Shown one piece after another: positions 1 through 64,000 of a DNA stretch of 64,000 bases; positions within the stretch are counted from its first letter, which is position 1, and every line of letters begins with the position of its first letter. The DNA comes from Lignipirellula cremea (lineage in GTDB: Bacteria > Planctomycetota > Planctomycetia > Pirellulales > Pirellulaceae). The stretch covers positions 712,437-776,436 of the forward strand of contig NZ_CP036433.1 of NCBI RefSeq assembly GCF_007751035.1, in the 5' to 3' direction. A model generated the notes under the pieces. That model was not told where the DNA came from and did no database searches. It saw nothing but the letters and a program-made list of their open reading frames with translations. The position numbers were made by a program, and so were the translations under genes.

Positions 1-319
1 GCTAGATTCTCTATCGTGACACAAAAGGGGCGATCTCGGTTCGCCAGAACCCGCGGGACGAGAATTTCCCGCGACAATAGCGCTCGCAGCGGTTTGGATC
101 GTGATTCCATCGTTTATACTAAAAGGTGTACTGCCATGGTGAATTGTCATGCGGCGGCAGAGGGGATCTTGGCTTTCCCGCCCTTCTGCGGTCCCTGCCG
201 GGGGTGTCATTTTGCCGCCTTCTTTTTCGCTTTGGCCCGTGCGAAATTCCTGCCTTGTTGGTTGGGAGTTGTAAGTTTGGACTTAGAGATCGCGGCCGTA
301 TTTCCGGCAATCCGCTGGA

Positions 320-1642
320 TTGTCCGAACCGGCTAACGGAGTGGTCAGTCGTCCGGAAGCTGCCGGTGTTGTCTCCCCCAGAATTGAACGCGCGAGCCGT
401 TTGCTCGCAGGTGTAACTATGACTCGGAACACTCATTCAAGTCGCTTCCTGGCCCGCGACATGCTTCTTGGCTTGGCGCTTGTGCTGGTCGCCACGGGAG
501 CTGTCGCCTTTGGCATTGCCGCTTATCGCAATACGGGCCTGGAGCCGCAGCGAGTCGCCGTGGTTCCCGCCGCAGACGATGAGAATACGCCCAGTGATCC
601 GCTGGCGTCGCCGGCCGAAAATGGCTCCGACGTTGACCCGTCCGCTGCGGACGATCCGATCAATCCGGCGCCCGCCCTGCCCTCGCCCGATGACTTTATC
701 AGCACCCCGACGCCGTCGGGCGTAGAAGCGGCCCTGCTCTCACGAGCTTCCGCCGGCTCCCGCCCCACCGAAACGACGACGACCGCAGTTGTCGAACAGA
801 ACGGCCCGCAACCGCCCAGCCCGATCGACGAGGAACCCGCCAGCGATCCGGCCGCCGATCTGGTCGGTCTGGCGCCGCCGGCCGGTCCGCCCGCCCGTGA
901 GCCGGTAACCGAACCCATTCCGGACCTCGTCTTCCGCAACCCGGGAGAACGCGAGCCTGTCCCGGCCGACACCGATCCCCCGGCGACTGACACCGATCCG
1001 CTGGCGACTGACACCGATCCCCTGGCGGCCGACACCGATCCCTCGGCGACTGACACCGATCCGCTGGCGAGCGCATCGACCTCGAGTGAACCGGCGGCGA
1101 GCGATGCGCTGCCCGCCATCGAGCCGCCCGCCGATCTGGGCAGTCCGGCCCGCACGCCGTTCGTCGACAGCAATCCGCCTCTGGAAGAAAACGCGACCGA
1201 CGTTCCCGCCAGTGAAACGGGGACCAGCGATACGGCTGCGGAAGGTGCGTCGTCGGCCGACGTCGCGGGGGCGAATCCCATCAGCAGCGACCCGGCGACG
1301 GTGGCCGGACTGCAGGCCGAACTGCAGACGCTTCGCGCCCAGCATGCGGACGAGATTGCCGAGTTCCGCCAGACGATCGAAGGCCTGCACCTGCAGATCG
1401 TCGGACTGCGCAACGAAGTGACCGATTCCCGCGAGGCGGCCAAGGCGTTCCTGGATACGGTCAAAGAAATGGACCGCCTGCAGGATGCACTGGCCGAGGC
1501 GAATCGCCAACTGGTGGAAATGCAGGCCGCCCTGGAAAAACGGGTTTCCGCCCGTCCTGTGACCGATGCGAACGGCTTCAAGTCGATCGTTACGGAAACG
1601 ACCGACGACCAGCCTTACGCCAAACGCGTCTCGGTGCCCTGA
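320..1642 (+). CDS. hypothetical membrane-anchored protein with Pro/Asp/Thr-rich TDTDPLA repeats and a C-terminal coiled coil
   Basis: Long ORF with an N-terminal hydrophobic segment (LLGLALVLVATGAVAFGIAAY). Low-complexity acidic/proline repeats encoded by a 21-bp tandem nucleotide repeat. C-terminus is heptad-like (LQAELQTLRAQHADEIAEF...). No recognisable family. Confidence 0.5.
   Translation: MSEPANGVVSRPEAAGVVSPRIERASRLLAGVTMTRNTHSSRFLARDMLLGLALVLVATGAVAFGIAAYRNTGLEPQRVAVVPAADDENTPSDPLASPAENGSDVDPSAADDPINPAPALPSPDDFISTPTPSGVEAALLSRASAGSRPTETTTTAVVEQNGPQPPSPIDEEPASDPAADLVGLAPPAGPPAREPVTEPIPDLVFRNPGEREPVPADTDPPATDTDPLATDTDPLAADTDPSATDTDPLASASTSSEPAASDALPAIEPPADLGSPARTPFVDSNPPLEENATDVPASETGTSDTAAEGASSADVAGANPISSDPATVAGLQAELQTLRAQHADEIAEFRQTIEGLHLQIVGLRNEVTDSREAAKAFLDTVKEMDRLQDALAEANRQLVEMQAALEKRVSARPVTDANGFKSIVTETTDDQPYAKRVSVP
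967..1072. repeat. 5 copies of a 21-bp tandem repeat (gacaccgatccNctggcgact) encoding TDTDPLA units
   Basis: Read directly in the sequence at 961-1080; the repeat is in frame within the 320-1642 ORF. Confidence 0.6.
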
Positions 1643-1845
1643 TCGCGAGCTGCTTCGCGGTCGTGGGGCTTCCCCTGTCTGGCTCTCTCGCGGGCCGGTT
1701 GGGGGAGAGATACGCCGCGTCTGCCCCGGATGCCCTTTGCCAGAACGCTTGCTGGCCTTTGATCTGCTTCTTTTGATGTTTCTGGTGAGAGCCGACTGGC
1801 CCTGCGGCCACGGCGCGCCGCCTGTTTTTACTCCTGGGAGTTGCT

Positions 1846-2628
1846 ATGAAAATTTCGTTATCGCGCTTCGCCGCCCTGACGGCTGCTGGTGGAATGCTGT
1901 TTGTTTCGGGTGTCGTCGGGGCCGCCTGGGTCGACGAGTACAAAAGCGGTATTGTCTGGCCGGAGCCGCCAATTGTGGCTCCCGGCGAAACGGTGGGAGC
2001 TCCCCCGGCCGACGCCCTGGTTCTCTTTGGCGGAACGGATCTGTCGCAGTGGAATGGGGGCGACGACTGGAAGATTGAAAACGGCTACGCCCAGGTGCAG
2101 AAGAGCAGCATTTCGACCAAAGAATCGTTTGGCGATTGCCAGCTTCATCTGGAGTTCGCCACGCCCGAAGTCGTCAAAGGCAGCGGCCAGGGGCGCGGCA
2201 ACAGCGGCGTCTACCTGATGGGGAAGTACGAAGTGCAGATTCTCGACTCGTACGACAATACGACCTACTTCGACGGCCAGTGCGCTTCCATCTACAAGCA
2301 GACGCCGCCGATTGTGAATGTCTGCCGCAAGCCGGGTGAATGGCAGACCTACGACATTATCTTTACGGCTCCCCGCTTTGGCGACGATGGCGAACTGACC
2401 AGCCCGGCCGCCGTAACCGTCCTGCAGAACGGCGTGCTGGTGCAGAATCATTTTGTGCTGCACGGCGGCACTTCGTACACCGAAGCGCCCCGCTATCAGA
2501 AGCATGCCGAGAAGCTGCCGTTGTCGCTGCAGAACCACGGCAACCCGACCCGGTTCCGCAACATCTGGATCCGGGAGAACGTTCACGCCCCGGTCGGCGA
2601 ACCGCCGCAGGCCGCCGCCCAGGACTAA
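1846..2628 (+). CDS. DUF1080 / 3-keto-disaccharide hydrolase-like secreted protein
   Basis: Signal peptide; motifs GWxxxxGxW...VxxGxL and HLEFATPEVVKGSGQGRGNSGVYLMGKYEVQILDSY are typical of the DUF1080 (LamG-like jellyroll) family common in Planctomycetes. Confidence 0.7.
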   Translation: MKISLSRFAALTAAGGMLFVSGVVGAAWVDEYKSGIVWPEPPIVAPGETVGAPPADALVLFGGTDLSQWNGGDDWKIENGYAQVQKSSISTKESFGDCQLHLEFATPEVVKGSGQGRGNSGVYLMGKYEVQILDSYDNTTYFDGQCASIYKQTPPIVNVCRKPGEWQTYDIIFTAPRFGDDGELTSPAAVTVLQNGVLVQNHFVLHGGTSYTEAPRYQKHAEKLPLSLQNHGNPTRFRNIWIRENVHAPVGEPPQAAAQD

Positions 2629-2702
2629 TGTCCTGCCGGGAGCTGGGACGCCGACTCGCTCCGGCGGAATCTTTCCCGGTCTGCCGCGATGGCGTCAGAC
2701 CG

Positions 2703-4445
2703 TTATTCGATAATGCCCGGCGCCGCCGGATCCTCGGGGCTGATGGCGGCTTGCTCGCTGGGCGCGGGCTCCCCGGAGGCTGGCTCGTCGTGATCCCAGG
2801 GGCTGCTGGGCAGGGATTCCCGGCGGGGATGCATTTCTGCTTCATCTTCCAGCACGCGTTGTGGGGCGGCCTGGCGGGTCGCTTCGACCTCGCGGGCGGC
2901 CAGTGCTAACTGCACAAGAAACGCCAGCCCGCCGCCCAGCAGCACCAGCCCCACAATCACCGACTGGGCGCTCAAGCTCTCGTCGTGCACTTCGATAATG
3001 GTCCAGAGCCAGTTGGGCAGCTGCATCATGTCGTACTCGTAGGAAGCCACATTCAGGTCAAAGATGGCCGGAAGAATGGCCGAGGCCAGAAACGGCCCCA
3101 CCGCCCCTCCCACAATGACAAACAGATTGATCGAGAACGCCCGGAACACGCCGATCGCCATCCGTTGCCGGAAGAGCATCACTAGTCCCCGGCCGATCGT
3201 CAGATATATCGCCAGATAGGACAGCCAGAGTATCCCTGGCAGCACGATATGCTCAAACGGGAAGGGGTCGGACTCGTTCCACAAGCCCAGGAAGGTCCCC
3301 AGGAACGCCACGCACACCACTCCCAGCAGGTAGTTCAGCAGGGCGAACAAAGTGCCCGTCCCCGACCCGGGATTGAACCAGGTAAACACGGCCCGTCCTA
3401 ACAAGCTTTGCGGCAACTGCCGCCGTACACGGGGGGAGAGCTCGGCCATTTCCCCGCTCATCAGCGATCCCATCACGGCCCAGTAAAAAGCCGAAATGGA
3501 AAAGAAGAACGTAAAGGCCTCCCATTCCTTCTGATTGGCGTACCAGCAGACGGCCCAGCCAAAAAGAATCAAGTGCTGCACGCACATCACCATGCGCAGT
3601 CGGGTGGAGCGATTGTCGCTGGAAAAACTAATTTGCGCAGCGGCCGCCATCACAAACAGGGCCAGAAACGACCCCATGATCAGCGCCAGCAGCAACATGA
3701 TAAGCCAGAAGATTCGGTCGTCGTAAGCGGTAGGCGAGCCTGCCTCGACCCAGACCCAGACCGCCGTCACCACCCACCCTGTAATAAACAGCTGCCCGAT
3801 CAACTGCAGGATCGAGATGAGCATCTGCCACACCTGCACCGTGGTGACCGTGGCCAGCAAGAGCCCTAGCGCCGACAGCAGCACGGACCCCAGGAACAGC
3901 CCCGACAGCAGCAGCATGATCGACACCACGTCGATACCACGGAGCAGATAGGTAAAGGCGATACAAGGGGAAAGGGCCGAGTAGTAAACGATGATCTGCA
4001 GGATCGCACTGCCCAGTTTGCCCGTCACAATCTGTCGGGCCGACAAGGCCGTAATCGATAGCAGCTCAAAAGTGCCGTCTTCCCGTTCCGACGCCAGCGA
4101 GCGGAACGCCATGTACGGCACAATCACCAGCAATGGCACGGCCAGCACGGTGAAGTAACCGGCCAGCACCAGCGGCCCCATCGGCTGGAAATACATCGCT
4201 TCGCCATGCTGTGCATAGCTCAGCGACAGGACCAGCCCGGTCCAGGCCCAGGCGCACAGAATGAGCAGTGTAAACGTCACGACGAACTGCATGCTCTTCA
4301 TCGCCTGGCGGGCTTCCTTGACCAGAATCGGGTTCAACCGTTCCCCGGCCCGGTCCAGCCAGCCTTCCAGGCGAGCAATCCCGGCGGCGGCCGGTTCCTG
4401 TCCCGCCAGCTCTTCCGGCAACAGCCCTTTATCCAGCGTGCTCAC
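2703..4445 (-). CDS. ABC transporter permease, multi-pass membrane protein
   Basis: About 12 predicted hydrophobic helices. Start overlaps (ATGA) the stop of the upstream ABC ATPase gene on the same strand. Confidence 0.55.
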   Translation of the reverse strand: MSTLDKGLLPEELAGQEPAAAGIARLEGWLDRAGERLNPILVKEARQAMKSMQFVVTFTLLILCAWAWTGLVLSLSYAQHGEAMYFQPMGPLVLAGYFTVLAVPLLVIVPYMAFRSLASEREDGTFELLSITALSARQIVTGKLGSAILQIIVYYSALSPCIAFTYLLRGIDVVSIMLLLSGLFLGSVLLSALGLLLATVTTVQVWQMLISILQLIGQLFITGWVVTAVWVWVEAGSPTAYDDRIFWLIMLLLALIMGSFLALFVMAAAAQISFSSDNRSTRLRMVMCVQHLILFGWAVCWYANQKEWEAFTFFFSISAFYWAVMGSLMSGEMAELSPRVRRQLPQSLLGRAVFTWFNPGSGTGTLFALLNYLLGVVCVAFLGTFLGLWNESDPFPFEHIVLPGILWLSYLAIYLTIGRGLVMLFRQRMAIGVFRAFSINLFVIVGGAVGPFLASAILPAIFDLNVASYEYDMMQLPNWLWTIIEVHDESLSAQSVIVGLVLLGGGLAFLVQLALAAREVEATRQAAPQRVLEDEAEMHPRRESLPSSPWDHDEPASGEPAPSEQAAISPEDPAAPGIIE

Positions 4446-5443
4446 TGTACTCTCCCTTTAGTGACTTCCAGGAACACATCTTCCAGACTGGCGGCGTGGC
4501 TGGCGAACTCGGCGATACGAAATCCGCCCAGGACTAGCTCCCGCAGCGTATCTGCTTCCGCCTGGCGATCGGCCGGATGGGTGTAGTTCAACAACTCGCC
4601 GTCGACTCGAATGTTCTCGATCCCATCGCGAGCGGCCAGCCATTCCGCCACGGGCCCTGCTCCGCCCAGCACACGGATACGCACGCCGTTGAGTTTTTTC
4701 TCCCCCTGGCGGACCCGGGCGTGGAGGATTTCGTCGACGGATCCCACCGCCAGCAGCTGGCCCTGCTCGATGATGCCGACGACATCGCAAATTTCCGCCA
4801 GCTCGGTCAGAATGTGCGAACTGACCAGGACCGTTTTGCCGTCGGCGGCGAGCGCCCTGATCATTTCTCGCAGTTCAATGCGGGCCCGTGGATCGAGTCC
4901 CGCGGCCGGCTCGTCGAGAATCAGCACCGCCGGATCGTGGATCATGGCGCGGCCCAGGCAGAGTCGCTGCTTCATCCCTTTGGAGAGCCCACGCGTCGGT
5001 TTCTCGGCCAGCACGTCGAGGCCGGTAAAAGTCAGCACGCGGTCGAGCGCATTCCGACGTTCTGCACCCCGCAGTCCATGCGCCCTGGCGAAAAAGTCGA
5101 GATACTCGAGGCAATCGACGTTGGGATAGGTGCCAAAATAGTCGGGCATGAACCCCAGCCGGCGGCGGACGCGGTCAGGATCGTCGACGACAGAAAACCC
5201 ATCGACCCGCGCATCGCCATGCGTCGGCAGGTCGAGCGTCGCCAGAATTCGCATGCTGGTGGTTTTGCCGGCGCCGTTGGGGCCGATGTAGCCAAACACC
5301 TGGCCCTTTTTGACCGAGAAAGAAATGTCATCGACCGCTCGCGTGCTGCCGAAACGGCGATGCAAACGGCGCAGCTCGATCATCGGATGGGAAGGAACCG
5401 CAGGGGACTGCGACTCGGCCTGGGCTGCCTGGGTAGCGACCAT
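4442..5443 (-). CDS. ABC transporter ATP-binding protein
   Basis: Walker A GPNGAGKTT, ABC signature LSKGMKQRL, Walker B LILDEPAAGLD. Confidence 0.85.
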   Translation of the reverse strand: MVATQAAQAESQSPAVPSHPMIELRRLHRRFGSTRAVDDISFSVKKGQVFGYIGPNGAGKTTSMRILATLDLPTHGDARVDGFSVVDDPDRVRRRLGFMPDYFGTYPNVDCLEYLDFFARAHGLRGAERRNALDRVLTFTGLDVLAEKPTRGLSKGMKQRLCLGRAMIHDPAVLILDEPAAGLDPRARIELREMIRALAADGKTVLVSSHILTELAEICDVVGIIEQGQLLAVGSVDEILHARVRQGEKKLNGVRIRVLGGAGPVAEWLAARDGIENIRVDGELLNYTHPADRQAEADTLRELVLGGFRIAEFASHAASLEDVFLEVTKGRVQ

Positions 5444-5531
5444 CCCGCAAAACTCCCTCGGGGGACAAAAAGAGAAGACCCCCCAAATTTCGCAGTTCAG
5501 TCAGCAGTTTTCAAGCGCCCTGACCCTTCTT

Positions 5532-5858
5532 TCAGGCGCCTTCGCCGTCCTGGCGGCGGAAGACGGCGACGACGTCTTCGACCGGAACCACAAACAACTG
5601 GTTGTCGGACTCAAAGTCGACCGGAATCGCGTTCTTGGGATGGAACAGCACTTTATCGTACTGCCGGAGGGGGACGTCGGGATCGTTTTCAATCTGGGTG
5701 GAGATCGTCACAATGCGGCCGGTAATGGTTGGGATTTCCGCCGCATCAGGCAAAGCGATCCCGCCTTTGGTCTCCCGCTTCGGTTCATCTTTGCGCACCA
5801 GGACGCGCATGCCGATCGGCTCTACGTACTCGAACGCTGCTTTGCGGGCTTTTCCCAT
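5532..5858 (-). CDS. groES: co-chaperonin GroES (10 kDa chaperonin)
   Basis: 108 aa from the internal Met (MGKARKAAFEYVEPIGMRVLVRKDEPKRETKGGIALP...QLFVVPVEDVVAVF) matches the GroES pattern. No groEL lies downstream. Confidence 0.8.
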   Translation of the reverse strand: MGKARKAAFEYVEPIGMRVLVRKDEPKRETKGGIALPDAAEIPTITGRIVTISTQIENDPDVPLRQYDKVLFHPKNAIPVDFESDNQLFVVPVEDVVAVFRRQDGEGA

Positions 5859-6656
5859 AACGTTGTCTGTCGGCTGCGGAGGAGTGGGCAAAAAATTGGA
5901 TCGACCGTAGCCGATCACGGCCCGGCGAAAGGGAATCAAGGTATTTCGGTCGTTCCCTGCCGGAGGCGTTCCCAGCTTTTTTCGGAGTTTTCCGAGCGAA
6001 CTGCTCGGCCGCCGCCATGACAAAGCCATAGGGATGCGGATCGCGAAGTGGGAAATTTTGGCGCAGGGAATCTCAACAGATTAACGCGTCGCCCGTCGAA
6101 TCACAACTTGGGCTTGCATTCGCAAACGAATCTGGCAAAATGCTTGGTTTCGGCCAAGGTAAACAGCGACGCCTGCTGCGTTTTTGTTTGCCTGGAGAAA
6201 GCCGGAAAGACCGCAAGTCCCTTCCCTCAGGCGACTTTTTTTGCTTTTGGCAAGGTTTTGCGGGATGAATCTTGGAGTTCCTTTTTACAATCGACCGTTT
6301 ACGGTTGTCCTTCTGGGTTTGGATATTGTGTAGATCCATTGTACCGGAACGGAGAAAACAGGCTGCATGTCGCGATCAGGGATGGTGCAGCCTGGAGTGT
6401 TTCAGGACGAAGAAGAAAAGAGCTCCCGCTAGATTTCCTGGAGATGATCAACCGCCGTCAATTCATTTTTTACGGCGTTTTCGATGTTTTCGCCCCGTAG
6501 CCGACCAGCGGCGACGGTTTGTTTTGACGTTGTGGCGAGGCCACGGCGTCAAGATGCCTGTGAGATACCCGTTGTTGTTTTTTTGGCGGACGGTTTCCGG
6601 CCAGCAATAAAAAGCTGCTATCAGACAGTTTGAATTTCGAGTTAAAGGTTTGCGGC

Positions 6657-7280
6657 ATGTCGGATGTTTTTAATGTTTCGGTTCGGGAAGAGCGTGGAAC
6701 AAAACGCGCCCGACGGGCGCGGGCCAAAGGTCAGATTCCGGCCGTGCTGTACGGGCACGGTGAAGCGAACGTGTTGCTCAGCGTGGATGCTGTCGAGGTT
6801 GCTTCGGCGATCCGCCATGGCGGGCACCTGATCGACCTCAAGGGCGGCGTGAACGAGAGCGCCCTGATTAAAGCGGTGCAGTGGGATGCGATGGGCATTG
6901 GGGTCCTGCATGTCGACCTGACCCGCGTTCGCAAGGGCGAAAAGGTCGAAGTGACCGTTCCCATCGAATTGCACGGCTTTGCTCCTGGGGCCCAGCAGGG
7001 CGGCGTTGTCGAGCAGACGCTGCACGAAGTGAAGATTACCTGCCCGGTCAACAAACTGCCTGACAAGATCGAAGTCAATATCAACCAACTGCAGCTCGGC
7101 GATGTGATTCACGTCAGCGATCTGCAGCTGGATAGCGAAATCGAAGTTCTCGAAGACGCCGAAGCCGGCGTGGTCAATTGCCACGAGCCTGTCGTCGTCC
7201 AGGAAGAAGAAGGCGAAGGCGATTCGGCCGAACCCGAAGTTATCGGTCATTCGGACGAGGACGAAGGCGACGAAAGCTAG
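6657..7280 (+). CDS. rplY: 50S ribosomal protein L25 / general stress protein Ctc
   Basis: N-terminus RGTKRARRARAKGQIPAVLYGHG is an L25 signature. Long acidic C-terminal tail typical of the Ctc form. AAAGG ribosome-binding site 8 nt upstream of the ATG at 6657. Confidence 0.85.
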   Translation: MSDVFNVSVREERGTKRARRARAKGQIPAVLYGHGEANVLLSVDAVEVASAIRHGGHLIDLKGGVNESALIKAVQWDAMGIGVLHVDLTRVRKGEKVEVTVPIELHGFAPGAQQGGVVEQTLHEVKITCPVNKLPDKIEVNINQLQLGDVIHVSDLQLDSEIEVLEDAEAGVVNCHEPVVVQEEEGEGDSAEPEVIGHSDEDEGDES

Positions 7281-7376
7281 TCCTGTCTGGCGAACCGACA
7301 GGCGTCATCCCCGCTGGGGCTGGCAACGTTAGGGGTTCGCCAGAAAGGGTCCAGCGGGCCAGCGGTCGATGAAGCT

Positions 7377-7940
7377 ATGAAATTGATTGTCGGACTGGGT
7401 AATCCCGGATCCAAGTATGCGGGGACTCGCCACAATGTCGGTTTCGATGTTGTGGCCGCATTAAGCGGTCGTTACGGCGTAGGTTCGATCAAAAATCAGT
7501 TCAAGGCGGAAGTACAAGAGGCCGTGGTCGACCAGCAGAAATTCCTGCTGGTCTGCCCGCAAACGTTTATGAATAAAAGCGGCGACAGCGTGCGTGCTGC
7601 GCTTGATTTTTACAAGCTGGAGGCGACGGAGATCCTGGTGATTTGCGACGACTTTAGCCTGCCGCTCGGCCGGTTGCGATTTCGTCCTCAGGGATCCGCC
7701 GGCGGGCAAAAGGGATTGGCCGACATTCTCCGCCAGGTGGGTGTCGATTCCGTACCGCGGTTGCGGTTCGGTATTGGGGCGCCGCCAGGCCGGTGGGACC
7801 CCGCAGATTTTGTACTCAGCAAGTTCACCGCTGCGGAACGCGTCGATGTCGAAATCGACACCGCTCGGGCGGCCGATGGGGCCGCCGACTGGGTTCGCCA
7901 TGGCGTGGAATATTGCATGAACCAATACAACGGGGCCTGA
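7377..7940 (+). CDS. pth: peptidyl-tRNA hydrolase
   Basis: MKLIVGLGNPGSKYAGTRHNVGF is the classic Pth N-terminus. Conserved rplY-pth order. Confidence 0.9.
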   Translation: MKLIVGLGNPGSKYAGTRHNVGFDVVAALSGRYGVGSIKNQFKAEVQEAVVDQQKFLLVCPQTFMNKSGDSVRAALDFYKLEATEILVICDDFSLPLGRLRFRPQGSAGGQKGLADILRQVGVDSVPRLRFGIGAPPGRWDPADFVLSKFTAAERVDVEIDTARAADGAADWVRHGVEYCMNQYNGA

Positions 7941-8097
7941 TCGGGCTCCTTTTTGACCGTCCACTGACCGACCACTGTTCGACCCCGCCGCGTTAAGATC
8001 TGCTCTTGCCCGCGGTATGGCGTTGAATACCTTACAACCACATGCGAAGGCCAGGCCACACGCCGGGTCAACCGCACTCAAGCAGGGGAGATGAATT

Positions 8098-8502
8098 TTG
8101 GCTGCCACTGTGTATGAGGGAATGTTTATTCTCGACTCCAACCATTACGCCCGGAATCCCTCGGGCGTGTCGGGCAAGATCGAGAAAATGATCCAGGATC
8201 GCGGCGGTGAAATCCTCGCCAGCCGCCTGTGGGTCGAGCAGAAACTCGCGTACCCGATCGAAGATCACAAAAAAGGCACCTACTGGCTGACCTACTTCCG
8301 CATGACGGGCGAACAGCTCAAGCCGCTGAATCGCGACTGCCAGCTGAACGAAGATGTGCTGCGCCAGCTGATCCTGAAAGTCGACCAGCGACTGGTGGAT
8401 ACGCTCGTTTCGCACGCTTTGGGCGAGTCGACGTCGACCGAAGAACCGGCTGCCGAAGAAGGCGCCGAAGCCGCTCCGGCTGCTGTCGCCACCGAAGGCT
8501 AG
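8098..8502 (+). CDS. rpsF: 30S ribosomal protein S6
   Basis: YEGMFILD...IEKMIQDRGGEI...WVEQKLAYPI S6 pattern with an acidic tail. Probable TTG start with GGGGAG ribosome-binding site. Confidence 0.8.
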   Translation: MAATVYEGMFILDSNHYARNPSGVSGKIEKMIQDRGGEILASRLWVEQKLAYPIEDHKKGTYWLTYFRMTGEQLKPLNRDCQLNEDVLRQLILKVDQRLVDTLVSHALGESTSTEEPAAEEGAEAAPAAVATEG

Positions 8503-8798
8503 TTCGTCACACGATGGGAGTCCTTCCCGCAGGGAAGCAGAGATCACCGTCGCCAGCCCGCCCTTGCGGAAAGCGTTTCCGGCCAGGAAAATAACCTGCC
8601 GGCGGTGGTGTCCTTGCCGGTGCTCGCCTGGGAGACTTGCCACGGGAATCGCCCGGGCCTGCATTCTGCCGGCGGCCCGCATTTCCATGCAGGCACGACA
8701 GGCTGTAGAGATCAGCAACCCGATTGTGGCTTGCTCCCGTCGTTCGTTTTGTGTGCGCCTGCCCTGCCAGTGCACCCCTTTTTTCGGAGGCCTTCGTT

Positions 8799-9254
8799 AT
8801 GGCCAGTTATAATCGAGTCGTACTCATCGGAAACCTCACGCGGAAGCCGGAACTCCGGTACACCAGTGCGGGCGGAACGGCCGTGACCGACATCGGCATT
8901 GCGGTGAACGATCGTCGTAAAACCCACACCGGGGAATGGGTCGAAGAAACAACCTTCGTCGATTGCACGCTGTGGGGACGTACGGCCGAAATCGCCTGCG
9001 AACACCTCGATAAAGGCTCCCCCATTCTGCTTGAGGGTCGGCTCAAACTCGACACCTGGGAAACCGATGGGCAAAAACGCTCCAAGCTGAAGGTTGTCGG
9101 TGAACGGATGCAAATCCTGAAATGGCCCGACAAGCCCGGCGGTGGAGGCGGTGGCGGCGGCAATAAACGCAGCTACGACGAATCCGAATACAGCGCGCCG
9201 GCCAGCAGCGACTACTCCGACCAGACCTCCGACGACGGCGATATTCCGTTCTAG
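8799..9254 (+). CDS. ssb: single-stranded DNA-binding protein
   Basis: [22 protein letters not shown]...OB-fold pattern. Gly-rich linker and acidic tail ending DDGDIPF. GGAGG ribosome-binding site upstream. Confidence 0.85.
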
Positions 9255-9343
9255 TTCTGGCGGCGCTAGCGCCCGCACCAGGCTTCGCCTGGTCTTTGAA
9301 ACATTTTCGTATAAATTAGCTCCACACAAGCGTGAGATCGACG

Positions 9344-9880
9344 ATGGGAACCGTACGAGACAAAAAACGGCAACAGGCCAAAAAATTCAAGCGTTTGCCG
9401 CAAGGCGCGAACGGCGGCGTGGAACTGCTGCTGATCCAGTCGGTTGAGCACCTGGGTAAACAGGGCGAAGTCGTCGAGGTGAAGCCCGGCTATGCCATGA
9501 ATTACCTGCTGCCCCAGGGGCTGGCCACGCTGGCGACCGACCATCACAAGCGCATGGTCGAGAAGCACCGGGCCAAACTGCTGGAAATCGAAAAGGCCCG
9601 TATCGCCGATATCCTCACGCTGTCCGAAACCCTCGGCAAGCAGAGCCTCACGATTGAAGCGAACGCCAACGACGAAGGCCATCTGTATGGTAGCGTCGGC
9701 GCCCCGGAAATCGCGGCCGCCCTCAAGCAGGCCAACTTCAACATCACCACCGACCAGATCCGGCTCGATGGTCCGCTGAAAGAACTCGGCCTGTACACCA
9801 TCCGTATCCACCTGCACAAAGATGTGGATTCGGAAGTCAAGGTCTGGGTTGTTCCGACCGTGACCGAAGACGACGCCTGA
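9344..9880 (+). CDS. rplI: 50S ribosomal protein L9 with a basic N-terminal extension
   Basis: VEVKPGYAMNYLLPQGLA and the C-terminal domain match L9. About 25 aa of Lys/Arg-rich N-terminal extension precede it. Confidence 0.85.
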   Translation: MGTVRDKKRQQAKKFKRLPQGANGGVELLLIQSVEHLGKQGEVVEVKPGYAMNYLLPQGLATLATDHHKRMVEKHRAKLLEIEKARIADILTLSETLGKQSLTIEANANDEGHLYGSVGAPEIAAALKQANFNITTDQIRLDGPLKELGLYTIRIHLHKDVDSEVKVWVVPTVTEDDA

Positions 9881-9888
9881 ACCGGCTG

Positions 9889-10662
9889 ATGCTGCAGCGT
9901 CTGGCCGATCTGCTGATCCTGCGTCCCAGTCGACGTCCGATCATGGTCGAAGGAAAATCGCGGCGCCTGGTTCCCGGCGCCTGCGGCTCCCTGGAATTGT
10001 GGTCCGAAAAACAGGGCGAAGGCCCGCCAGATGTTGTTGTTCTTAAATTTCCCGGCGCTGCTGGGAGAGCGGAACGGGCCACGGTGCATCCGGCGGAATG
10101 CTGGCCCGACCTGACCGTCGAAGTCCTGTCCGTCAACCTGCATGGGTATGGCGGCAGTGATCCGCCGGCCAGCGTTCGCTCCCTTCCCGCCGCGGCGGAG
10201 GCTGCCTGGCGGCATGCGGTCGAGCAGGCCGCCGGTCGCCCCATCATTCTTGTCGGCAATAGCCTGGGCGTGGTTTCCGCCCTCTATCTGGCCGCGCGTT
10301 TTCCCTGCGCCGGCCTGGTGTTGCGCAATGGACCGCCCTTGCACGAGTTGATTGTCGGCCGGTTTGGCTGGTGGAATTTCAACCTGGGCGCCCGCATGAT
10401 CGCCCGGCAGGTCCCGGGCGAACTGGCGTCGGCGGCGAACGCCAGCCTTTCCACGGCCCCGGCCGTGTTTCTGCTGTCGGGTCAGGATCGCATCGTCCCG
10501 CCCCGCTTCCAGCAGCCCGTGATCGATGCCTACGCCGGCGAGAAACGGGTCGTCACCTTTGCCCAGGCCGATCACGTTGATGCAGGCGATGCGGCCGAAA
10601 TGGCGTCTTACAAGGCAGCCCTGCAGTGGCTGCGAGCCGCCATCCTGCCCACTTCCCCGTAG
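9889..10662 (+). CDS. alpha/beta-fold hydrolase
   Basis: GNSLG nucleophile-elbow motif with downstream Asp/His in an alpha/beta-hydrolase spacing. Confidence 0.55.
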   Translation: MLQRLADLLILRPSRRPIMVEGKSRRLVPGACGSLELWSEKQGEGPPDVVVLKFPGAAGRAERATVHPAECWPDLTVEVLSVNLHGYGGSDPPASVRSLPAAAEAAWRHAVEQAAGRPIILVGNSLGVVSALYLAARFPCAGLVLRNGPPLHELIVGRFGWWNFNLGARMIARQVPGELASAANASLSTAPAVFLLSGQDRIVPPRFQQPVIDAYAGEKRVVTFAQADHVDAGDAAEMASYKAALQWLRAAILPTSP

Positions 10663-10987
10663 TGGACTTGGCCGCAAGTCCTTCTTCTTCCTCTTCTTCC
10701 CCCGCTCCCTCCACCCTGCCGACCGGACTCGGCCACAAGCCGATGACTCGTCATGCATGGTCTGACAGCAGGCGACGGAGCAGTAACGGTTGTGAAGTTG
10801 GTTGTGAAGTTTCTGTTCAAACGCAGCCTCCGGCGGCGCCCTCATTGACGGTCGCGTTGTCCAGGCGATAAACTCGAACGGCTACAAAACCCTGTGAAAA
10901 ACGATCTTTGACCGGCGCCCTGAATGCTATCTGAGCCTGTTATTGCGCGCCGGCTCGTTCCCGAATTTTATCTGTTGGAGAATGACT

Positions 10988-13033
10988 ATGTCTGTCGGCG
11001 TAAAGGGCATTGAGCAGTTAGCGATCAACACCATTCGCACGCTGTCAATGGACGCCGTGCAAAAGGCGAAAAGCGGCCACCCTGGCACGCCGATGGCCCT
11101 GGCTCCCGTCGCTTATGCGTTGTGGAACAAAGTGCTCAGCTACGATCCGGCCGCCCCGCTGTGGCCCGCCCGTGATCGCTTTGTGCTGTCCTGCGGCCAT
11201 GCCTCGATGCTGCTGTATTCGCTGCTGCATGTGGCGGGCGTCAAAGCGGTCGACAAAAAGGGGAACGTCCTCGATGAATTGTCGATCACGCTCGACAACA
11301 TCCGGAACTTCCGCCAACTGCATAGCCCGTGCGCGGGTCATCCGGAATTCGGCCATGCGGCTGGCATTGAAACGACCACCGGGCCGCTGGGCCAGGGTTG
11401 CGGCAACAGTGTCGGCATGGCGCTTGCCGCCAAGTGGTTCTCGGCCAAATACGATCGTCCCGGTTACGACCTGTTCGGCCATAACGTGTATGTGTTGTGC
11501 AGCGACGGCGACCTGATGGAAGGCGTCTCTTGCGAGGCCGCCTCGCTGGCGGGCCATCTGAAGCTGTCCAACCTCTGCTGGATCTACGACAACAACCACA
11601 TCACCATCGAAGGCGAAACCGATCTGGCCTTCAATGAAGATGTGGCCGCCCGCTTCCGCGGCCTGGGTTGGAGCACGATCGAACTGGGCGACGCCAACGA
11701 CCTCGAGGCCCTGCAGCAGGCGTTTGACCAGTTCGACGCCACCGACGACAAGCCGACGATCATCGTGCTTCGCAGCATCATCGGTTACGGCTCCCCCAAC
11801 AAAGCCAACTCGCACAGCGCCCACGGCGCTCCCCTGGGCGAAGCCGAAATCAAACTCACCAAAGAAGCGTACGGCTGGCCCGAAGACGCCCAGTTCCTGG
11901 TCCCGGAAGAAGTCCTCACCCACTTCGCCGAAGGCGTGGGAAAGCGGGGCGCCGAGAACCGCCAGAACTGGGAAGCCCGCTTTGCCGAATACAAAAAAGA
12001 ATTCGCCGCCGAGGCCGCACAGCTCCAGGCGATCTGGAGCGGTCAGCTGCCGGCTGGCTGGGACGCGGGGCTCCAGCAGTTCCCCGCCGACGAAAAAGGC
12101 ATGGCGACGCGCGTCTCGTCGGGCAAGGTGCTCAACATGCTCGCCCCCAACCTGCCCTGGCTGATGGGCGGTTCGGCCGACCTGGCCCCGTCGACTATGA
12201 CCCTGCTCGACGACGAGGAGGACTTCGGACCGGATAACTACTCCGCGCGGAACATGCACTTCGGCATCCGCGAGCACGGCATGGCGTCGGCCATGAACGG
12301 CATGTCGCTTTCCGGCCTGCGTCCTTACGGCGCGACCTTTTTCGTGTTTACCGATTACATGCGTCCCCCGATGCGGCTGGCCAGCATCATGGGCCAGCAC
12401 GTGCTGTACGTGCTGACGCACGATTCCATCGGCCTGGGCGAAGACGGCCCGACCCATCAGCCGGTCGAGCAGCTGGCCGCCTGCCGCGCTATTCCCGGCA
12501 TGGTGGTGTTCCGCCCCGGCGACGCCAACGAGGTGCTGGAAGCCTATCGCACCGCCCTGCAGTTGTCCGGCCGTCCGACCATGATGGTGCTCACCCGCCA
12601 GAACGTGCCGACCCTCGACCGCAGCAAGTACGGTTCCGTCGAAGGCGTCTCCCGCGGCGGCTATACCCTGATCGACAGCGAAGGCGAGCCGCAGGTGATC
12701 CTGCTGGGCACCGGGAGCGAAACGCCTATCTGTCTGCAGGCGTACGAAAAGCTAACCGCCGCCGGCGTCAAAACCCGCGTGGTCAGCATGCCCTCGTGCG
12801 AGCTGTTCGACGAACAGGACGAAGCGTACCGGCACAGCGTGTTGCCGCCGGCCGTTACGGCCCGCGTTGCCGTGGAAGCCGGCATCAAAATGGGCTGGGA
12901 ACGCTACCTTGGCGAGAAGGGCAAGTTCATCGGCATGTCGTCGTTTGGCGCCTCGGCCCCGTTCGATGAGTTGTACGCCTACTTTGGCATCACGCCCGAC
13001 CATGTGGTCGCCGCCGCCAAAGCTTGCCTTTAG
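10988..13033 (+). CDS. tkt: transketolase
   Basis: SGHPGTPMALAPV thiamine-diphosphate motif. Full-length similarity to bacterial Tkt (..GPTHQPVEQLA..). GGAG ribosome-binding site 8 nt before the ATG at 10988. Confidence 0.9.
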   Translation: MSVGVKGIEQLAINTIRTLSMDAVQKAKSGHPGTPMALAPVAYALWNKVLSYDPAAPLWPARDRFVLSCGHASMLLYSLLHVAGVKAVDKKGNVLDELSITLDNIRNFRQLHSPCAGHPEFGHAAGIETTTGPLGQGCGNSVGMALAAKWFSAKYDRPGYDLFGHNVYVLCSDGDLMEGVSCEAASLAGHLKLSNLCWIYDNNHITIEGETDLAFNEDVAARFRGLGWSTIELGDANDLEALQQAFDQFDATDDKPTIIVLRSIIGYGSPNKANSHSAHGAPLGEAEIKLTKEAYGWPEDAQFLVPEEVLTHFAEGVGKRGAENRQNWEARFAEYKKEFAAEAAQLQAIWSGQLPAGWDAGLQQFPADEKGMATRVSSGKVLNMLAPNLPWLMGGSADLAPSTMTLLDDEEDFGPDNYSARNMHFGIREHGMASAMNGMSLSGLRPYGATFFVFTDYMRPPMRLASIMGQHVLYVLTHDSIGLGEDGPTHQPVEQLAACRAIPGMVVFRPGDANEVLEAYRTALQLSGRPTMMVLTRQNVPTLDRSKYGSVEGVSRGGYTLIDSEGEPQVILLGTGSETPICLQAYEKLTAAGVKTRVVSMPSCELFDEQDEAYRHSVLPPAVTARVAVEAGIKMGWERYLGEKGKFIGMSSFGASAPFDELYAYFGITPDHVVAAAKACL

Positions 13034-13123
13034 TTGCGAGGCGATTCGACTGCTGACGCATACCTTGCCTGGCGGTTGAGGCGTTTTCCCTTTGCCGCCT
13101 GATGACTTTTTCTGGACGGACCG

Positions 13124-13714
13124 ATGACGGACACGCCCGCCGAATCGTTGCCTCGCAGTCCTGAGCTCATGTCGCGCGAGGACACGGGCCTGCTGGTGGT
13201 CGATGTCCAGGGGAAGCTGGTCGGTCTGATCCCCGACCATGACCGGCTGATCTGGAATGTCCGGCGTCTGATCGATGGCGCCAGAATCCTGGGGCTGCCG
13301 GTCGCGGCGACCGAGCAGTACCCGCAAGGGCTGGGCCCAACCACGCCCGAGCTGGCGGAACGGCTGGAAGCGATCGCTTCCAAGCTGCGTTTCAGCTGTG
13401 GCGAATGCGGGTCGATCTTTTCTAATTGGCGCGAGGCGGGTGTCTACAAGATCCTGGTCGCCGGGATCGAAGCCCATGTCTGCGTGCAGCAAACGGTGCT
13501 CGATCTGCTCTCGGCCGGGTTCCAGGTGTACGTCGCGGTCGATGCGGCCGGCTCCCGGTTTCCGATCGATTACGACATCGCCCTCCGCCGGATGGAAGCC
13601 GCCGGCGCCATGCTGACCACAACCGAAGCGGCCCTGTTTGAATGGTGCGAAGTCGCCGGCAGCCCCGAGTTCAAGCAGATCAGCCAGCTCGTCCGCGAAG
13701 CGGCGCCCGGTTAA
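13124..13714 (+). CDS. isochorismatase-family cysteine hydrolase
   Basis: LLVVDVQ...GIEAHVCVQQT catalytic Cys motif of the isochorismatase family. Confidence 0.75.
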   Translation: MTDTPAESLPRSPELMSREDTGLLVVDVQGKLVGLIPDHDRLIWNVRRLIDGARILGLPVAATEQYPQGLGPTTPELAERLEAIASKLRFSCGECGSIFSNWREAGVYKILVAGIEAHVCVQQTVLDLLSAGFQVYVAVDAAGSRFPIDYDIALRRMEAAGAMLTTTEAALFEWCEVAGSPEFKQISQLVREAAPG

Positions 13715-13743
13715 ACCGAGTTCGCTCCCTCGTTTTCCCGCAT

Positions 13744-13821
13744 GTAGCCGAAGTCGCCAGACTTTGGAGAGAGCGTTCTGCGCGATTGGAACAGCGACCA
13801 AACTCTGGCGAGTTCGGCTAC
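13744..13821. repeat. long imperfect hairpin (24-nt arms, about 30-nt loop) downstream of the isochorismatase gene
   Basis: gtagccgaagtcgccagactttgg ... ccaaactctggcgagttcggctac; the arms are reverse complements with 2 mismatches. Confidence 0.5.
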
Positions 13822-13916
13822 GGCGTTCTGCGGAAATTTCCCACCCACAAACGAGACGCCCGTCCTTTTGTGGATATCCTTGGTGATTCTTGTTGAAGCG
13901 GCCGGCCGCCTGCAGG

Positions 13917-13966
13917 TAAAATCATCGCAGGGGCGGCGCCAGTGCGATCGGTCGATCGCACCTTTT
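13917..13966 (+). promoter_or_regulatory. conserved promoter-leader module upstream of paralog P1: TAAAAT box, 19-nt spacer, perfect palindrome GTGCGATCGgtCGATCGCAC, then CTTTT
   Basis: Seen in sequence. The identical architecture recurs upstream of P2 and P4 with exactly the same 19-nt spacing. Confidence 0.6.
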
Positions 13967-13980
13967 GGGCGAGGGAGACC

Positions 13981-15078
13981 ATGCGACGATTCAATTGTTT
14001 TCTTGGTTTGCTGGCGGTCCTGGCGGCCGGGGGTTTCTGCCTGGCGCAACTTCCCCTGGGAAGTTCGCAACAGGAGCCGGCGGCGGTAGTCGCGTCGTCG
14101 CCAGCCGGCGCGAAGGCGATCGCTCCATCGCAGCAGGTCAAATCGCCTGACGCGCTCGTTCAGCCACAAACGTCCAGTCTGGCGATTGCTGTTCCTCCGC
14201 CGGAAGCAGCGGCGGAGGCCGCCATTCGCGCGGCGCTCGACCAGCCTTTTGCCTTCGAAGGTATAGTGACGCCGCTGCACCAGGTGGCTTCTTTCATCCA
14301 GAAAAATCATCAGATCCAGGTGGAAATCGACCGCCCCGCCCTGACTGAAGAAGGCCTCGACCCCAGCATGGAGATCACCTTCCAGGCGAACAACCGCACG
14401 CTGCGGTCTTCGCTGAACCGCATGCTCCAGGGAACGGGACTCGCCTGGTACATTGCCGACGAAACGCTGCTGATCTCCACCCGTGACGAAGTTGAGAGTC
14501 ACCCCGTCACCCGCGTCTATCCGGTGGACGACCTGACGGTTGAAAACGCCACAACGACGAACCGCTACCACGGCTCGCGCTCCTCGTTACGGCCCGCGGA
14601 GTTGATCAACATGATCTCCTCCCTGATTGCCCCCGATTCCTGGGACCCGTACGGCGAATCAGGAGTGATCGAAGGCGCCAGCCTGGGCGGCCGGGAGGTC
14701 CTGTTGGTATCGCAGACCGAAGCGGTGCATGACCAGGTCGCCGAGCTGCTGCGGCAGATTCGAGCGGTCCCGCCAGCGCCGCGGCCGGAAGAGCCGGCAA
14801 CCGACCTGCGCGTCCATCCGCTGTCGGACAATGCGGCCAAAGTCCGGCAAGAGATCATCGACATGGTGCAGCAGACGGTGGAGCCGGAAAGCTGGGAGCA
14901 GCCAGGCATCTTCCTCAAGCCAGCGGCGAGCGTGCTGGTGATCCGCCAGTCCCCTGCCAACCAGCGCAAGATCGAGGAGCTGCTGTCGGAGATCAACATG
15001 CACACCACGCCCTTCGTCTTCCCCACTTTTTCAGGCGATCAAGGCGATGGCGGCGGCATGTCGGGCTCCGACAATTAG
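13981..15078 (+). CDS. secreted STN-domain / secretin-N-like repeat protein, paralog P1
   Basis: Signal peptide. STN-like block (AAIRAALDQPF...ANNRTLRSSLNRML..ETLLIST). Two secretin N1-like blocks (VTRVYPVDDL...LLVSQTEAVHDQVAELLRQIR and LRVHPLS...VLVIRQSPANQRKIEELLSEI). Gly-rich C-terminal tail. No secretin beta-barrel domain. The ORF track starts at a GTG inside the leader palindrome; the ATG at 13981 follows an AGGGAG ribosome-binding site. Confidence 0.7.
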   Translation: MRRFNCFLGLLAVLAAGGFCLAQLPLGSSQQEPAAVVASSPAGAKAIAPSQQVKSPDALVQPQTSSLAIAVPPPEAAAEAAIRAALDQPFAFEGIVTPLHQVASFIQKNHQIQVEIDRPALTEEGLDPSMEITFQANNRTLRSSLNRMLQGTGLAWYIADETLLISTRDEVESHPVTRVYPVDDLTVENATTTNRYHGSRSSLRPAELINMISSLIAPDSWDPYGESGVIEGASLGGREVLLVSQTEAVHDQVAELLRQIRAVPPAPRPEEPATDLRVHPLSDNAAKVRQEIIDMVQQTVEPESWEQPGIFLKPAASVLVIRQSPANQRKIEELLSEINMHTTPFVFPTFSGDQGDGGGMSGSDN

Positions 15079-15145
15079 CGGCGACGAAACTCCCTGCACG
15101 GCGAAACGCCTGGCTTTCCCATTCGCGGGGCCGGTGGTCTGTTGG

Positions 15146-15195
15146 TAGAATGGTTCGCGGGGCTTTACTCGTGCGATCGGGCAATCGCACCTTTT
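15146..15195 (+). promoter_or_regulatory. conserved promoter-leader module upstream of P2: TAGAAT, 19-nt spacer, GTGCGATCGggCAATCGCAC, CTTTT
   Basis: Seen in sequence. Confidence 0.6.
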
Positions 15196-15211
15196 CCGGT
15201 GAGAGCAGGCA

Positions 15212-16204
15212 ATGCAGCGGTTCTTCTTTTCTTTCAGTCTGGCGGTCATCCTGGCCGCGTGCAGCGTGAGTCATGCGCAGCCGCCGTCGCGTTCGCCCAC
15301 GCTTCCGTCCGATCCGCCCGCCACGGTTGCTGAAACGGAAGCCGCCATTCGCGCGGCGTTCGACAAGCCGTTTACGGGTGAGTTCAACGCGACGCCTTTG
15401 TCCGAGGTGGCGAAGCATCTCCAGCAGACGTTTCAGATCAATGTGGACCTGGACCGCAGAGCACTCGACGGCGTGGGCATTGCCGCCGACACGCCGGTCA
15501 CTTTTGCGGCCAACAACCGCACGCTGCGGTCTTCCCTGCGACTGATGCTGCGGGAACTGGAGCTGACCTGGGTCGTCGCCAACGAAACGCTCGTCATTAC
15601 CACCCCCGACGAAGCCGAAGGGCATGTGCTGACGCGGGTTTACCCGGTCGGCGATCTGGCGACGCGGTCAGACGAATCTTCGACGCTGCTCTCCTGGGAA
15701 GCCGGCGGCGGAAAATTTGACGACCTGCGCGATCTGATCACGTCGACGATCGCTCCCGAAATGTGGGCCGATGTTGGCGGTCGCGGCTCGATTTCCGATG
15801 GCGCTTTCCAGGGACGCGACGTACTCATTGTGTCGCAAACCGAAGAGGTCCACGATCAAATCGCCCATCTGTTCCGCCAGATGCGCACGTTCCCGGCAGC
15901 GCCCAGGCCAAAGCAGGCGGAGGCTTCCACCGGGCTGCGGGTGTATCGGTTGACTCCCAAAGCGGCGGAAAAAAAGGAAGAGATCGTCGCCATGCTGCGA
16001 CGTGTGGTCGAGGCGGAGAGCTGGAACCAGAAGGACGTGCAGCTGGAATTTGCAGCCGACGCGCTGGTGATCCGCCAGTCGCGGGAGGCCCATCGTCAGA
16101 TCCAGGATCTGCTGGAAGCACTCGACGCCCTGGCGCCGGTGGTCGTCGATTTCAACGGGTTCGGCGGCCAGCTTCCTGAGGGTCAGGGCGGCAGTTTTTT
16201 CTAG
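15212..16204 (+). CDS. secreted/lipoprotein STN / secretin-N-like repeat protein, paralog P2
   Basis: Signal peptide with an LAAC lipobox-like motif. Same STN + 2x N1-like domain order as P1. Ends ...GQGGSFF. Confidence 0.7.
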   Translation: MQRFFFSFSLAVILAACSVSHAQPPSRSPTLPSDPPATVAETEAAIRAAFDKPFTGEFNATPLSEVAKHLQQTFQINVDLDRRALDGVGIAADTPVTFAANNRTLRSSLRLMLRELELTWVVANETLVITTPDEAEGHVLTRVYPVGDLATRSDESSTLLSWEAGGGKFDDLRDLITSTIAPEMWADVGGRGSISDGAFQGRDVLIVSQTEEVHDQIAHLFRQMRTFPAAPRPKQAEASTGLRVYRLTPKAAEKKEEIVAMLRRVVEAESWNQKDVQLEFAADALVIRQSREAHRQIQDLLEALDALAPVVVDFNGFGGQLPEGQGGSFF

Positions 16205-16242
16205 ACGGCTGTTTGTTCCGTCTTTCAGCAAGGAACGAACTC

Positions 16243-17526
16243 ATGCACAAGCTCCTGCAGGCTGGCGCCCTGGCGGCCTTACTCATGTTCCTGGCGACAA
16301 CGATCGAAGCGGGCGAGACGGATGTCGATTCTGCGCACGCCCGGATACAAGCGGCGCTGAACCAGCCTTTCTCCGGCGATTTCCAGCAGACGCCGTTGGC
16401 GGATGTCGTGCGCAGGATCGCAAAGCAGGCATCGATCCCGGTGCGACTGGAGGAGGAGCCCGCGAACCTTGCCGACAGACCCGTCACCTTCTGGTGTCAT
16501 AAGATGACACTGCGCCACGCGATGGGCCGAATGCTGCACGATCTGGGCCTGGTCTGGCGGCTGCGCGACGGCGCCGTGGTGATTGGTCCGCCGCTAGCGA
16601 CCGACGAAGAGCCGCTCTCAATGCGGATGTACGGCGTGACCGACCTGGTGCGGGACAGCACCGAACCGTACCCTCTGGACCGGCTCGTTGAGGTGATCAC
16701 GCAGATGGTCGACACGCCGTCACAGCAGCTCCGTAACCTGGAGTCCTTGCGCGGCGAGCAGCTGGGCGATCGCTGGATGCTGGTCGTCCATCAGACCGCG
16801 CAGGGCCATCGTGAGACGGCGGCCTTGCTGCAGGGTATCCGCTCGGTTCCTCCGGCGAACAAGCAGGCGGTCCGGCGCCATGACCCGATCTATTATCTCG
16901 AAGGTCCCATCGAAGCGAAGCTACGGGCGGCGCTTGACCAGCCGTTTGTGGAGGATTTCTTCGATACGACTTTGGAGCAGGTTGTGCGGCGGTTGTCGAA
17001 GGCGCACGGTGTCAACATCCTGCTGGACGAGCAGGCGCTGCATGGTATAGGAATTGGGGGCGATGTCCGCATCCGCTTTCCCCTGCAGAAACTCACGCTG
17101 CGATCCGCCTTGAACCGGATCCTGGCGGACCTGGAGCTGACCTGGATGATTCGCGACGAAGCGATCCTGCTCACCACGCCGGACGTCGTTGACGATCACC
17201 AGCAACCGGCCCTGTACGATGTCCACGATCTGGTCACGCCGCCGCCGGCGAACGCCTTCCCTTTGCTTGTGGCGCCGCTGGCGTTGCCCTTAAGCGTGGC
17301 GCCACAGGACGTGAAAGAGGCGATGCTCGACTTTGATCCGCTTGTCGAACTCATCACCAGCACCGTCAGCCCCGACGCCTGGCCGGAAGGCACGGGTCCC
17401 AGTTCCGTCCTCGGGGAAGAATTCGGTGGTCGACGCCTGCTGATCCTGGAGCAGACCGACGAAGTCCACCTGCAGATCGCCGACCTGCTTCGCCAGCTGC
17501 GAGCGGCCCTGGCCGAGGGCCCTTGA
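16243..17526 (+). CDS. secreted STN / secretin-N-like repeat protein, paralog P3, with a duplicated STN-like domain
   Basis: Signal peptide MHKLLQAGALAALLMFLATTIEA. Two STN-like blocks (ARIQAALNQPFSGDFQQTPL... and LRAALDQPFVEDFFDTTL...) followed by an N1-like block (LILEQTDEVHLQIADLLRQLR). AAGGA ribosome-binding site. Sits 38 bp after the P2 stop with no leader module of its own, so it is probably co-transcribed with P2. Confidence 0.65.
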   Translation: MHKLLQAGALAALLMFLATTIEAGETDVDSAHARIQAALNQPFSGDFQQTPLADVVRRIAKQASIPVRLEEEPANLADRPVTFWCHKMTLRHAMGRMLHDLGLVWRLRDGAVVIGPPLATDEEPLSMRMYGVTDLVRDSTEPYPLDRLVEVITQMVDTPSQQLRNLESLRGEQLGDRWMLVVHQTAQGHRETAALLQGIRSVPPANKQAVRRHDPIYYLEGPIEAKLRAALDQPFVEDFFDTTLEQVVRRLSKAHGVNILLDEQALHGIGIGGDVRIRFPLQKLTLRSALNRILADLELTWMIRDEAILLTTPDVVDDHQQPALYDVHDLVTPPPANAFPLLVAPLALPLSVAPQDVKEAMLDFDPLVELITSTVSPDAWPEGTGPSSVLGEEFGGRRLLILEQTDEVHLQIADLLRQLRAALAEGP

Positions 17527-17565
17527 GCGGCCCTTTTCCTGCTCGAAAGCCGGTCGGGTTGGTGC

Positions 17566-17615
17566 TAGAATCGCAGCAGGGGCGTTATGCGTGCGATCGT
17601 CAGACCGCACTTTTC
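17566..17615 (+). promoter_or_regulatory. conserved promoter-leader module upstream of P4: TGcTAGAAT, 19-nt spacer, GTGCGATCGtcaGACCGCAC, TTTTC
   Basis: Seen in sequence. Extended -10-like TGn precedes TAGAAT. Confidence 0.55.
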
Positions 17616-17629
17616 TGTTGAGGTACGTT

Positions 17630-18646
17630 ATGCGGCGGATCTTCTTTTTTCTCAGTTTGCTAGTTGTGTCTTTCATGTGCGGTTCCGGCGGGGCCCAGCC
17701 GGCGGATCGGCCGGAAACCGTAACGCCCAGGGATGTGGGGATTGGTCCGCCGCAATCGGCGGCGGAAAAGGCGATTCGGGCGGCGCTGGAAAAGCCGTAC
17801 ACCGGTCAACTGGAGAATACGCCGTTGCGCAAGGTGATCGGTGCGATTGCCGAAACCTATCAGATTAATGTCGCCCTGGACCACCGGGATCTGGGCGGCG
17901 TTGGCATCGACGGCGACACGCCCGTTTCCTATGCGGGGAACAGCAGTACGCTGCGTTCCGCCCTGAAGCAGATTCTGCAGGAGCTGGAACTGGTCTGGGT
18001 GATTCAGGACGAAACCCTGCTGATCACCACGCCGTATGAAGTGGAGGACATTCTGGTCACACGTCTCTACGAAGTGCAGGATCTGGTCATGGTCCCCAGA
18101 AAGAAGCCGCTGCTGTGGGGACCGGGCGGCCTGGACGCCGATTTCGATACGCTCCAGGAGACGATCACTTCGACCATCGCCCCCGACACGTGGGACGAGG
18201 TGGGCGGCCCCGGCTCCTTCCAAGGCGGCTCCTTTGGCGGACGCTACTTGCTGGTCGTCTCCCAGTCGGAAAGCGTTCATAAACAGATCGCCGATCTGTT
18301 CCAGAGCATGCGAACCGTCCGTCCTCCGGCGCCGGCTGAAGAGAAACCGAGCGACGAAAAGACCACGCTGCATGTCTATAGATTATCGGCCGATGCGGCA
18401 GGCAAGTCGGACGAACTGACGGCCGTGCTCAAAAAGATCGTGGAGCCGGAAAGCTGGCAGCAGCCAGGCGTGCAGCTGGAAGCGGCCGCCGACGCGCTCA
18501 TCATTCGACAGACGCCGGCGGTGCATGAGAGCATCGGGGAACTGCTGCAGGCGATGGGCGCCCTGGCTCCTTCGCTGGATTACTACGACGACGGGGGCAG
18601 AAGCAGAGGGTTCAGCGGGGGAAGCATGGGCTTTGGCTTCCAGTAG
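17630..18646 (+). CDS. secreted STN / secretin-N-like repeat protein, paralog P4
   Basis: Signal peptide. Same domain order as P1/P2 (AIRAALEKPYTGQLENTPL..., VTRLYEVQDL...LLVVSQSESVHKQIADLFQSMR, LHVYRLS...ALIIRQTPAVHESIGELLQAM). The ORF track starts at a GTG inside the leader; the ATG at 17630 is the more likely start. Confidence 0.7.
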   Translation: MRRIFFFLSLLVVSFMCGSGGAQPADRPETVTPRDVGIGPPQSAAEKAIRAALEKPYTGQLENTPLRKVIGAIAETYQINVALDHRDLGGVGIDGDTPVSYAGNSSTLRSALKQILQELELVWVIQDETLLITTPYEVEDILVTRLYEVQDLVMVPRKKPLLWGPGGLDADFDTLQETITSTIAPDTWDEVGGPGSFQGGSFGGRYLLVVSQSESVHKQIADLFQSMRTVRPPAPAEEKPSDEKTTLHVYRLSADAAGKSDELTAVLKKIVEPESWQQPGVQLEAAADALIIRQTPAVHESIGELLQAMGALAPSLDYYDDGGRSRGFSGGSMGFGFQ

Positions 18647-18748
18647 TCCGCAGGACTGAGACGACTTGCCGTCGACTTCCGTCCGTTAGAAGATTCTCGT
18701 TCCCCGCAAACGCGGCGCTGCTTTCGCGGAGAGAAAGGCGACTTTCAA

Positions 18749-20008
18749 TTACCGGAGCGGACTCCACACAGGCGCTTTGGCCTCTTTCACTTCCGGCTGG
18801 GACAGGCCCGGCGGCGGAGCGAGTAGTTGTTCGGCCGGGGGCGTCGGTTGCGCGGCCGGCAAGGCGGCCGGTTCTTGCACCAGGACCGACGCGGTCCTCG
18901 GAGACGCGGCTGCTGGTACGGGCGATGCAGCCGCTGGTAGCGGCTGGCCGGGGGCTCCAGGGAAGAGCGCGGCGGTCGGCAACGGGGTGACGGCGGAAGC
19001 CGGCTGCGTCTGGCCGTGGAACGGTGAACTGGGCGGCAAGTAGACGTCGTCGACGCCGGGTCGCGGCATCCAGCGGACCGAAGGACTGCCCGGCAAGGCG
19101 ATCGCCATGTCGAAGCGTGTTTCCAGCTGGCGCTGATCGTCGGTTTCAAATCGCAGGAACACGGCAAGGTCTTTCCCGTGAGGCGGATCGGCTGGCCAGG
19201 GCAGGTGCAAATGCACGCCGCGGCCGCGGAACGGATCCAGACGCAGCCGCTGCTCGATCTCGCTGGCTTCAAAATCCCAACGGGCCACGCGGGCCGCTTC
19301 CCCTTCCTGGCTGCGGTCCAGTACGACCACGCTCATGGAGCCCGGCGTCGGCACAAACAGGTCGTCGGCGTTGCGCGGCTCGATCACCAGGGCAAGCCCG
19401 TCATCACCGGCGCGGCGATCAAAGTCATGGCCGCCGCTGAGGCGTTTGTTGACCACGATATGCGTCACCCTGCGGTCGGTCGGCAAGGGCGCCGGTTTGG
19501 CGTCAACCTGCGACAGTTGCGGGGCCGGGATCAGTTCCGGTTCGCCGCGTCCGTCGTTCAGATTAGGGCCCAGGCCGTCGAGCACGTCGGGGCCGACCGG
19601 TTTCCCTTTATCGATATCGGGTCCGCGCAGATCGGGGGCCGGTACGGGACGGGTTGGTTCGGGTCGAGTCGGCTGGGGGCGGACCGGGGAAAGGTCGGGC
19701 AGCTCTTCTTCAAACGGAGTCTGGTCGGGGATGGTGATGTTGGGCGCGACGGCGGGAGGAGGATCGGCGGCCGGGGTCGGCTCGGCGGCGGTCCCTTTTT
19801 TGGCGACGGATTTCTCCAGCCGGGCCAGGCGTTCGTCCCGCAGCTTGACCTCGTACTCCATCTGATAGACGCGGTCTTCCAGAATGCGTTTTTCGGCGTT
19901 AACCGCTTCGATATAGAGGTCGCGTTTGGGGTCGCTCTTGCAACCGCAAAGCGCAGCGCAACTCCACAGAGCGGCGAACAACGCAAAACGGTACTGGTGA
20001 GCGGCCAT
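18749..20008 (-). CDS. proline-rich putative lipoprotein
   Basis: Signal peptide with Cys (FAALWSCAALCGC). Short coiled-coil, long Pro-rich low-complexity stretches, and a C-terminal globular region. Confidence 0.5.
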   Translation of the reverse strand: MAAHQYRFALFAALWSCAALCGCKSDPKRDLYIEAVNAEKRILEDRVYQMEYEVKLRDERLARLEKSVAKKGTAAEPTPAADPPPAVAPNITIPDQTPFEEELPDLSPVRPQPTRPEPTRPVPAPDLRGPDIDKGKPVGPDVLDGLGPNLNDGRGEPELIPAPQLSQVDAKPAPLPTDRRVTHIVVNKRLSGGHDFDRRAGDDGLALVIEPRNADDLFVPTPGSMSVVVLDRSQEGEAARVARWDFEASEIEQRLRLDPFRGRGVHLHLPWPADPPHGKDLAVFLRFETDDQRQLETRFDMAIALPGSPSVRWMPRPGVDDVYLPPSSPFHGQTQPASAVTPLPTAALFPGAPGQPLPAAASPVPAAASPRTASVLVQEPAALPAAQPTPPAEQLLAPPPGLSQPEVKEAKAPVWSPLR

Positions 20009-20239
20009 CCTTGGCCTCCGAACGAACGATCGCTGGGAAAACGACGCGCATCGTAGGGAAAAAGGAAAACCACGAGAAGAGCGGTTTTCCCGCGTCTTTA
20101 CCTTTTTCTGGCATTTTTCCCGGATTTCCGGGAAGTCAGCTTGCGCGAGGGGGAACGCGGTCCCTCAACCCTAACCGGGGGTGATTCACCGGGCGAAACG
20201 ATCGTCAGAAGCTGGCAGCGGTCACAAGGCCTGGCCGTG

Positions 20240-20440
20240 TTAACCGTGTTCCATACTCTGGGTGGGATCGACGGACGGGGGCTGGCGATTGGGGTCCTGC
20301 AGTTCGGCCCGCACCACGACCGCTCCGGGAGCCGTTTCGACTCCCAGACGCACGCCTGTGCTGGTTACCCGGACGACGGTGATCTGAATCTCATCGCCGA
20401 TTTGAATTCGCTCACCAACTTTGCGGCTGAGTACAAGCAT
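20240..20440 (-). CDS. csrA: carbon storage regulator CsrA homologue
   Basis: 66 aa MLVLSRKVGERIQIGDEIQITVVRVTSTGVRLGVETAPGAVVVRAEL matches the CsrA/RsmA consensus (MLILTRRVGE..I.IGD.I.V.VL...G..VRLG..AP..V.V.R.E). The ORF track extends it upstream spuriously. Confidence 0.75.
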   Translation of the reverse strand: MLVLSRKVGERIQIGDEIQITVVRVTSTGVRLGVETAPGAVVVRAELQDPNRQPPSVDPTQSMEHG

Positions 20441-20697
20441 TGTCGCCACACATAAAAAGAGGTGGAGGACCATCGCCAGATACAAAGTGACAGCGACAGT
20501 AGCGACCGCTGGTAAAGATAGCACTCCGCCAGGCCGGGAACAAGAGCTGAGCCTGGCCCGCTGGCAGTCGCGCGTTTTCAACCTGTCGCCGGAACGCAAG
20601 TTACGACGCTGAAAATTCCGTCACGGCGAACCTGTTGCGGCCCGTTTGCTCTACAATGGCGTCCTCTCAATTCCCTCCTTTCTGACATGCCCAAGCC

Positions 20698-22374
20698 ATG
20701 ACGAGCGAAGAATCCCAGTCCGGCGGCGAATCCGCCATTGAAGCAGCTCGCCGCGCCAAGCTGCAGCGCATTATCGAACTCGGCGTCGACCCCTATGGGG
20801 GACGGTTCGACGACCGGTTGTCGGTCGCCGATATCCGCGATTCGGCCTCCTCGGTCATTCTTCGCGGCGAATCGGGCGATACGCTCGACGTGCCCGAACT
20901 GGAAAAACGCGAGGAAGTTTCCGACGACGGCGAGGTAAAATCCCACTACGTGGTGGCCGTCGACGGCGAAGAAGTCGAGTTCCGCCAGTGGTTGTCGACC
21001 CAGGGCAAGGCTGAGTTCGTCGGCCCGACCGTACGGGCCGCCGGCCGGATTGTGCTGCAACGCGAACAGGGGAACCTGCGGTTTATCGATATCCAGGACT
21101 GGACCGGCCGCATCCAGTTGTTCATCGGCAAGAAGCAGGTCGGACCCGAGAACTGGGAGCTGATCAGGTGCCTGGACCTGGGCGACCTGATCGGCGTCGA
21201 CGGAGAACTCAAGCGGACCAAAACGGGCGAGCTGTCGATCTTCGCCACCGAAGTGCATGTGCTCTGCAAGACGCTTGACCCGCCGCCGGGCAAGCGGCAT
21301 GGCGTCAAGGACGCAGAAATGCGGCAGCGGATGCGGTACGTGGATCTGGCGTATTCGGAAGGCTCGCTCGACCGTTTCCTCAACCGCACGCGGATTGTGC
21401 AGTCGATTCGTCATACGCTGGCCGATACCGGATTCGTCGAAGTCGAAGGCCCCACGCTGCACACCATCGCCGGCGGGGCGGCCGCCCGACCGTTTGTCAC
21501 GCATCATAACGCGCTCGACATGAAGCTGTTCATGCGGATCGCGCTGGAGCTGCATCTGAAGCGGTTGCTGGTCGGCGGCGTGGAACGGGTGTACGAGCTG
21601 GGACGCGTCTATCGGAACGAGGGGATCAGCCCCCGGCACAATCCCGAGTTCACCATGCTGGAAGCGTACCAGGCGTACGGCGATTATCGCAGCATGATGG
21701 ACCTGACCGAGCGTCTTATCCTGGACGCGATCGACGCCATCGGCGCCCCGCGGCAGTTGCCCTGGGGGGAGAAGACGATCGACTTCTCGCCGCCGTTCGC
21801 CCGCCGTACGTACGACGAGCTGTTCGCCGAGAACACAGGCATCGATCCGCACGATGAAGAAGCCATCCGCACGCTGGCCGGCAAGATTGGTTTTGAAACG
21901 GCTGGGAAGCATGTTGATGTTATCAAGAATGAGATCTTCGAAGAAAAGGTCGAAGACGCGCTGGTCGGTCCGATCTTTGTGATCGACTACCCGGCCAGCA
22001 TCTGCCCTTTGACGAAGCGGAAAAAGGATAACCCGGCCGTCGCCGAGCGGTTTGAGCTGTTCATTCAAGGGATGGAGATCGCCAACGCCTATACGGAGCT
22101 GAACGATCCCGACCTGCAGCAGGAACTGTTTGAAACGCAGCTGGCGGGCCAGGCCGAAGAAGATTCGATGGCCAAAATGGACCACGACTTTATCCGCGCC
22201 CTGCGCAACGGCATGCCGCCCGCCGGCGGTCTGGGTGTCGGCATCGATCGGCTGGTGATGCTGCTGACCAATTCCCAGTCGATCCGCGATGTGATCCTGT
22301 TCCCCGTGCTGCGGCCCGAAGCGTCCTCCGCCCGGGCGGCGGAAGCGGAATCGGAAACGGCATCGGAAGAGTAA
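20698..22374 (+). CDS. lysS: lysine--tRNA ligase, class II
   Basis: Class II motifs (..FMRIALELHLKRLLVGG.ERVYELGRVYRNEG.S.RHNPEFTMLE..; GLGVGIDRLVMLL) and an N-terminal anticodon-binding OB domain. Confidence 0.9.
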   Translation: MTSEESQSGGESAIEAARRAKLQRIIELGVDPYGGRFDDRLSVADIRDSASSVILRGESGDTLDVPELEKREEVSDDGEVKSHYVVAVDGEEVEFRQWLSTQGKAEFVGPTVRAAGRIVLQREQGNLRFIDIQDWTGRIQLFIGKKQVGPENWELIRCLDLGDLIGVDGELKRTKTGELSIFATEVHVLCKTLDPPPGKRHGVKDAEMRQRMRYVDLAYSEGSLDRFLNRTRIVQSIRHTLADTGFVEVEGPTLHTIAGGAAARPFVTHHNALDMKLFMRIALELHLKRLLVGGVERVYELGRVYRNEGISPRHNPEFTMLEAYQAYGDYRSMMDLTERLILDAIDAIGAPRQLPWGEKTIDFSPPFARRTYDELFAENTGIDPHDEEAIRTLAGKIGFETAGKHVDVIKNEIFEEKVEDALVGPIFVIDYPASICPLTKRKKDNPAVAERFELFIQGMEIANAYTELNDPDLQQELFETQLAGQAEEDSMAKMDHDFIRALRNGMPPAGGLGVGIDRLVMLLTNSQSIRDVILFPVLRPEASSARAAEAESETASEE

Positions 22375-22429
22375 GCGTCCTGCCGCAGGGATGCCTGGCG
22401 TTCCTGCGGTCCTTCCGCGAGTAACGCTG

Positions 22430-23086
22430 ATGATCGTCACGATCGATGGACCCGCCGGCGCCGGCAAAAGCACCGTCGCCCGACTGCTGGCGGAGCGGTT
22501 AGGTTTCTCCTTTCTGAATACGGGCGCCATGTACCGGGCGGTTGCTCTGGCCGCCATGCAGGCCGGCGTGGACTGGGACGACGCCGCCGGGCTGGCCGCG
22601 CTGGCCGCCCGCATCGACCTGCAGGTGGAAGAGGACCAGGTCTGGCTGGACGGTCGCGATGTCAGCCGCGAGATCCGCTCGGGCGACGTCACCCGTAACA
22701 CGCGTCATGTGGCCGACCACGGCGGTATTCGCGGGCAACTGGTCGAGCTGCAGCGAAAGCTGGCCTCGGGCGGCGACTATGTGACCGACGGCCGGGATCA
22801 GGGCACGGTCGCCTTTCCCGATGCGGCCTGCAAATTCTTTCTGACGGCCTCGCCCGCGGAACGCGCCCGGCGGCGACAACAGGACCTCGAGAAGCAGGGG
22901 GTCGCCATGCCGCTGGAGCAGCTGGTGCAGGAGCAAACGGTGCGCGACGACCAGGATACGGCGCGTCCTGTCGGGGCGTTAAAGAAAGCGACCGACGCCA
23001 TCGAACTGGAGACCGACGACCTGACCCTGGCCGAAGTGGTCGATCAACTGGAAGCGATCGTCCGCCGCCAGATGACCGCCGAATGA
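22430..23086 (+). CDS. cmk: cytidylate kinase
   Basis: MIVTIDGPAGAGKSTVARLLAERLGFSFLNTGAMYRAV is the Cmk signature. Follows lysS. Confidence 0.85.
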   Translation: MIVTIDGPAGAGKSTVARLLAERLGFSFLNTGAMYRAVALAAMQAGVDWDDAAGLAALAARIDLQVEEDQVWLDGRDVSREIRSGDVTRNTRHVADHGGIRGQLVELQRKLASGGDYVTDGRDQGTVAFPDAACKFFLTASPAERARRRQQDLEKQGVAMPLEQLVQEQTVRDDQDTARPVGALKKATDAIELETDDLTLAEVVDQLEAIVRRQMTAE

Positions 23087-23219
23087 ACCGGTCAGGGGGA
23101 GCGTCCCAGCGCTGGTGGACACCTGCGTTAAGCGTCATTATAACGACCAGAAGAGATTCGTCCGGAACTTGCACCAGGTATCGCGGCGGGCGCACGGATG
23201 TCCGAGTTGAGGCCAGATC

Positions 23220-25433
23220 ATGAAACCCCTGCGATTGAAAAACTGCCAGCGCGATATCCAGGCGTCGCGCGATGCGGCAGGCGTACCGCACCTGCAGGCC
23301 GCCAACTGGCTGGACGCGGTGTACGGCCTGGGCTTTCTCCACGCCATCGACCGCGGCACGCAGATGCTGTTCTCGCGGAGCGTCGCCCAAGGCACGGCCG
23401 CCGCCGATATTTCGGGCAGCAGCGAGCTGCTGGAAACGGACCATTTTTTTCGCCGCCTGGGGCTCGGCCGGCTGGGGGAAAGCGAAGCCGAAGCCCTGTC
23501 GGAAAACACTCGCGAGCAGCTCCAGGCGTATTGCCAGGGGGTGAACGACGGCATCGCCGGAGTAGGCCGAACGCTGCCGATCTGGGCGACTGGTTTTCAG
23601 ATTACTCCCTGGCAGCCCAGTTCGGTCCTGCTGGTGGGGCAGCTGCTGTCGTTCGGCGGACTGGCCGTCAGTCAGATGCAGAACGAGCGGCTGCTGATCG
23701 ATCTGATCCATGCAGGCGCCAGCGAGGAAGGGCTGAAAGAGCTGTTCACGCCGCATCTGGACGACGTCGATTTTGAGCTCTTGCGGCAAGTGAAGATGGC
23801 CAGCCAGCTGTCCGACGACGCGTTAGAGGTGCTGATCGATCTGCCGCGTCTGGCGGGGAGCAACGCCTGGGCTGTGCGGCCCCAACGGAGCGCCTCGGGC
23901 GGGGCGATGCTGGCGTCGGATCCGCACCTGGAGATTAACCGCCTGCCCGCCATCTGGTACGAAGCGGTCGTGCGGTACGGCGATCGTTATGTGATGGGCG
24001 CCACGCTTCCCGGCTGTCCGCTGTTTGCGGTCGCCCGGACCGAACGGCTGGCCTGGGGCGTGACGTACATGAAGGGGGATACGGTCGACTTTTTCGTCGA
24101 GGATTGTCGCCGTACCGATGACGGAGTCTGGCAGTATCGTCGTGAGCAGGAATGGGAAGACTTTACCGTTCGAGAAGAGATCATCCAGCGCAAAGGCGGC
24201 GCTTCGGAAACACTGCTGGCCTACGAGAATCCGCAGGGCGTGCTCGACAGCAATCCGGACGAACGCGGTCCCGGCTATCATCTGTCGATTGCCTGGACCG
24301 GCAACAACGCGGGCTCTGGCGCCGCCATTGCTTCCTGGCTGGACGTGCTGTCGGCTGAAGACGCCGCCGCCGGGATGGAGATCGTCCGCGAGTGCACACA
24401 GCCAACGCTGTGCTGGGTCTTTGCCGATCGCGAGGGACACATCGGTCTGCAGTCGTGCGGCCGCTTTCCGATCCGCGGCGGCGGGCATACGGGCCTCACG
24501 CCCATTCCGGCCTGGGATCCGGCCAACCACTGGCAAGGGTTTCATCCGACTTCGATCCTGCCCCGCATCTATGATCCGCCTGAAGGCTTTGTCGCCACGG
24601 CGAATGAGAACATCAACCCGCCCGGCGGTCCGATGTTCTGCACCCAGATTTTGCCCGGCTATCGGAAGCGACGAATCGACGAACGGCTGCAGCAGCTGGA
24701 TCACGCCACGCTGAACGATATGCAAAGCCTGCAGTACGACCTGATCAGCCTGCAGGCGTCGGACCTGGTCGCCTTGTTCCTGCCGCACTTGCCGGAAGGG
24801 AAACTGAAGGAACGTTTGTCCGGCTGGAATTTTTCGTTCCACCCCACCAGCCAGGAAGCCCCGCTGTTCCAGTCGCTATACCGGAACGTGCTGGTGGAAA
24901 TTTTCGGCCACGAGGAAGGCATCGGCTGGCGGCGGATGGTGTACCTGTGCTCCCGGGCCGGTTTCTCTGGCATGGTGGTCGCCGCGATCGATCGACTGCT
25001 GCACCAGGAAAAGTCCTGCTGGTGGCGCGTCCGCGACAAAGGGAGCATGATCCACGACGCCGCCCTGCGGGTCGACGCCGACGCCAAAATCACCTGGGCC
25101 GATGTCAACTACTTCCACTTTACCGACCGTTATTTTGGCAGCCACCAGGTAGGGCGGTTGTTCGGCTTTAACAGCCGGCAGTACCCCATGCCGGGCCACC
25201 ACGCCACGCCGTTCCAGGGCCACGTGCTGCAGACGGCCAAGCGGGAATCGACCTTCGCCCCTAGCTATCATTTTGTGACGGACCTGTCGACCGACTGGGC
25301 CGCAACCAACATGCCCGGCGGCCCCAGCGAAAGCCGCTTCTCCCGGTACTACAACATCGACGTCCCGCGCTGGTTCAGCGGCGAATACAAAAAACTCCAC
25401 GGCCAGCCTGAGCCGGACAGCCCGCCGGCCTGA
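23220..25433 (+). CDS. penicillin acylase family Ntn-hydrolase (AHL-acylase-like)
   Basis: PRLAGSNAWAV contains the beta-subunit N-terminal nucleophile Ser. Family-wide similarity (..DPHLEINRLPAIWYE.., ..GFVATANENINPPG..). Confidence 0.85.
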   Translation: MKPLRLKNCQRDIQASRDAAGVPHLQAANWLDAVYGLGFLHAIDRGTQMLFSRSVAQGTAAADISGSSELLETDHFFRRLGLGRLGESEAEALSENTREQLQAYCQGVNDGIAGVGRTLPIWATGFQITPWQPSSVLLVGQLLSFGGLAVSQMQNERLLIDLIHAGASEEGLKELFTPHLDDVDFELLRQVKMASQLSDDALEVLIDLPRLAGSNAWAVRPQRSASGGAMLASDPHLEINRLPAIWYEAVVRYGDRYVMGATLPGCPLFAVARTERLAWGVTYMKGDTVDFFVEDCRRTDDGVWQYRREQEWEDFTVREEIIQRKGGASETLLAYENPQGVLDSNPDERGPGYHLSIAWTGNNAGSGAAIASWLDVLSAEDAAAGMEIVRECTQPTLCWVFADREGHIGLQSCGRFPIRGGGHTGLTPIPAWDPANHWQGFHPTSILPRIYDPPEGFVATANENINPPGGPMFCTQILPGYRKRRIDERLQQLDHATLNDMQSLQYDLISLQASDLVALFLPHLPEGKLKERLSGWNFSFHPTSQEAPLFQSLYRNVLVEIFGHEEGIGWRRMVYLCSRAGFSGMVVAAIDRLLHQEKSCWWRVRDKGSMIHDAALRVDADAKITWADVNYFHFTDRYFGSHQVGRLFGFNSRQYPMPGHHATPFQGHVLQTAKRESTFAPSYHFVTDLSTDWAATNMPGGPSESRFSRYYNIDVPRWFSGEYKKLHGQPEPDSPPA

Positions 25434-25632
25434 TGTCTTCCTCAGGCCGGCCAGACCCGTCTCCCGTCGAGAGCTGTGGCGAGCAGAAGCAGGACGTCTT
25501 CCTGCGCACGGGGCCTTCTCATCGCGACTGGCGTTTGCTTCTGACGCTCGCTTCCCTTTGAAAAGCGGGCTCGCTGTGGTACCCTCGGCGGACAAGGCCG
25601 ACGCACGATTCTCGTCATGGGAAAGGCATACC

Positions 25633-26202
25633 ATGCTGTACGAAGTGGAGCAAAAGTTTCGCGTGGCCGATATGAGCGCGGTCGAAAAACGCCTGCTCGA
25701 TATGGGAGCCCAGCTGGCCGCCCCGATCATGCAGACCGATATCTATCTGGCCCATCCTTGCCGTGATTTCTCGGCGACCGATGAGGCTTTTCGCCTGCGC
25801 GTGGTGGGAGCCCGGAATTATCTGACCTACAAAGGGCCGAAGATTGACTCGCTCACCAAGACCCGCCGGGAACTGGAACTGCCGCTCCTGGAAGGGCCGC
25901 GGCATGCCGGACAGGTGACCGAACTGCTGGACGCACTCGGTTTTGTCAGGGTGGGCGAAGTCCGCAAAAGCCGTCGCATCGCCATGACGCCCTGGAAGGG
26001 CCAGACCGTCGAAGTCTCGCTCGACGAGGTCGCCGGCGCCGGCGACTTTGTCGAACTGGAATTGTCGGCCGACGATGATTCCCTGAACGAAGCCCGGCAA
26101 ACCCTCAGCGAACTTGCCGCCGCCTTGTCGCTGACCGAAAACGAACGCCGCAGCTACCTGGAGCTGATCCTGCTGCAGGGGATCAGCGACGCCCGCGAGT
26201 AG
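25633..26202 (+). CDS. CYTH-domain protein (class IV adenylyl cyclase / triphosphatase fold)
   Basis: N-terminal YEVEQKFRV motif and acidic residue pattern of CYTH. Confidence 0.65.
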   Translation: MLYEVEQKFRVADMSAVEKRLLDMGAQLAAPIMQTDIYLAHPCRDFSATDEAFRLRVVGARNYLTYKGPKIDSLTKTRRELELPLLEGPRHAGQVTELLDALGFVRVGEVRKSRRIAMTPWKGQTVEVSLDEVAGAGDFVELELSADDDSLNEARQTLSELAAALSLTENERRSYLELILLQGISDARE

Positions 26203-26281
26203 AATCCGGCAAATCTCTGGCCAGGCCAAATCACCGCATTCTCCCGGATCGCCTGGCCGCGTCAACCTGCTTCCCCTGCGC

Positions 26282-26887
26282 TTACCACACGCCAGGCAGC
26301 AGGCGCCAGGCGACCTGCCGGGTGTACTCGCGATAGTCGCTTTGTTCGCACAGCAGACGCTCTTCGACCCGAATCCGGGCGGCCAGACAGGGGATCAGTA
26401 CGACCAGGCAGAAGGCCGAGAGAAGATGGGGGCCGGCCGTGAAGCAGGCGAACACCAGCAATAACTCGGCCGCATACGCTGGGTGCCGCAGGAAGCGGTA
26501 AGGCCCTCGCGAGACGACGCCGCGGACCGCCGGGAAAATGGCGAAGCAGCGACCCAGCTGCAGCAACGAAGTAATCGCCGCCGCCGACCCGATGGTAAAC
26601 AGGGCCGTAGCGTACCACGGCCATTCCAGCGGAGCCGGGGCCAGCCTGAAGGCCATCCCGCCCGCCAGGAAAGAAGGCAACGCCAGCAGGATATCCCGCC
26701 AGGAACTATCGCGCACCAGCGGCCGCCGCGTCAGAAACAGCATGCCAACGCACAGATTCAAGGCGGCGATACACAAACGTACCGTCGTAAACCTCGCACC
26801 GGGCGTTTCCCACAGGAGCCCCTGCACGCTCCAGAAAATGGCGCTCAGTCCCAGTGCGGCATTCAACAGTCGCTCATCCCAGCGCAA
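26282..26887 (-). CDS. isoprenylcysteine carboxyl methyltransferase / phospholipid methyltransferase family membrane protein
   Basis: Multi-pass membrane protein with the C-terminal motif GPYRFLRHPAYAAELL. Confidence 0.6.
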   Translation of the reverse strand: MRWDERLLNAALGLSAIFWSVQGLLWETPGARFTTVRLCIAALNLCVGMLFLTRRPLVRDSSWRDILLALPSFLAGGMAFRLAPAPLEWPWYATALFTIGSAAAITSLLQLGRCFAIFPAVRGVVSRGPYRFLRHPAYAAELLLVFACFTAGPHLLSAFCLVVLIPCLAARIRVEERLLCEQSDYREYTRQVAWRLLPGVW

Positions 26888-27258
26888 TAGTGGGGTGGTC
26901 GACCGATTCTGCTCAATAGAAATAATACCCCCAGCCGAAAAAATAGCTCAACACATTGAGCAAGAGAACGATCCCGATCATCACCACAAAACCCATGATG
27001 CGTCCACCCCCTTCGTCCATCTGTTTGCCCTCACTATCTAGCGCTGCGGTACTGCTCCTGGGGGAGCATTGTGGAAGATTCTCGCCCATTATTCCTGGGA
27101 TTTGCTCGCTGTCAAACAAATTAACGGAACCATCTTCTGCCGGGTGCGCAGGTCCTGCAAAATGAGGGGTTCTGGCGGCGAAATTTTTTGAGAAAACGCC
27201 GAAACGCTCGCGCCGGATCCCGCAGAATCCCGGACGCGAACGTGATACTCGGTCGGTG

Positions 27259-28401
27259 TTAATCTACCTTCTTGACCGCGCCAAAGGCCACATCAGAGAA
27301 GCCTTGGGCGCCGCCGGTGGCGTCCTTGTGCGGGGTAAACGTATAGACTTCCTGCCAGGTTTTCCCGCCGTCGGCGCTGCGCAGGATCGAGTTACGTTTC
27401 CGACTGACGTTGATCAGCGTTCCCTGGTCCGACTCCGCGATCCGGCCGCTGGGCGTATCGGCCGGTAGGTCCCGCCAGGTGACGCCGTCTTTGCTGGCTT
27501 TGGACGTCTCGCCCGTAACCCAGAATTCATCGCCGACAATCGACATGCCAAACGAGCGACTGACGGGACGCTTCACCCCCAGCGGATGCGCCTGCCAGGT
27601 CATGCCGCCGTCGACGCTGCGCAGGGCCGTTTCCCCTTCCCCTTTGACGATCAGAAAAACGTTCCCTTTGGCGATAATCCCTTTCGCGCCCAACCCTTCC
27701 CAGGGCTCGGCCACGACCCTCATCGGCGTCCAGGTTTTACCCAGGTCGTCGGACAGCACGCCCGGCCCCAGGTCGCCGATGACGATCACCCGCTGACCGC
27801 CTTCATATTCGCCGCAGGCCAGCGAAGGATGTCCCAGGTCGACTTTGACCCGTTCGCCGGCGGCGTCGCGAAAGCCATAAGCGGAAGACTGGAACCAGGT
27901 TTTTCCAAAGTCGGGCGTCGCTTCCAGCGGCATGATGAAGGAACCTTGCACGCCCAGCAACTCCATCGTGGTGCGCATATCGTACGGATTGTCGCCGCGG
28001 CCCGGCTTGCGCGAACCATCGGTCAGATGTCGCCAGTTCTCGCCGTCTTCCGACGCCAGGATCGTACCCGGCGCGCCCCAGCCCGAAGCGATCGCAAACA
28101 CGCCGCCCGTGTAAGCGACCGAATTCCACACCGCCCAGCGGCCATGATCGCCGCATGGATGCGCGTAGAAGACGGGCTTCCACGTTTTGCCGTCGTCACG
28201 ACTGGCGACCACATTCATGCCGTGGCCGGCCGCCACAAACACGCCTTCTTCCGGCATCGGCTGGAAGTTGCCGCCCAGCGGAATCTCCGCGCGGAACTTT
28301 TCCTGCTCGGCCGCCTGCTCAGGCGTTTCGGCGGCGCCAAGGGGCGACAGGCAGCCCATCAACAACAAGGCCAGCAGTCCGGCCAACGGGTATCGCTTCA
28401 T
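27259..28401 (-). CDS. BNR/Asp-box repeat protein (sialidase-like beta-propeller), secreted
   Basis: Signal peptide MKRYPLAGLLALLLMGC. Multiple Asp-box repeats S.DGGKTW (SRDDGKTW, SEDGENW, SDDLGKTW, SVDGGMTW, SADGGKTW). Confidence 0.6.
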   Translation of the reverse strand: MKRYPLAGLLALLLMGCLSPLGAAETPEQAAEQEKFRAEIPLGGNFQPMPEEGVFVAAGHGMNVVASRDDGKTWKPVFYAHPCGDHGRWAVWNSVAYTGGVFAIASGWGAPGTILASEDGENWRHLTDGSRKPGRGDNPYDMRTTMELLGVQGSFIMPLEATPDFGKTWFQSSAYGFRDAAGERVKVDLGHPSLACGEYEGGQRVIVIGDLGPGVLSDDLGKTWTPMRVVAEPWEGLGAKGIIAKGNVFLIVKGEGETALRSVDGGMTWQAHPLGVKRPVSRSFGMSIVGDEFWVTGETSKASKDGVTWRDLPADTPSGRIAESDQGTLINVSRKRNSILRSADGGKTWQEVYTFTPHKDATGGAQGFSDVAFGAVKKVD

Positions 28402-28441
28402 TGGTTTTCCTTCTACGTTCAAGGGTTCAGGGCAAAATATT

Positions 28442-30004
28442 TCAAAGGGAATGCGGCGTCGTCTGGGCGGCTTCCGCCCGCTGCTTGAGCACGGTGCGGT
28501 CCACCTTGCCGGCCGCATTGAGGGGCATCGTCGCCAGCACGACGATTTCTTCCGGAGCCTTGTAGCCTACCCTCTGCCGGGCGAAAAGAATAATGTCCGC
28601 ATCGGACGGACGCATCGCGCCGGGCTCCAGCACGACGTACGCCCGCACGTTCTCGCCATGGACCGGGTCGTGCACGCCGATGACTCCGGCTGTCGCAATC
28701 GCCGGGTGTGCGGCGACGGCCTCTTCGACTTCCTGCGGGCAGATATTTGATCCGTCGTGCACAATGATCTGCTTCTTCCGGCCGCAAAACCACAGGTAGC
28801 CGTCGGCGTCCGCCCGCATCAGGTCGCCCGTATCGAGCCAGCCGTCGACGATCGTTTCGGCCGTGGCCTGGGGGTTTTGCCAATAGCCGGGCGTGCAGGC
28901 GCAGGAGCGAATCCACATGCGGCCGGGCGAGCCGGGCGGCGCTTCGACATTCTTCGCATCGCGGAGCGACATCTCATAACCGGGGTTCAGCGTGCCGACC
29001 GAGCCCAGGCGGTTCTCGCCCGACGGCGGATTGATGGCGGCCATGCCGATCTCGGTCATGCCGTAGCTTTCGTCAATCGGATAGCCGGCCAAAGCGGTGA
29101 ACGTGTTCTCCAGTTCGGCCGAAACCTTGTCGCCTCCGGACAGGCACAAACGGATCGAAGCCAGATCGCTCGGCAGCGTATCGTGGTCGCGAACCAGCGC
29201 CGCCAAAGCAGCGGGCAGCATCCATAACACCGTGGGCTGAAACTGCCGCAGCAGCGGCAGGATTTCGGAACCTTCGCTCCCCCGTGGAATGATCAACTGG
29301 CCGCCAGCCGCCAGCGTCGCCAGACCAAACAGGGAGCCGCCAATGTGGGATAACGAAGTGCCCGGCAGAAAGAGGTCGTCTGCGGTGATCTCCATCCCTT
29401 GGATGCAGGCTGCCCGCATATAGCCGAACGTTCGTCCTGTATGGACGACGGCCTTGGGCGGCCCGGTGCTGCCGGACGTGAAGTACAGGAACGCCGCCGC
29501 ATTCAGGTCGGGCGTCGGCAGCGAACCGCCGGCCGCCGGCCGGGCAAGCAGTTCTTCGAAATGCAGACCGGCGCCATCGGCCGCCTTGTAACGCACCACG
29601 CCCCGTGGCATCTCGCGACTGCGTCGGCAGGCCGCCACATCGGCGTCCCGTTCGGCATGATGCAACAGCAGCACGGCGCCGCTGACCTGCAGGGCATGGT
29701 CGATCTCCGGCGGCATGTACCGGTAGTTCAGCGGCGTGGCGGTGAGCCCCGCCTTCAGGCAGGCCAGGTAATGCACGATCAATGCGGGACGATTCGGCAT
29801 CAACGACGCCACTCGATCGCCCGGCTGCAGTCCCAGCGCCAAGTACTGCTGCGCCAGCCGCGTGCTGCTGTCTTCCAGTTCAGACCACGACATTTGCGTG
29901 CGGGCCGAAGCCAGCGCCAGAGCGTGCGGCTTTGTCTGCAGGCCTGGACCCAGCAGCGGATACAGGTCGGGCGATTGAGTTAGCGTCGGACCAGCCAGCG
30001 GCAT
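28442..30004 (-). CDS. AMP-dependent synthetase/ligase (acyl-CoA synthetase family)
   Basis: AMP-binding motif YFTSGSTGPPKAVVHT and downstream adenylation motifs. Confidence 0.8.
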   Translation of the reverse strand: MPLAGPTLTQSPDLYPLLGPGLQTKPHALALASARTQMSWSELEDSSTRLAQQYLALGLQPGDRVASLMPNRPALIVHYLACLKAGLTATPLNYRYMPPEIDHALQVSGAVLLLHHAERDADVAACRRSREMPRGVVRYKAADGAGLHFEELLARPAAGGSLPTPDLNAAAFLYFTSGSTGPPKAVVHTGRTFGYMRAACIQGMEITADDLFLPGTSLSHIGGSLFGLATLAAGGQLIIPRGSEGSEILPLLRQFQPTVLWMLPAALAALVRDHDTLPSDLASIRLCLSGGDKVSAELENTFTALAGYPIDESYGMTEIGMAAINPPSGENRLGSVGTLNPGYEMSLRDAKNVEAPPGSPGRMWIRSCACTPGYWQNPQATAETIVDGWLDTGDLMRADADGYLWFCGRKKQIIVHDGSNICPQEVEEAVAAHPAIATAGVIGVHDPVHGENVRAYVVLEPGAMRPSDADIILFARQRVGYKAPEEIVVLATMPLNAAGKVDRTVLKQRAEAAQTTPHSL

Positions 30005-30171
30005 GCGGGCTTCCTCTTGGAAAGACAGGGAGAATCATGACAGCAGGCCAGGCGGACGACAGCGGAAACAGCCGCCAGCTGCATCATGACGCCCGTCGCC
30101 CGGCCATCCTCCCAGTGTACCTGGCGAACGCCGCTTTTTCCCGCCATCGCGACCAGATTCTCGTCGCCCAA

Positions 30172-31239
30172 TTATCGCGGAACAGGCGGCGACAACATGG
30201 CGGCGATCACGACCGACAGCACAAACAGCAGAAACAGCACTAGCACGATCCAGGTAACCAGGTGCGTACGCCGGGGCTCCCTGGGCGTGGCGGCCAGCGG
30301 CACGGGCCCCGCCAGCTGGACGATTTCTTCATAGTCTTTCGTTAGCAACTGCGGCTCTGGCCCTGCCCGGAGCAACTCCAGAATCCGCAGGCCGAGGATC
30401 GTTCCCACGGGAAACAACGGCAAGCTGAGCACGGACAGCATCTGCAGCGGCGCTCGCGACCACGCTTTGAGCCGGAAGGCGCCGACCGCGACGACCCCGG
30501 TCGCGGCGGCAACCGCCGCCAGCATGCCATTGGGGACGAAGATCGTCGCGCGTTGACCGACCGTCGAAAGGTCCGGGCCAGGCTGACGTTGCGACGCCAA
30601 CCCGAGAATCAGGCAGCAAGCGACCCACCCCAGCAACAGCAGGACGGCGGACCCTTTCAAACGGCGTTCGTCCGGCAAACGCTCGCAACGAAAGGCGGCC
30701 GCCGTACTCACCTTGAATGCATCGACCACCGGCGGAAAGCGGCGTGCGACCAGCCGCTGCAGCTGTTCCCAGTCCGCTTCGCTGGAGCAGCCCGACTTCA
30801 GCAGCACGACCCACGGCATCCCGCCCTGCTCGCCGCCGCGCAGCAGGAAGAAGCGTTCGTCCCGGACGATGCTTTGGAACACGTCCCATGCCAGCCAGGT
30901 TTTCTGATTCCTGGAGCCCAGGAGGATGCCTTGGTCGCTGACTTCCTGCCAGGCTTCGTCCGGAGCGGCGTCCTGCGCGGCGAACTGCCGGCGCTGATTC
31001 CAGGCGAACAACAGGCAGCATGCAAGCACTGCGCCTGCCACCGCCAGCAGGTGATAGGGGAACGGCAGTTTCAACTGGCCCAGAATCAACCCCGACAGCA
31101 CCATCACGCCGAGCAAAAGTCCCAGCCGCACATGCAAGGGGAACAGGTATCGCCGCACCCGTCGAAAATCGGGCCGCGTTAACCGACAGGTCAAGCGCAG
31201 CGTCTGGCCGGCTGCATCCATCGGGAGAGTAGTACCCAT
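30172..31239 (-). CDS. hypothetical membrane protein
   Basis: Several hydrophobic helices; no recognisable family. Confidence 0.4.
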   Translation of the reverse strand: MGTTLPMDAAGQTLRLTCRLTRPDFRRVRRYLFPLHVRLGLLLGVMVLSGLILGQLKLPFPYHLLAVAGAVLACCLLFAWNQRRQFAAQDAAPDEAWQEVSDQGILLGSRNQKTWLAWDVFQSIVRDERFFLLRGGEQGGMPWVVLLKSGCSSEADWEQLQRLVARRFPPVVDAFKVSTAAAFRCERLPDERRLKGSAVLLLLGWVACCLILGLASQRQPGPDLSTVGQRATIFVPNGMLAAVAAATGVVAVGAFRLKAWSRAPLQMLSVLSLPLFPVGTILGLRILELLRAGPEPQLLTKDYEEIVQLAGPVPLAATPREPRRTHLVTWIVLVLFLLFVLSVVIAAMLSPPVPR

Positions 31240-31448
31240 TCCTCGCGAAAAGTTTTGACCAGCGTCACACCCTGGCGTATCGCAGCGAGTTTAGAAGACG
31301 ACCTTTCCGTTTGCAAGCAGCAACGATATGGCCGCAGCCATGGAACGCCCGGCAGGAACGACGGCGACAGAGTGCAAAAAAACGCCCCGGGTCCGAGGGC
31401 TCGGTCCCGGGGCGTTGCTGGTGACAGCTTTTTGACGATCCTTGCTAG

Positions 31449-32552
31449 TTACAGGAGGTTGACGATCCGCTCGGCGAGGCCCTTCTCGCCGAGCACCACG
31501 CTGAGCTTCCCTTCGCCAGCGACCCGCTCCAGGACTTCCAGTTCCCGTAGACGCATCAACGTGGGGTTATCGGCCAGCAGCTTGGCCGTGTTCGCCTGGC
31601 TGCGCATGGCGGCCGTTTCCTCCCGCCGCGCAATCAGGTTCGCCTCGGCCGCCTTGCGGGCTTCGGTAACCTTGTTCATCAGCTCCTTCATATCGCCTGG
31701 CAGGATGATGTCGCGGATACCGGCCGACAGGACTTCCAGGCCCAGCTGGCTGGCCCGGCCGCGGATCTGCTGCTCCAGTTCCGCCACCAGCGCATCCTTG
31801 TCGCCCAGCACGGCGTCGAGCTCGCGGACCCCCACGACCGCCCGCAACGCCAGCTGCGCTTCGCGGTACAGGGCCTGCCGCACGTCGTCGCTCGCGGTGA
31901 CCGCCTGACGCGCGTCGACGATGCGGTATCCCACCAGGGCGTTCAACCGCAGCGTGACCTTGTCCGCCGTCATCACTTCCTGACCGCCGACATCGATCAC
32001 GGTTTCCCGCGTATCGACTTCCGCGATCTGAATCTCGGCCGCTCCCTGCCAGAAGGCGTACAGTCCCGGCGCCAGCGTTTCCTGGTACCGGCCGTTCTGG
32101 AACAGCACGCCCTCAAAGTGCCGCTGCAGGTTCCGCACGTCGAGCAGCCGGGCCGCCAGCGGCGACCGGGCGATGATCTTCAGGTCATGGTGCTCGAACC
32201 GCGCCTCCCGGGCGTCGACCACTTCAATCGTCACCTTCCGCTGGCCCGTCCAGTACGCGTACAGCCCCGGCGCCAGGATGTGGCTGAAGCGACCCTCCAC
32301 CCAGATCAGCGCCCGCTGGTAATCCTTCAGGTCGATGACCTCGGCCATCCCCGTCAGCGCGCCGGAGCGGATGATCACGTCGAGCTGCTCGTGCTGCAGC
32401 CACGGGTCCCGCTGGGAGACCACCTGCACGCGCACGCGGTCCAGCGGATCCAGCAGCCAGTGCGAACCGGCGCGGAGCAGTCCCTGGAACTCGTCGTTGC
32501 GGAAGAGCAGTCCGATCTCGTAGCTGCGAATCTTGAAGTGCTTCAGGAACAT
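31449..32552 (-). CDS. SPFH / band-7 domain protein
   Basis: Band-7 core and C-terminal coiled-coil (..DIILPGDMKELMNKVTEARKAAEANLIARREETAAMRSQANTAKLL..). Confidence 0.6.
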   Translation of the reverse strand: MFLKHFKIRSYEIGLLFRNDEFQGLLRAGSHWLLDPLDRVRVQVVSQRDPWLQHEQLDVIIRSGALTGMAEVIDLKDYQRALIWVEGRFSHILAPGLYAYWTGQRKVTIEVVDAREARFEHHDLKIIARSPLAARLLDVRNLQRHFEGVLFQNGRYQETLAPGLYAFWQGAAEIQIAEVDTRETVIDVGGQEVMTADKVTLRLNALVGYRIVDARQAVTASDDVRQALYREAQLALRAVVGVRELDAVLGDKDALVAELEQQIRGRASQLGLEVLSAGIRDIILPGDMKELMNKVTEARKAAEANLIARREETAAMRSQANTAKLLADNPTLMRLRELEVLERVAGEGKLSVVLGEKGLAERIVNLL

Positions 32553-33120
32553 GATGCTCGTACCTCCGTACAGGTTTTGCCGGTTCCGCAACCCGCGTTC
32601 TGGATCCGGAACGATCGCCTTTCACCGCAGCGAAAGCAGGCGCCCTGCTGCGGAGCAACGAGCGACGAACGGCCTGGATTTTTTCTGGATGCCTGATGTG
32701 ATGTGTGGACGTCGGTGCGTCCTGGTGAAATAAAAAAAGGCCCTCGGGAAAGACACGCCTTCTGTCGGTCGCAAGCGAAGATCACGGAGCGCGACTTGAG
32801 CGGTCACACGACCGCGGCTTCACGCCGGCGTCGGTCCGTCGGGCTGCCGAGCGCACAGGGCGTCGGGGCTGACGGAGGAGGACCGGCGTTGATCCACGGC
32901 CTGGTAAAGGCGGTATCCACGCGCTACAGGGTGTTCTTCACGGCTGCTTCCGCTGATCGGGATTCGTCGTCAAAGGCAGCATGGCCGCCGCCGCATCGCC
33001 GCGGTCGGCTGGCTTCCTTGTCAACGTCTCCCTGCCTGCGGTCGCTGACCGGGCAGTGGGTATCTTTCCGTTGGGCTAATCAGTGATGCACGCTTGCGCG
33101 CGCGACAGGGTGAAAACCTG

Positions 33121-33193
33121 CGGGTGGTGAAGGGTTCGAACCTCCTACATTCAGATTAAATGTCTGATGCTCTGCCAAATGAGCTAACCACGA
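33121..33193 (-). tRNA. tRNA-Lys(UUU)-like, probable pseudogene
   Basis: Manual minus-strand fold. D-arm TAGCTCATTTGGCAGAGCA. Anticodon arm TCAGA-CATTTAA-TCTGA (anticodon UUU, but A at position 33). T-arm GGAGG-TTCGAAC-CCTTC. Acceptor positions 1 and 2 are unpaired (5' TCGTGGT against 3' ACCACCC). Confidence 0.4.
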
Positions 33194-33305
33194 ACGTTTA
33201 TCGCCTTTGTTGTAAACCATGTACGGAACACGCCAGGCTAACTACCGCCGAGGGCGACGAGCCGGCGCGCCGCTGGACCCAGCGACAAACTTCCTTGCTT
33301 GAAAA

Positions 33306-33376
33306 TGACTCGTGCGGGAATCGAACCCGCGCCGCGAGAATGAGGGCCTCGCATCCTGCCGCTAGACGAACGAGCC
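33306..33376 (-). tRNA. tRNA-Glu(CUC)
   Basis: Acceptor GGCTCGT/ACGAGTC. D-arm GTCT..GGAT shared with the Glu(UUC) gene. Anticodon loop CCCTCAT (C33, anticodon CUC). T-arm GCGGG-TTCGATT-CCCGC. Confidence 0.55.
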
Positions 33377-33387
33377 GGAAACTTCAG

Positions 33388-33564
33388 CGGTGATGACGGG
33401 ATTTGAACCCGCACGAACGGATAGGAACTGGGGAAGAATAACTTCGGCTCACAGGAGTAGAACCGCCCGACGCTAGCGCGTTCGGCTCACTATACAAAAA
33501 CCGAAGTTATTTTCCCCTCGTTCCATAGACAATCCGTGATGATGCCAGGTTACATCACATCACC
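33388..33564 (-). tRNA. tRNA-Asp(GUC) interrupted by a 101-bp MITE in the anticodon loop
   Basis: With 33424-33524 and one ATA copy removed, the gene folds as GGTGATG..ACGGA-TTGTCTA-TCCGT..GCGGG-TTCAAAT-CCCGT-CATCACC-G. Perfect 7-bp acceptor, G73 and GUC anticodon are consistent with Asp. Confidence 0.55.
33424..33524. mobile_element. MITE-like 101-bp inverted-repeat element (copy 1) with ATA target-site duplication
   Basis: Terminal inverted repeats GGAACTGGGGAAGAATAACTTCGG / CCGAAGTTATTTTCCCCTCGTTCC. Flanked by ATA on both sides. Related terminal repeats occur at 51681-52071. Confidence 0.6.
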
Positions 33565-33601
33565 GGAGAACACCTTTTAATACCAGGCTTTTCCTCTCAG
33601 G

Positions 33602-33671
33602 CTGCAGGTCTCGGTATCGAACCGAGCGGGCGGGCCGTATGAAAGCCAGCTGGACACCTGTCGCACCTGCA
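33602..33671 (-). tRNA. tRNA-like fragment (acceptor stem + T-arm only), pseudogene
   Basis: Perfect 7-bp acceptor TGCAGGT/ACCTGCA and T-arm CTCGG-TTCGATA-CCGAG. No D-arm or anticodon arm could be folded from the intervening 38 nt. Confidence 0.3.
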
Positions 33672-33680
33672 ACGCTTTAG

Positions 33681-33765
33681 TAACCAGGGGGAGACTTGCA
33701 CTCCCAACTCCTCAGGGGGAACGACGTTCTAAGCGTCGCGCGTCTGCTAATTCCGCCACCTCGCC
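33681..33765 (-). tRNA. tRNA-Leu(UAG)-like class II tRNA, atypical (possible pseudogene)
   Basis: 85 nt. 5' half GGCGAGG-TG-GCGGAATTAGCAGACGC resembles bacterial tRNA-Leu. Anticodon arm CGACG-CTTAGAA-CGTCG. Long variable arm. T-arm GGGAG-TGCAAGT-CTCCC with G at position 55. Acceptor has two G.U pairs and one G.G mismatch. Discriminator A. Confidence 0.45.
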
Positions 33766-33830
33766 ATCCATCAACCTGCTTCTACTGCTTCTCTTGTCCT
33801 GCTTCTCTTCTTCCTGTCTCCTGATACAAG

Positions 33831-33912
33831 TACGCCGGGCAGGAGTTGAACCTGCACATCCCAAAGGCGGCTGCTTTACAGGCAGTTGGGCTCGCCGATG
33901 CCCAGCCGACGT
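33831..33912 (-). tRNA. tRNA-Tyr(GUA)
   Basis: Acceptor ACGTCGG/CCGGCGT. D-arm GGGC-ATCGGCGA-GCCC. Anticodon loop CTGTAAA. 14-nt variable arm. T-arm GCAGG-TTCAACT-CCTGC. Discriminator A. Confidence 0.7.
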
Positions 33913-33932
33913 ATGTTGTTTGCGTTCTTCAA

Positions 33933-34006
33933 TACCCAGAGCAGGGATCGAACCTGCATCCTCTCGGGTTTAAACCGAGTCGCTCTTCCGGTTGGCGCAC
34001 CTGGGC
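33933..34006 (-). tRNA. atypical class-I tRNA with UAA anticodon
   Basis: Acceptor GCCCAGG/TCTGGGT with G.U pairs at both ends. 3-bp D-stem. Anticodon arm CTCGG-TTTAAAC-CCGAG. 5-nt variable loop. T-arm GCAGG-TTCGATC-CCTGC. Discriminator A. A class-I scaffold with a Leu anticodon is noncanonical. Confidence 0.4.
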
Positions 34007-34014
34007 ATGAAAAG

Positions 34015-34086
34015 TAGTCCCGGATGGAATCGAACCATCGTATCCTGGATGTGAACCAGGCGTCGTCGCCGTTGGACCACGGGACT
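34015..34086 (-). tRNA. tRNA-Val(CAC)
   Basis: Perfect acceptor AGTCCCG/CGGGACT. Anticodon arm CCTGG-TTCACAT-CCAGG. T-arm GATGG-TTCGATT-CCATC. Confidence 0.7.
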
Positions 34087-34241
34087 GTTTCTGTTCCTGC
34101 ACTTCTTTCTAGTGCTGCGTCAAGGCAAAGAGTTCGGGTTCTTCCAATTAGCCGTTTTGGCGATAGCCACGGTTAACTAAAAGGAACAGCGGCTCGCGCG
34201 AAAATGGCCAAACCTGAAATGGAAACTTGACGCACCACTAG

Positions 34242-34312
34242 TGGACCTGCCGGGAGTCGCACCCGGATCTCCGGCCTGCGACGCCGGCGTCTTCCTGTTG
34301 GACGATAGGCCC
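34242..34312 (-). tRNA. tRNA-Ala(CGC)-like with G3.U70, atypical T-loop
   Basis: Acceptor GGGCCTA/CAGGTCC carries a G3.U70 wobble, the Ala identity element. Anticodon arm CCGGC-GTCGCAG-GCCGG. T-arm CCGGG-TGCGACT-CCCGG with G at position 55. Short D-loop. Confidence 0.45.
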
Positions 34313-34338
34313 ATTTTTTGAGCGATCTCGCTCAAGGC

Positions 34339-34409
34339 ATGCCCCCAAGGACTTGAACCCTGACAAACTGGGTTGGAACCAGCCGTGCTGCCAATTACAC
34401 CAGGGACAC
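34339..34409 (-). tRNA. tRNA-Trp(CCA)-like, acceptor top unpaired (possible pseudogene)
   Basis: D-arm GTGT-AATTGGCA-GCAC. Anticodon arm GCTGG-TTCCAAC-CCAGT (anticodon CCA). T-arm CAGGG-TTCAAGT-CCTTG. Only 4 of 7 acceptor pairs form (5' GTGTCCC against 3' GGGGGCA). Confidence 0.4.
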
Positions 34410-34425
34410 ACAAAACTTTCCTCAG

Positions 34426-34510
34426 CGGAAGCCGTGAGACTCGAACTCACAAGCGGCTTTCGCCGCCGCCTGTTTTCAAGACAGGGTCCTCATCCGGCCG
34501 GATGGCTTCC
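34426..34510 (-). tRNA. tRNA-Ser(UGA)
   Basis: Perfect acceptor GGAAGCC/GGCTTCC. Anticodon arm CCTGT-CTTGAAA-ACAGG. Long variable arm. T-arm GTGAG-TTCGAGT-CTCAC. Discriminator G. Confidence 0.75.
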
Positions 34511-34525
34511 TTCATGTTCTGCAAG

Positions 34526-34600
34526 CTGCGGGAGTTGGAATCGAACCAACGACCTCCTGGTTCAGAGCCAGGCATCACTACCAACAGCAACTATCCCGCA
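34526..34600 (-). tRNA. tRNA-Gln(CUG)
   Basis: U1-A72 acceptor TGCGGGA/TCCCGCA, typical of bacterial Gln. Anticodon loop CTCTGAA. T-arm GTTGG-TTCGATT-CCAAC. Confidence 0.75.
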
Positions 34601-34649
34601 TTGTTTCTTTTATGACTTCTACCTCAAGTTCTCCTCGCGACCTGTGGAG

Positions 34650-34724
34650 CTGCGGGAGCAGGAATCGAACCTGCGACCTCCTGGTTCAAAGCCAGGCATC
34701 ACTACCAGCAGCGACTGTCCCGCA
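34650..34724 (-). tRNA. tRNA-Gln(UUG)
   Basis: Near-duplicate of the Gln(CUG) gene. Anticodon loop CTTTGAA. T-arm GCAGG-TTCGATT-CCTGC. Confidence 0.75.
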
Positions 34725-34750
34725 TTGGACGATGGCTATATCACTTTGAA

Positions 34751-34822
34751 AGGGACGGGCGGGACTCGAACCCGCGCGAGGACGCTTAACAGACGTCTGC
34801 TCTGCCGCTGAGCTACCGACCC
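34751..34822 (-). tRNA. tRNA-Asn(GUU)
   Basis: D-arm TAGCTC-AGCGGCA-GAGC. Anticodon arm GACGT-CTGTTAA-GCGTC. T-arm GCGGG-TTCGAGT-CCCGC. One T.T mismatch in the acceptor. Confidence 0.65.
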
Positions 34823-34837
34823 GGCATGCCTGTAAAG

Positions 34838-34909
34838 AGTGTTCTGCGGGAGTCGAACCCGCCTCGCCAGGTTGGAAGCCTGGAGCCTTTGCCGCTCGGC
34901 CAAGAACAC
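34838..34909 (-). tRNA. tRNA-Gly(UCC)
   Basis: Perfect acceptor GTGTTCT/AGAACAC. Anticodon arm CCAGG-CTTCCAA-CCTGG. T-arm GCGGG-TTCGACT-CCCGC. Confidence 0.7.
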
Positions 34910-34961
34910 ATTTTTTGTATCTATCAATATCGGCGCCTGCCATTCCATGACACACGTTTAG

Positions 34962-35046
34962 CGGAAGGAGAGGGAGTCGAACCCCCAAGGCTGTGAAGCT
35001 CACCCCGGTTCGAGCGGGGCGCCGTCGCCCATCGGCTGGCCCTTCC
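34962..35046 (-). tRNA. tRNA-Ser(CGA)
   Basis: Acceptor GGAAGGG/TCCTTCC. Anticodon arm CCCCG-CTCGAAC-CGGGG. Long variable arm. T-arm GGGGG-TTCGACT-CCCTC. Discriminator G. Confidence 0.7.
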
Positions 35047-35073
35047 ATACAAAGCAACGCTACTTTCGCGGAG

Positions 35074-43338: not shown

Positions 43339-44121
43339 ATGCAGGAGTTGAGCATGCCGGAAGTGAAGAAGTCGACCGTCCCCAATCTGCAGCGAGGGAT
43401 GGCCATCCTGGAGTACCTGGCGGGCGGACAACGGTGCGCGACGATTGCCGAACTGTCGGAGCGGCTGGGGTATCCGTCGGCGTCGGTGTTCCGCATTACC
43501 CAGGAACTGACGGAGCTGGGCTACCTGTCGCGGGACGCAGCCAGTCGGCGGTTCAGCCTGACGAACAAGTTCCTGCTGCTGGGACAGCCGCAAGGCGACG
43601 ACCGCGGGCTGGTGGAAGCGGCCCTGCCGGCGCTCCGTGGCCTGCGCAAGGCGACCGGCGAAACGACCCAGCTCTGCTGCCTGGTCGAAACCGAGAACGT
43701 GGTGCTGGAACAGCTGCTGTCGATCCACCCTTTCAAGTACTCGGCCGAACTGGGCGCCCGCTGCCCCGCGTACAGCTGCGCGCCAGGCAAGGCGATCCTG
43801 GCGAACCTGCCGGCGGACGAACGGGAAGAGCGGCTCACCCGGCTGCGCTTCAAGCGGTTCACGGCGACCACGATCACCGACCGGAAAGCGTTCCGCCAGG
43901 AGCTGGAGGAGATCGTCGCTGTCGGTTACGCCCTGGACCGGGGCGAAGGGTTGGAAGGGATCCACTGCGTCGCCGCCGCCATTCGCGACCGGAACGGCTT
44001 CCCCGTCGGCGCTTTGACGATCGCCGGGCCATCTTCCCGCATTCCCCCCAGCGAGTTCCCGCAACTGGGCCAGATCCTGGCCACAGCCGCCAGCGACGCC
44101 GAAGCCCGTTACGGCGTTTGA
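43339..44121 (+). CDS. IclR-family transcriptional regulator
   Basis: N-terminal helix-turn-helix (GMAILEYLAGGQRCATIAELSERLGYPSASVFRITQELTELGYL) and C-terminal IclR effector domain. Confidence 0.75.
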   Translation: MQELSMPEVKKSTVPNLQRGMAILEYLAGGQRCATIAELSERLGYPSASVFRITQELTELGYLSRDAASRRFSLTNKFLLLGQPQGDDRGLVEAALPALRGLRKATGETTQLCCLVETENVVLEQLLSIHPFKYSAELGARCPAYSCAPGKAILANLPADEREERLTRLRFKRFTATTITDRKAFRQELEEIVAVGYALDRGEGLEGIHCVAAAIRDRNGFPVGALTIAGPSSRIPPSEFPQLGQILATAASDAEARYGV

Positions 44122-44174
44122 GCAGCGAGGGAAGCGACTAACGACGAACCGCCGATCAGGCAGGAGCCTTTCCT

Positions 44175-47100
44175 ATGAAACCTATCGTCGTCCGGCGAAT
44201 GATCCTCCCGCTGGCATGGCTGTTCGCCCTGTCTCCCGTCCTCGCCCCGGCCGCGTCGCCGGAGCAGCTGGATTTCTTTGAGAAGAAGATTCGGCCCGTG
44301 CTGGTGCAGCACTGCCATGCGTGCCACAACAGCCAGGGGAAAAAGAAGGGCGGCCTGGCTGTCGATCATCGAGCCGCCCTGCTGGCCGGCGGGGATTCCG
44401 GCGCGGCGATCGTCGCCGGCAAACCGAAAGAAAGCCTGCTGATCCAGGCGCTGCGGCACGAAGGCGGCTACGAAATGCCAGCCCAGGCTCCGCCGCTGGC
44501 GCAGGCCGTGATCCGCGACTTCGAACGCTGGGTCAGCGATGGCGCAGCGGATCCCCGTGTCGATCCGCCGCCAGCAGGCGCCGTCGTGCAGGCCGCGCCG
44601 TGGGAGCAGTTGCGGGAAGAACGGAAGCAGTGGTGGGCCTTCCAGCCGCTGCGCGACGTGGCTCCGCCCCAGGTCGACAACGCCGACTGGTCGCACACCG
44701 CGATCGACCGGATGCTCTTCGATGCGATGCAGCGACAGGGTTTGACACCGGAAGCAGAAGCGGCGCCGGAGGTCCTGGTCCGGCGGTTGCACCTGGTGCT
44801 GACCGGCCTGCCGCCGCAGCCCGAGGTAATCCAGGCGTACGTCGCGGACCCGACGCCCCAGGCGTATCTCGCGATGGTGGATCGTCTGCTGGCTTCGCCG
44901 GCGTTCGGCGAGCGCTGGGCCCGGCACTGGATGGACTGGTATCGCTATGCCGAATCGCACGGCAGCGAGCGCGACCCCCGTATCCCGTATGCCTCGCAGT
45001 ACCGCGATTACCTGGTCAGGGCGCTCAACGCCGATGTGCCTTACAACCAGTTGCTGCGTGAGCACCTGGCCGGCGACCTGCTGCCGGAGCCGCGTATCAA
45101 CCGGGAGCTGGCGATCAACGAATCGGCCATCGGCCCGGCCCACCTGCGGATGACGCCGCATGGTTTTGGCGTGACCGATGCGTATGGCGAGCAGATCGCC
45201 TTTACCGATAACCAGATCGACGTCCTGTCCAAAGCGATGCTGGGGGTGACCGTCTCTTGCGCCCGTTGCCATCATCATAAATTCGATCCGATCAGTCAGC
45301 AGGACTTTTACCGCTTCTATGGGCTGCTCCTCAGCGCGCGGCCGTCGACCGTGCTGATCGACTCCCCAGAGAAACTGCAGACGAACCGGCAGGCGATGCT
45401 CATGCTCAAGAGCCAGATCCGCGGCGCCCTGGCCGAACACTGGCTGGGCCAGACGAACGACCTGCCGGACTGGCTGGAGAAGAACGCCGCAACGTTCGCC
45501 GAGCAGCGTCATCCGAGCCAGCCGCTGGGAACCTGGACGCTCCTGCAGGACGTTCGGCCCGACGCCTTTGCGGCGCGCGTCGTCGCCCTGCAGAACCAGC
45601 TGCAGCAGCTGCATGAGGCGAACGCCCAGGCGATTGACCAGGCGGCGTTCTATGTCGACCTGCGGGATCCAGCGAGCGCCGATCAGTGGTTCGTCCGTGG
45701 CAACGGCACGGCCGACCGGGTGAGTCCGGCCGGTTCGTTCGCGCTGCATCCGAGCGGCGAGCTGGCGGTTCGCGGCGTCTATCCGCGGGGCATTTATTCG
45801 CATCTGCTCTCCGACAAGCACGCCAGCGTGTTCGGCACCCGCAGCTTCCGCGCCCAGGGCCAAGCGACGCAGGTTCGTATCGCCGGCCGCGATGCGCAGC
45901 TTAAGGTTCCGGTGCGGAATTATCCGCTGACCGCAGGGCTGCATCGGGCCAGCCAGGTGAATCAGGAGCAGCTGGCCTGGGTCCCCACGCAGGAAAAATG
46001 GAAGTACTGGCAAGGCGATTTGGTCCACTACGAGCTTGCCACCGATCCCGACAAACTGCCGCAGGCCGGCAACAAGGAGCGGTCCTGGTTCGGCATCGCC
46101 GAGATCTACGCCGGTGAGCGTCCGCCGCAAGCGACCGGCGGGCCGTTGCTGGAACTGCTCGACGACCCGACGTCCCTGGTCGATCGCACGTCGCTGGGGA
46201 AAGCGTACGCCCGGACGCTTCGTGAGGCCGTGATCGCCTGGCGAGAAGAGCAGATGACCGACGCCCAGGCCGAGTTTCTCGATGCGTTCGTGCAGATCGG
46301 CTTTCTCACCAACCAGACGGCCCGGCTGCCTCCGTCGCTGCGACAGTCGCTGGCTCGGTATCGTGAGTTAGAAAGCCAAATCCCCACGCCAACCAGGGCG
46401 CCTGGCGTGCTGGAAACGGCGCCGGTCGACCAGCCGCTGCTGGTGCGGGGCGATCCACGGCAGGAAGCAGAGCCCGTGCCGCGGCAGTTCCTGGAAGTCT
46501 TCGGCGGCGAACCTTATACGGGCAAGGTTCCGGCCCGGCTGCAGCTGGCGGACGAACTGGTCAGCGAGGCGAACACGTTGAAGACTCGCGTGCTGGTCAA
46601 CCGGCTCTGGGCGTACGTTTTTGGCCGCGGGCTGGCGGCGTCGACCGACAACCTGGGGCGGCTGGGTTCCGCGCCGTCACACCCGGAACTGCTCGACCAT
46701 CTGGCTCTCGACCTGGAGCAGAACGACTGGTCGATCAAAAGGGCGTTGCGGCAAATGACGACCAGCCGCGCGTTCCGTTCCGCCAGCCAGGCGTCTCCCG
46801 CGTCCCGCGAGCAGGATCCGGCCAACGTGTACCTGTCCCATTACACGCCCCGGCGACTCGATGCGGAGGCCATCTATGATTCGGTCCAGCAGCTGGCCGG
46901 CCGCACGGAGCGGGCCCTTTATCTGCCGGTCGTTCGTAATTCGCTCAACCCGTTTTTGACGACCTTCAACGCGCCCGTTCCGTCGTCGACCGTCAGCCAG
47001 CGGACCCACACGAACGTACCGGCGCAGGCGCTGGCGATGATGAACGGCCCCCTGGTCGAAGCCGCCGCGGAAAGCTGGGCCGGTCGCATCCAGCGCGATT

Positions 47101-48224
47101 CCCGTCTGGCGACGCCGTCCCAAAAGATCACCGCTATGGTCTGGCAAGCTTACGGCAGGGCTCCAACCGAAGAGGAGCTGAAACTGCTGCTGGCGTACCA
47201 GGCCGGCGATTTCGACCCGCAGGACGAACTGGCCGAGCGGCTCGCAGAGAAGGACACGGCGACCAGGCGACTGGCCGCATTGCGGCAGGCCCGCGATGCG
47301 GTCCTGGCTCCGGTGCGGCAGCGGCTGCAGGCGGAAGTTGACGAACGGAACGCGGCCCGCCAGGCCGATGCGCCGGCTCCGGTCGACCTTCAGCCGATCG
47401 CCTGGTGGGACTTTGAAAAGGACGCCCGCGATCAGATCGGTCCGATGCACGGCCAGCTGCTGGGAGACGCCCGGATTGAAGACGGCGCCCTGGTGCTGGC
47501 CGGCGGTTGCCTGGTGACGGCCCCGAGCGGGCAGGCCCTGCAGGCGAAGTCGCTGGAGGTGCTGCTGCAGCTGGATCGCCTGGACCAGCGCGGCGGCGGG
47601 GCCATGTCGCTGCAGACGAAAGACGGCCAGGCGTTCGACGCGATCGTCTATGCCGAGCAACGGGCCGCGACCTGGCTGGCCGGCAGCGACTTCTTTCGGC
47701 GCACGCAGCTCCTCACCGGCCCGGCCGAGAAGGAGGCCGTCGATCAGCCGGTGCGACTGCTGTTCGCCTACGACGCTGACGGTACGATTCGCACGTACCG
47801 GAATGGCAAGCCTTACGCGGCTCCGTATCGTAAAGCAGGTCTCCGCCGCTTTCCCCCGGGGGAAGCGCATGTCGCCTTTGGGTTGCGTCATGGATCCGCC
47901 CCTGCGCCCGGCCGGATGCTGACAGGGCGAATCCTGGAAGCGCGGCTGTACGATCGGGCGCTGACGGCCGAAGAAGCGGCCGCCGCCTCGACCGGCCTGC
48001 TGCGGGAAACGGTATCCGAGGCCCAGCTGCTGGCCGCGCTGACGGAAGACCAGCGCCAGGAGCTGGCGCGGCAGGCAGGGCCGCTGGCCGAACAGGAACA
48101 GGCGGTCGCTGAACTGGCTCGCCAGGTGCAGGAACTGCAGGAACGTCAGCGCCGGCCGCAAAGCGATTACTTCGGCGTGGCGCACGCTCTGCTCAACTCC
48201 CAGGAGTTTATCTATGTCGATTAA
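44175..48224 (+). CDS. PSCyt1/PSCyt2(DUF1549)/PSD1(DUF1553) family protein with an inserted LamG-like domain
   Basis: Signal peptide. N-terminal CHACHN. CARCHHHKFDPISQQDFYRFYGLL DUF1549 core. C-terminal DUF1553-like region. Immediately followed by a DUF1501 gene, the typical Planctomycete pair. Confidence 0.75.
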   Translation: MKPIVVRRMILPLAWLFALSPVLAPAASPEQLDFFEKKIRPVLVQHCHACHNSQGKKKGGLAVDHRAALLAGGDSGAAIVAGKPKESLLIQALRHEGGYEMPAQAPPLAQAVIRDFERWVSDGAADPRVDPPPAGAVVQAAPWEQLREERKQWWAFQPLRDVAPPQVDNADWSHTAIDRMLFDAMQRQGLTPEAEAAPEVLVRRLHLVLTGLPPQPEVIQAYVADPTPQAYLAMVDRLLASPAFGERWARHWMDWYRYAESHGSERDPRIPYASQYRDYLVRALNADVPYNQLLREHLAGDLLPEPRINRELAINESAIGPAHLRMTPHGFGVTDAYGEQIAFTDNQIDVLSKAMLGVTVSCARCHHHKFDPISQQDFYRFYGLLLSARPSTVLIDSPEKLQTNRQAMLMLKSQIRGALAEHWLGQTNDLPDWLEKNAATFAEQRHPSQPLGTWTLLQDVRPDAFAARVVALQNQLQQLHEANAQAIDQAAFYVDLRDPASADQWFVRGNGTADRVSPAGSFALHPSGELAVRGVYPRGIYSHLLSDKHASVFGTRSFRAQGQATQVRIAGRDAQLKVPVRNYPLTAGLHRASQVNQEQLAWVPTQEKWKYWQGDLVHYELATDPDKLPQAGNKERSWFGIAEIYAGERPPQATGGPLLELLDDPTSLVDRTSLGKAYARTLREAVIAWREEQMTDAQAEFLDAFVQIGFLTNQTARLPPSLRQSLARYRELESQIPTPTRAPGVLETAPVDQPLLVRGDPRQEAEPVPRQFLEVFGGEPYTGKVPARLQLADELVSEANTLKTRVLVNRLWAYVFGRGLAASTDNLGRLGSAPSHPELLDHLALDLEQNDWSIKRALRQMTTSRAFRSASQASPASREQDPANVYLSHYTPRRLDAEAIYDSVQQLAGRTERALYLPVVRNSLNPFLTTFNAPVPSSTVSQRTHTNVPAQALAMMNGPLVEAAAESWAGRIQRDSRLATPSQKITAMVWQAYGRAPTEEELKLLLAYQAGDFDPQDELAERLAEKDTATRRLAALRQARDAVLAPVRQRLQAEVDERNAARQADAPAPVDLQPIAWWDFEKDARDQIGPMHGQLLGDARIEDGALVLAGGCLVTAPSGQALQAKSLEVLLQLDRLDQRGGGAMSLQTKDGQAFDAIVYAEQRAATWLAGSDFFRRTQLLTGPAEKEAVDQPVRLLFAYDADGTIRTYRNGKPYAAPYRKAGLRRFPPGEAHVAFGLRHGSAPAPGRMLTGRILEARLYDRALTAEEAAAASTGLLRETVSEAQLLAALTEDQRQELARQAGPLAEQEQAVAELARQVQELQERQRRPQSDYFGVAHALLNSQEFIYVD

Positions 48225-49626
48225 CGAACAGAACCGGCGCCGCTTCCTGCAGTACACGTCGGCCGGCGTTAGCGCCTACGCACTGTCGAGCCTGCTCCAT
48301 TCGACCAGGGCGGCGCCGATCGGGCTGCCGCAACTGCATCATCCGGCCAAGGCAAAGTCGGTCATCTTGCTGTATATGTCAGGCGGCGTGTCGCATGTCG
48401 ATTCGTTCGATCCCAAACCCTTGCTCACGCAGATGCAGGGCAAGCCGATGCCCGGCAAGATCGAGCGCACGCAGTTCGACGCCGTGGGGAACATCCTGGG
48501 ATCGCCCTGGAAGACGGACCGCTATGGCCAGTCGGGATTGGAGCTGGCCGGCCTGTTCCCCCGCATCTGCAACCGGGCCGACGACCTTGCCGTGGTCCGC
48601 TCCATGACGGCCAACTTTTCGGAGCATGCCCAGGCGAACTTCTTTCTGCATACGGGCTTTCCCTTTCTGGGCCATCCGAGCGCAGGCGCCTGGATCGCTT
48701 ACGGGCTGGGGGCCGAGAACCCGACCTTGCCGCCGTATGTCGTGCTGCGAACCCAGCAGGCCGGCATCCCGCATGGCGGCGTTAGTATGTTCGGCAACGG
48801 CTTTCTTCCGGCGGCAGCCGGTGGTTCGATCTTCAATCTGTCGGGCCGCAGCGCCGTGCCCAACCTGGCCCCGCGCAGGGCCCAGGCCGAACAACGGGAG
48901 GCGCTGCGACTGCTGAAAACGCTCGATACGCGGTTTGCCGATCGCGTCGCAGCCGAACAGGCGGTAAGGGACTCGGTGAAGAATGCCGAGACAGCCTTTG
49001 CCATGCAACAGGCCGTGCCGGAGCTGACGGATATCTCGGGCGAATCGCAAGCGACGCTGGACCTGTACGGCGTGGAAAGCCAGAACCCGCACACTTCGCA
49101 GTACGCCCGGCAATGCCTGATGGCACGGCGCCTGGTGGAGCGGGGCGTGCGGTGCGTCGAGCTGACCTGCAGTTCCGTCGGCATCGGCCTGGGCGGCGGG
49201 GCAAATCCGTGGGACCAGCACGCCGATATTTTCAAAGGGCACGGAGCAATGGCCGAACAGGTCGATCAACCGATCGCGGCCCTGCTGCAGGATCTGAAAC
49301 AGCGGGACATGCTCGACAGCACGCTGGTCGTTTTCACCGGCGAGTTCGGCCGCACGCCGTTCGCCCAGGGGAACGGCCGCGATCATAACCCGTTCGGCTT
49401 CAGCCTGTGGCTGGCCGGCGGCGGCTTGCGGGGCGGCATGACGCACGGCGCGACGGACGAGTTCGGCTATCACGCCGTCGAACAGCCCGTCACGGTCTAC
49501 GATCTGTGGGCGACCGTGCTGCACCAGCTGGGGATCGATCACGAGCGGTTAACGTACCGCTACAGCGGCCGCGACATGCGTCTCACCGACGTGCACGGTA
49601 ACGTCTGGAAAGAGCTGATCGCTTAA
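48214..49626 (+). CDS. DUF1501 protein (sulfatase-like fold, Tat signal)
   Basis: Twin-arginine signal RRRFLQYTSAGVSAYAL and DUF1501-wide similarity. Confidence 0.8.
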   Translation: MSINEQNRRRFLQYTSAGVSAYALSSLLHSTRAAPIGLPQLHHPAKAKSVILLYMSGGVSHVDSFDPKPLLTQMQGKPMPGKIERTQFDAVGNILGSPWKTDRYGQSGLELAGLFPRICNRADDLAVVRSMTANFSEHAQANFFLHTGFPFLGHPSAGAWIAYGLGAENPTLPPYVVLRTQQAGIPHGGVSMFGNGFLPAAAGGSIFNLSGRSAVPNLAPRRAQAEQREALRLLKTLDTRFADRVAAEQAVRDSVKNAETAFAMQQAVPELTDISGESQATLDLYGVESQNPHTSQYARQCLMARRLVERGVRCVELTCSSVGIGLGGGANPWDQHADIFKGHGAMAEQVDQPIAALLQDLKQRDMLDSTLVVFTGEFGRTPFAQGNGRDHNPFGFSLWLAGGGLRGGMTHGATDEFGYHAVEQPVTVYDLWATVLHQLGIDHERLTYRYSGRDMRLTDVHGNVWKELIA

Positions 49627-49653
49627 GCGCCACGCCTGTCGATCGCTGCCGCC

Positions 49654-50103
49654 TTAGTCGGGCTGGCTCGGCTCCTGCGGACGCGGCGTCCAGGTCAGGA
49701 CGAGCGGATAGGCGAGGATCGGAATCAAGAGACAGCCGAGGACGAACGAGGGAACGTCCCAGAACCGGGCGAGAGAAAAAAGGACACTTAAACAAGTCAC
49801 ATAAACCAGCAGATGCCGCAGGCCGTAAGGTTTTGCATACGAATGTCGGTTAATGCTTTTTGACAAGTGATAGCACCAGAAACAGGCCGCCAGCGTCGCG
49901 ATCAGCACATGCGCCGCCAGGATCGTCTGGTGATACCGTAGCGACTCGTCGATGTCGCCCAGGACATAGAGCGTGGCCAGTATGGTCAGGGACTTGCCCG
50001 AGAGCGGTCCCACGGGGACGAACCAGGGAAAAAGCAGCAGCGCGCCGAAGACGACGACGAAGCAGTACCAGAATGTGGGAACGCGGGGTAAGACACCATT
50101 CAA
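49654..50103 (-). CDS. hypothetical membrane protein
   Basis: 4 predicted helices. Start lies 2 bp after the sulfatase stop on the same strand. Confidence 0.4.
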   Translation of the reverse strand: MNGVLPRVPTFWYCFVVVFGALLLFPWFVPVGPLSGKSLTILATLYVLGDIDESLRYHQTILAAHVLIATLAACFWCYHLSKSINRHSYAKPYGLRHLLVYVTCLSVLFSLARFWDVPSFVLGCLLIPILAYPLVLTWTPRPQEPSQPD

Positions 50104-50104
50104 C

Positions 50105-51577
50105 CTACTTCTCCTTCCGCGCGGCGGCGTTCTTTTCGGCGGTCTGCCAGGCTTCGACTTCCCAGCCGGTGAACGTCTGGCTCAGCACCGGGTCGGCGTT
50201 CCTGGTCGGCAACTGCTCGCGGAACTCGGCCAGTCGGGATTGCTGCCCTGGATCGGCCGCCAGGTTGCTCCATTCGTGCGGATCGGCCTGGTGGTCGTAC
50301 AGCTCTTCGCTGCCGTCGGCGTAGCGGATGTAATGCCAGTCGGTGCTCCGCAATGAATGGCTCTTCGGCCCAAAGGTGGTTAAAGCAGGACGTTCCCAGT
50401 CGGCGGTCGGATCGGCCAGTAACGGCGCCAGGCTTTGGCCGTCGTGATCGGTAATGGGCGGCAGGCCGGTTAGCTGCAGCAGCGTGGGATAGATGTCGAC
50501 CAGTCCCACCGGGCGACCGCAAACCTGGGCGGCCGGTTGCCCGGCTCCGGCGATGATCAGCGGCACGCGGGTGCTGTCGTTCCAGAGCGACCGCTTGGCC
50601 CAGCGCTGCTTTTCGCCCAGGTGCCAGCCATGATCCGAGAACAGCACGACGATCGTGTTCTCCGCGTGGGGGCTCGCCTCAAGCGCCGTCAGCACGCGTC
50701 CCACGCAATGATCGACATACGCCACGCTGGCCAGATACGCTCGCACGGCGTCGTCCCACTGCTCGTGTTCGACGAACCATTCATGCCGCGGGGCCGGCAG
50801 GCCGATCGTCAAATCGAGCGCGTACGGCGGTAAGTCGGCGCGGTCGTCGTCGCGCGTCTCGGGCAGTTTCACTTCATCGGCGGGGAACAGGTCGAACCAC
50901 TTTTGCGGGGCGAACATCGGCACGTGCGGCCGCCAGAAACCAGCGACCAGCAGGAACGGCTTCTCCTGAGGTTCGGCCAGCCGGGCAATGGCCCAGTCGG
51001 CGATCCTGGTGTCGGGCATGTCGGCCTCGTCCGCCGGGAACGGGCCCCAGTCCCACAGTTTCAGGCCGTCGGGATACGCCAGCTTTTGCGGTGGAATCGG
51101 GCCGAAGCCTCCCAGGGCGCCGCCGTGCTGCTGGAAGTACTTCTCTTCGCCGTTCCCTTTGATGAATTTGCCAGCGCCCATCGTGTGGTAGCCGGCTGCA
51201 GCAAAGTGTTCGGGCAGCGTTTGCCGGCTCTTCGTGACGGGCGAAGCAGTCAGTCCGGGCTGCAGGAAGTACAGTCCCGTGGTCGAAGGCAGCAGACCCG
51301 TCACCAGCGAAGCCCGCGACGGCGTGCAGATCGGCGCCTGGCAATGGGCGTTGCTGAACAAGGTTCCCCGCCTGGCCAGTCGATCAATATTCGGAGTACG
51401 GGCCTGCGGATGCCCGCCCAGGCAACCTGTCCAGTCGTTGAGATCATCGATCGACAGGATCAACACATTCGGCCGCTTCCCCGGCTCCGCGGCGCCGGCG
51501 GGACAGACAGGTTGCGTCGCCAAAAAGAAGAGGCTCAACGCCAGACAGGAGAAACAACGAAGGTGCTGGCTCAACAT
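50105..51577 (-). CDS. arylsulfatase-family sulfatase
   Basis: Signal peptide. Sulfatase signature CTPSRASLVTG (C-x-P-x-R formylglycine motif) and metal-binding DDLNDW. Confidence 0.85.
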   Translation of the reverse strand: MLSQHLRCFSCLALSLFFLATQPVCPAGAAEPGKRPNVLILSIDDLNDWTGCLGGHPQARTPNIDRLARRGTLFSNAHCQAPICTPSRASLVTGLLPSTTGLYFLQPGLTASPVTKSRQTLPEHFAAAGYHTMGAGKFIKGNGEEKYFQQHGGALGGFGPIPPQKLAYPDGLKLWDWGPFPADEADMPDTRIADWAIARLAEPQEKPFLLVAGFWRPHVPMFAPQKWFDLFPADEVKLPETRDDDRADLPPYALDLTIGLPAPRHEWFVEHEQWDDAVRAYLASVAYVDHCVGRVLTALEASPHAENTIVVLFSDHGWHLGEKQRWAKRSLWNDSTRVPLIIAGAGQPAAQVCGRPVGLVDIYPTLLQLTGLPPITDHDGQSLAPLLADPTADWERPALTTFGPKSHSLRSTDWHYIRYADGSEELYDHQADPHEWSNLAADPGQQSRLAEFREQLPTRNADPVLSQTFTGWEVEAWQTAEKNAAARKEK

Positions 51578-51680
51578 GCGGAATTCTCATTTCGTCGGAG
51601 GGTGGAAGCGATGGTGCTAGTGTACCGACCACAACCGGCAGAGGAAAACAAACTCTGCGACGACAGGACTCCATGACAAA

Positions 51681-52071
51681 GGAACCGGAGAAAAATAACT
51701 TCGGTGGTTTCCCCAGCCTGGCGGGAATCAGAAGCACGCCATCCACAGGGGCCGTGGCCAAAAATTTCTCACATTCTTCTGGTTCTTTGCGCCTTCGCGC
51801 CTTTGCGTGAGTCCCCATTTCCGCGAGGGAGATTTTTGAATCCGCTCCCTTTTATCTTCCAGCCATTCAAAGACGGTTTGGCGATTCGATCACGAAGTGG
51901 ATCTCACGCAAAGGCGCGAAGGCGCAAAGGAGAGGTCGGCAGAGGACCATCGTGGATGAAGCTGGCCAGGATGCGTCCACTCACATACTTCATGGCGTGA
52001 TCTCAAGCAGGATTGCTATTTTGAAGGTACTTCGTGTTCTACAAAAACCGAAGTTGTTTTTGCTTCGTTCC
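51681..52071. mobile_element. MITE-like 391-bp element (copy 2), terminal repeats related to copy 1, nested 23-bp perfect inverted repeat
   Basis: Terminal repeats GGAACCGGAGAAAAATAACTTCGGT / ACCGAAGTTGTTTTTGCTTCGTTCC. Internal perfect inverted repeat TGCGCCTTCGCGCCTTTGCGTGA (51788-51810) / TCACGCAAAGGCGCGAAGGCGCA (51904-51926). Flanked by AAA. Confidence 0.55.
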
Positions 52072-52107
52072 AAAACGCCGTGAGCATCCTCCTATGGCGT
52101 TTTCGAT

Positions 52108-52662
52108 TCACTGCGCAGAGCGGCTTGAGTCGCCTGGGGTCGGAGGGTCAGCCGATTCGCCCAGACTGAAGAACACGGAAGCGGCTGCATAGAGCGCGGG
52201 AAACAGGGCGGCCATTGCCAGGCGGCCGAACTCGAAAGGATCGGAAGTATAGGTTCGCGGCCCCAGATCGAACAGGTTCGTCATGATCACCATGAAAATC
52301 ACGCCGAGGATCGTCGCACCCCCGACGCGGATCATCGTTCGCAACAGCCCCGGAAACTTGTCGGGCGTGTAGTTGACCAGTCCCGACAGTCCCAGGACCA
52401 GCTCGCAACCAAAGCAGGGAGGAAACAACAGATCTCGGAAACTCGACCGGCTCCATACGTTCAAGAGGAATTGAGAGAGACCATGGAAAGTCCGCAGTTC
52501 GACGTTCCGCGCCATGGCCAGGGCGGCGATGGCTCCCACCGCCACCACATAGCCGAACGCCGCCAGCAGCAAGCCCGCCGCGATTCCGCGCAACAGGCTG
52601 GCCTTTCGCCGCCGGACCGGCCTGACGCCGTCAGGCACAGGGGTTTGATACGGATTCAACAA
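52108..52662 (-). CDS. hypothetical membrane protein
   Basis: Hydrophobic helices; no recognisable family. Confidence 0.4.
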   Translation of the reverse strand: MLNPYQTPVPDGVRPVRRRKASLLRGIAAGLLLAAFGYVVAVGAIAALAMARNVELRTFHGLSQFLLNVWSRSSFRDLLFPPCFGCELVLGLSGLVNYTPDKFPGLLRTMIRVGGATILGVIFMVIMTNLFDLGPRTYTSDPFEFGRLAMAALFPALYAAASVFFSLGESADPPTPGDSSRSAQ

Positions 52663-52694
52663 CGGCCGATTCTCCCGTCATTACTTCGTCGACG

Positions 52695-53429
52695 TTACTC
52701 CTCGTCGCCGATTTCGCCGGCCGTGATGACGTCGTCTTCGGGATCGAGCGTCAGCACCAGGCCGCGGAACTGGACTTCCTGCGGAACCTTGTTGGAATGC
52801 AGCTGCAGGCCGATCGGGCCGGAGCCGCACAGTTCGGGCTTGGGGTCGGTCCAGTCGGCGACGACGATGCCGTTGACCACATGGCGAATCCGGTTGCCGA
52901 TCGCCAGGATCTCCATCCGGTTCCATTCATGCTGCTTGCCGGCCTTTTTGGCCACGCCGTCGGCGTCGCGGTAGATGCTGTTCCGGCGGTACAGATCGTA
53001 AAAGCCATAGCCCGAGGGGAACATCACCAGGTGGCCCTGGTAGCTGTACGGGTCGTCGGATTTTTCGACCGTTTGTCCCCAGAGCGAAACGCCGGTGTGC
53101 ATTTCGCTGGTGACCAGTTTGCCTTCAAAGATCAGGCGGAAGTTGCGGTACTTGTCTTTGGTGACCAGATAGGTGCTGGCGGCGGGGGCGTTCTCCGCAC
53201 TGTTGCGGCCGACGATGGCGCCGTCTTCCACGCTCCAGTGCCGGTCGATCTGGCCTTCCCAGCCGGTCAGGTCCTTGCCGTTAAACAGAAAGATCGGCTT
53301 CTCGCTTTTCGGCAAGCGTTCGATCTGCTGGCGGGACCAGTCGTCCGCCGGTTCCGCCGCGGTTGCAGCCGGCAGGAAGGAACAAAGGGCAACACCACAA
53401 AACGCAAGACAGGCCAGGCGAGTCAGCAT
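52695..53429 (-). CDS. DUF1080 / 3-keto-disaccharide hydrolase-like secreted protein
   Basis: Signal peptide MLTRLACLAFCGVALCS. GWEGQ..HWSVEDGAIVG and GLQLH motifs shared with the 1846-2628 protein. Confidence 0.7.
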   Translation of the reverse strand: MLTRLACLAFCGVALCSFLPAATAAEPADDWSRQQIERLPKSEKPIFLFNGKDLTGWEGQIDRHWSVEDGAIVGRNSAENAPAASTYLVTKDKYRNFRLIFEGKLVTSEMHTGVSLWGQTVEKSDDPYSYQGHLVMFPSGYGFYDLYRRNSIYRDADGVAKKAGKQHEWNRMEILAIGNRIRHVVNGIVVADWTDPKPELCGSGPIGLQLHSNKVPQEVQFRGLVLTLDPEDDVITAGEIGDEE

Positions 53430-53597
53430 GGCGACCTCCAGGTGAGAGTTCTTCGGAAAGCAGGCGATGGGGGCGAAACGAACGTTTCGCACGCCCACAT
53501 GATACCACCGCGGAAATGGCGAGGGGGAAAATGCCGCTCGCGATTTGGCATTTGCCGCGGGTCGCTGGCGAGGAGGAAACGTCGCCTCCCGGGGAGG

Positions 53598-54767
53598 TCA
53601 GGCTTCGCCCCGCACGGTGCGACGATAGTCGGACGGCGTCTGGCCCGTTTCTCGGACGAAGACCTCGTGCAGGCGGATCGAATCGCGAAAGCCCGTTTCA
53701 TGGGCGATCTGCTTGACGAGCAGTTCCGTCTCCGCCAGCAGGCGTTTGGCCTTCAGCACCCGCAGTCGGCGGATCTCGGCCGCGACCGAGCGGCCCGTTG
53801 CGGTCTGGAAACGACGCTCCAGCGTGCGGCGGGAAACGCCGACCGCGGCCGCCACATCGTCGACGGCCAGCCCTTGCCGGGTATGGCGTTCAATATGCCG
53901 CATGGCGATCGCCACGGTTTCATCGTCGACCGCAAAAAAGTCGGTCGAGTCGCGGGCAATGATGCCGGTCGGCGACAGGAACCGATGCAGCGGATCCGCC
54001 TCGCCGCCCCGCATCAGGCGATCCAGCAGCTGGGCGGCCTGGTAGCCGATCTGCTCATAGTTGACCTCGACCGATGTCAACGAAGGCGGCGGCATCTCGC
54101 CGATCAACGGTTCATTGGTGGAAGTCAACAGACCCACATCTTCTGGTATCCGTAACCCGTTCCGGCGGCACGCATGGACCACATAACGGGCCGTCACATC
54201 GTTGGCCGCCACCAGCAGACCGATCGGCGTTTTCCATCCGGCAATCCAATCGTCGAGCATCTGCTGGAACCGGACCCAACTGTTCGCACTGCGGTAGAAC
54301 AGTCGCGGAGCGCTGGCGAAAGTGCACTCGGCGCCCAGTTCCTCAATGGCCGCGTGGAAGGACTGGGTCATCTCCCGGTGCGCCCTTTCCCGGGGAGAGG
54401 ACAGACAGGCGAACTGCCGGAAACCACGATCGGCCAGATGCCCGCACGCCTGGCGACCAACGGCGGCAAAGTCGGGAAACACGCCCGGCAACCGATCGAC
54501 CTCGGGCGAGTTCAGCCAGACGTTCACCAGCGGCACGCCCGCTTCCCAGGCCATCTGCGCCAGCGGACTCGACGCCCTGGCGATCAGCCCGTCGTAGCCG
54601 GTCAGCTGCTCTGGCCAGGATCCGCCGGACCCGTGAATGCATTCGTCAATCTCGCACAGCCAGTCGCCGGCGTCGCGGGCAAAGTGCTGCGTGCCGGCGA
54701 ACACATCCACATGCCGGCGGTACGGCCACATCAGCTCCAGCATGATTCCCACTCGTAGCGGCGCCAT
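53598..54767 (-). CDS. AraC-family regulator with a periplasmic-binding-protein-like sensor domain (XylR-like)
   Basis: C-terminal AraC helix-turn-helix (..IAHETGFRDSIRLHEVFVRETGQTPSDYRR). N-terminal sugar-binding-like fold. Start codon uncertain; the ORF extends to 54836. Confidence 0.6.
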   Translation of the reverse strand: MAPLRVGIMLELMWPYRRHVDVFAGTQHFARDAGDWLCEIDECIHGSGGSWPEQLTGYDGLIARASSPLAQMAWEAGVPLVNVWLNSPEVDRLPGVFPDFAAVGRQACGHLADRGFRQFACLSSPRERAHREMTQSFHAAIEELGAECTFASAPRLFYRSANSWVRFQQMLDDWIAGWKTPIGLLVAANDVTARYVVHACRRNGLRIPEDVGLLTSTNEPLIGEMPPPSLTSVEVNYEQIGYQAAQLLDRLMRGGEADPLHRFLSPTGIIARDSTDFFAVDDETVAIAMRHIERHTRQGLAVDDVAAAVGVSRRTLERRFQTATGRSVAAEIRRLRVLKAKRLLAETELLVKQIAHETGFRDSIRLHEVFVRETGQTPSDYRRTVRGEA

Positions 54768-54907
54768 CAGTCGGCTCCCCGGTCGGCGTAAACTCGCAGT
54801 TGATTGGCGTAAAATCGTACTTGCCTTAGGGTACACTAAAGGTCAGGTGAAAGCGCCCGTCCTGCTTTTCCCTGCGTCTGTTTCCCTCCTCTTCTGCTGG
54901 TCCTGCT

Positions 54908-57232
54908 ATGGAACGATCCCGCGTTACTATCGTCCGCCTGGCAGTCATGCTGGTGCTGGGGCAGGCAGCAGCCGGTGCGGTCGAGCCGCAGGGGTCGGTC
55001 GAAAAAGGTCCGGCCTGGACGGCGACCAGGTTTGAGAAGTTCGTGGGGCAGCACTGCCTCGACTGCCACAGTACGGACGATCCGGCCGGTGACGTGGACC
55101 TGAGCGGACTGGCTGCCGAGGGCGGCCTGAATGGACAGCACTGGCAACGCGCGCTGGCGCAGTTAGCAAGCGGACAGATGCCGCCCGACGATGCGGCGCG
55201 ACCCGCGCTGGCGGACCGGGAAGCGGCCATCGCCTGGCTGGCGTCGACTTTGACGCAGAGCGGACAGACGCCGCATTTTGGCGATGGCCCGTTGCCGCAG
55301 GACGGTAACCTGGTCGACCATGAGCGGTTGTTCAGCGGCCTGCATGCGGGTCCGGCCTTCTCGCCGCCGCGATTCTGGCGGCGGAGCGGACCGCAGTACG
55401 ATGCGCTGATGGAACGGCTGTGGGTCATCCCGCGCTTGCGGTATGAAAAAACGCACACGCGGAACGATCCCGACTGGGCCGCCTACAGTTACAGCCAGCC
55501 GTTCGCCTCGCTGGACCCGAGCCACTTCACCAACTATTCCGGCAGCGTGCACGCCGATGAAGCCGCCTTGCGGGCCCTGCTCGATGCGGGCGGGCAGATC
55601 GCCGAACGGCTGACGTCCGACCAGACGGCCTACGCCAAAGAGCTGCAGCCGCCGCATGCGGTCGGTATCCCCACCATTCGTCGCGGCAGTTCGTGGGAGC
55701 GTTTCAAGCAGGAACCGCCGGCCCGACCGGCCGAGTTCGAGCCGTTCGTCCAGCAGGAACCGCAGCCCCACGCGGAGCAGCAACAGGCGGTCGTGCAGCG
55801 GGTGTTCGCCCTGCTGCTGAACCGGCAGCCCACGTCCGAAGAAGCAGATCGCTATGGCGAGTTTCTGCGCCGAGGAATGGAGAAGAACGGCCCGTTGCCG
55901 GCCCTGAAAGGGCTGATCACGGCGGTGATGGTGAGCCCGGAGTTTGTCTTCCGGATGGAAGTCGGCATGAGCCCGCCCGACGAACATGGCCGCCGGAGGT
56001 TATCCCCGTCGGAACTGGCGTATGCGATCGGATACGCCCTGACCGACGCCGGCCCCGACGCCGAAATCTGGGAAGCGGTCGAGTCCGGCCGGCTGCAGAC
56101 GAAAGCCGATGTGGCCCGCCAGGTGCAACGTCTGTTGGCGGACGATCGGATCGAGAAGCAGCGGAAGCTGCGGTTCTTCCAGGAGTTCTTCGGCTACCCC
56201 CAGGCGGTCGATGTCTTCAAAGACCAGGGCGGCTGGCCGCTTGAGGTGCAGTACCTGGTCCGCGACGCCGACATGCTGGTGGAGCACGTGCTGCGGCAGG
56301 ATAAAGATGTGTTTGCCCAGCTGCTCACGACCGATCGGTACTTTGTGGCTTACCCCTACATTCCTGACCCGGAACTGTTCGAGGCTATCATCGCGTCAAC
56401 GCGGGAAGAGACCCAGGAAAGCATGGCCCGCCAGAAACAACGCGGCCGTTCTGTCGGGCCTGATCCGCAAGGCAAATACAACCGGGCCTGGGCCCTCACG
56501 CAAGGCCGGGAGCTGATTCCGCGGACCGTGCATAACGATCGCGGCTCGGCCGAAATGTCGTACATCCGCATCTATGGGATCGACGGGAATACGTTCTCCT
56601 GGACGAAGAACCAGCCGATCGCCGTGCCTGGTCGCCGGGCCGGCATCCTGACGCATCCAGCCTGGCTGGCGGCCCATTCGACCGCGTTTGATAACAGCGT
56701 GGTCGGCCGCGGCCATTGGATTCGTGAGAACCTGCTGGCGGGCAAGATCCCCAACGTGCCGATTGATGTCGAAGCCCAGTTGCCGGACGAACCGAACAGC
56801 ACGCTCCGCGAACGGATGCGGGCGACCCGGGCCGAGCGCTGCGTTCGCTGCCATCGCCAGATGGATCCGCTTGGTTTCCCGTTCGAGATCTACGACCACT
56901 GGGGTCAGTTCCGCGAACAGGAAATGGTCGGTCAGAAGAAGAACATGCCCAAAGAGATCAACCCGCAAGGAGCCATTCTGGCCAGCGGCGATCCGGCGCT
57001 TGATGGCCCGGTCGACGATGCGATTGACCTGGTGCAGCGGCTGGCCCAGTCGCCGCGGGTGCGGCAGTCGATGATCCGGCATGCGTTCCGTTACTGGATG
57101 GGGCGGAATGAAATGCTCAGCGACGCCCCGACATTGCTGGCGGCCGATCGGGCATATCTGGATAGCGGCGGCAGCTTCAACGCCGTGATTGTTTCGCTGC
57201 TGACGTCGGACTCGTTCCTGTATCGCAAGTGA
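54908..57232 (+). CDS. DUF1592/DUF1595/DUF1587/DUF1585/DUF1588-type protein with a cytochrome-like CxxCH
   Basis: Signal peptide, CLDCHSTDDPAGDVDLSGL. C-terminal ..RHAFRYWMGRNEMLSDAPTLLAADRAYLDSGGSFNAVIVSLLTSDSFLYRK. Followed by a DUF1552 gene, the typical Planctomycete pair. Confidence 0.7.
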   Translation: MERSRVTIVRLAVMLVLGQAAAGAVEPQGSVEKGPAWTATRFEKFVGQHCLDCHSTDDPAGDVDLSGLAAEGGLNGQHWQRALAQLASGQMPPDDAARPALADREAAIAWLASTLTQSGQTPHFGDGPLPQDGNLVDHERLFSGLHAGPAFSPPRFWRRSGPQYDALMERLWVIPRLRYEKTHTRNDPDWAAYSYSQPFASLDPSHFTNYSGSVHADEAALRALLDAGGQIAERLTSDQTAYAKELQPPHAVGIPTIRRGSSWERFKQEPPARPAEFEPFVQQEPQPHAEQQQAVVQRVFALLLNRQPTSEEADRYGEFLRRGMEKNGPLPALKGLITAVMVSPEFVFRMEVGMSPPDEHGRRRLSPSELAYAIGYALTDAGPDAEIWEAVESGRLQTKADVARQVQRLLADDRIEKQRKLRFFQEFFGYPQAVDVFKDQGGWPLEVQYLVRDADMLVEHVLRQDKDVFAQLLTTDRYFVAYPYIPDPELFEAIIASTREETQESMARQKQRGRSVGPDPQGKYNRAWALTQGRELIPRTVHNDRGSAEMSYIRIYGIDGNTFSWTKNQPIAVPGRRAGILTHPAWLAAHSTAFDNSVVGRGHWIRENLLAGKIPNVPIDVEAQLPDEPNSTLRERMRATRAERCVRCHRQMDPLGFPFEIYDHWGQFREQEMVGQKKNMPKEINPQGAILASGDPALDGPVDDAIDLVQRLAQSPRVRQSMIRHAFRYWMGRNEMLSDAPTLLAADRAYLDSGGSFNAVIVSLLTSDSFLYRK

Positions 57233-57296
57233 CGGCTGACTTGTTGAGGATCGCGTCCTTCCTGGAATTCACGTTATCGAAGCGGAGTAAAACGGC

Positions 57297-58721
57297 ATGC
57301 CATTCCATCGCAGGCAACTTCTGAAAGGCGCCGCTGCGGCGTTCGGTTCGCTGCAGCTGCCGCCCTGGCTGGGATCGGTCCAGGCGGCAGTGAAAGCGCG
57401 GGCCGGGGGCCAGTCGCAGCAGCCCATGCGGTTTGTGTTTTGTATCCGCTCGAACGGGCTGTGGGCCGAAATGCTGCAGCCGCCCGCCCTGCTGAATCGC
57501 TTGCCGTTTCCGGTCGCCTACGACGAGAAAGGGCGACTCGTCCCCGGAGAGCATGGCAGTGGAAGACGCCTCGTCACGCCGGCGGCCGACCTGGCTTTGG
57601 GAAAAGACCTGCAGCTGAACGAAGTGATGCAGCCGCTCACGCCGTTTCGCCAGAAGCTCTCGATCCTGCAGGGGATCAACTCGGGTTTCTCCGTCTACCA
57701 CAAAGCCGGCTACCAGACGCTGGGAGCCTTTGCTGGCAAGAAGCGGGACTCCGATGAAGTCGCCGGACCGACGGTCGACTCCATGCTGGCCCGGGCGTTC
57801 CCGGGACCGGCGCCGCATGTTTGCCTGGGGCACGATCCCAAGTCGCCGTCGGGCGTGGCGTATGTGCCAACTTCGGCCGAGGCCCGCGACAAGCCGATCG
57901 CTTTCTTCACGCATCCGAAACGGGCGTACAAAGAACTGTTCGGCGTGGTCGGCGAAGGGTCCGCCCGCAGCCATTATGAAACGCAGTCCGACATTCTCGA
58001 TTTCTTCGCCGCCGACGCCCAGCGTTTGCGGGCCCGCACGGCGGGTCCGGAACGGGAGCAACTGGACCGCTATTTGAATGCCTTTGAGTCGTTGCGGCAG
58101 AGTCGGCAGGAGGTCGAAGCGATCCGCGACCAGTTGCGGCGGTACGCGCCCAAGCCGCCGGCTGAGATCGAGGCCGGCGCCACCATGAAGGTCGGCGCCG
58201 GGAATACCGAGATCGCCATCGCCTCCCTGCTGAGCGGGCTGACGAATGTCGTTACGCTGCGGTTTGATCTGCTCAGCTCCAGCAGTTATGAGGGAGTCGG
58301 TTCGTTGCACGCCGGCATCGGACACGGCCAGGTGAAGGATATGGTCGGCGCCCGGCGCCAGGTGTGCCGCTTTCACTTTGAGCAGATCGCCCGCATGGCG
58401 ACCGCCCTGGAAGCGATCCCCGAAGGGGACGGCACGATGCTCGATAACACGGTGTTTGTGTATACGAGCGACAACGGCGAAACGCATCACTCGGCCGGCG
58501 TGAATTACCCGATCCTGCTGCTGGGCGATCTGGGCGGCCGCCTGGCCACGGGCCGGTACTTCGCCCCGGGGAACGAGCAGACCGACCGCAGCCAGCCCGG
58601 CTATACTCGTCTGGGAGATGTCTGGGCGACCCTGCTGGCCGCCGCTGGACAACCGTACCAGGACTTCGGCATACCGATCAACGGCTTGCCGCATCGACCC
58701 ATTGAATCCCTGCTGGCTTGA
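57297..58721 (+). CDS. DUF1552 protein (Tat signal)
   Basis: HRRQLLKGAAAAFGSL twin-arginine signal and DUF1552-wide similarity. Confidence 0.75.
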   Translation: MPFHRRQLLKGAAAAFGSLQLPPWLGSVQAAVKARAGGQSQQPMRFVFCIRSNGLWAEMLQPPALLNRLPFPVAYDEKGRLVPGEHGSGRRLVTPAADLALGKDLQLNEVMQPLTPFRQKLSILQGINSGFSVYHKAGYQTLGAFAGKKRDSDEVAGPTVDSMLARAFPGPAPHVCLGHDPKSPSGVAYVPTSAEARDKPIAFFTHPKRAYKELFGVVGEGSARSHYETQSDILDFFAADAQRLRARTAGPEREQLDRYLNAFESLRQSRQEVEAIRDQLRRYAPKPPAEIEAGATMKVGAGNTEIAIASLLSGLTNVVTLRFDLLSSSSYEGVGSLHAGIGHGQVKDMVGARRQVCRFHFEQIARMATALEAIPEGDGTMLDNTVFVYTSDNGETHHSAGVNYPILLLGDLGGRLATGRYFAPGNEQTDRSQPGYTRLGDVWATLLAAAGQPYQDFGIPINGLPHRPIESLLA

Positions 58722-61048
58722 GCCCTATGAACGTCCTCTCCCCTGCCCTTCGCTTGCCGGGCCGAGTCGCGCAGGTCCGTCGCGCATGCCTGGCGTGCGG
58801 CGTTTGGCTGGCGTACGTCTTCTGCCTGGGAGCGTCCGTCCCGACGCTCGCCGGTGAGCCAGTGGACGAAGCGTCGGCCCGGCAACTGCGCGTCGGGTTC
58901 GACCAGACGGCCGGGCCATTCCTGCTGCAGCATTGCGTGGATTGCCATGGAGCAGACGATCCGGCAGGCGGCGTCTCCCTGCATCCGCTGGATCCGACCC
59001 GGCTGGGCGGAGACGATGCGGCCCTGTGGCAGAAAGTGCTCCAGGTGCTGAAGTTTGGCCAGATGCCGCCGCCAGGCGAACCTCAGCCGGAGCGGGCCGA
59101 CCTGGACCGCATGACCAGCTGGATCCAGGCCGAACTGGCCGCCGCGGGGCAGGAATCGGATGTTGATCACAAGCTGCTGCAGCCGGCTTACGCCAATTTG
59201 CTGCAGCATGAAAAACTGTTCGACGGTTCGATCACGGGCCCTGCGTTCAGCCGGCCGCGACTGTGGCGGATTCATCCGGAAGCGTACGACCAGCTGCTGG
59301 TCGGATTCGGCCGGGAGCTGACCCTGGGCGGGCCGCTGAGCAAGCCGTTTACTGTCGGCGAAGGGAAAGGACTCGCCGCCAATTACGCCGCGCTCATGCA
59401 GGCGGACTCAGCCACGCTGGGACAGCTGATGCTCAACTGCCGGCAGATCGCCCAGCTGCAGACGACCGGCTTTGTCCGGCAGGAGCAGGATCGCAAAACG
59501 AAGGAGATGGTCGAGAAGATTCACCGCCGCGCGCCGGATTCGTTCGCCGCCATTCTCGACAGCCCGGACGCACCGACCGCCGAGCAGATCGCCGCTGCGG
59601 TGGCGGAAGAATTCCAGCTGGTGCTGCTCCGCTCCCCCAGCAAAGAAGAGGCGGCCGACTTCACCGATCTGCTGCAGCGGGCGATCGCCGTTGGCGGCAA
59701 AGCGGGCGGCCTGCGCACCCTGGCGATGGCGGTGCTGATGCGGCCGGAAGCGATCTACCGGATGGAAGTCGGCCTGGGCGATACGACCGCTGACGGCCGG
59801 CGGATGCTCTCCCCTTACGAGCTGGCCCACGCGCTGGCGTACGCCTTGACCGATCTGCCGCCGGACCAGGTGCTGCTGGGTCCCCGCAAAAACAATCGGC
59901 CCGGACCGCCGTCGCTGCTGGACCTGGCCCGCGACGGCCAGCTGCAGTCGCGCGATGACGTCCTGCGTGTGGCGACGCAGATGTGGGATAACGAAGAGCT
60001 GCAGAAGCCGCGAGTCCTCCGCTTCTTTCAAGAGTTCTTCGGCTACGCCCACGCCGAAACGGTCTTCAAAGGAGACCGCGCCGGCAAGGAGTTCCACACG
60101 AAGATTCTGGTCAAAGACGCCGACGACCTGGTGCTGCACCTGGTGCGGCAGGATCGGGAAGTCCTCCGCGAGCTGCTCACGACCGATCGCTTCTTTGTGC
60201 AGTGGCCCGGCTCCCAGGCGGAATACGACCGGAAGATCCAGTACATCACGGAGCGGATCAAACCGGGGAACAAGGCCGACCGCAACTACAAGTATTTTGT
60301 CGCCCGGGTGGAACAAGGCCTGCGTCCCATGCCGCAGGCGAACCCCACGTGGCGATCGACCGTGCGGTTCTATAACCTGCACGAGAACACCTGGGACTAC
60401 CCCCTGGAGCAACCGTTCCCGATGCCGCCCGGCGAACGCGTGGGGCTGCTCACGCATCCCGCCTGGCTGGCGGCCTGGTCCGGCAATTTTGAGAATGACC
60501 CGATCCGTCGGGGGAAGTGGATTCGCGAGAACCTGCTGGCCGGAGCGGCGCCCGAGGCGCCGATCACGGTCGACGCCAGCGTGCCGGAAGACCCGCACAA
60601 AACGCTCCGCCAAAGACTGACCGTCACCCGGCAGGAATACTGCTGGAAGTGCCATCAGAACATGGAGCCGCTGGCCCTGCCGCTGGAAGCGTACGACGAC
60701 TTTGGCCAGTTCCGCACGGTCGAAGGACTGGGCGACACCCGCGCCCTGACGAAGCCGAAATCGACGGCTCCGCTGGAGACACATGGCCAGATTATCCACT
60801 CCGGCGATCCTGCCATCGACGGCCCCGTGCGTGATGTGCACGAGCTGATGCAGCGTCTGGCCAGTTCGTCGCGGGTGCGTCAAAGCTTTGTGCGGCACGC
60901 CTTCCGCTATTGGCTGGGACGGAACGAAATGCTGAGCGATTCGCCCACGCTGATCGCCGCCGACCAGGCGTATGTCGAACAGGACGGCAGCTTCAAGGCG
61001 CTCGTCCTGTCGCTGCTGACGTCCGACTCTTTTTTGTATCGCAAGTAA
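58718..61048 (+). CDS. DUF1592-type protein, paralog of 54908-57232
   Basis: Similar along its length to the 54908-57232 protein, including the conserved C-terminus ..SLLTSDSFLYRK. ATGA overlap with the DUF1552 gene. Confidence 0.7.
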   Translation: MSPMNVLSPALRLPGRVAQVRRACLACGVWLAYVFCLGASVPTLAGEPVDEASARQLRVGFDQTAGPFLLQHCVDCHGADDPAGGVSLHPLDPTRLGGDDAALWQKVLQVLKFGQMPPPGEPQPERADLDRMTSWIQAELAAAGQESDVDHKLLQPAYANLLQHEKLFDGSITGPAFSRPRLWRIHPEAYDQLLVGFGRELTLGGPLSKPFTVGEGKGLAANYAALMQADSATLGQLMLNCRQIAQLQTTGFVRQEQDRKTKEMVEKIHRRAPDSFAAILDSPDAPTAEQIAAAVAEEFQLVLLRSPSKEEAADFTDLLQRAIAVGGKAGGLRTLAMAVLMRPEAIYRMEVGLGDTTADGRRMLSPYELAHALAYALTDLPPDQVLLGPRKNNRPGPPSLLDLARDGQLQSRDDVLRVATQMWDNEELQKPRVLRFFQEFFGYAHAETVFKGDRAGKEFHTKILVKDADDLVLHLVRQDREVLRELLTTDRFFVQWPGSQAEYDRKIQYITERIKPGNKADRNYKYFVARVEQGLRPMPQANPTWRSTVRFYNLHENTWDYPLEQPFPMPPGERVGLLTHPAWLAAWSGNFENDPIRRGKWIRENLLAGAAPEAPITVDASVPEDPHKTLRQRLTVTRQEYCWKCHQNMEPLALPLEAYDDFGQFRTVEGLGDTRALTKPKSTAPLETHGQIIHSGDPAIDGPVRDVHELMQRLASSSRVRQSFVRHAFRYWLGRNEMLSDSPTLIAADQAYVEQDGSFKALVLSLLTSDSFLYRK

Positions 61049-61111
61049 CTCCTTCGGTCACCTGTACCTTTCACCCCTGCTTTTTCCTCTTTGAACACAA
61101 GGATTTTTCGT

Positions 61112-62173
61112 ATGTCGATTCGAAGTTTGTCTGTTTCCGCACTCCTGCTGACTTTGCTGGCGGCCGCGTCTCCGGCGCTGGCGGCGGAGAAGGTCGTCAA
61201 GGTGTATTTTCTGGTCGGTCAGTCCAACATGGAAGGGAAAGGGAACCCGGCCCATCTGGATACCTATCGCGAGGATCCGGCCATCAAGCCGACGTACGCG
61301 GGACTGAAAGACGGCGACGGCTGGAAGGTCCGCGACGATGTGTGGATCACCTACCCGTCGAAAGCAGGCGGCGCCAAACATGGCCCGCTGACGATCGGTT
61401 ACGGCACGAAGGAGCCGGAGTCGATCGGCCCCGAGTTTGGCTTTGGCCATGCGATCGGCGAAGCGACCGAAACGCCCGTGCTGCTGATCAAGATCGCCTG
61501 GGGCGGCAAGTCGCTGGCCGTCGATTTCCGTCCGCCGAGCGCCCCGCCGACCGACGCCGAACTTGCCGCGATGCTGGAACGCCTCCAGAAGAAGGCGCCG
61601 AATACCACCCTGGAAGAGGTGAAAGATCGCTACGGATTTTACTATCGCGAAACGATCCGCCACGCCAAAGAAGAACTGGCGAATATCGATGCGGAGTTCC
61701 CGGAGCTGAAAGGGTACAAGCCTGAGATCGCCGGCTTCATCTGGCACCAGGGCTTTAACGACGTCATCAATGGCGATCTCAAAGCGGAGCAGTACGCTTC
61801 TTATACCCGGTGGCTGGCCGACTTTATTCGCGACGTGCGGAAGGATCTCTCGGCGCCTGACATGCCGTTTGTCATCGGCGAGCTCAGCACGGGCGGCATC
61901 CCCAACCGGGGCGACTTCCAGAAAGCCCAGGCCGCCACGGCCGACATGAAAGAGTTCCAGGGGAACGTCGCCTTTGTGCCGACCGCCGAGTACTACGACA
62001 CGGTCGCCCAGGCACTATTCGAAAAAGGCGCCTGGAAAGGAACCGACGAAGAGAAAGCCCAGTGGGCCGCCGTCGGCAACGATCGCCCTTACCATTACCT
62101 GGGCTCCGGCAAGACGTACTACCTCAAAGGCGTCGCCTTCGCCGACGCCGTGCTGAAACTGCAGAGCAAGTAA
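61112..62173 (+). CDS. sialate O-acetylesterase-like (SASA/DUF303) SGNH hydrolase, secreted
   Basis: Signal peptide. YFLVGQSNMEG catalytic-Ser motif and GW..IWHQGFND block. Confidence 0.65.
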   Translation: MSIRSLSVSALLLTLLAAASPALAAEKVVKVYFLVGQSNMEGKGNPAHLDTYREDPAIKPTYAGLKDGDGWKVRDDVWITYPSKAGGAKHGPLTIGYGTKEPESIGPEFGFGHAIGEATETPVLLIKIAWGGKSLAVDFRPPSAPPTDAELAAMLERLQKKAPNTTLEEVKDRYGFYYRETIRHAKEELANIDAEFPELKGYKPEIAGFIWHQGFNDVINGDLKAEQYASYTRWLADFIRDVRKDLSAPDMPFVIGELSTGGIPNRGDFQKAQAATADMKEFQGNVAFVPTAEYYDTVAQALFEKGAWKGTDEEKAQWAAVGNDRPYHYLGSGKTYYLKGVAFADAVLKLQSK

Positions 62174-62286
62174 ACCGCCGCCGTTTGTCCTGGAATTAAA
62201 AGACAAACAATAAGAGGAGTTCACCGCTCCCTCTGCGGTGAATCCTTTCTTCTTGCCCCGCGATTCCCCCGTAGAACCGTCATTTC

Positions 62287-64000
62287 TCAGTGATCAAAGT
62301 CGAACGTCACCTTGCCGTCGACCAGGACCAGGGCCGCGCTGAAGGGTTGGCCGGCCTGGGACTTGAAGCCTTTGAGGACGGATGTCTTTCCGTCGCGCAG
62401 CAGCGTTTTCACGGTCCTCGCGGAGATCCGCTTGCCGGACATGGTTTTCCAGACCGTCATCGGGCAGCCTTCCCGCCAGCGACTGCAGCAGAACGACTTG
62501 GGCTGCTCGACCACCGCCGCTTCGCATAAAGGGCAGAGACCGAGCGCCGTCGAAGCGGTCTCTTTCTTCCCCCCTTCCGCGCCGCCGGCCGTATCGGTTT
62601 GGGGCGATTTCCGCGAGCGGGTCGTCTTGCCGGCCTTCGCCGACGTCGCCCGTTTGGTTCCCGAGCCCGAAGTGCGAGCACGACCGGAAGCAGCGCGGCG
62701 GGTCCTGCCGCCGCCTGGTGTTGTCCCGCCTGGTTCCGCATCCCCTGCTCGTGAACGACGCGACGTCCGCTTCTTGCCGCGCCGTTTGCCGCCGGACTGT
62801 TCGTCTCCCTGGGGGACGGGAATCTCCACCAGGGCGCCGGTGCGCGTCATGCTGAGCTGGTGCTTGCGTCCATCGCCCAGCTCGATCGGTTCCAGCAGTA
62901 CGCCGTGCTGCAGCAGGGCCCGCACCTGCCGCGGGTCCAGCTCCACTTCGCCGAAAGCGGGCTCCAGCACAAACGTGCAACCGCCCCGCCATGCCGAGCA
63001 GCCGAACGCCCTTTTGCCGGCGATGACGGGCTGTCCGCATTGCGGGCAATCGCCCAGTTTTTGTTCGTCGATTTCCAGCGGTTCGCTGGAACGGAGGATC
63101 CGCCGGATGTAGTCGGCGATCTCCTGCATGAACGCTTCGGGCGCCGCCTTGCCGGTTTCGATCCGCTTGAGCATCGACTCCCATTCGCCGGTCAGCTCGG
63201 GCGATTTCAACTGCGGATCGCGGACCAGAGCGATCAGATATCGGCCCAGGTCGGTCGCTTCCAGGTTCTTCGCCTGGCGGACAAGGTACTTCCGGTTGAG
63301 CAGCGTTTCAATAATGGCGGCGCGGGTCGCCGGCGTGCCGAGCCCTTTCTCTTTGAGCGCTTCGCGCAGCTCCGCGTCGTCGACCGTTTTGCCGGCCGTG
63401 TCCATCGCTCCCAGCAGCGTGTTCTCGGTAAAGTGCTTGGGCGGCGTGGTCTCGCCCGGCTGGATCCACGGTTTGTGGGGACCGCTTTCACCTGGCTTGA
63501 AGGCGGGCAGCGGCTGGGCGTCGTCGGCTTCTTTCCCTTTGGCTTTGCGTGGATAAAGCTCCGTCCAGCCTGGCGAAACAATCCGCACGCCGCGGGCCCG
63601 GAACGGCGTTTTGCCGGCTAGCGCGTCGACCGTGGTCGCTTCCTTTATGCACGGCGGATAGAACGCGGCGATGAAGCGGATCACAATCGCTTCAAAAATC
63701 TTCCGCTCCCGATCGGCCAGGCTGGCAGGCGACGCGCCGGTCGGAATGATTGCATGGTGGTCGCTGACCTTCTGGCTGTTGATGATGCGTCCATTGAACG
63801 GCAACGCCTGGAGGTTCAGCTTGCCGACCTCCTGTGGCTTGAAGGTCTGCAGTCGCTGCATAATCCGCTGGGCCTCGCTTTTCATCTCGCTGCCCAGATA
63901 GCGGGAGTCGGTGCGGGGATAGGAGATCAGCTTCGCCTCGTACAGCGACTGGGCTCCCTGCAGCACGGAGGCGGCCGACATGCCGTACCGGCGGTTCATG
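62287..64000 (-). CDS. type IA DNA topoisomerase (C-terminal part; N-terminus lies beyond the window end)
   Basis: LISYPRTDSRYL active-site Tyr region, TOPRIM-distal domains, two C-terminal Zn-ribbon-like CxxC...C motifs. The ORF runs into the window edge. Confidence 0.75.
   Translation of the reverse strand, partial: MNRRYGMSAASVLQGAQSLYEAKLISYPRTDSRYLGSEMKSEAQRIMQRLQTFKPQEVGKLNLQALPFNGRIINSQKVSDHHAIIPTGASPASLADRERKIFEAIVIRFIAAFYPPCIKEATTVDALAGKTPFRARGVRIVSPGWTELYPRKAKGKEADDAQPLPAFKPGESGPHKPWIQPGETTPPKHFTENTLLGAMDTAGKTVDDAELREALKEKGLGTPATRAAIIETLLNRKYLVRQAKNLEATDLGRYLIALVRDPQLKSPELTGEWESMLKRIETGKAAPEAFMQEIADYIRRILRSSEPLEIDEQKLGDCPQCGQPVIAGKRAFGCSAWRGGCTFVLEPAFGEVELDPRQVRALLQHGVLLEPIELGDGRKHQLSMTRTGALVEIPVPQGDEQSGGKRRGKKRTSRRSRAGDAEPGGTTPGGGRTRRAASGRARTSGSGTKRATSAKAGKTTRSRKSPQTDTAGGAEGGKKETASTALGLCPLCEAAVVEQPKSFCCSRWREGCPMTVWKTMSGKRISARTVKTLLRDGKTSVLKGFKSQAGQPFSAALVLVDGKVTFDFDH

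Follow-up and report, generated by a model that had tools for sequence, protein, structure and literature searches.

Four neighboring plus-strand genes of Lignipirellula cremea, P1 to P4, encode paralogous exported proteins that combine an STN/N0 domain with secretin-N1-like modules and carry no secretin pore domain. The array is best explained as a product of tandem duplication inside a very large family of Planctomycetota, and we propose, with moderate confidence, that P1–P4 are Sec-exported, non-pore envelope proteins that most likely serve as adaptors or scaffolds in the periplasm. Secretion pores, TonB-dependent transducers, and FecR-type regulators are the textbook setting of secretin N-domains and STN domains; here, the modules are free-standing and repeatable, outside those contexts.

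Organization of the array

The array lies in a 64-kb stretch of DNA, which we call the window. A first-pass annotation described the four genes as paralogs, a description confirmed by their pairwise identities of 34–48% and by their matches to the family HMM (hmmsearch E 1.3e-89 to 1.5e-101); a six-frame HMM scan of the window found family matches in P1–P4 alone and in no further ORF. The genes are separated by gaps of 8–133 nt. P1 (13981–15078, plus strand, 365 aa, family HMM E 1.3e-89) begins with the signal peptide MRRFNCFLGLLAVLAAGGFCLA, with cleavage before Q, and continues with an STN/N0 domain (14203–14496), an N1-like module (14500–14772), a second N1-like module that we call the cap (14800–14997), and a tail (14998–15075) that ends in GGGMSGSDN, without a terminal Phe. 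P2 (15212–16204, plus strand, 330 aa), which is 100% identical to a L. cremea protein, contains an STN/N0 domain (15320–15619), an N1-like module (15623–15895), a cap (15929–16126), and a Gly-rich tail (16127–16201) ending in GQGGSFF. P4 (17630–18646, plus strand, 338 aa, family HMM E 2.2e-93) has the signal peptide MRRIFFFLSLLVVSFMCGSGGA, also with cleavage before Q, followed by an STN/N0 domain (17753–18046), an N1-like module (18050–18328), a cap (18362–18559), and a Gly-rich tail (18560–18643) ending in SMGFGFQ. The domain order once thought common to all four proteins thus holds for P1, P2, and P4 but not for P3 (16213–17526, plus strand; 437 aa from TTG 16213 or 427 aa from ATG 16243), in which a signal peptide ending in FLATTIEA, with cleavage before GE, precedes two STN+N1 units (16324–16860 and 16849–17517; family HMM domains with iE 8.3e-34 and 1.7e-67). 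P3 has no cap module, and the Gly-rich tail that had been ascribed to every protein is absent from it as well.

All four array genes encode a hydrophobic N-terminal signal sequence, as do 170 of the 197 family members sampled. The LAAC lipobox-like motif noticed earlier in P2 is indeed there, next to an AxA-type site (SHA, cleavage before Q), though its LPAM_1 score of 18.4 bits falls under the cutoff of 20; P2 alone among the four has a canonical-looking lipobox and may be lipid anchored. The longest ORFs of P1 and P4 would start at GTG 13942 and GTG 17591, respectively. Both starts were rejected, the former in favor of ATG 13981 on the strength of the NCBI model (P0006) and the conserved upstream element, the latter in favor of ATG 17630, which is set by the conserved upstream element alone.

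This upstream element, traced as a repeat family (D4), by promoter scan, and by alignment (A4), precedes P1, P2, and P4 with 76% mean column identity among the copies. The P1 copy (13900–13966, plus strand) comprises a −35-like TTGAAG, a −10 TAAAAT, GGGGC, and GTGCGATCG-gt-CGATCGCAC, an inverted repeat with perfect 9-bp arms; CTTTT comes next, about 15 nt ahead of the ribosome-binding site and ATG. The P2 copy (15129–15195, plus strand) has a −10 TAGAAT and GTGCGATCGGGCAATCGCAC followed by CTTTT; the P4 copy (17549–17615, plus strand) has a TG-extended −10 TAGAAT and GTGCGATCGTCAGACCGCAC followed by TTTTC. The element is promoter/operator-like and could have a regulatory role. P3, which starts 8–38 nt past the P2 stop codon, lacks a copy of the element and is therefore probably cotranscribed with P2. 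The intact ORFs, the conserved upstream element, and tandem family arrays in other genomes together point to purifying selection.

Fold and missing pore

Pfam profiles match P1–P4 themselves with 13–19 bits for STN, 12–20 for Secretin_N, and up to 20 for FecR_C, below the gathering scores of 24–28 bits, whereas multirepeat members of the family exceed those scores (up to 67.5 bits for STN, 37.2 for Secretin_N, and 58.3 for FecR_C); STN is detected in 15 and Secretin_N in 9 of 39 family members. The AF2 model of P2 (pLDDT 82.4) shows an STN/N0 domain at residues 37–136, two β-α-β-β-α modules at residues 138–228 and 240–305, and a C terminus that consists of a small α/β module and a disordered tail. 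A second AF2 model reached a pLDDT of 86.8, and the pTM of these models, all monomers, is 0.53–0.63. An hhalign comparison shows the N1-like and cap modules to be homologs (98.2%, E 4.8e-14), and a sequence-profile search of the PDB gave a marginal match to GspD (5wq7, E 0.074). The STN and secretin-N1-like folds proposed in the first-pass annotation are thus supported at the family level and by the model of a single paralog.

The secretin C-domain, PF00263, has no match in P1–P4 even at an E value of up to 10, nor among 39 members of the family alignment A2, 5 long family proteins, P0209, and 44 and 34 listed homologs; with intergenic gaps of 8–133 nt, the array could not accommodate a barrel domain. 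The genes lie among those for transketolase, an isochorismatase-family protein, a Pro-rich lipoprotein, CsrA, and LysRS, and a Pfam survey of 34 large ORFs in the window found no secretin, T2SS, type IV pilus, T3SS, or T4SS gene and no σ, anti-σ, or sensor gene adjoining P1–P4. Likewise, no secretin or secretion-system genes were found near the homologs inspected, and small family members have no conserved neighbors. The earlier claims that the array lacks the barrel and that no T2SS or pilus gene is nearby both stand. Could P1–P4 be the N-terminal remains of disrupted full-length secretin genes? Such a reading has in its favor a superficial resemblance to secretin N termini and the automatic label “Type II secretion system protein D” on P1. 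All four ORFs are intact, however, each running from a signal peptide to a defined C-terminal module; the six-frame HMM scan of the window is otherwise empty; the promoter/leader elements are conserved; and thousands of homologs share the poreless architecture. This explanation, which the first-pass annotation set against its own reading, is refuted.

A very large family in Planctomycetota

The family unit, about 190 aa long, pairs an STN domain (…LRSAL..L…LTW.I.DE.L.ITTP.EAE) with an N1 module (TRVYPV.DL…ITSTI.P.SWD.VGGPG…VSQT..VH..I..LL..LR) and occurs in one or more copies behind a signal sequence; by hmmsearch, P1–P4 belong to the family, with two units in P3. The suggestion that the family is specific to one lineage did not survive a search with a profile built from alignment A2 against representatives of 50%-identity clusters, which recovered 35,890 cluster representatives at E ≤ 1e-3 and 9,046 at E ≤ 1e-30. 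A DNA-pattern scan of GTDB species genomes returned at least 120 stretches; the 120 listed all contain family ORFs, and 80 record titles displayed for them are almost exclusively from Planctomycetota. Proteins carry 1–9 tandem units, many of them 2–9, and tandem arrays of family genes recur in other genomes (loci L087, L026, L072, and L112). The unit is also fused to an ECF σ factor with a transmembrane segment in two separate proteins (P0037 and P0209), to BlaR1-type M56 sensors (P0167 and P0212), to ExbD (P0036), and to TPR, HEAT, LRR, and SecDF-P1 domains; fusions to such unrelated envelope and signaling domains are what one expects of a portable module for protein-protein interaction. Among the 197 sampled members, 39 end in Phe, 36 of these with the pattern G-x(0-2)-F, and a terminal Phe is present in 20 of 44 members with a cap module versus 19 of 153 without one.

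Public databases already label such proteins automatically as “STN domain-containing,” as “NolW-like domain-containing” (InterPro/UniRef, P2), or, wrongly, as “Type II secretion system protein D” (P1), so the domain composition itself is not new. No curated NCBIfam model covers the family, and a literature search found no description of the STN+N1 repeat family, in keeping with the earlier impression that no such system had been described.

Possible functions

In characterized systems, STN/N0 and N1 modules use exposed sheet edges and helices to contact one another or other envelope proteins, as when N0 meets GspC or when the N-domains of secretins form rings. We infer that P1–P4, composed solely of periplasmic interaction modules known from secretins and TonB/FecR signaling proteins, would act in the periplasm by binding: each protein, in which an STN/N0 domain is joined to one or two N1-type modules, forms no pore and could engage other family members, secretins, or membrane-anchored sensors that bear the same STN+N1 unit. 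The cap, with the Gly-rich tail ending in Phe, may be an element for docking or sorting at the end of the protein. Not every member can depend on such a tail, since that of P1 has no Phe at its end and P3 has no tail at all. Divergence of the copies to 34–48% identity may have diversified their partner specificity, with P1, P2, and P4 each retaining a putative promoter/operator-like leader and P3 presumably riding on P2. Pairing of this kind has a structural precedent in the PupB NTSD, which binds the STN-containing PupR CCSSD 1:1 in published structures (PMC7186176).

The same precedent lends some appeal to a signaling role, in which soluble STN+N1 proteins would be ligands or modulators of membrane sensors with the same periplasmic unit, candidates being the ECF-σ-TM-STN fusions and the BlaR1/M56-type transducers, in an STN-STN pairing network akin to TonB-dependent cell-surface signaling minus the TonB-dependent transducer. 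FecR_C matches in various family members (up to 58 bits) agree with this role, as do the two independent fusions to ECF σ factors and those to M56 and ExbD. Yet fusion proteins make up only a small part of the family, no σ, anti-σ, or sensor gene adjoins P1–P4, and proteins of up to nine repeats have more the look of structural components than of regulators. Nor is the classical partner available: the Planctomycetes examined mostly have 0–1 TonB-dependent receptors, and many lack TonB (PMC3422733). We regard a signaling role as unlikely on balance.

A structural alternative would have the units oligomerize like secretin N-rings into the periplasmic part of a planctomycete-specific envelope machine with some other protein in the outer membrane; the size of the family, its near-confinement to Planctomycetota, its long tandem repeats, and its recurrent Gly-rich C terminus ending in Phe, which could dock to a membrane component, would all suit such rings or stacks. 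The crateriform and pilus-associated uptake structures of planctomycetes are described as of unknown molecular make-up (PMC12673574), and the family could conceivably supply ring or stack subunits of these macromolecule-uptake structures, docked via cap and tail, a long shot in our judgment. Linked genes for secretins, pili, or other structural components are lacking, however; the many divergent paralogs argue against a single conserved machine, and the pTM of 0.53–0.63 suggests flexibly linked domains. We consider ring formation in general quite improbable. Were it true, the family would be a poreless “secretin periplasmic chassis,” an independent building system. More doubtful still is that P1–P4 are accessory proteins, either pilotin-, BfpG-, DotD-, or VirB7-like factors that attach to the N-domains of secretins from other loci and govern how these assemble or gate, or one half, the N-terminal one, of a split secretin, as NolW/RhcC1 is in rhizobia. 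The UniRef label of P2 hints at this, but the large ORFs surveyed in the window include no secretin, T2SS, type IV pilus, T3SS, or T4SS gene, none turned up near the homologs inspected, PF00263 is present in 0 of 34 and 0 of 44 listed homologs, and the family far exceeds any plausible number of secretins.

The adaptor/scaffold role that we favor would bear on questions about the components of the planctomycetal envelope, with its enlarged periplasm, crateriform structures, polymer uptake, and very few TonB-dependent receptors. With tens of thousands of representatives, the STN+N1 family ranks by count among the large protein families of Planctomycetota. The four-gene array is a modest local expansion whose individual importance is limited, but if P1–P4-type proteins are envelope scaffolds or members of an STN-STN signaling network, they would offer a concrete, genetically tractable entry point.

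Comparison with known systems

In TonB-dependent transducers, an STN signaling domain precedes a plug and a barrel of 22 strands; P1–P4 match neither Plug nor TonB_dep_Rec, and their 330–437 aa are wholly filled by small α/β modules, so we rejected them as transducers. FecR/PupR-type regulators offer a point of comparison in their C-terminal STN subdomain (FecR_C, PF16344/DUF4974; PDB 4m0h and 6ovm). P1–P4, in contrast, do not match FecR (PF04773), carry a cleavable signal peptide in place of a cytoplasmic anti-σ domain and transmembrane helix, have an N1-type module instead of the CJM β-solenoid subdomain, and adjoin no σ factor or TonB-dependent transducer. Stand-alone N0-fold proteins, DotD of Legionella, VirB7 of Xanthomonas, and the small lipoprotein of BfpB-BfpG (9u5s), share their fold with P1–P4 but consist of a single N0 encoded inside the T4SS or T4bP locus that they serve, whereas P1–P4 have three to four modules, belong to a large repeat family, and lie near no machine locus. 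Rhizobial NolW/RhcC1 is the N-terminal part of a split T3SS secretin whose barrel half is encoded in the same T3SS cluster; P1–P4 resemble it as separate polypeptides of the secretin N-domain region, as the label on P2 reflects, yet have no barrel partner or T3SS cluster among the ORFs surveyed in the window. Secretins themselves (GspD, PilQ, EscC/InvG, BfpB, and pIV) have a periplasmic N0-N1(-N2-N3) region and have the STN/N0 and N1-type modules in common with P1–P4, whose family is only marginally similar in sequence to GspD and which have neither the PF00263 barrel nor linked T2SS, type IV pilus, T3SS, or phage-export genes. What sets the STN+N1 family apart is the repetition of the N0+N1 unit one to nine times per protein, together with a distinctive cap module and Gly-rich, Phe-ending tail.

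Modular architecture of the P1-P4 array

Four adjacent plus-strand ORFs, P1 (13942/13981-15078), P2 (15212-16204), P3 (16213/16243-17526) and P4 (17591/17630-18646), encode proteins that share 34-48% pairwise identity, a likeness that, on sequence comparison, lies far above chance. A profile built from 39 members of a planctomycetal repeat family recognizes all four with E values of 1.3e-89 to 1.5e-101 and matched no other ORF in a six-frame translation of the window. P1, P2 and P4 are mutually nearest (P2 is 44% identical to P1 and 37% to its best outside match), and since these copies are closer to one another than to outsiders, their origin points to an old tandem duplication in place.

Every protein of the array begins with a hydrophobic signal sequence followed by a signal-peptidase I-like Ala-Gln or Ala-Gly site. 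P2 also carries the lipobox-like LAAC motif noticed at first reading, which scores 18.4 bits with LPAM_1, below the cutoff of 20. An AlphaFold2 model of P2, computed with the family alignment as input, is confident (mean pLDDT 82.4) and comprises an alpha/beta domain of the STN/N0 type (residues 37-136, pLDDT above 95), a beta-alpha-beta-beta-alpha module interrupted by a disordered insert (138-228), a second such module (240-305) and a disordered Gly-rich tail (306-330); residues 137-310 modelled separately reach a pLDDT of 86.8. In profile-profile comparison the third module proves homologous to the second (hhalign 98.2%, E 4.8e-14). The same three modules and tail recur in P1 and P4. P3 is built differently: its first two modules occur twice, and it has neither a third module nor a tail, so the common domain order and Gly-rich ending that the first-pass annotation ascribed to all four proteins hold for P1, P2 and P4 and fail for P3.

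Pfam matches to STN, Secretin_N and FecR_C fall at consistent positions in P1-P4 with scores under the gathering scores, and nothing meaningful was matched in NCBIfam. Among the 39 family members, STN is matched in 15 (best E 1.4e-7), Secretin_N in nine (best E 1.6e-5) and FecR_C in eight, and multi-repeat members pass the gathering scores (67.5, 37.2 and 58.3 bits, respectively); Pfam thus vouches for the family, not for P1-P4 alone. A PDB sequence-profile search gave a marginal match only (GspD, E 0.074), which made fold searches necessary; the fold-level likenesses listed include GspD N0, DotD, a small lipoprotein of the BfpB-BfpG complex and phage hub proteins. Family-level Pfam scores, AlphaFold2 and hhalign together support the original reading of P1, P2 and P4 as an STN/N0 domain followed by two secretin-N1-like modules, with the proviso that the small-module fold also occurs outside secretins.

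A shared leader upstream of P1, P2 and P4

Repeat and alignment comparison revealed plus-strand leaders of about 67 nt in front of P1 (13900-13966), P2 (15129-15195) and P4 (17549-17615). Their identity of 63-70% equals that of the best-conserved coding blocks, and each presents, in order, a -35-like box, a -10 TAnAAT, GGGGC, an inverted repeat, a T-run, an RBS and the ATG, which settles the starts of P1 and P4 at ATG 13981 and ATG 17630. The presence of three leaders implies three separately promoted, similarly controlled putative transcription units. P3 has no such element and is probably carried on the P2 transcript. The 9-bp inverted repeat (GTGCGATCG…CGATCGCAC), perfect in P1, could be (i) an operator to which a dimeric regulator or repressor binds or (ii) a hairpin in the 5' leader RNA. 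Leader folding energies are no better than those of shuffles (z -0.65 to +0.77), the leader has no match in Rfam, and the search pattern used found no other copy of the palindrome in the window; these results favor neither alternative.

Genomic surroundings

No secretin barrel domain is detectable in P1-P4 or in the 39 family members, and the array leaves no space for one: gaps between its genes measure 133, 8-38 and 64-103 nt, and the gene after P4 is convergent. Pfam scans of 34 large ORFs over the 64-kb window found no T2SS, pilus or T3SS component, in agreement with the first reading on both counts; they did find transketolase, an isochorismatase-family protein, CsrA, LysRS, cytidylate kinase, penicillin amidase, a DDE transposase, PSCyt/PSD/DUF1501 proteins, a sulfatase and a topoisomerase.

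The product of the convergent gene (18749-20008, minus strand) is 419 aa long, rich in Pro and lipoprotein-like at its N-terminus (…ALCGC); it matches no Pfam family and does not belong to the STN+N1 family. Downstream of the array, at a distance of 1.6 kb, is a gene for a CsrA-family global regulator (20240-20440, minus strand; Pfam CsrA, 58 bits over residues 54-102 of ORF 20240-20599). Farther along, the minus-strand ORF 35255-36574 encodes a DDE transposase (DDE_Tnp_1, DUF772), probably within an insertion sequence; the lowest G+C of the window, 0.577-0.594 compared with about 0.63, is at 34000-38000. A 1,284-aa cytochrome c/DUF6797/Laminin_G protein is encoded at 38480-42334 (minus strand), and gene sets typical of planctomycetes occupy 44175-49626 and 54908-61048 (both plus strand): PSCyt1/PSCyt2/PSD1 with DUF1501, and PSCyt3/PSD2/PSD4/PSD5 with DUF1552 followed by another PSCyt3/PSD2/PSD4 gene.

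A very large planctomycetal family

P1-P4 belong to an unnamed and very large planctomycetal family of STN+N1 repeat proteins. Among 1.84 billion cluster representatives, the family profile matched 35,890 proteins at E<=1e-3, a total that falls to 23,048 with a cutoff of E<=1e-10 and to 9,046 with one of E<=1e-30; these numbers contradict the proposal of a lineage-specific family and are the main correction to the first-pass annotation. The top matches are 440-2,500 aa long and contain two to nine tandem units of about 190 aa, each an STN/N0 domain plus an N1-type module, with four the modal number in 197 sampled members. When GTDB species genomes were scanned with a degenerate pattern encoding the conserved motif ITTPEEAE…Y…DL, at least 120 stretches of DNA matched, and all 120 listed carry family ORFs. 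Nearly all of the 80 titles listed are Planctomycetota (Pirellulaceae, Thermoguttaceae, Lacipirellulaceae, Planctomycetaceae, Bremerella, Mariniblastus, Anammoximicrobium); the exceptions among the matches listed are two titled just "bacterium" and one contig of 2.6 kb (L016; CALKYK010000311.1, 2,578 nt) from a Gammaproteobacteria bin, the sole match listed with another named phylum, for which a binning error is a likelier source than horizontal transfer. Database names range over "hypothetical," "STN domain-containing," "NolW-like domain-containing" and "DUF4974 domain-containing"; "general secretion pathway protein D," attached to some members, is wrong. Literature searches found no paper describing the family, in line with the earlier view that no such system had been described, and secretin, TonB and STN are all absent from the text of a 2025 review of the phylum.

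At most loci the family is represented by a single gene within 8 kb; examples of tandem arrays in other genomes are L087 (four two-unit genes), L026, L072 and L112. The family homologs P0005 and P0016 have no neighbors in common, and all-vs-all clustering of neighboring ORFs from 122 loci found no recurrent neighbors of small P1-P4-like members. Recurrent neighbors accompany solely a single-unit subfamily of 900-1,600 aa, which in many Pirellulales MAGs adjoins either tsaD and a CtpA-like C-terminal processing protease (L003, L015, L020, L024, L032, L039, L040, L055, L061, L096, L097) or an HtrA-like PDZ protease (L030, L042, L058, L063, L067, L069, L080, L101), all identified by reading the sequence rather than by a Pfam scan. 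This adjacency may be inherited synteny; that the PDZ proteases CtpA and HtrA recognize the family's hydrophobic C-termini, such as the tail ending in Phe, is speculation, and the linkage is confined to that subfamily.

The unit is portable. It is fused via a TM helix to an ECF sigma factor in two separate proteins (P0037, P0209), to BlaR1-type M56 sensors in proteins with LRR arrays (P0167, P0212), to ExbD (P0036) and to a serpin (P0202), as well as to SHD1, TPR, HEAT, LRR, PEGA/SecDF-P1-head and VWA domains; the secretin barrel is absent from all members inspected. The two sigma-factor fusions, tethered to the membrane and with their STN unit in the periplasm, resemble a FecI-FecR pair merged into one protein. 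A second homolog search, run with the alignment and listing at least 34 proteins, contributed little except further fusions.

Many members (P0002, P0004, P0021, P0189, P0192, P0018, P0048, P0054 and others) end in Gly-rich or Gly/Met-rich low-complexity tails closing on GGFF, GGMF or GxF. A terminal Phe is found in 39 of 197 members, 36 times as G-x(0-2)-F, and is commoner among proteins that have the cap module, the third, C-terminal N1-like module (20/44 compared with 19/153 lacking it). P2 (…GQGGSFF; tail at 16127-16201, plus strand) matches this signature and P4 (…GFGFQ; 18560-18643, plus strand) nearly does, whereas P1 (…GMSGSDN) falls outside it and P3 is tail-less. We know of no described sorting signal of the Gly-rich…Phe form. 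A second, distinct signature, W-(Q/R)-x-P-(R/Q)-V-(Y/H)-E, is conserved at the C-terminus of a single-unit subgroup without the cap module (P0020, P0023, P0025, P0026, P0027, P0029).

Possible functions and relation to known systems

We posit, with roughly even confidence, that P1-P4 are exported envelope adaptors or scaffolds without a pore, in which the STN/N0 and N1-type modules would bind other envelope proteins and the cap with its Gly-rich…Phe tail would act as a docking or sorting element. Export, the folds and the lack of a pore are shown by the comparisons above, as are the size of the family and its lack of linkage; where the proteins reside, what they bind, how they oligomerize and what the tail does are inferred. 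STN is an established protein-binding module: the STN-containing CCSSD of PupR binds the STN-fold signaling domain of PupB 1:1 (PMC7186176). The same property could serve an STN-STN signaling network with the sensor fusions as receptors, a doubtful alternative; most Planctomycetes genomes examined have zero or one predicted TonB-dependent receptor (PMC3422733), and this scarcity of partners counts against a canonical cell-surface-signaling role. Somewhat less probable still is that these repeat proteins build rings or stacks within an envelope machine peculiar to planctomycetes.

Secretin accessory proteins or split-secretin halves seem improbable, and pseudogene debris is barely conceivable: the reading of P1-P4 as fragments of a broken secretin is rejected on the lack of any detectable barrel and of space for one, and the split-secretin reading was dropped along with the pseudogene reading on the evidence weighed here. 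The four genes represent a local expansion, of moderate weight alone; the family is probably a substantial uncharacterized component of planctomycetal envelopes.

Secretins have a similar periplasmic half, to which they add the barrel and partner genes that P1-P4 lack. FecR-type regulators may be alike in the STN part, but P1-P4 have no anti-sigma domain, TM helix or sigma neighbor, and they differ from TonB-dependent transducers in having neither plug nor barrel. The modules are already known; what sets these proteins apart is their pore-less, repeat-based architecture.

Follow-up and report, generated by a model that had tools for sequence, protein, structure and literature searches.

A promoter-like block with a 20-bp palindrome recurs before three of four tandem paralogues in Lignipirellula cremea

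The locus described here lies in a 64-kb stretch of the Lignipirellula cremea genome, which was analysed as a whole and is called the window below. It comprises four tandem paralogues, P1 to P4, which are genes for secreted secretin-N-domain-like proteins:

13981..15078, plus strand: P1 gene, 365 aa, with a signal peptide, STN / secretin-N-like (P0006).
15212..16204, plus strand: P2 gene, 330 aa, matching a Lignipirellula cremea protein at 100% identity.
16243..17526, plus strand: P3 gene, 427 aa, with the domain set repeated twice and without the module described below.
17630..18646, plus strand: P4 gene, 338 aa in GenBank (Pla8534_05190).

The model of the P2 protein resembles secretin N0-N1 domains, the STN and FecR_C matches of the protein family are weak, and the P1, P2 and P4 proteins are only 43–50% identical to each other. 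P1 starts at the ATG at position 13981 in GenBank and RefSeq, and P4 starts at the ATG at position 17630 in GenBank. The list of open reading frames places both starts further upstream, at a GTG within the palindrome, and these calls are artefacts, as had been pointed out in the preliminary description of this DNA. P3 follows 38 nt downstream of P2 and, by sequence reading and covariance-model search, lacks the module. The proposal that P2 and P3 form an operon is plausible on these grounds, and P3 is probably co-transcribed with P2. Ahead of the P4 promoter a terminator-like hairpin was read from the sequence. A separate 24-nt inverted repeat (13744–13821) follows the gene upstream of P1, and the spacer between P1 and P2 has just a weak 4-bp hairpin.

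17517..17537, plus strand: terminator-like hairpin GGGCC-N7-GGCCC with TTTT, overlapping the P3 stop codon; it is absent from the list of the terminator scan.

Ahead of P1, P2 and P4 we find the same architecture, namely a –10-like box, a spacer of exactly 19 nt and then the sequence GTGCGATCG (starting at 13942, 15171 and 17591), which opens a palindrome and is followed in each copy by a T-run, a purine stretch resembling a Shine–Dalgarno (SD) sequence and the ATG. The features of the shared control region, which spans ∼75 bp with promoter-like boxes and a 20-bp palindrome close to the ribosome site, are:

13893..13898, plus strand: P1 –35-like TTGAAG, 18-nt spacer to the –10 box (promoter scan).
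13917..13922, plus strand: P1 –10-like TAAAAT (sequence, pattern match and promoter scan).
13930..13934, plus strand: P1 GGGGC where the start site is predicted, followed after 7 nt by the palindrome, invariant alignment columns 14–18.
13942..13961, plus strand: P1 palindrome GTGCGATCG-GT-CGATCGCAC, perfect 9+2+9; as RNA –11.9 kcal/mol.
13962..13966, plus strand: P1 CTTTT run after the palindrome (sequence reading).
13971–13977, plus strand: P1 SD-like GAGGGAG, after CTTTT.
15122..15127, plus strand: P2 weak –35-like TTCGCG, 3/6 matches, 18-nt spacer (sequence reading; absent from the list of the promoter scan).
15143..15151, plus strand: P2 extended –10 TGgTAGAAT, hexamer at 15146–15151 (sequence).
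15159..15163, plus strand: P2 GGGGC, conserved (sequence and alignment).
15171..15190, plus strand: P2 palindrome GTGCGATCG-GG-CAATCGCAC, one C.A mismatch, 8/9 pairs; –8.4 kcal/mol.
15191..15195, plus strand: P2 CTTTT run (sequence reading).
17543..17548, plus strand: P4 –35-like TCGAAA, 17-nt spacer (promoter scan).
17563..17571, plus strand: P4 extended –10 TGcTAGAAT, hexamer at 17566–17571 (promoter scan).
17579..17583, plus strand: P4 GGGGC, conserved (sequence and alignment).
17591..17610, plus strand: P4 palindrome GTGCGATCG-TC-AGACCGCAC, degenerate, 7/9 pairs in the same register; –8.0 kcal/mol alone.
17611..17614, plus strand: P4 TTTT run (sequence reading).

The module had been called identical in its three copies. 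Its recurrence is confirmed, while the copies are similar and differ in sequence. The grading of the palindromes, perfect in P1, with one mismatch in P2 and degenerate in P4, is as described before, whereas the ATG does not follow 16–20 nt downstream but 14–16 nt after the T-run, that is 19–21 nt after the stem. Common to all three copies are GGGGC-N7-GTGCGATCG and CGCAC followed by the T-run. The outer 5 bp of the arms (GTGCG/CGCAC) are kept in every copy, as would also be predicted for the base of an RNA stem next to a U-run, and the apparent terminators at gene ends in the same genome have similarly short T-runs.

With regard to the promoter, each of the hexamers TAAAAT, TAGAAT and TAGAAT matches TATAAT at 5/6 positions. 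When a –35 hexamer similar to TTGACA was looked for at a distance of 16–18 nt, P1 and P4 passed the scan and P2 did not. The promoter scan yielded 2 promoter-like sites in 8 kb compared to 1.2 ± 1.1 in shuffled sequences, and TAnnnT boxes are found 45–75 nt ahead of many other genes in the window. Reading TA(G/A)AAT as a –10 box of a sigma-70-type promoter is plausible in view of the TGn extension in P2 and P4, the –35-like hexamers in P1 and P4 and the similar boxes (TATAGT, TAAATT or TAGAAT) at –86 to –47 before homologues in other planctomycetes. From these features we infer the identity of the promoter and its start site; a search of the literature found no transcriptome paper for Lignipirellula.

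The pattern TA[AG]AAT-N19-GTGCGATCG has three exact matches in the 64 kb, and these are the three sites described. When up to three mismatches are allowed, 9 matches are found compared to 2.27 ± 1.47 in shuffled sequences, and none of 100 shuffles reached 9. A perfect palindrome of the size found before P1 is unsurprising here, with 4 in the window and 2.6 in simulations, whereas the threefold recurrence at the same place exceeds chance. In the alignment of the block 28 of 50 columns are invariant and the mean column identity is 83%. Three-way identity amounts to 57% in the block, to 33% in the coding DNA and to 23% in the distal upstream region, and none of the three-way identical runs in the ∼1.16-kb alignment is longer than GTGCGATCG. 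Moreover, the distance from the –10 box to the palindrome is equal in all three copies despite indels on both flanks. Recurrence, fixed spacing and conservation above the coding level are thus observed directly, and judged by this comparison the control block is under constraint. The conservation is patchy, with short conserved blocks and diverged spacers, which argues against a recent gene conversion. These observations support the view that a shared cassette has been selectively maintained before P1, P2 and P4.

Searches for further copies gave none. The 50-nt block was turned into a covariance model, which scored the three sites at 63–65 bits and the next unrelated match at 12 bits, and retrieved no other copy in the window. 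When 185,579 genomes and a metagenome collection were scanned for the exact pattern, no other module was returned, none of the 41 + 86 pattern matches in public collections carries it, and upstream of eight homologues in other genomes nothing comparable is found. The scans found the site in no second genome and so gave no phylogenetic footprint. We regard the finding as specific to this lineage and as belonging to a known kind, a real but ordinary shared regulatory cassette.

As to the mode of action, we tentatively prefer to read the 20-bp repeat, which would span about +13 to +32, as an operator and rank a role as RNA hairpin second. The repeat has the dyad symmetry of an operator (14–20 bp), and its distance from the promoter is constant, as it lies 19 nt from the –10 box in three units. 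The left half-site is invariant, and all three substitutions fall into the right arm and break pairs (C.A, A.C and G.A). For this reason the operator is favoured, and it seems to fit the substitution pattern slightly better than the RNA hairpin, with the proviso that three substitutions, none of them a wobble or compensatory change, are too few for the asymmetry of the arms to be significant. In addition, the unit upstream of P4 ends in a terminator-like hairpin of its own (17517–17537) and the gene upstream of P1 is followed by an inverted repeat; the palindrome is therefore not needed as a terminator at these places. We infer that a protein binds the repeat at the DNA level.

According to this model, the units P1, P2–P3 and P4 would each have retained the same cis-regulatory cassette upon gene duplication. 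It would consist of a sigma-70-type housekeeping promoter (–10 TA(A/G)AAT, TGn in P2 and P4, weak –35), GC(A)GGGGC as the start-site region and the 20-bp inverted repeat, which would be bound just downstream of the start site by a dimeric DNA-binding repressor. The bound repressor would block promoter escape or early elongation, such that the paralogues are co-regulated. Repression might be graded, with a perfect site at P1 and one perfect and one degenerate half-site at P2 and P4. The transcribed repeat may fold in the mRNA too, as CIRCE does, and we doubt that selection acts on this folding. No regulator gene was found within ∼10 kb on either side of the locus.

Alternatively, the palindrome could be transcribed as a hairpin of the 5′ leader followed by U4 and act at the RNA level, which we consider possible although doubtful. 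It might be an intrinsic terminator or attenuator, weak and early, that is read through with a trans-acting factor, or an element of mRNA stability or translation 5–8 nt ahead of the SD sequence. The leader hairpins of P1 and P2 are predicted to form (pair probability ∼0.95; –11.9 and –8.4 kcal/mol), 3/3 copies retain GUGCG/CGCAC as stem base along with the T-run, similarly short T-runs occur in hairpins 3′ of other genes in the window (7932–7949, 62219–62243), and nearly the same sequence gives terminator-like hairpins 3′ of cyanobacterial genes (L014, L015, L025). At the equivalent position P3 has an unrelated small hairpin with TTTC. However, the hairpin of P4 is absent from the minimum-energy fold and has an in-leader pair probability of 0.17, the leaders fold at the level of shuffled sequences (z –0.17 to +0.35), and the three changes include no compensatory or wobble change. 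About 13 unpaired nucleotides at the 5′ end leave the hairpin ill-placed for 5′-end protection. The Rfam scan at gathering thresholds returned tRNAs only, and a permissive scan of 13700–17700 gave chance-level matches with E of at least 2.

With regard to the earlier suggestion of an intrinsic terminator or attenuator, the consensus terminator scan called 0/3 module hairpins. The 8 bases after the stem contain 4 T in P1, 4 in P2 and 6 in P4, where at least 5 in 8 are expected of a terminator, and a proper U-tract right after the stem was not found. T-runs ahead of the SD sequence are generic, being present at 6/23 other genes compared to 6.7% of random windows. With the shuffle-level folding and the low pair probability of P4 added, the tests made here do not support this reading, which is weak. 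A conserved alternative (antiterminator) fold is found in none of the three leaders, and leader-peptide control was not recognized, the frame of the GTG being inconsistent between copies. A further reading, which is quite unlikely, is that the cassette is an unusually early leader attenuator within +40 with ∼38-nt RNAs from early termination. In this reading the GTG in the 5′ arm would serve as an initiation site with the conserved AGGGG 8 nt upstream, and a ribosome or other trans-acting factor bound at this site would melt the hairpin and U4 to allow read-through. We know of no attenuation described in the phylum Planctomycetota. If the attenuator were real, early termination would set the expression of a family of periplasmic proteins with secretin N-domains only.

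It is unlikely that the similarity is a functionless relic of tandem duplication or a short gene-conversion tract. There are just three copies, confined to a single paralogue cluster in a single species, and the homologues elsewhere lack a comparable element, as a relic would have it. Yet conservation is higher in the non-coding block than in the coding DNA though the proteins are only 43–50% identical, the short blocks with diverged spacers do not resemble a conversion tract, and the conserved blocks coincide with recognizable promoter and dyad features.

Very unlikely is an alternative-sigma promoter of the ECF type, with TA(G/A)AAT as –35 and (T/G)CGTGCGAT as –10 element and transcription starting inside or after the palindrome. 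A TAAAT box is the –35 element of iron-starvation sigma factors, in P2 and P4 a CGT is found 18 nt beyond TAGAAT, and the reading would suit the weak STN and FecR_C matches as well as homologues elsewhere that adjoin or are fused to sigma-70-family/ECF genes (P0037; L042, L044, L137). On the contrary, P1 has AGT in place of CGT, the AAC-type –35 core is absent, and the 18-nt spacing exceeds the usual 16–17 nt, so that the combination of an AAC core and CGT(C) 16–17 nt apart is not found. The TGn extension and the –35-like hexamers suit a housekeeping promoter instead, and the dyad symmetry and the GGGGC block stay unexplained.

Least likely of all, the left-arm GTG would be a real start codon with AGGGG 8 nt upstream as SD sequence. 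The P1 and P4 proteins would then be 13 aa longer at the N terminus (MRSxDRTF...), and P2 would have an upstream ORF of 32 codons. The spacing of AGGGG is fixed in 3/3 copies, GTG and ATG share one frame in P1 and P4, and the GAT/AAT/GAC and ACC/ACC/ACT differences are synonymous or conservative in the frame of the GTG; against this, GTG and ATG are in different frames in P2 (41 nt), the GenBank and RefSeq starts are the ATG or later, homologues begin with short M-x-R signal peptides as the ATG forms do, each ATG has a further SD-like purine stretch ahead of it (weak in P2, clear in the other two), and a coding role leaves the perfect palindrome unexplained. At GTG-CGA-TCG and CGC the third codon positions do not vary although the paralogues are otherwise saturated, which indicates a constraint at the nucleotide level.

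To our knowledge, experimentally almost nothing is known about promoters, operators and leader control in Planctomycetota. At this compact locus a candidate promoter with a regulatory palindrome of graded quality occurs naturally in triplicate, and the locus is thus a convenient test case; it could be used for planctomycetal promoter mapping, for regulator capture by DNA pull-down and for expression tools. The four uncharacterized secretin-N0/N1-like secreted proteins form one probable co-regulated set. No current concept is challenged, as a common control region among tandem paralogues is expected.

Several known systems resemble the module in part. Multi-copy GC-rich palindromes in intergenic DNA are also typical of REP and MITE elements, which are dispersed in many copies and both orientations; here we find three copies in 64 kb in a single orientation, at a fixed distance from the –10 box and from the start codon of paralogous genes. 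With intrinsic terminators and attenuators the module shares a GC-rich stem–loop and a T-run in the first ∼40 nt of the predicted transcript, and differs by the short T-run, the weak stem of P4 and the absence of an antiterminator fold or leader-peptide logic. The cyanobacterial look-alikes 3′ of genes (GTGCGATCG-loop-CGATCGCAC-TTTT) are nearly identical to the module; they are without the –10/GGGGC part and carry the octamer GCGATCGC, which we take to be the HIP1 repeat of cyanobacteria.

Operators of the lac O1 type are sites of LacI/GalR-family repressors near promoters. The module is like them a ∼20-bp dyad just past the start site with one half-site better conserved, and it has GTG...CAC at the outer ends of the palindrome as gal operators do. 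In contrast, its centre is the non-palindromic GT, GG or TC instead of the central CG typical of the family and lies at about +22 and not at +11, and no LacI-family gene was found within ∼10 kb on either side of the locus. CIRCE, the operator of HrcA, is found at heat-shock operons, where its 9-bp arms lie between the housekeeping promoter and the ribosome-binding site; it is repeated before several units and is a repressor site that is also able to fold in the mRNA. A search of the window for the CIRCE consensus TTAGCACTC-N9-GAGTGCTAA with up to 3 mismatches gave 0 matches, the module sequence being unrelated and the spacer 2 nt compared to 9 in CIRCE, and the genes code for secretin-N-domain-like secreted proteins instead of chaperones, with no known link to HrcA. 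Nevertheless, the module as read from its sequence resembles CIRCE in the 9-bp arms, in the position between promoter and ribosome-binding site, by which it would be transcribed, and in its occurrence before several units.

The preliminary description of this DNA had claimed that one promoter-like module recurs upstream of P1, P2 and P4, three of the four tandem paralogue genes coding for secreted proteins that resemble secretin N domains. By direct reading as well as by pattern matching we could confirm this recurrence: in all three copies a -10-like hexamer is followed after exactly 19 nt by GTGCGATCG. The genes and the module copies are:

13981–15078, P1 gene, 365 aa
15212–16204, P2 gene, 330 aa
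16243–17526, P3 gene, 427 aa
17630–18646, P4 gene, 338 aa
13917–13922, -10-like box TAAAAT of the P1 copy, palindrome from 13942
15146–15151, -10-like box TAGAAT of the P2 copy, palindrome from 15171
17566–17571, -10-like box TAGAAT of the P4 copy, palindrome from 17591

All copies share GGGGC-N7-GTGCGATCG, and the 20-bp inverted repeat (two arms of 9 nt around 2 nt) invariably ends with CGCAC, after which a T-run, a purine stretch resembling a ribosome binding site and the ATG follow; the purine stretch is weak in P2 but clear in the other two copies. The aligned 50-nt block has 28 invariant columns, and a covariance model built from this block gives 63–65 bits at the three sites, whereas the best unrelated match in the 64-kb window reaches 12 bits. 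In this DNA with 63% G+C, perfect 9+9 palindromes are found four times in the window as compared to 2.6 times in simulations. A single perfect palindrome is thus unremarkable here, and it is the recurrence which is non-random.

When P1, P2 and P4 are aligned from -160 to +1000, the three-way identity is 57% in the module, 33% in the coding DNA and 23% in the distal upstream DNA, and of all runs in this alignment that are identical three ways, the non-coding GTGCGATCG is the longest. Diverged spacers separate the short conserved blocks, and indels occur on both flanks, none inside the block. As judged from this pattern, purifying selection on a cis element fits better than a recent gene-conversion tract. 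From the sequence comparison we conclude that the cassette is a real and selectively maintained promoter–leader element common to three transcription units; P3 would be cotranscribed with P2.

All four proteins carry signal peptides. STN, Secretin_N and FecR_C of Pfam match them below threshold only, and the NCBIfam search gave no match. The AlphaFold model of P2 (mean pLDDT 68.7) resembles the periplasmic N0–N1 domains of secretins (GspD 3ezj, InvG 7ah9, XcpQ 4ec5) and is devoid of the beta-barrel part. P1, P2 and P4 share 43–50% pairwise identity, and P3 contains the domain set twice. For P4 (window 17630–17677) the RefSeq annotation starts at Met16 (323 aa), by which most of the signal peptide is lost, and the GenBank start at ATG 17630 (338 aa) agrees with the N-termini of the family. 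A fifth paralogue of L. cremea, Pla8534_04540 (P0046/P0050, 444/458 aa), is encoded outside the window ∼65 locus tags before P4 and has an insert rich in Pro, Asp and Phe after the signal peptide. A protein-based locus search confirmed no relative.

To define the distribution of the module, the pattern GTGCGATCG-N6-CGCAC-YTTT was searched in 185,579 species genomes, with no L. cremea match among them, and in metagenomes. The 41 genome matches come close to a by-hand estimate based on the pattern and the size of the database; none has TAnAAT at -25 or lies ahead of a homologue, and the sole planctomycete match (Novipirellula, L038) is located inside an ORF of 953 aa. The 86 metagenome matches are cyanobacterial hairpins containing GCGATCGC and AT-rich tandem repeats, again with neither the module nor a downstream homologue. 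The tandem repeats, with the unit GTGCGATCGCACAATCGCACTTTTGAAAAGAGCAACAAAAA, are found on AT-rich contigs (L052, L056, L060, L062, L065 and others; samples Ga0194119–Ga0194131); they were matched only because of the pattern they contain and have no relation to the module. The module is also absent upstream of eight homologues in other planctomycetes (L042–L047, L135–L137). At 3835–3853 of L043, a Pirellulales MAG, GCGCGATCG-TGAGG-CAATCGCGG (N5 spacer) is present 165 nt upstream of the homologue P0018, with the half-sites of the P2 palindrome including its C·A mismatch. Such a site is expected ∼0.05 times by chance across the upstream regions examined, and it is probably a chance occurrence. 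As far as seen in these scans and homologues, the cassette appears to be private to the P1–P4 cluster.

The hexamers are plausible -10 elements of a sigma-70-type promoter. P2 and P4 have extended -10 elements (TGn), and TGnTAnAAT is present nowhere else in the window; P1 (TTGAAG, 18-nt spacer) and P4 (TCGAAA, 17-nt spacer) pass a sigma-70 consensus scan. TAnnnT boxes are found 45–75 nt ahead of many other window genes, and boxes also precede homologues in other planctomycetes (CTGTTGGTATAGT in L042, TAAATT in L047, TAGAAT in L137). A literature search yielded no transcript data for L. cremea and no planctomycete promoter study. From the -10 spacing, transcription would begin ∼7 nt past the -10 at the A or C before GGGG, which would place the palindrome at about +13 to +32.

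Such a dyad could act as DNA or as RNA. The left arm does not vary between the copies; the three substitutions found are confined to the right arm, and each breaks a pair (C·A in P2, A·C and G·A in P4), with no wobble or compensatory pair created, although this asymmetry is based on very few events. In addition, the repeat keeps a constant total length and a constant spacing from the -10. Given these patterns and the evidence on termination discussed below, we tentatively suggest that the inverted repeat is a candidate DNA operator, and consider a role at the RNA level a less probable possibility. No regulator gene is found among the window neighbours of the cluster, which code for a transketolase, an isochorismatase, a lipoprotein, CsrA, an aminoacyl-tRNA synthetase and Cmk.

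It had also been proposed that the hairpin and T-run in the leader form a terminator or attenuator. The isolated hairpins indeed have folding energies of -11.9 (P1), -8.4 (P2) and -8.0 kcal/mol (P4), and the T-runs of other terminator-like structures, located at gene ends in the window, are likewise short. However, within the leader the hairpin forms with a probability of ∼0.95 in P1 and P2 but of only 0.17 in P4, where it is missing from the minimum-energy fold. The whole leaders fold with the energies of shuffled sequences, the three share no mutually exclusive alternative fold, and the hairpins are all absent from the output of a terminator scan. The T-run is unspecific, as TTTT is found at -40 to -9 in 6 of 23 other genes versus 6.7% of random windows, and may simply be part of the translation-initiation region. 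Taken together, these results disfavour the terminator or attenuator role. The palindrome is also unlikely to terminate the upstream gene, as each copy lies downstream of a -10 box, and at two junctions it is not needed for this purpose, as P3 and the isochorismatase gene end in structures of their own:

17517–17537, GGGCC-N7-GGCCC then TTTT, terminator-like, overlapping the P3 stop and unlisted by the consensus scan
13744–13821, inverted repeat of 24 nt with 92% complementarity around a 30-nt spacer, located between the isochorismatase stop and the P1 promoter, lacking a T-run and a second copy in the window

An ECF-type promoter with TAGAAT as -35 and CGTGCGAT as -10 would be in line with the association of the family with sigma-factor genes in other genomes; however, the spacing does not fit, the AAC core is missing and P1 carries AGT. 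Read as a coding start, the GTG in the repeat, which AGGGG precedes by 8 nt, is in frame in P1 and P4 but out of frame in P2, and such a start leaves both the dyad symmetry and the invariant third codon positions unexplained. We also rejected a sigma-54 promoter (GG-N10-GC is absent), control by CsrA, considered as csrA is 1.6 kb away (GGA is missing from the P2 and P4 leaders), and pairing of CACCUUUU with the ribosome binding site (weak and unconserved).

Some further structures of the window were recorded. Between csrA (20240–20455) and the gene of a 419-aa lipoprotein, the region 20063–20134 (minus) contains two:

20117–20134, minus strand, perfect palindrome TTCCCGGAAATCCGGGAA
20063–20091, minus strand, 11-bp hairpin with T-run

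A tRNA array (33120–37642, minus) comprises 24 genes on one strand with 18 amino-acid specificities, the Lys-UUU and Asn-GUU genes being duplicated, and is interrupted by the ORF of a DDE transposase (35255–36574). The 64 kb contain 76 copies of CGATCG and 517 of GATC, ∼3.5 and ∼2.4 times the by-hand base-composition estimates of ∼22 and ∼218, respectively. The groES (Cpn10) leader (5889–5947, minus) has a TACCTT box 21 nt ahead of a hairpin GATCGGCTACGGTCGATC, which contains CGATC and is followed by CAATTTTTT, ∼40 nt before the likely ATG (∼5857). It has no CIRCE element, and its layout is reminiscent of the P1, P2 and P4 module.

Neither an Rfam search nor a search with the CIRCE consensus matched the module itself. 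The mechanism may be that of a DNA operator, which we hold possible, or with a lower probability that of an RNA hairpin. In either case a promoter combined with a promoter-proximal dyad is a feature of an ordinary kind; elements of this type are uncharted in this organism. The position of the repeat resembles that of CIRCE, and its substitution pattern is that of a dyad-symmetric protein site in which, as in lac O1, one half is strong and the other degenerate.

Follow-up and report, generated by a model that had tools for sequence, protein, structure and literature searches.

An ISAzo13-Family MITE in the Anticodon Loop of a tRNA-Asp(GUC) Gene of a Long tRNA Array in Lignipirellula cremea

Bacterial MITEs derived from insertion sequences (ISs) include the Correia elements of Neisseria, Nezha of the cyanobacteria, and the Rickettsia palindromic elements. 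The anticodon loop of tRNA genes can also be interrupted by introns. That is, group I introns, whose length is usually above 200 nt, occur at this location in cyanobacterial and proteobacterial tRNAs, and group I self-splicing is, to our knowledge, the only way in which tRNA introns are spliced in bacteria. The bulge-helix-bulge (BHB) motif of archaeal and eukaryal tRNA introns consists of 3-nt bulges around a 4-bp helix; we know of no tRNA splicing endonuclease in bacteria. The ISs of the ISAzo13 family are 1.25–2.2 kb long and have inverted ends and a duplication of 0–4 bp (ISfinder).

L-arrays are accessory tRNA operons of considerable length, spread by horizontal transfer and including pseudogenes (Santamaria-Gomez et al. 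2021, PMC8421152). Linkage to genes for homing endonucleases and to rtcB is common, and in Anabaena rtcB is co-regulated with the arrays (PMC8421152). The arrays stay silent until they are induced, in Anabaena by translation inhibitors (PMC8421152). The L. cremea genome is reported to have 144 tRNA genes and 27 transposable elements (PMC7717058).

The window, that is, the whole stretch of L. cremea DNA that was analysed, is 64 kb in length. The features that concern us, with the evidence for each, are as follows.

33120..37642, minus strand: long tRNA array (L-array type) of 25 intact tRNAs and the interrupted tRNA-Asp (ARAGORN, Rfam, synteny)
33388..33423, minus strand: 3′ half of tRNA-Asp(GUC) (sequence; ARAGORN intron mode; alignment to metagenome contig L015)
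33424..33524, strand not applicable: 101-bp ISAzo13-family MITE (repeats, pattern statistics, ends common to other elements)
33525..33564, minus strand: 5′ half of tRNA-Asp(GUC) (sequence; ARAGORN intron mode; orthologue match)
35063..36644, minus strand: unrelated IS of 1582 bp (inverted repeats, Pfam, synteny break relative to L015)
51681..52071, strand not applicable: second MITE of the same family, 391 bp, intergenic (repeats, shared ends)

The L. cremea array resembles L-arrays (PMC8421152) and the tRNA array units of Tran et al. (2015, PMC4758250) in that 20 or more tRNA genes are densely packed. It packs 26 tRNA genes into 4.5 kb, including an IS of 1.6 kb, where the L-array definition asks for at least 20 genes and at least two per kb. 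The order of the genes is conserved as well: the array is collinear with L015 by blastn, and the same tRNA neighbourhoods recur at nine further metagenome loci (L016–L024). The array also shares with L-arrays a gene order conserved across distant genomes, the presence of atypical tRNAs and of pseudogenes, and a high frequency of insertions and deletions. The array contains no Arg, Cys, or His tRNA and no working tRNA-Asp. The genes for tRNA-Glu(CTC) and tRNA-Lys(UUU) lie downstream of the interrupted tRNA-Asp, and the 101-bp element probably lies inside one operon with them. ARAGORN called 24 of the intact genes and Rfam one, at 34242-34312. This last, a tRNA-like sequence on the minus strand scoring 41 bits with Rfam, is not called by ARAGORN at its default setting and is called as tRNA-Ala(CGC) at a relaxed threshold; a conserved counterpart at L015:4420-4505 is likewise uncalled.

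A slipin (SPFH) gene is located 800 bp from the tRNA-Asp locus. The L015 contig encodes an SPFH protein that is 74% identical, and there the SPFH gene adjoins the collinear array, which has 44 tRNAs. In the window array, Glu(CTC) and Lys(TTT) are the last genes (33120-33193, compared with L015:5262-9545). L015 continues beyond Glu(CTC): before the SPFH gene come some 20 further tRNAs (Leu, Met, Val, Thr, Ala, Ser, Arg, His, Trp, Cys) and a gene for an HNH endonuclease. The distal part of the array has been lost or moved in L. cremea. After the array island, L015:12674-16979 carries genes for an ARPP-1-like protein, an Apyc1-like (anti-Pycsar) metallo-beta-lactamase, and RtcB, a gene order consistent with the linkage of rtcB to L-arrays reported elsewhere. 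In the relative, then, both an HNH endonuclease and rtcB are linked to the array, as in L-arrays. Among the genes called on L015, including those for the ARPP-1-like, Apyc1-like, and RtcB proteins, only the SPFH gene has a homologue in the window. Compared with the 44-gene array of L015, the L. cremea array is shorter, lacks the HNH-containing distal part, and has received two different mobile-element insertions.

The larger of these insertions is the IS at 35063-36644. Its 35-nt inverted ends are 80% complementary, and it encodes a 439-aa transposase with a DDE_Tnp_1/DUF772 match (35255-36574). The IS sits between tRNA-Asn(GTT) and tRNA-Ser(CGA), which are 5 nt apart in L015, and synteny breaks exactly there; no clear target duplication is apparent at the ends as delimited. 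A phage origin of the region was considered and rejected, as megablast found no match in the phage collection and both the tRNA-Asp pattern and the element ends were absent from viral contigs.

The split tRNA-Asp(GUC) gene extends over 33388-33564 on the minus strand. Its 5′ side, at 33525-33564, reads GGTGATG TG ATGT AACCTGGCA TCAT C ACGGA TTGTC TAT and comprises the 5′ strand of the acceptor stem, the D-arm, the 5′ strand of the anticodon stem, and the anticodon loop through TAT. The 101-nt element follows. The gene then resumes, at 33423-33388, as TAT CCGT TCGT GCGGG TTCAAAT CCCGT CATCACC G, supplying TAT, the 3′ strand of the anticodon stem, the variable loop, the T-arm, the 3′ strand of the acceptor stem, and the discriminator G. 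The repeated trinucleotide, ATA on the forward strand and TAT on the tRNA strand, is the target-site duplication (33421-33423 and 33525-33527). When the element and one TAT are deleted, a 73-nt sequence results that ARAGORN calls tRNA-Asp(gtc), with an anticodon stem-loop containing ACGGAUUGUCUAUCCGU. Within 33388-33564, no tRNA was called by default ARAGORN or by Rfam; with introns allowed, ARAGORN reports a tRNA-Asp whose anticodon loop is interrupted by 104 nt. Standard tRNA gene finders thus miss the interrupted gene, and an intron-tolerant search recovers it. Two features of the restored tRNA deserve mention. Position 37 of its loop, TTGTCTA, is U, which is unusual, as this position is almost always a purine in tRNAs. 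The D-stem has a U13:U22 mismatch, leaving 3 bp plus the mismatch.

The element starts with GGAACTGGGGAAGAATAACTTCGG and ends with CCGAAGTTATTTTCCCCTCGTTCC. Its terminal inverted repeats, 33424-33447 and 33501-33524, are 24 nt long, lie 53 nt apart, and are complementary at 20 of 24 positions (83%). With up to three mismatches allowed, the 24-mer end occurs twice in the window, compared with 0.00 occurrences expected from shuffles. The GC content of the element is 52%, that of the window 63%, and 101 bp leave no room for a transposase gene.

The original prediction had proposed a 101-bp element with 24-nt terminal inverted repeats, flanked on both sides by ATA, in the only tRNA-Asp gene of the array, and had held that its removal restores a 73-nt tRNA-Asp. 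These points stand. The arms are confirmed, if imperfect; the flanking ATA copies can be read in the sequence; ARAGORN agrees with the reconstruction, which is exact; and none of the other 25 tRNAs of the array is an Asp tRNA (0/25).

Orthologues of the tRNA-Asp gene that are free of the element were found in ten related arrays, namely L015 and the nine metagenome loci L016–L024. The latter came from a scan of the metagenomes with TTGTCTANNNNNTCGTGCGGGTTCAAATCCCG, and all nine lie within tRNA arrays. All ten orthologues have the loop TTGTCTA, a single TAT, and the sequence TTGTCTATCC. In L015, positions 5102-5175 read GGTGGCGTGATGTAACCAGGCAGCATGATGGATTGTCTATCCATTCGTGCGGGTTCAAATCCCGTCGTCACCGC, the same tRNA uninterrupted, with one TAT, directly upstream of tRNA-Glu(CTC). 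By blastn, window 33565-33525 aligns to L015 5101-5141 and window 33424-33306 to L015 5138-5254; that is, the two tRNA halves abut in L015, with an overlap of 4 nt. The 3′ half together with the downstream tRNA-Glu(CTC) is 86% identical to L015:5138-5254, and the 5′ half is 85–98% identical to L015:5101-5141 and L019:1217-1257. Junctions of the filled site had 0 matches in 241 million metagenome records. In none of the relatives was the same 101 nt found at the same site with group I features, which favours the transposon reading. The U37 of the loop UUGUCUA is present in all 11 arrays that carry this tRNA-Asp(GUC) paralogue. L015 has, in addition, a second Asp(GTC) gene, at 4832-4907, with a canonical CUGUCAC loop and without a counterpart in the window array; in the ARAGORN list, L023 has a second Asp(GTC) as well.

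In a cloverleaf alignment of the eight distinct sequences, 99.4% of the cells are paired, and compensatory changes are seen in three pairs. The only unpaired cell among the 167 is the U13:U22 of the interrupted copy; in the other sequences G22 is invariant. Judged from this alignment, the tRNA-Asp paralogue is a genuine gene under constraint, and its U37 is conserved. The U13:U22 mismatch may be a weak hint that constraint relaxed after the insertion. This substitution is the sole difference (1/73 bases) between the restored tRNA and its nearest orthologue, that of L019, the halves being otherwise intact. The near-intact halves mean either that the insertion is recent or that the halves are still under selection. 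The nearest array, that of L019, shares only 79–85% identity with the window in the adjoining array sequence, too little for dating the insertion.

The element belongs to a family with further copies. The second MITE in the window, the intergenic 391-bp copy at 51681-52071, has the ends GGAACCGGAGAAAAATAACTTCGG and CCGAAGTTGTTTTTGCTTCGTTCC, with terminal arms complementary at 18 of 24 positions, and is flanked by an AAA duplication (51678-51680 and 52072-52074). Its internal sequence and its flanks differ from those of the tRNA-Asp insert. A perfect 27-nt inverted repeat occurs inside the copy (51785-51811 and 51903-51929, 91 nt apart), and longer copies in L002, L005, and L012 likewise have internal palindromes. 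The palindrome of the 391-bp copy may stem from a nested element, or it may be part of how elements of the family are built.

One genome per species was scanned with the degenerate end GGAACNRRRSRARAAYAACTTCGG, giving 13 loci; nine of the 13 are in Planctomycetota MAGs, six MAGs in all. Five complete short elements, 99–264 bp in length, could be delimited in four Planctomycetota MAGs, with duplications of TAA or TTA. At L007, a 1298-bp element with the same ends and with TAA/TTA flanks encodes a 374-aa protein that matches PF07592 (DDE_Tnp_ISAZ013) at E = 6e-94. Three more full-length elements of 1295–1302 bp, with the same ends and PF07592 transposases, were found through transposase homologues, and each has a perfect 3-bp duplication (TTA for L025, TTA for L027, ATA for L028). 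The full-length relatives thus have the attributes of ISAzo13 elements, that is, a PF07592 transposase, a length of about 1.3 kb, and 3-bp duplications. Because full-length elements with the same ends encode PF07592 transposases, the 101-bp insert is a non-autonomous derivative, or MITE, of an ISAzo13-family IS. No ISAzo13 transposase was matched by tblastn within the 64-kb window, and no L. cremea protein is among the best 120 homologues listed for the transposase or for the array-linked HNH endonuclease; L. cremea presumably carries a resident full-length ISAzo13 copy.

The comparison with described elements can be summarized as follows. Like bacterial MITEs, the 101-bp element is short and non-coding, with terminal inverted repeats and a short A/T-rich duplication; it has several relatives of varying length whose ends are common to a transposase-encoding IS; and such elements form a hairpin when transcribed and can land inside genes. 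In contrast to the named bacterial MITEs, the parent family is ISAzo13 (PF07592), and the 3-bp duplications are TAA, TTA, ATA, and AAA. The full-length ISAzo13 relatives (‘Rhodopirellula transposase DDE domain’, PF07592) have one transposase gene each and ends that begin with GG; the window element has the same 24-nt ends and keeps only these, without the transposase. Small size, inverted repeats, a duplication with its empty site, further copies, and an autonomous relative have all been found for the 101-bp element. The original assignment to the MITEs is thereby borne out: the inverted repeats, the duplication, the empty sites, the further copies, and the full-length ISAzo13-family elements all agree with it. 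The family ends GGAACnnnnnAAAAATAACTTCGG (GGAACNNNNNAANAAYAACTTCGG) and a 3-bp A/T duplication make such elements recognisable in Planctomycetota. Descriptions of ISAzo13-derived MITEs, and of a bacterial MITE in a tRNA anticodon loop, were absent from the literature searched, the limits of which leave the novelty of both unproven.

The duplications in L. cremea are of the form AWA (ATA and AAA), and most copies elsewhere have TAA or TTA (L002, L010–L013, L025, L027). Outside L. cremea, ATA was seen with only one full-length element, L028. The two forms may mean that lineages differ in their choice of target, or may be due to chance. A preference of the family for tRNA genes was considered and rejected, as none of the nine Planctomycetota element loci, a small sample, contains a tRNA. 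No targeting of tRNAs is needed to account for the present insertion: in a genome of 63% GC, an A/T trinucleotide is simply what the anticodon loop offers.

We propose the following course of events, which we regard as very probable. An ISAzo13-derived MITE transposed into the TAT on the 3′ side of the anticodon loop in an atypical, conserved tRNA-Asp(GUC) paralogue, duplicating this trinucleotide. About 104 nt, predicted to form a long hairpin, now separate the anticodon from position 38. We know of no bacterial machinery for the removal of such an insert; therefore, the interrupted copy would most likely yield no usable tRNA. The loss would be tolerated, the array being presumably accessory and many other tRNA genes being present in the genome. 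In short, a MITE of the ISAzo13 family has inserted in a tRNA-Asp gene of this array, and this probably redundant gene has most likely been inactivated.

The redundancy of the gene is argued from what the array lacks and from the tRNA count of the genome. Since Arg, Cys, and His tRNAs are missing from the array, the cell must draw on tRNA genes at other loci. Given the 144 tRNA genes reported for the genome, the sole Asp gene of the array need not be the sole tRNA-Asp of the cell, and another tRNA-Asp gene presumably lies elsewhere in the L. cremea genome, among some 118 tRNA genes located outside the array. The cost of inactivation should therefore be small. That the array tolerates mobile-element hits is indicated by the separate IS at 35063-36644, which also inserted there. 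The original prediction regarded either outcome, inactivation or removal of the insert, as unusual. This view does not hold for a presumably accessory array without Arg, Cys, or His tRNAs in a genome reported to contain 144 tRNA genes; a transposon has struck a probably redundant gene, which is nothing out of the ordinary. Its value is as a clean bacterial case of a MITE in a tRNA anticodon loop, with both the empty site and the parent IS family identified. For the evolution of L-arrays, it is one more case of accessory arrays gathering mobile-element hits and pseudogenes. Much greater importance would attach to the insertion only if the insert were removed at the RNA level.

The alternatives differ in what becomes of the insert after transcription. 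One is that the tRNA is dead and the insertion has been co-opted, serving, for example, in the processing or stability of the array transcript or giving rise to a small RNA or to tRNA halves. In favour of such a role are the strong hairpin predicted for the element and its position inside a probable single operon, upstream of tRNA-Glu(CTC) and tRNA-Lys(UUU). However, no promoter-like or terminator-like signal is present in or beside the element, the insertion is conserved in no other array, and nothing sets it apart from a neutral one. We consider co-option unlikely.

We give still less credence to the proposal that a cellular endonuclease removes the hairpin from the array transcript and that the halves are religated, for example by RtcB, into a functional tRNA-Asp. 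In that event, a MITE would recently have become a bacterial tRNA intron whose removal depends on protein. In the predicted fold of the native transcript (−80.5 kcal/mol, z = −7.6), the acceptor, D, and T arms are indeed preserved, and the element protrudes from the anticodon stem as a long hairpin of its own; the insertion is in the anticodon loop, beside the canonical intron position; the tRNA halves are almost undecayed; and the syntenic array of L015 has rtcB linked to it. As in anticodon-loop tRNA introns, whether of the group I or the archaeal and eukaryal BHB type, the position is right and the tRNA body can fold around the insert. In contrast to these introns, the insert lacks a group I core and a BHB, is not conserved among the orthologues, and bears the hallmarks of a transposon. 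The BHB geometry is lacking from the predicted fold, in which the junctions of both the MFE and the centroid structures are an asymmetric internal loop. Cleavage by RNase III would leave 5′-P and 3′-OH ends, which are not substrates of RtcB. The window has no rtcB homologue, and the filled site is found only in L. cremea among the metagenome scans and the ten orthologues. Moreover, those other members of the family that were checked are not in tRNAs; the hairpin is therefore no more than the inverted repeats of the element. The original suggestion of a self-folding insertion that is processed out finds no backing in an Rfam match, a BHB, or a recurrence in metagenomes.

A last possibility, self-splicing of the insert as a group I intron or as some other small ribozyme, has only the location in the anticodon loop of a bacterial tRNA in its favour; it can be dismissed as far as sequence analysis goes and is almost certainly wrong. 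A group I intron would be much longer than 101 nt, and an Rfam scan of 33300-33680 at a permissive threshold (E up to 10) matched no intron, ribozyme, or other known RNA family in the insert. Terminal inverted repeats, a duplicated target, and relatives with a transposase gene also speak against it, as does the intergenic position of a second copy of the element. With group I self-splicing impossible for this insert, insertional inactivation becomes the default reading.

Other repeats in the window were seen outside the array. Between 13900 and 18650, there are four to five tandem paralogous genes with repeated segments (families D1, D6, and D9), and three of these paralogues have a conserved 67-nt upstream block ending in GTGCGATCGnnnGATCGCACCTTTT (D8). 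Two further paralogous genes of about 775 aa, 54908-57232 and 58718-61048, lie roughly 3.8 kb apart and contain repeated segments; both have a cytochrome-c-like CxxCH motif near the N terminus.
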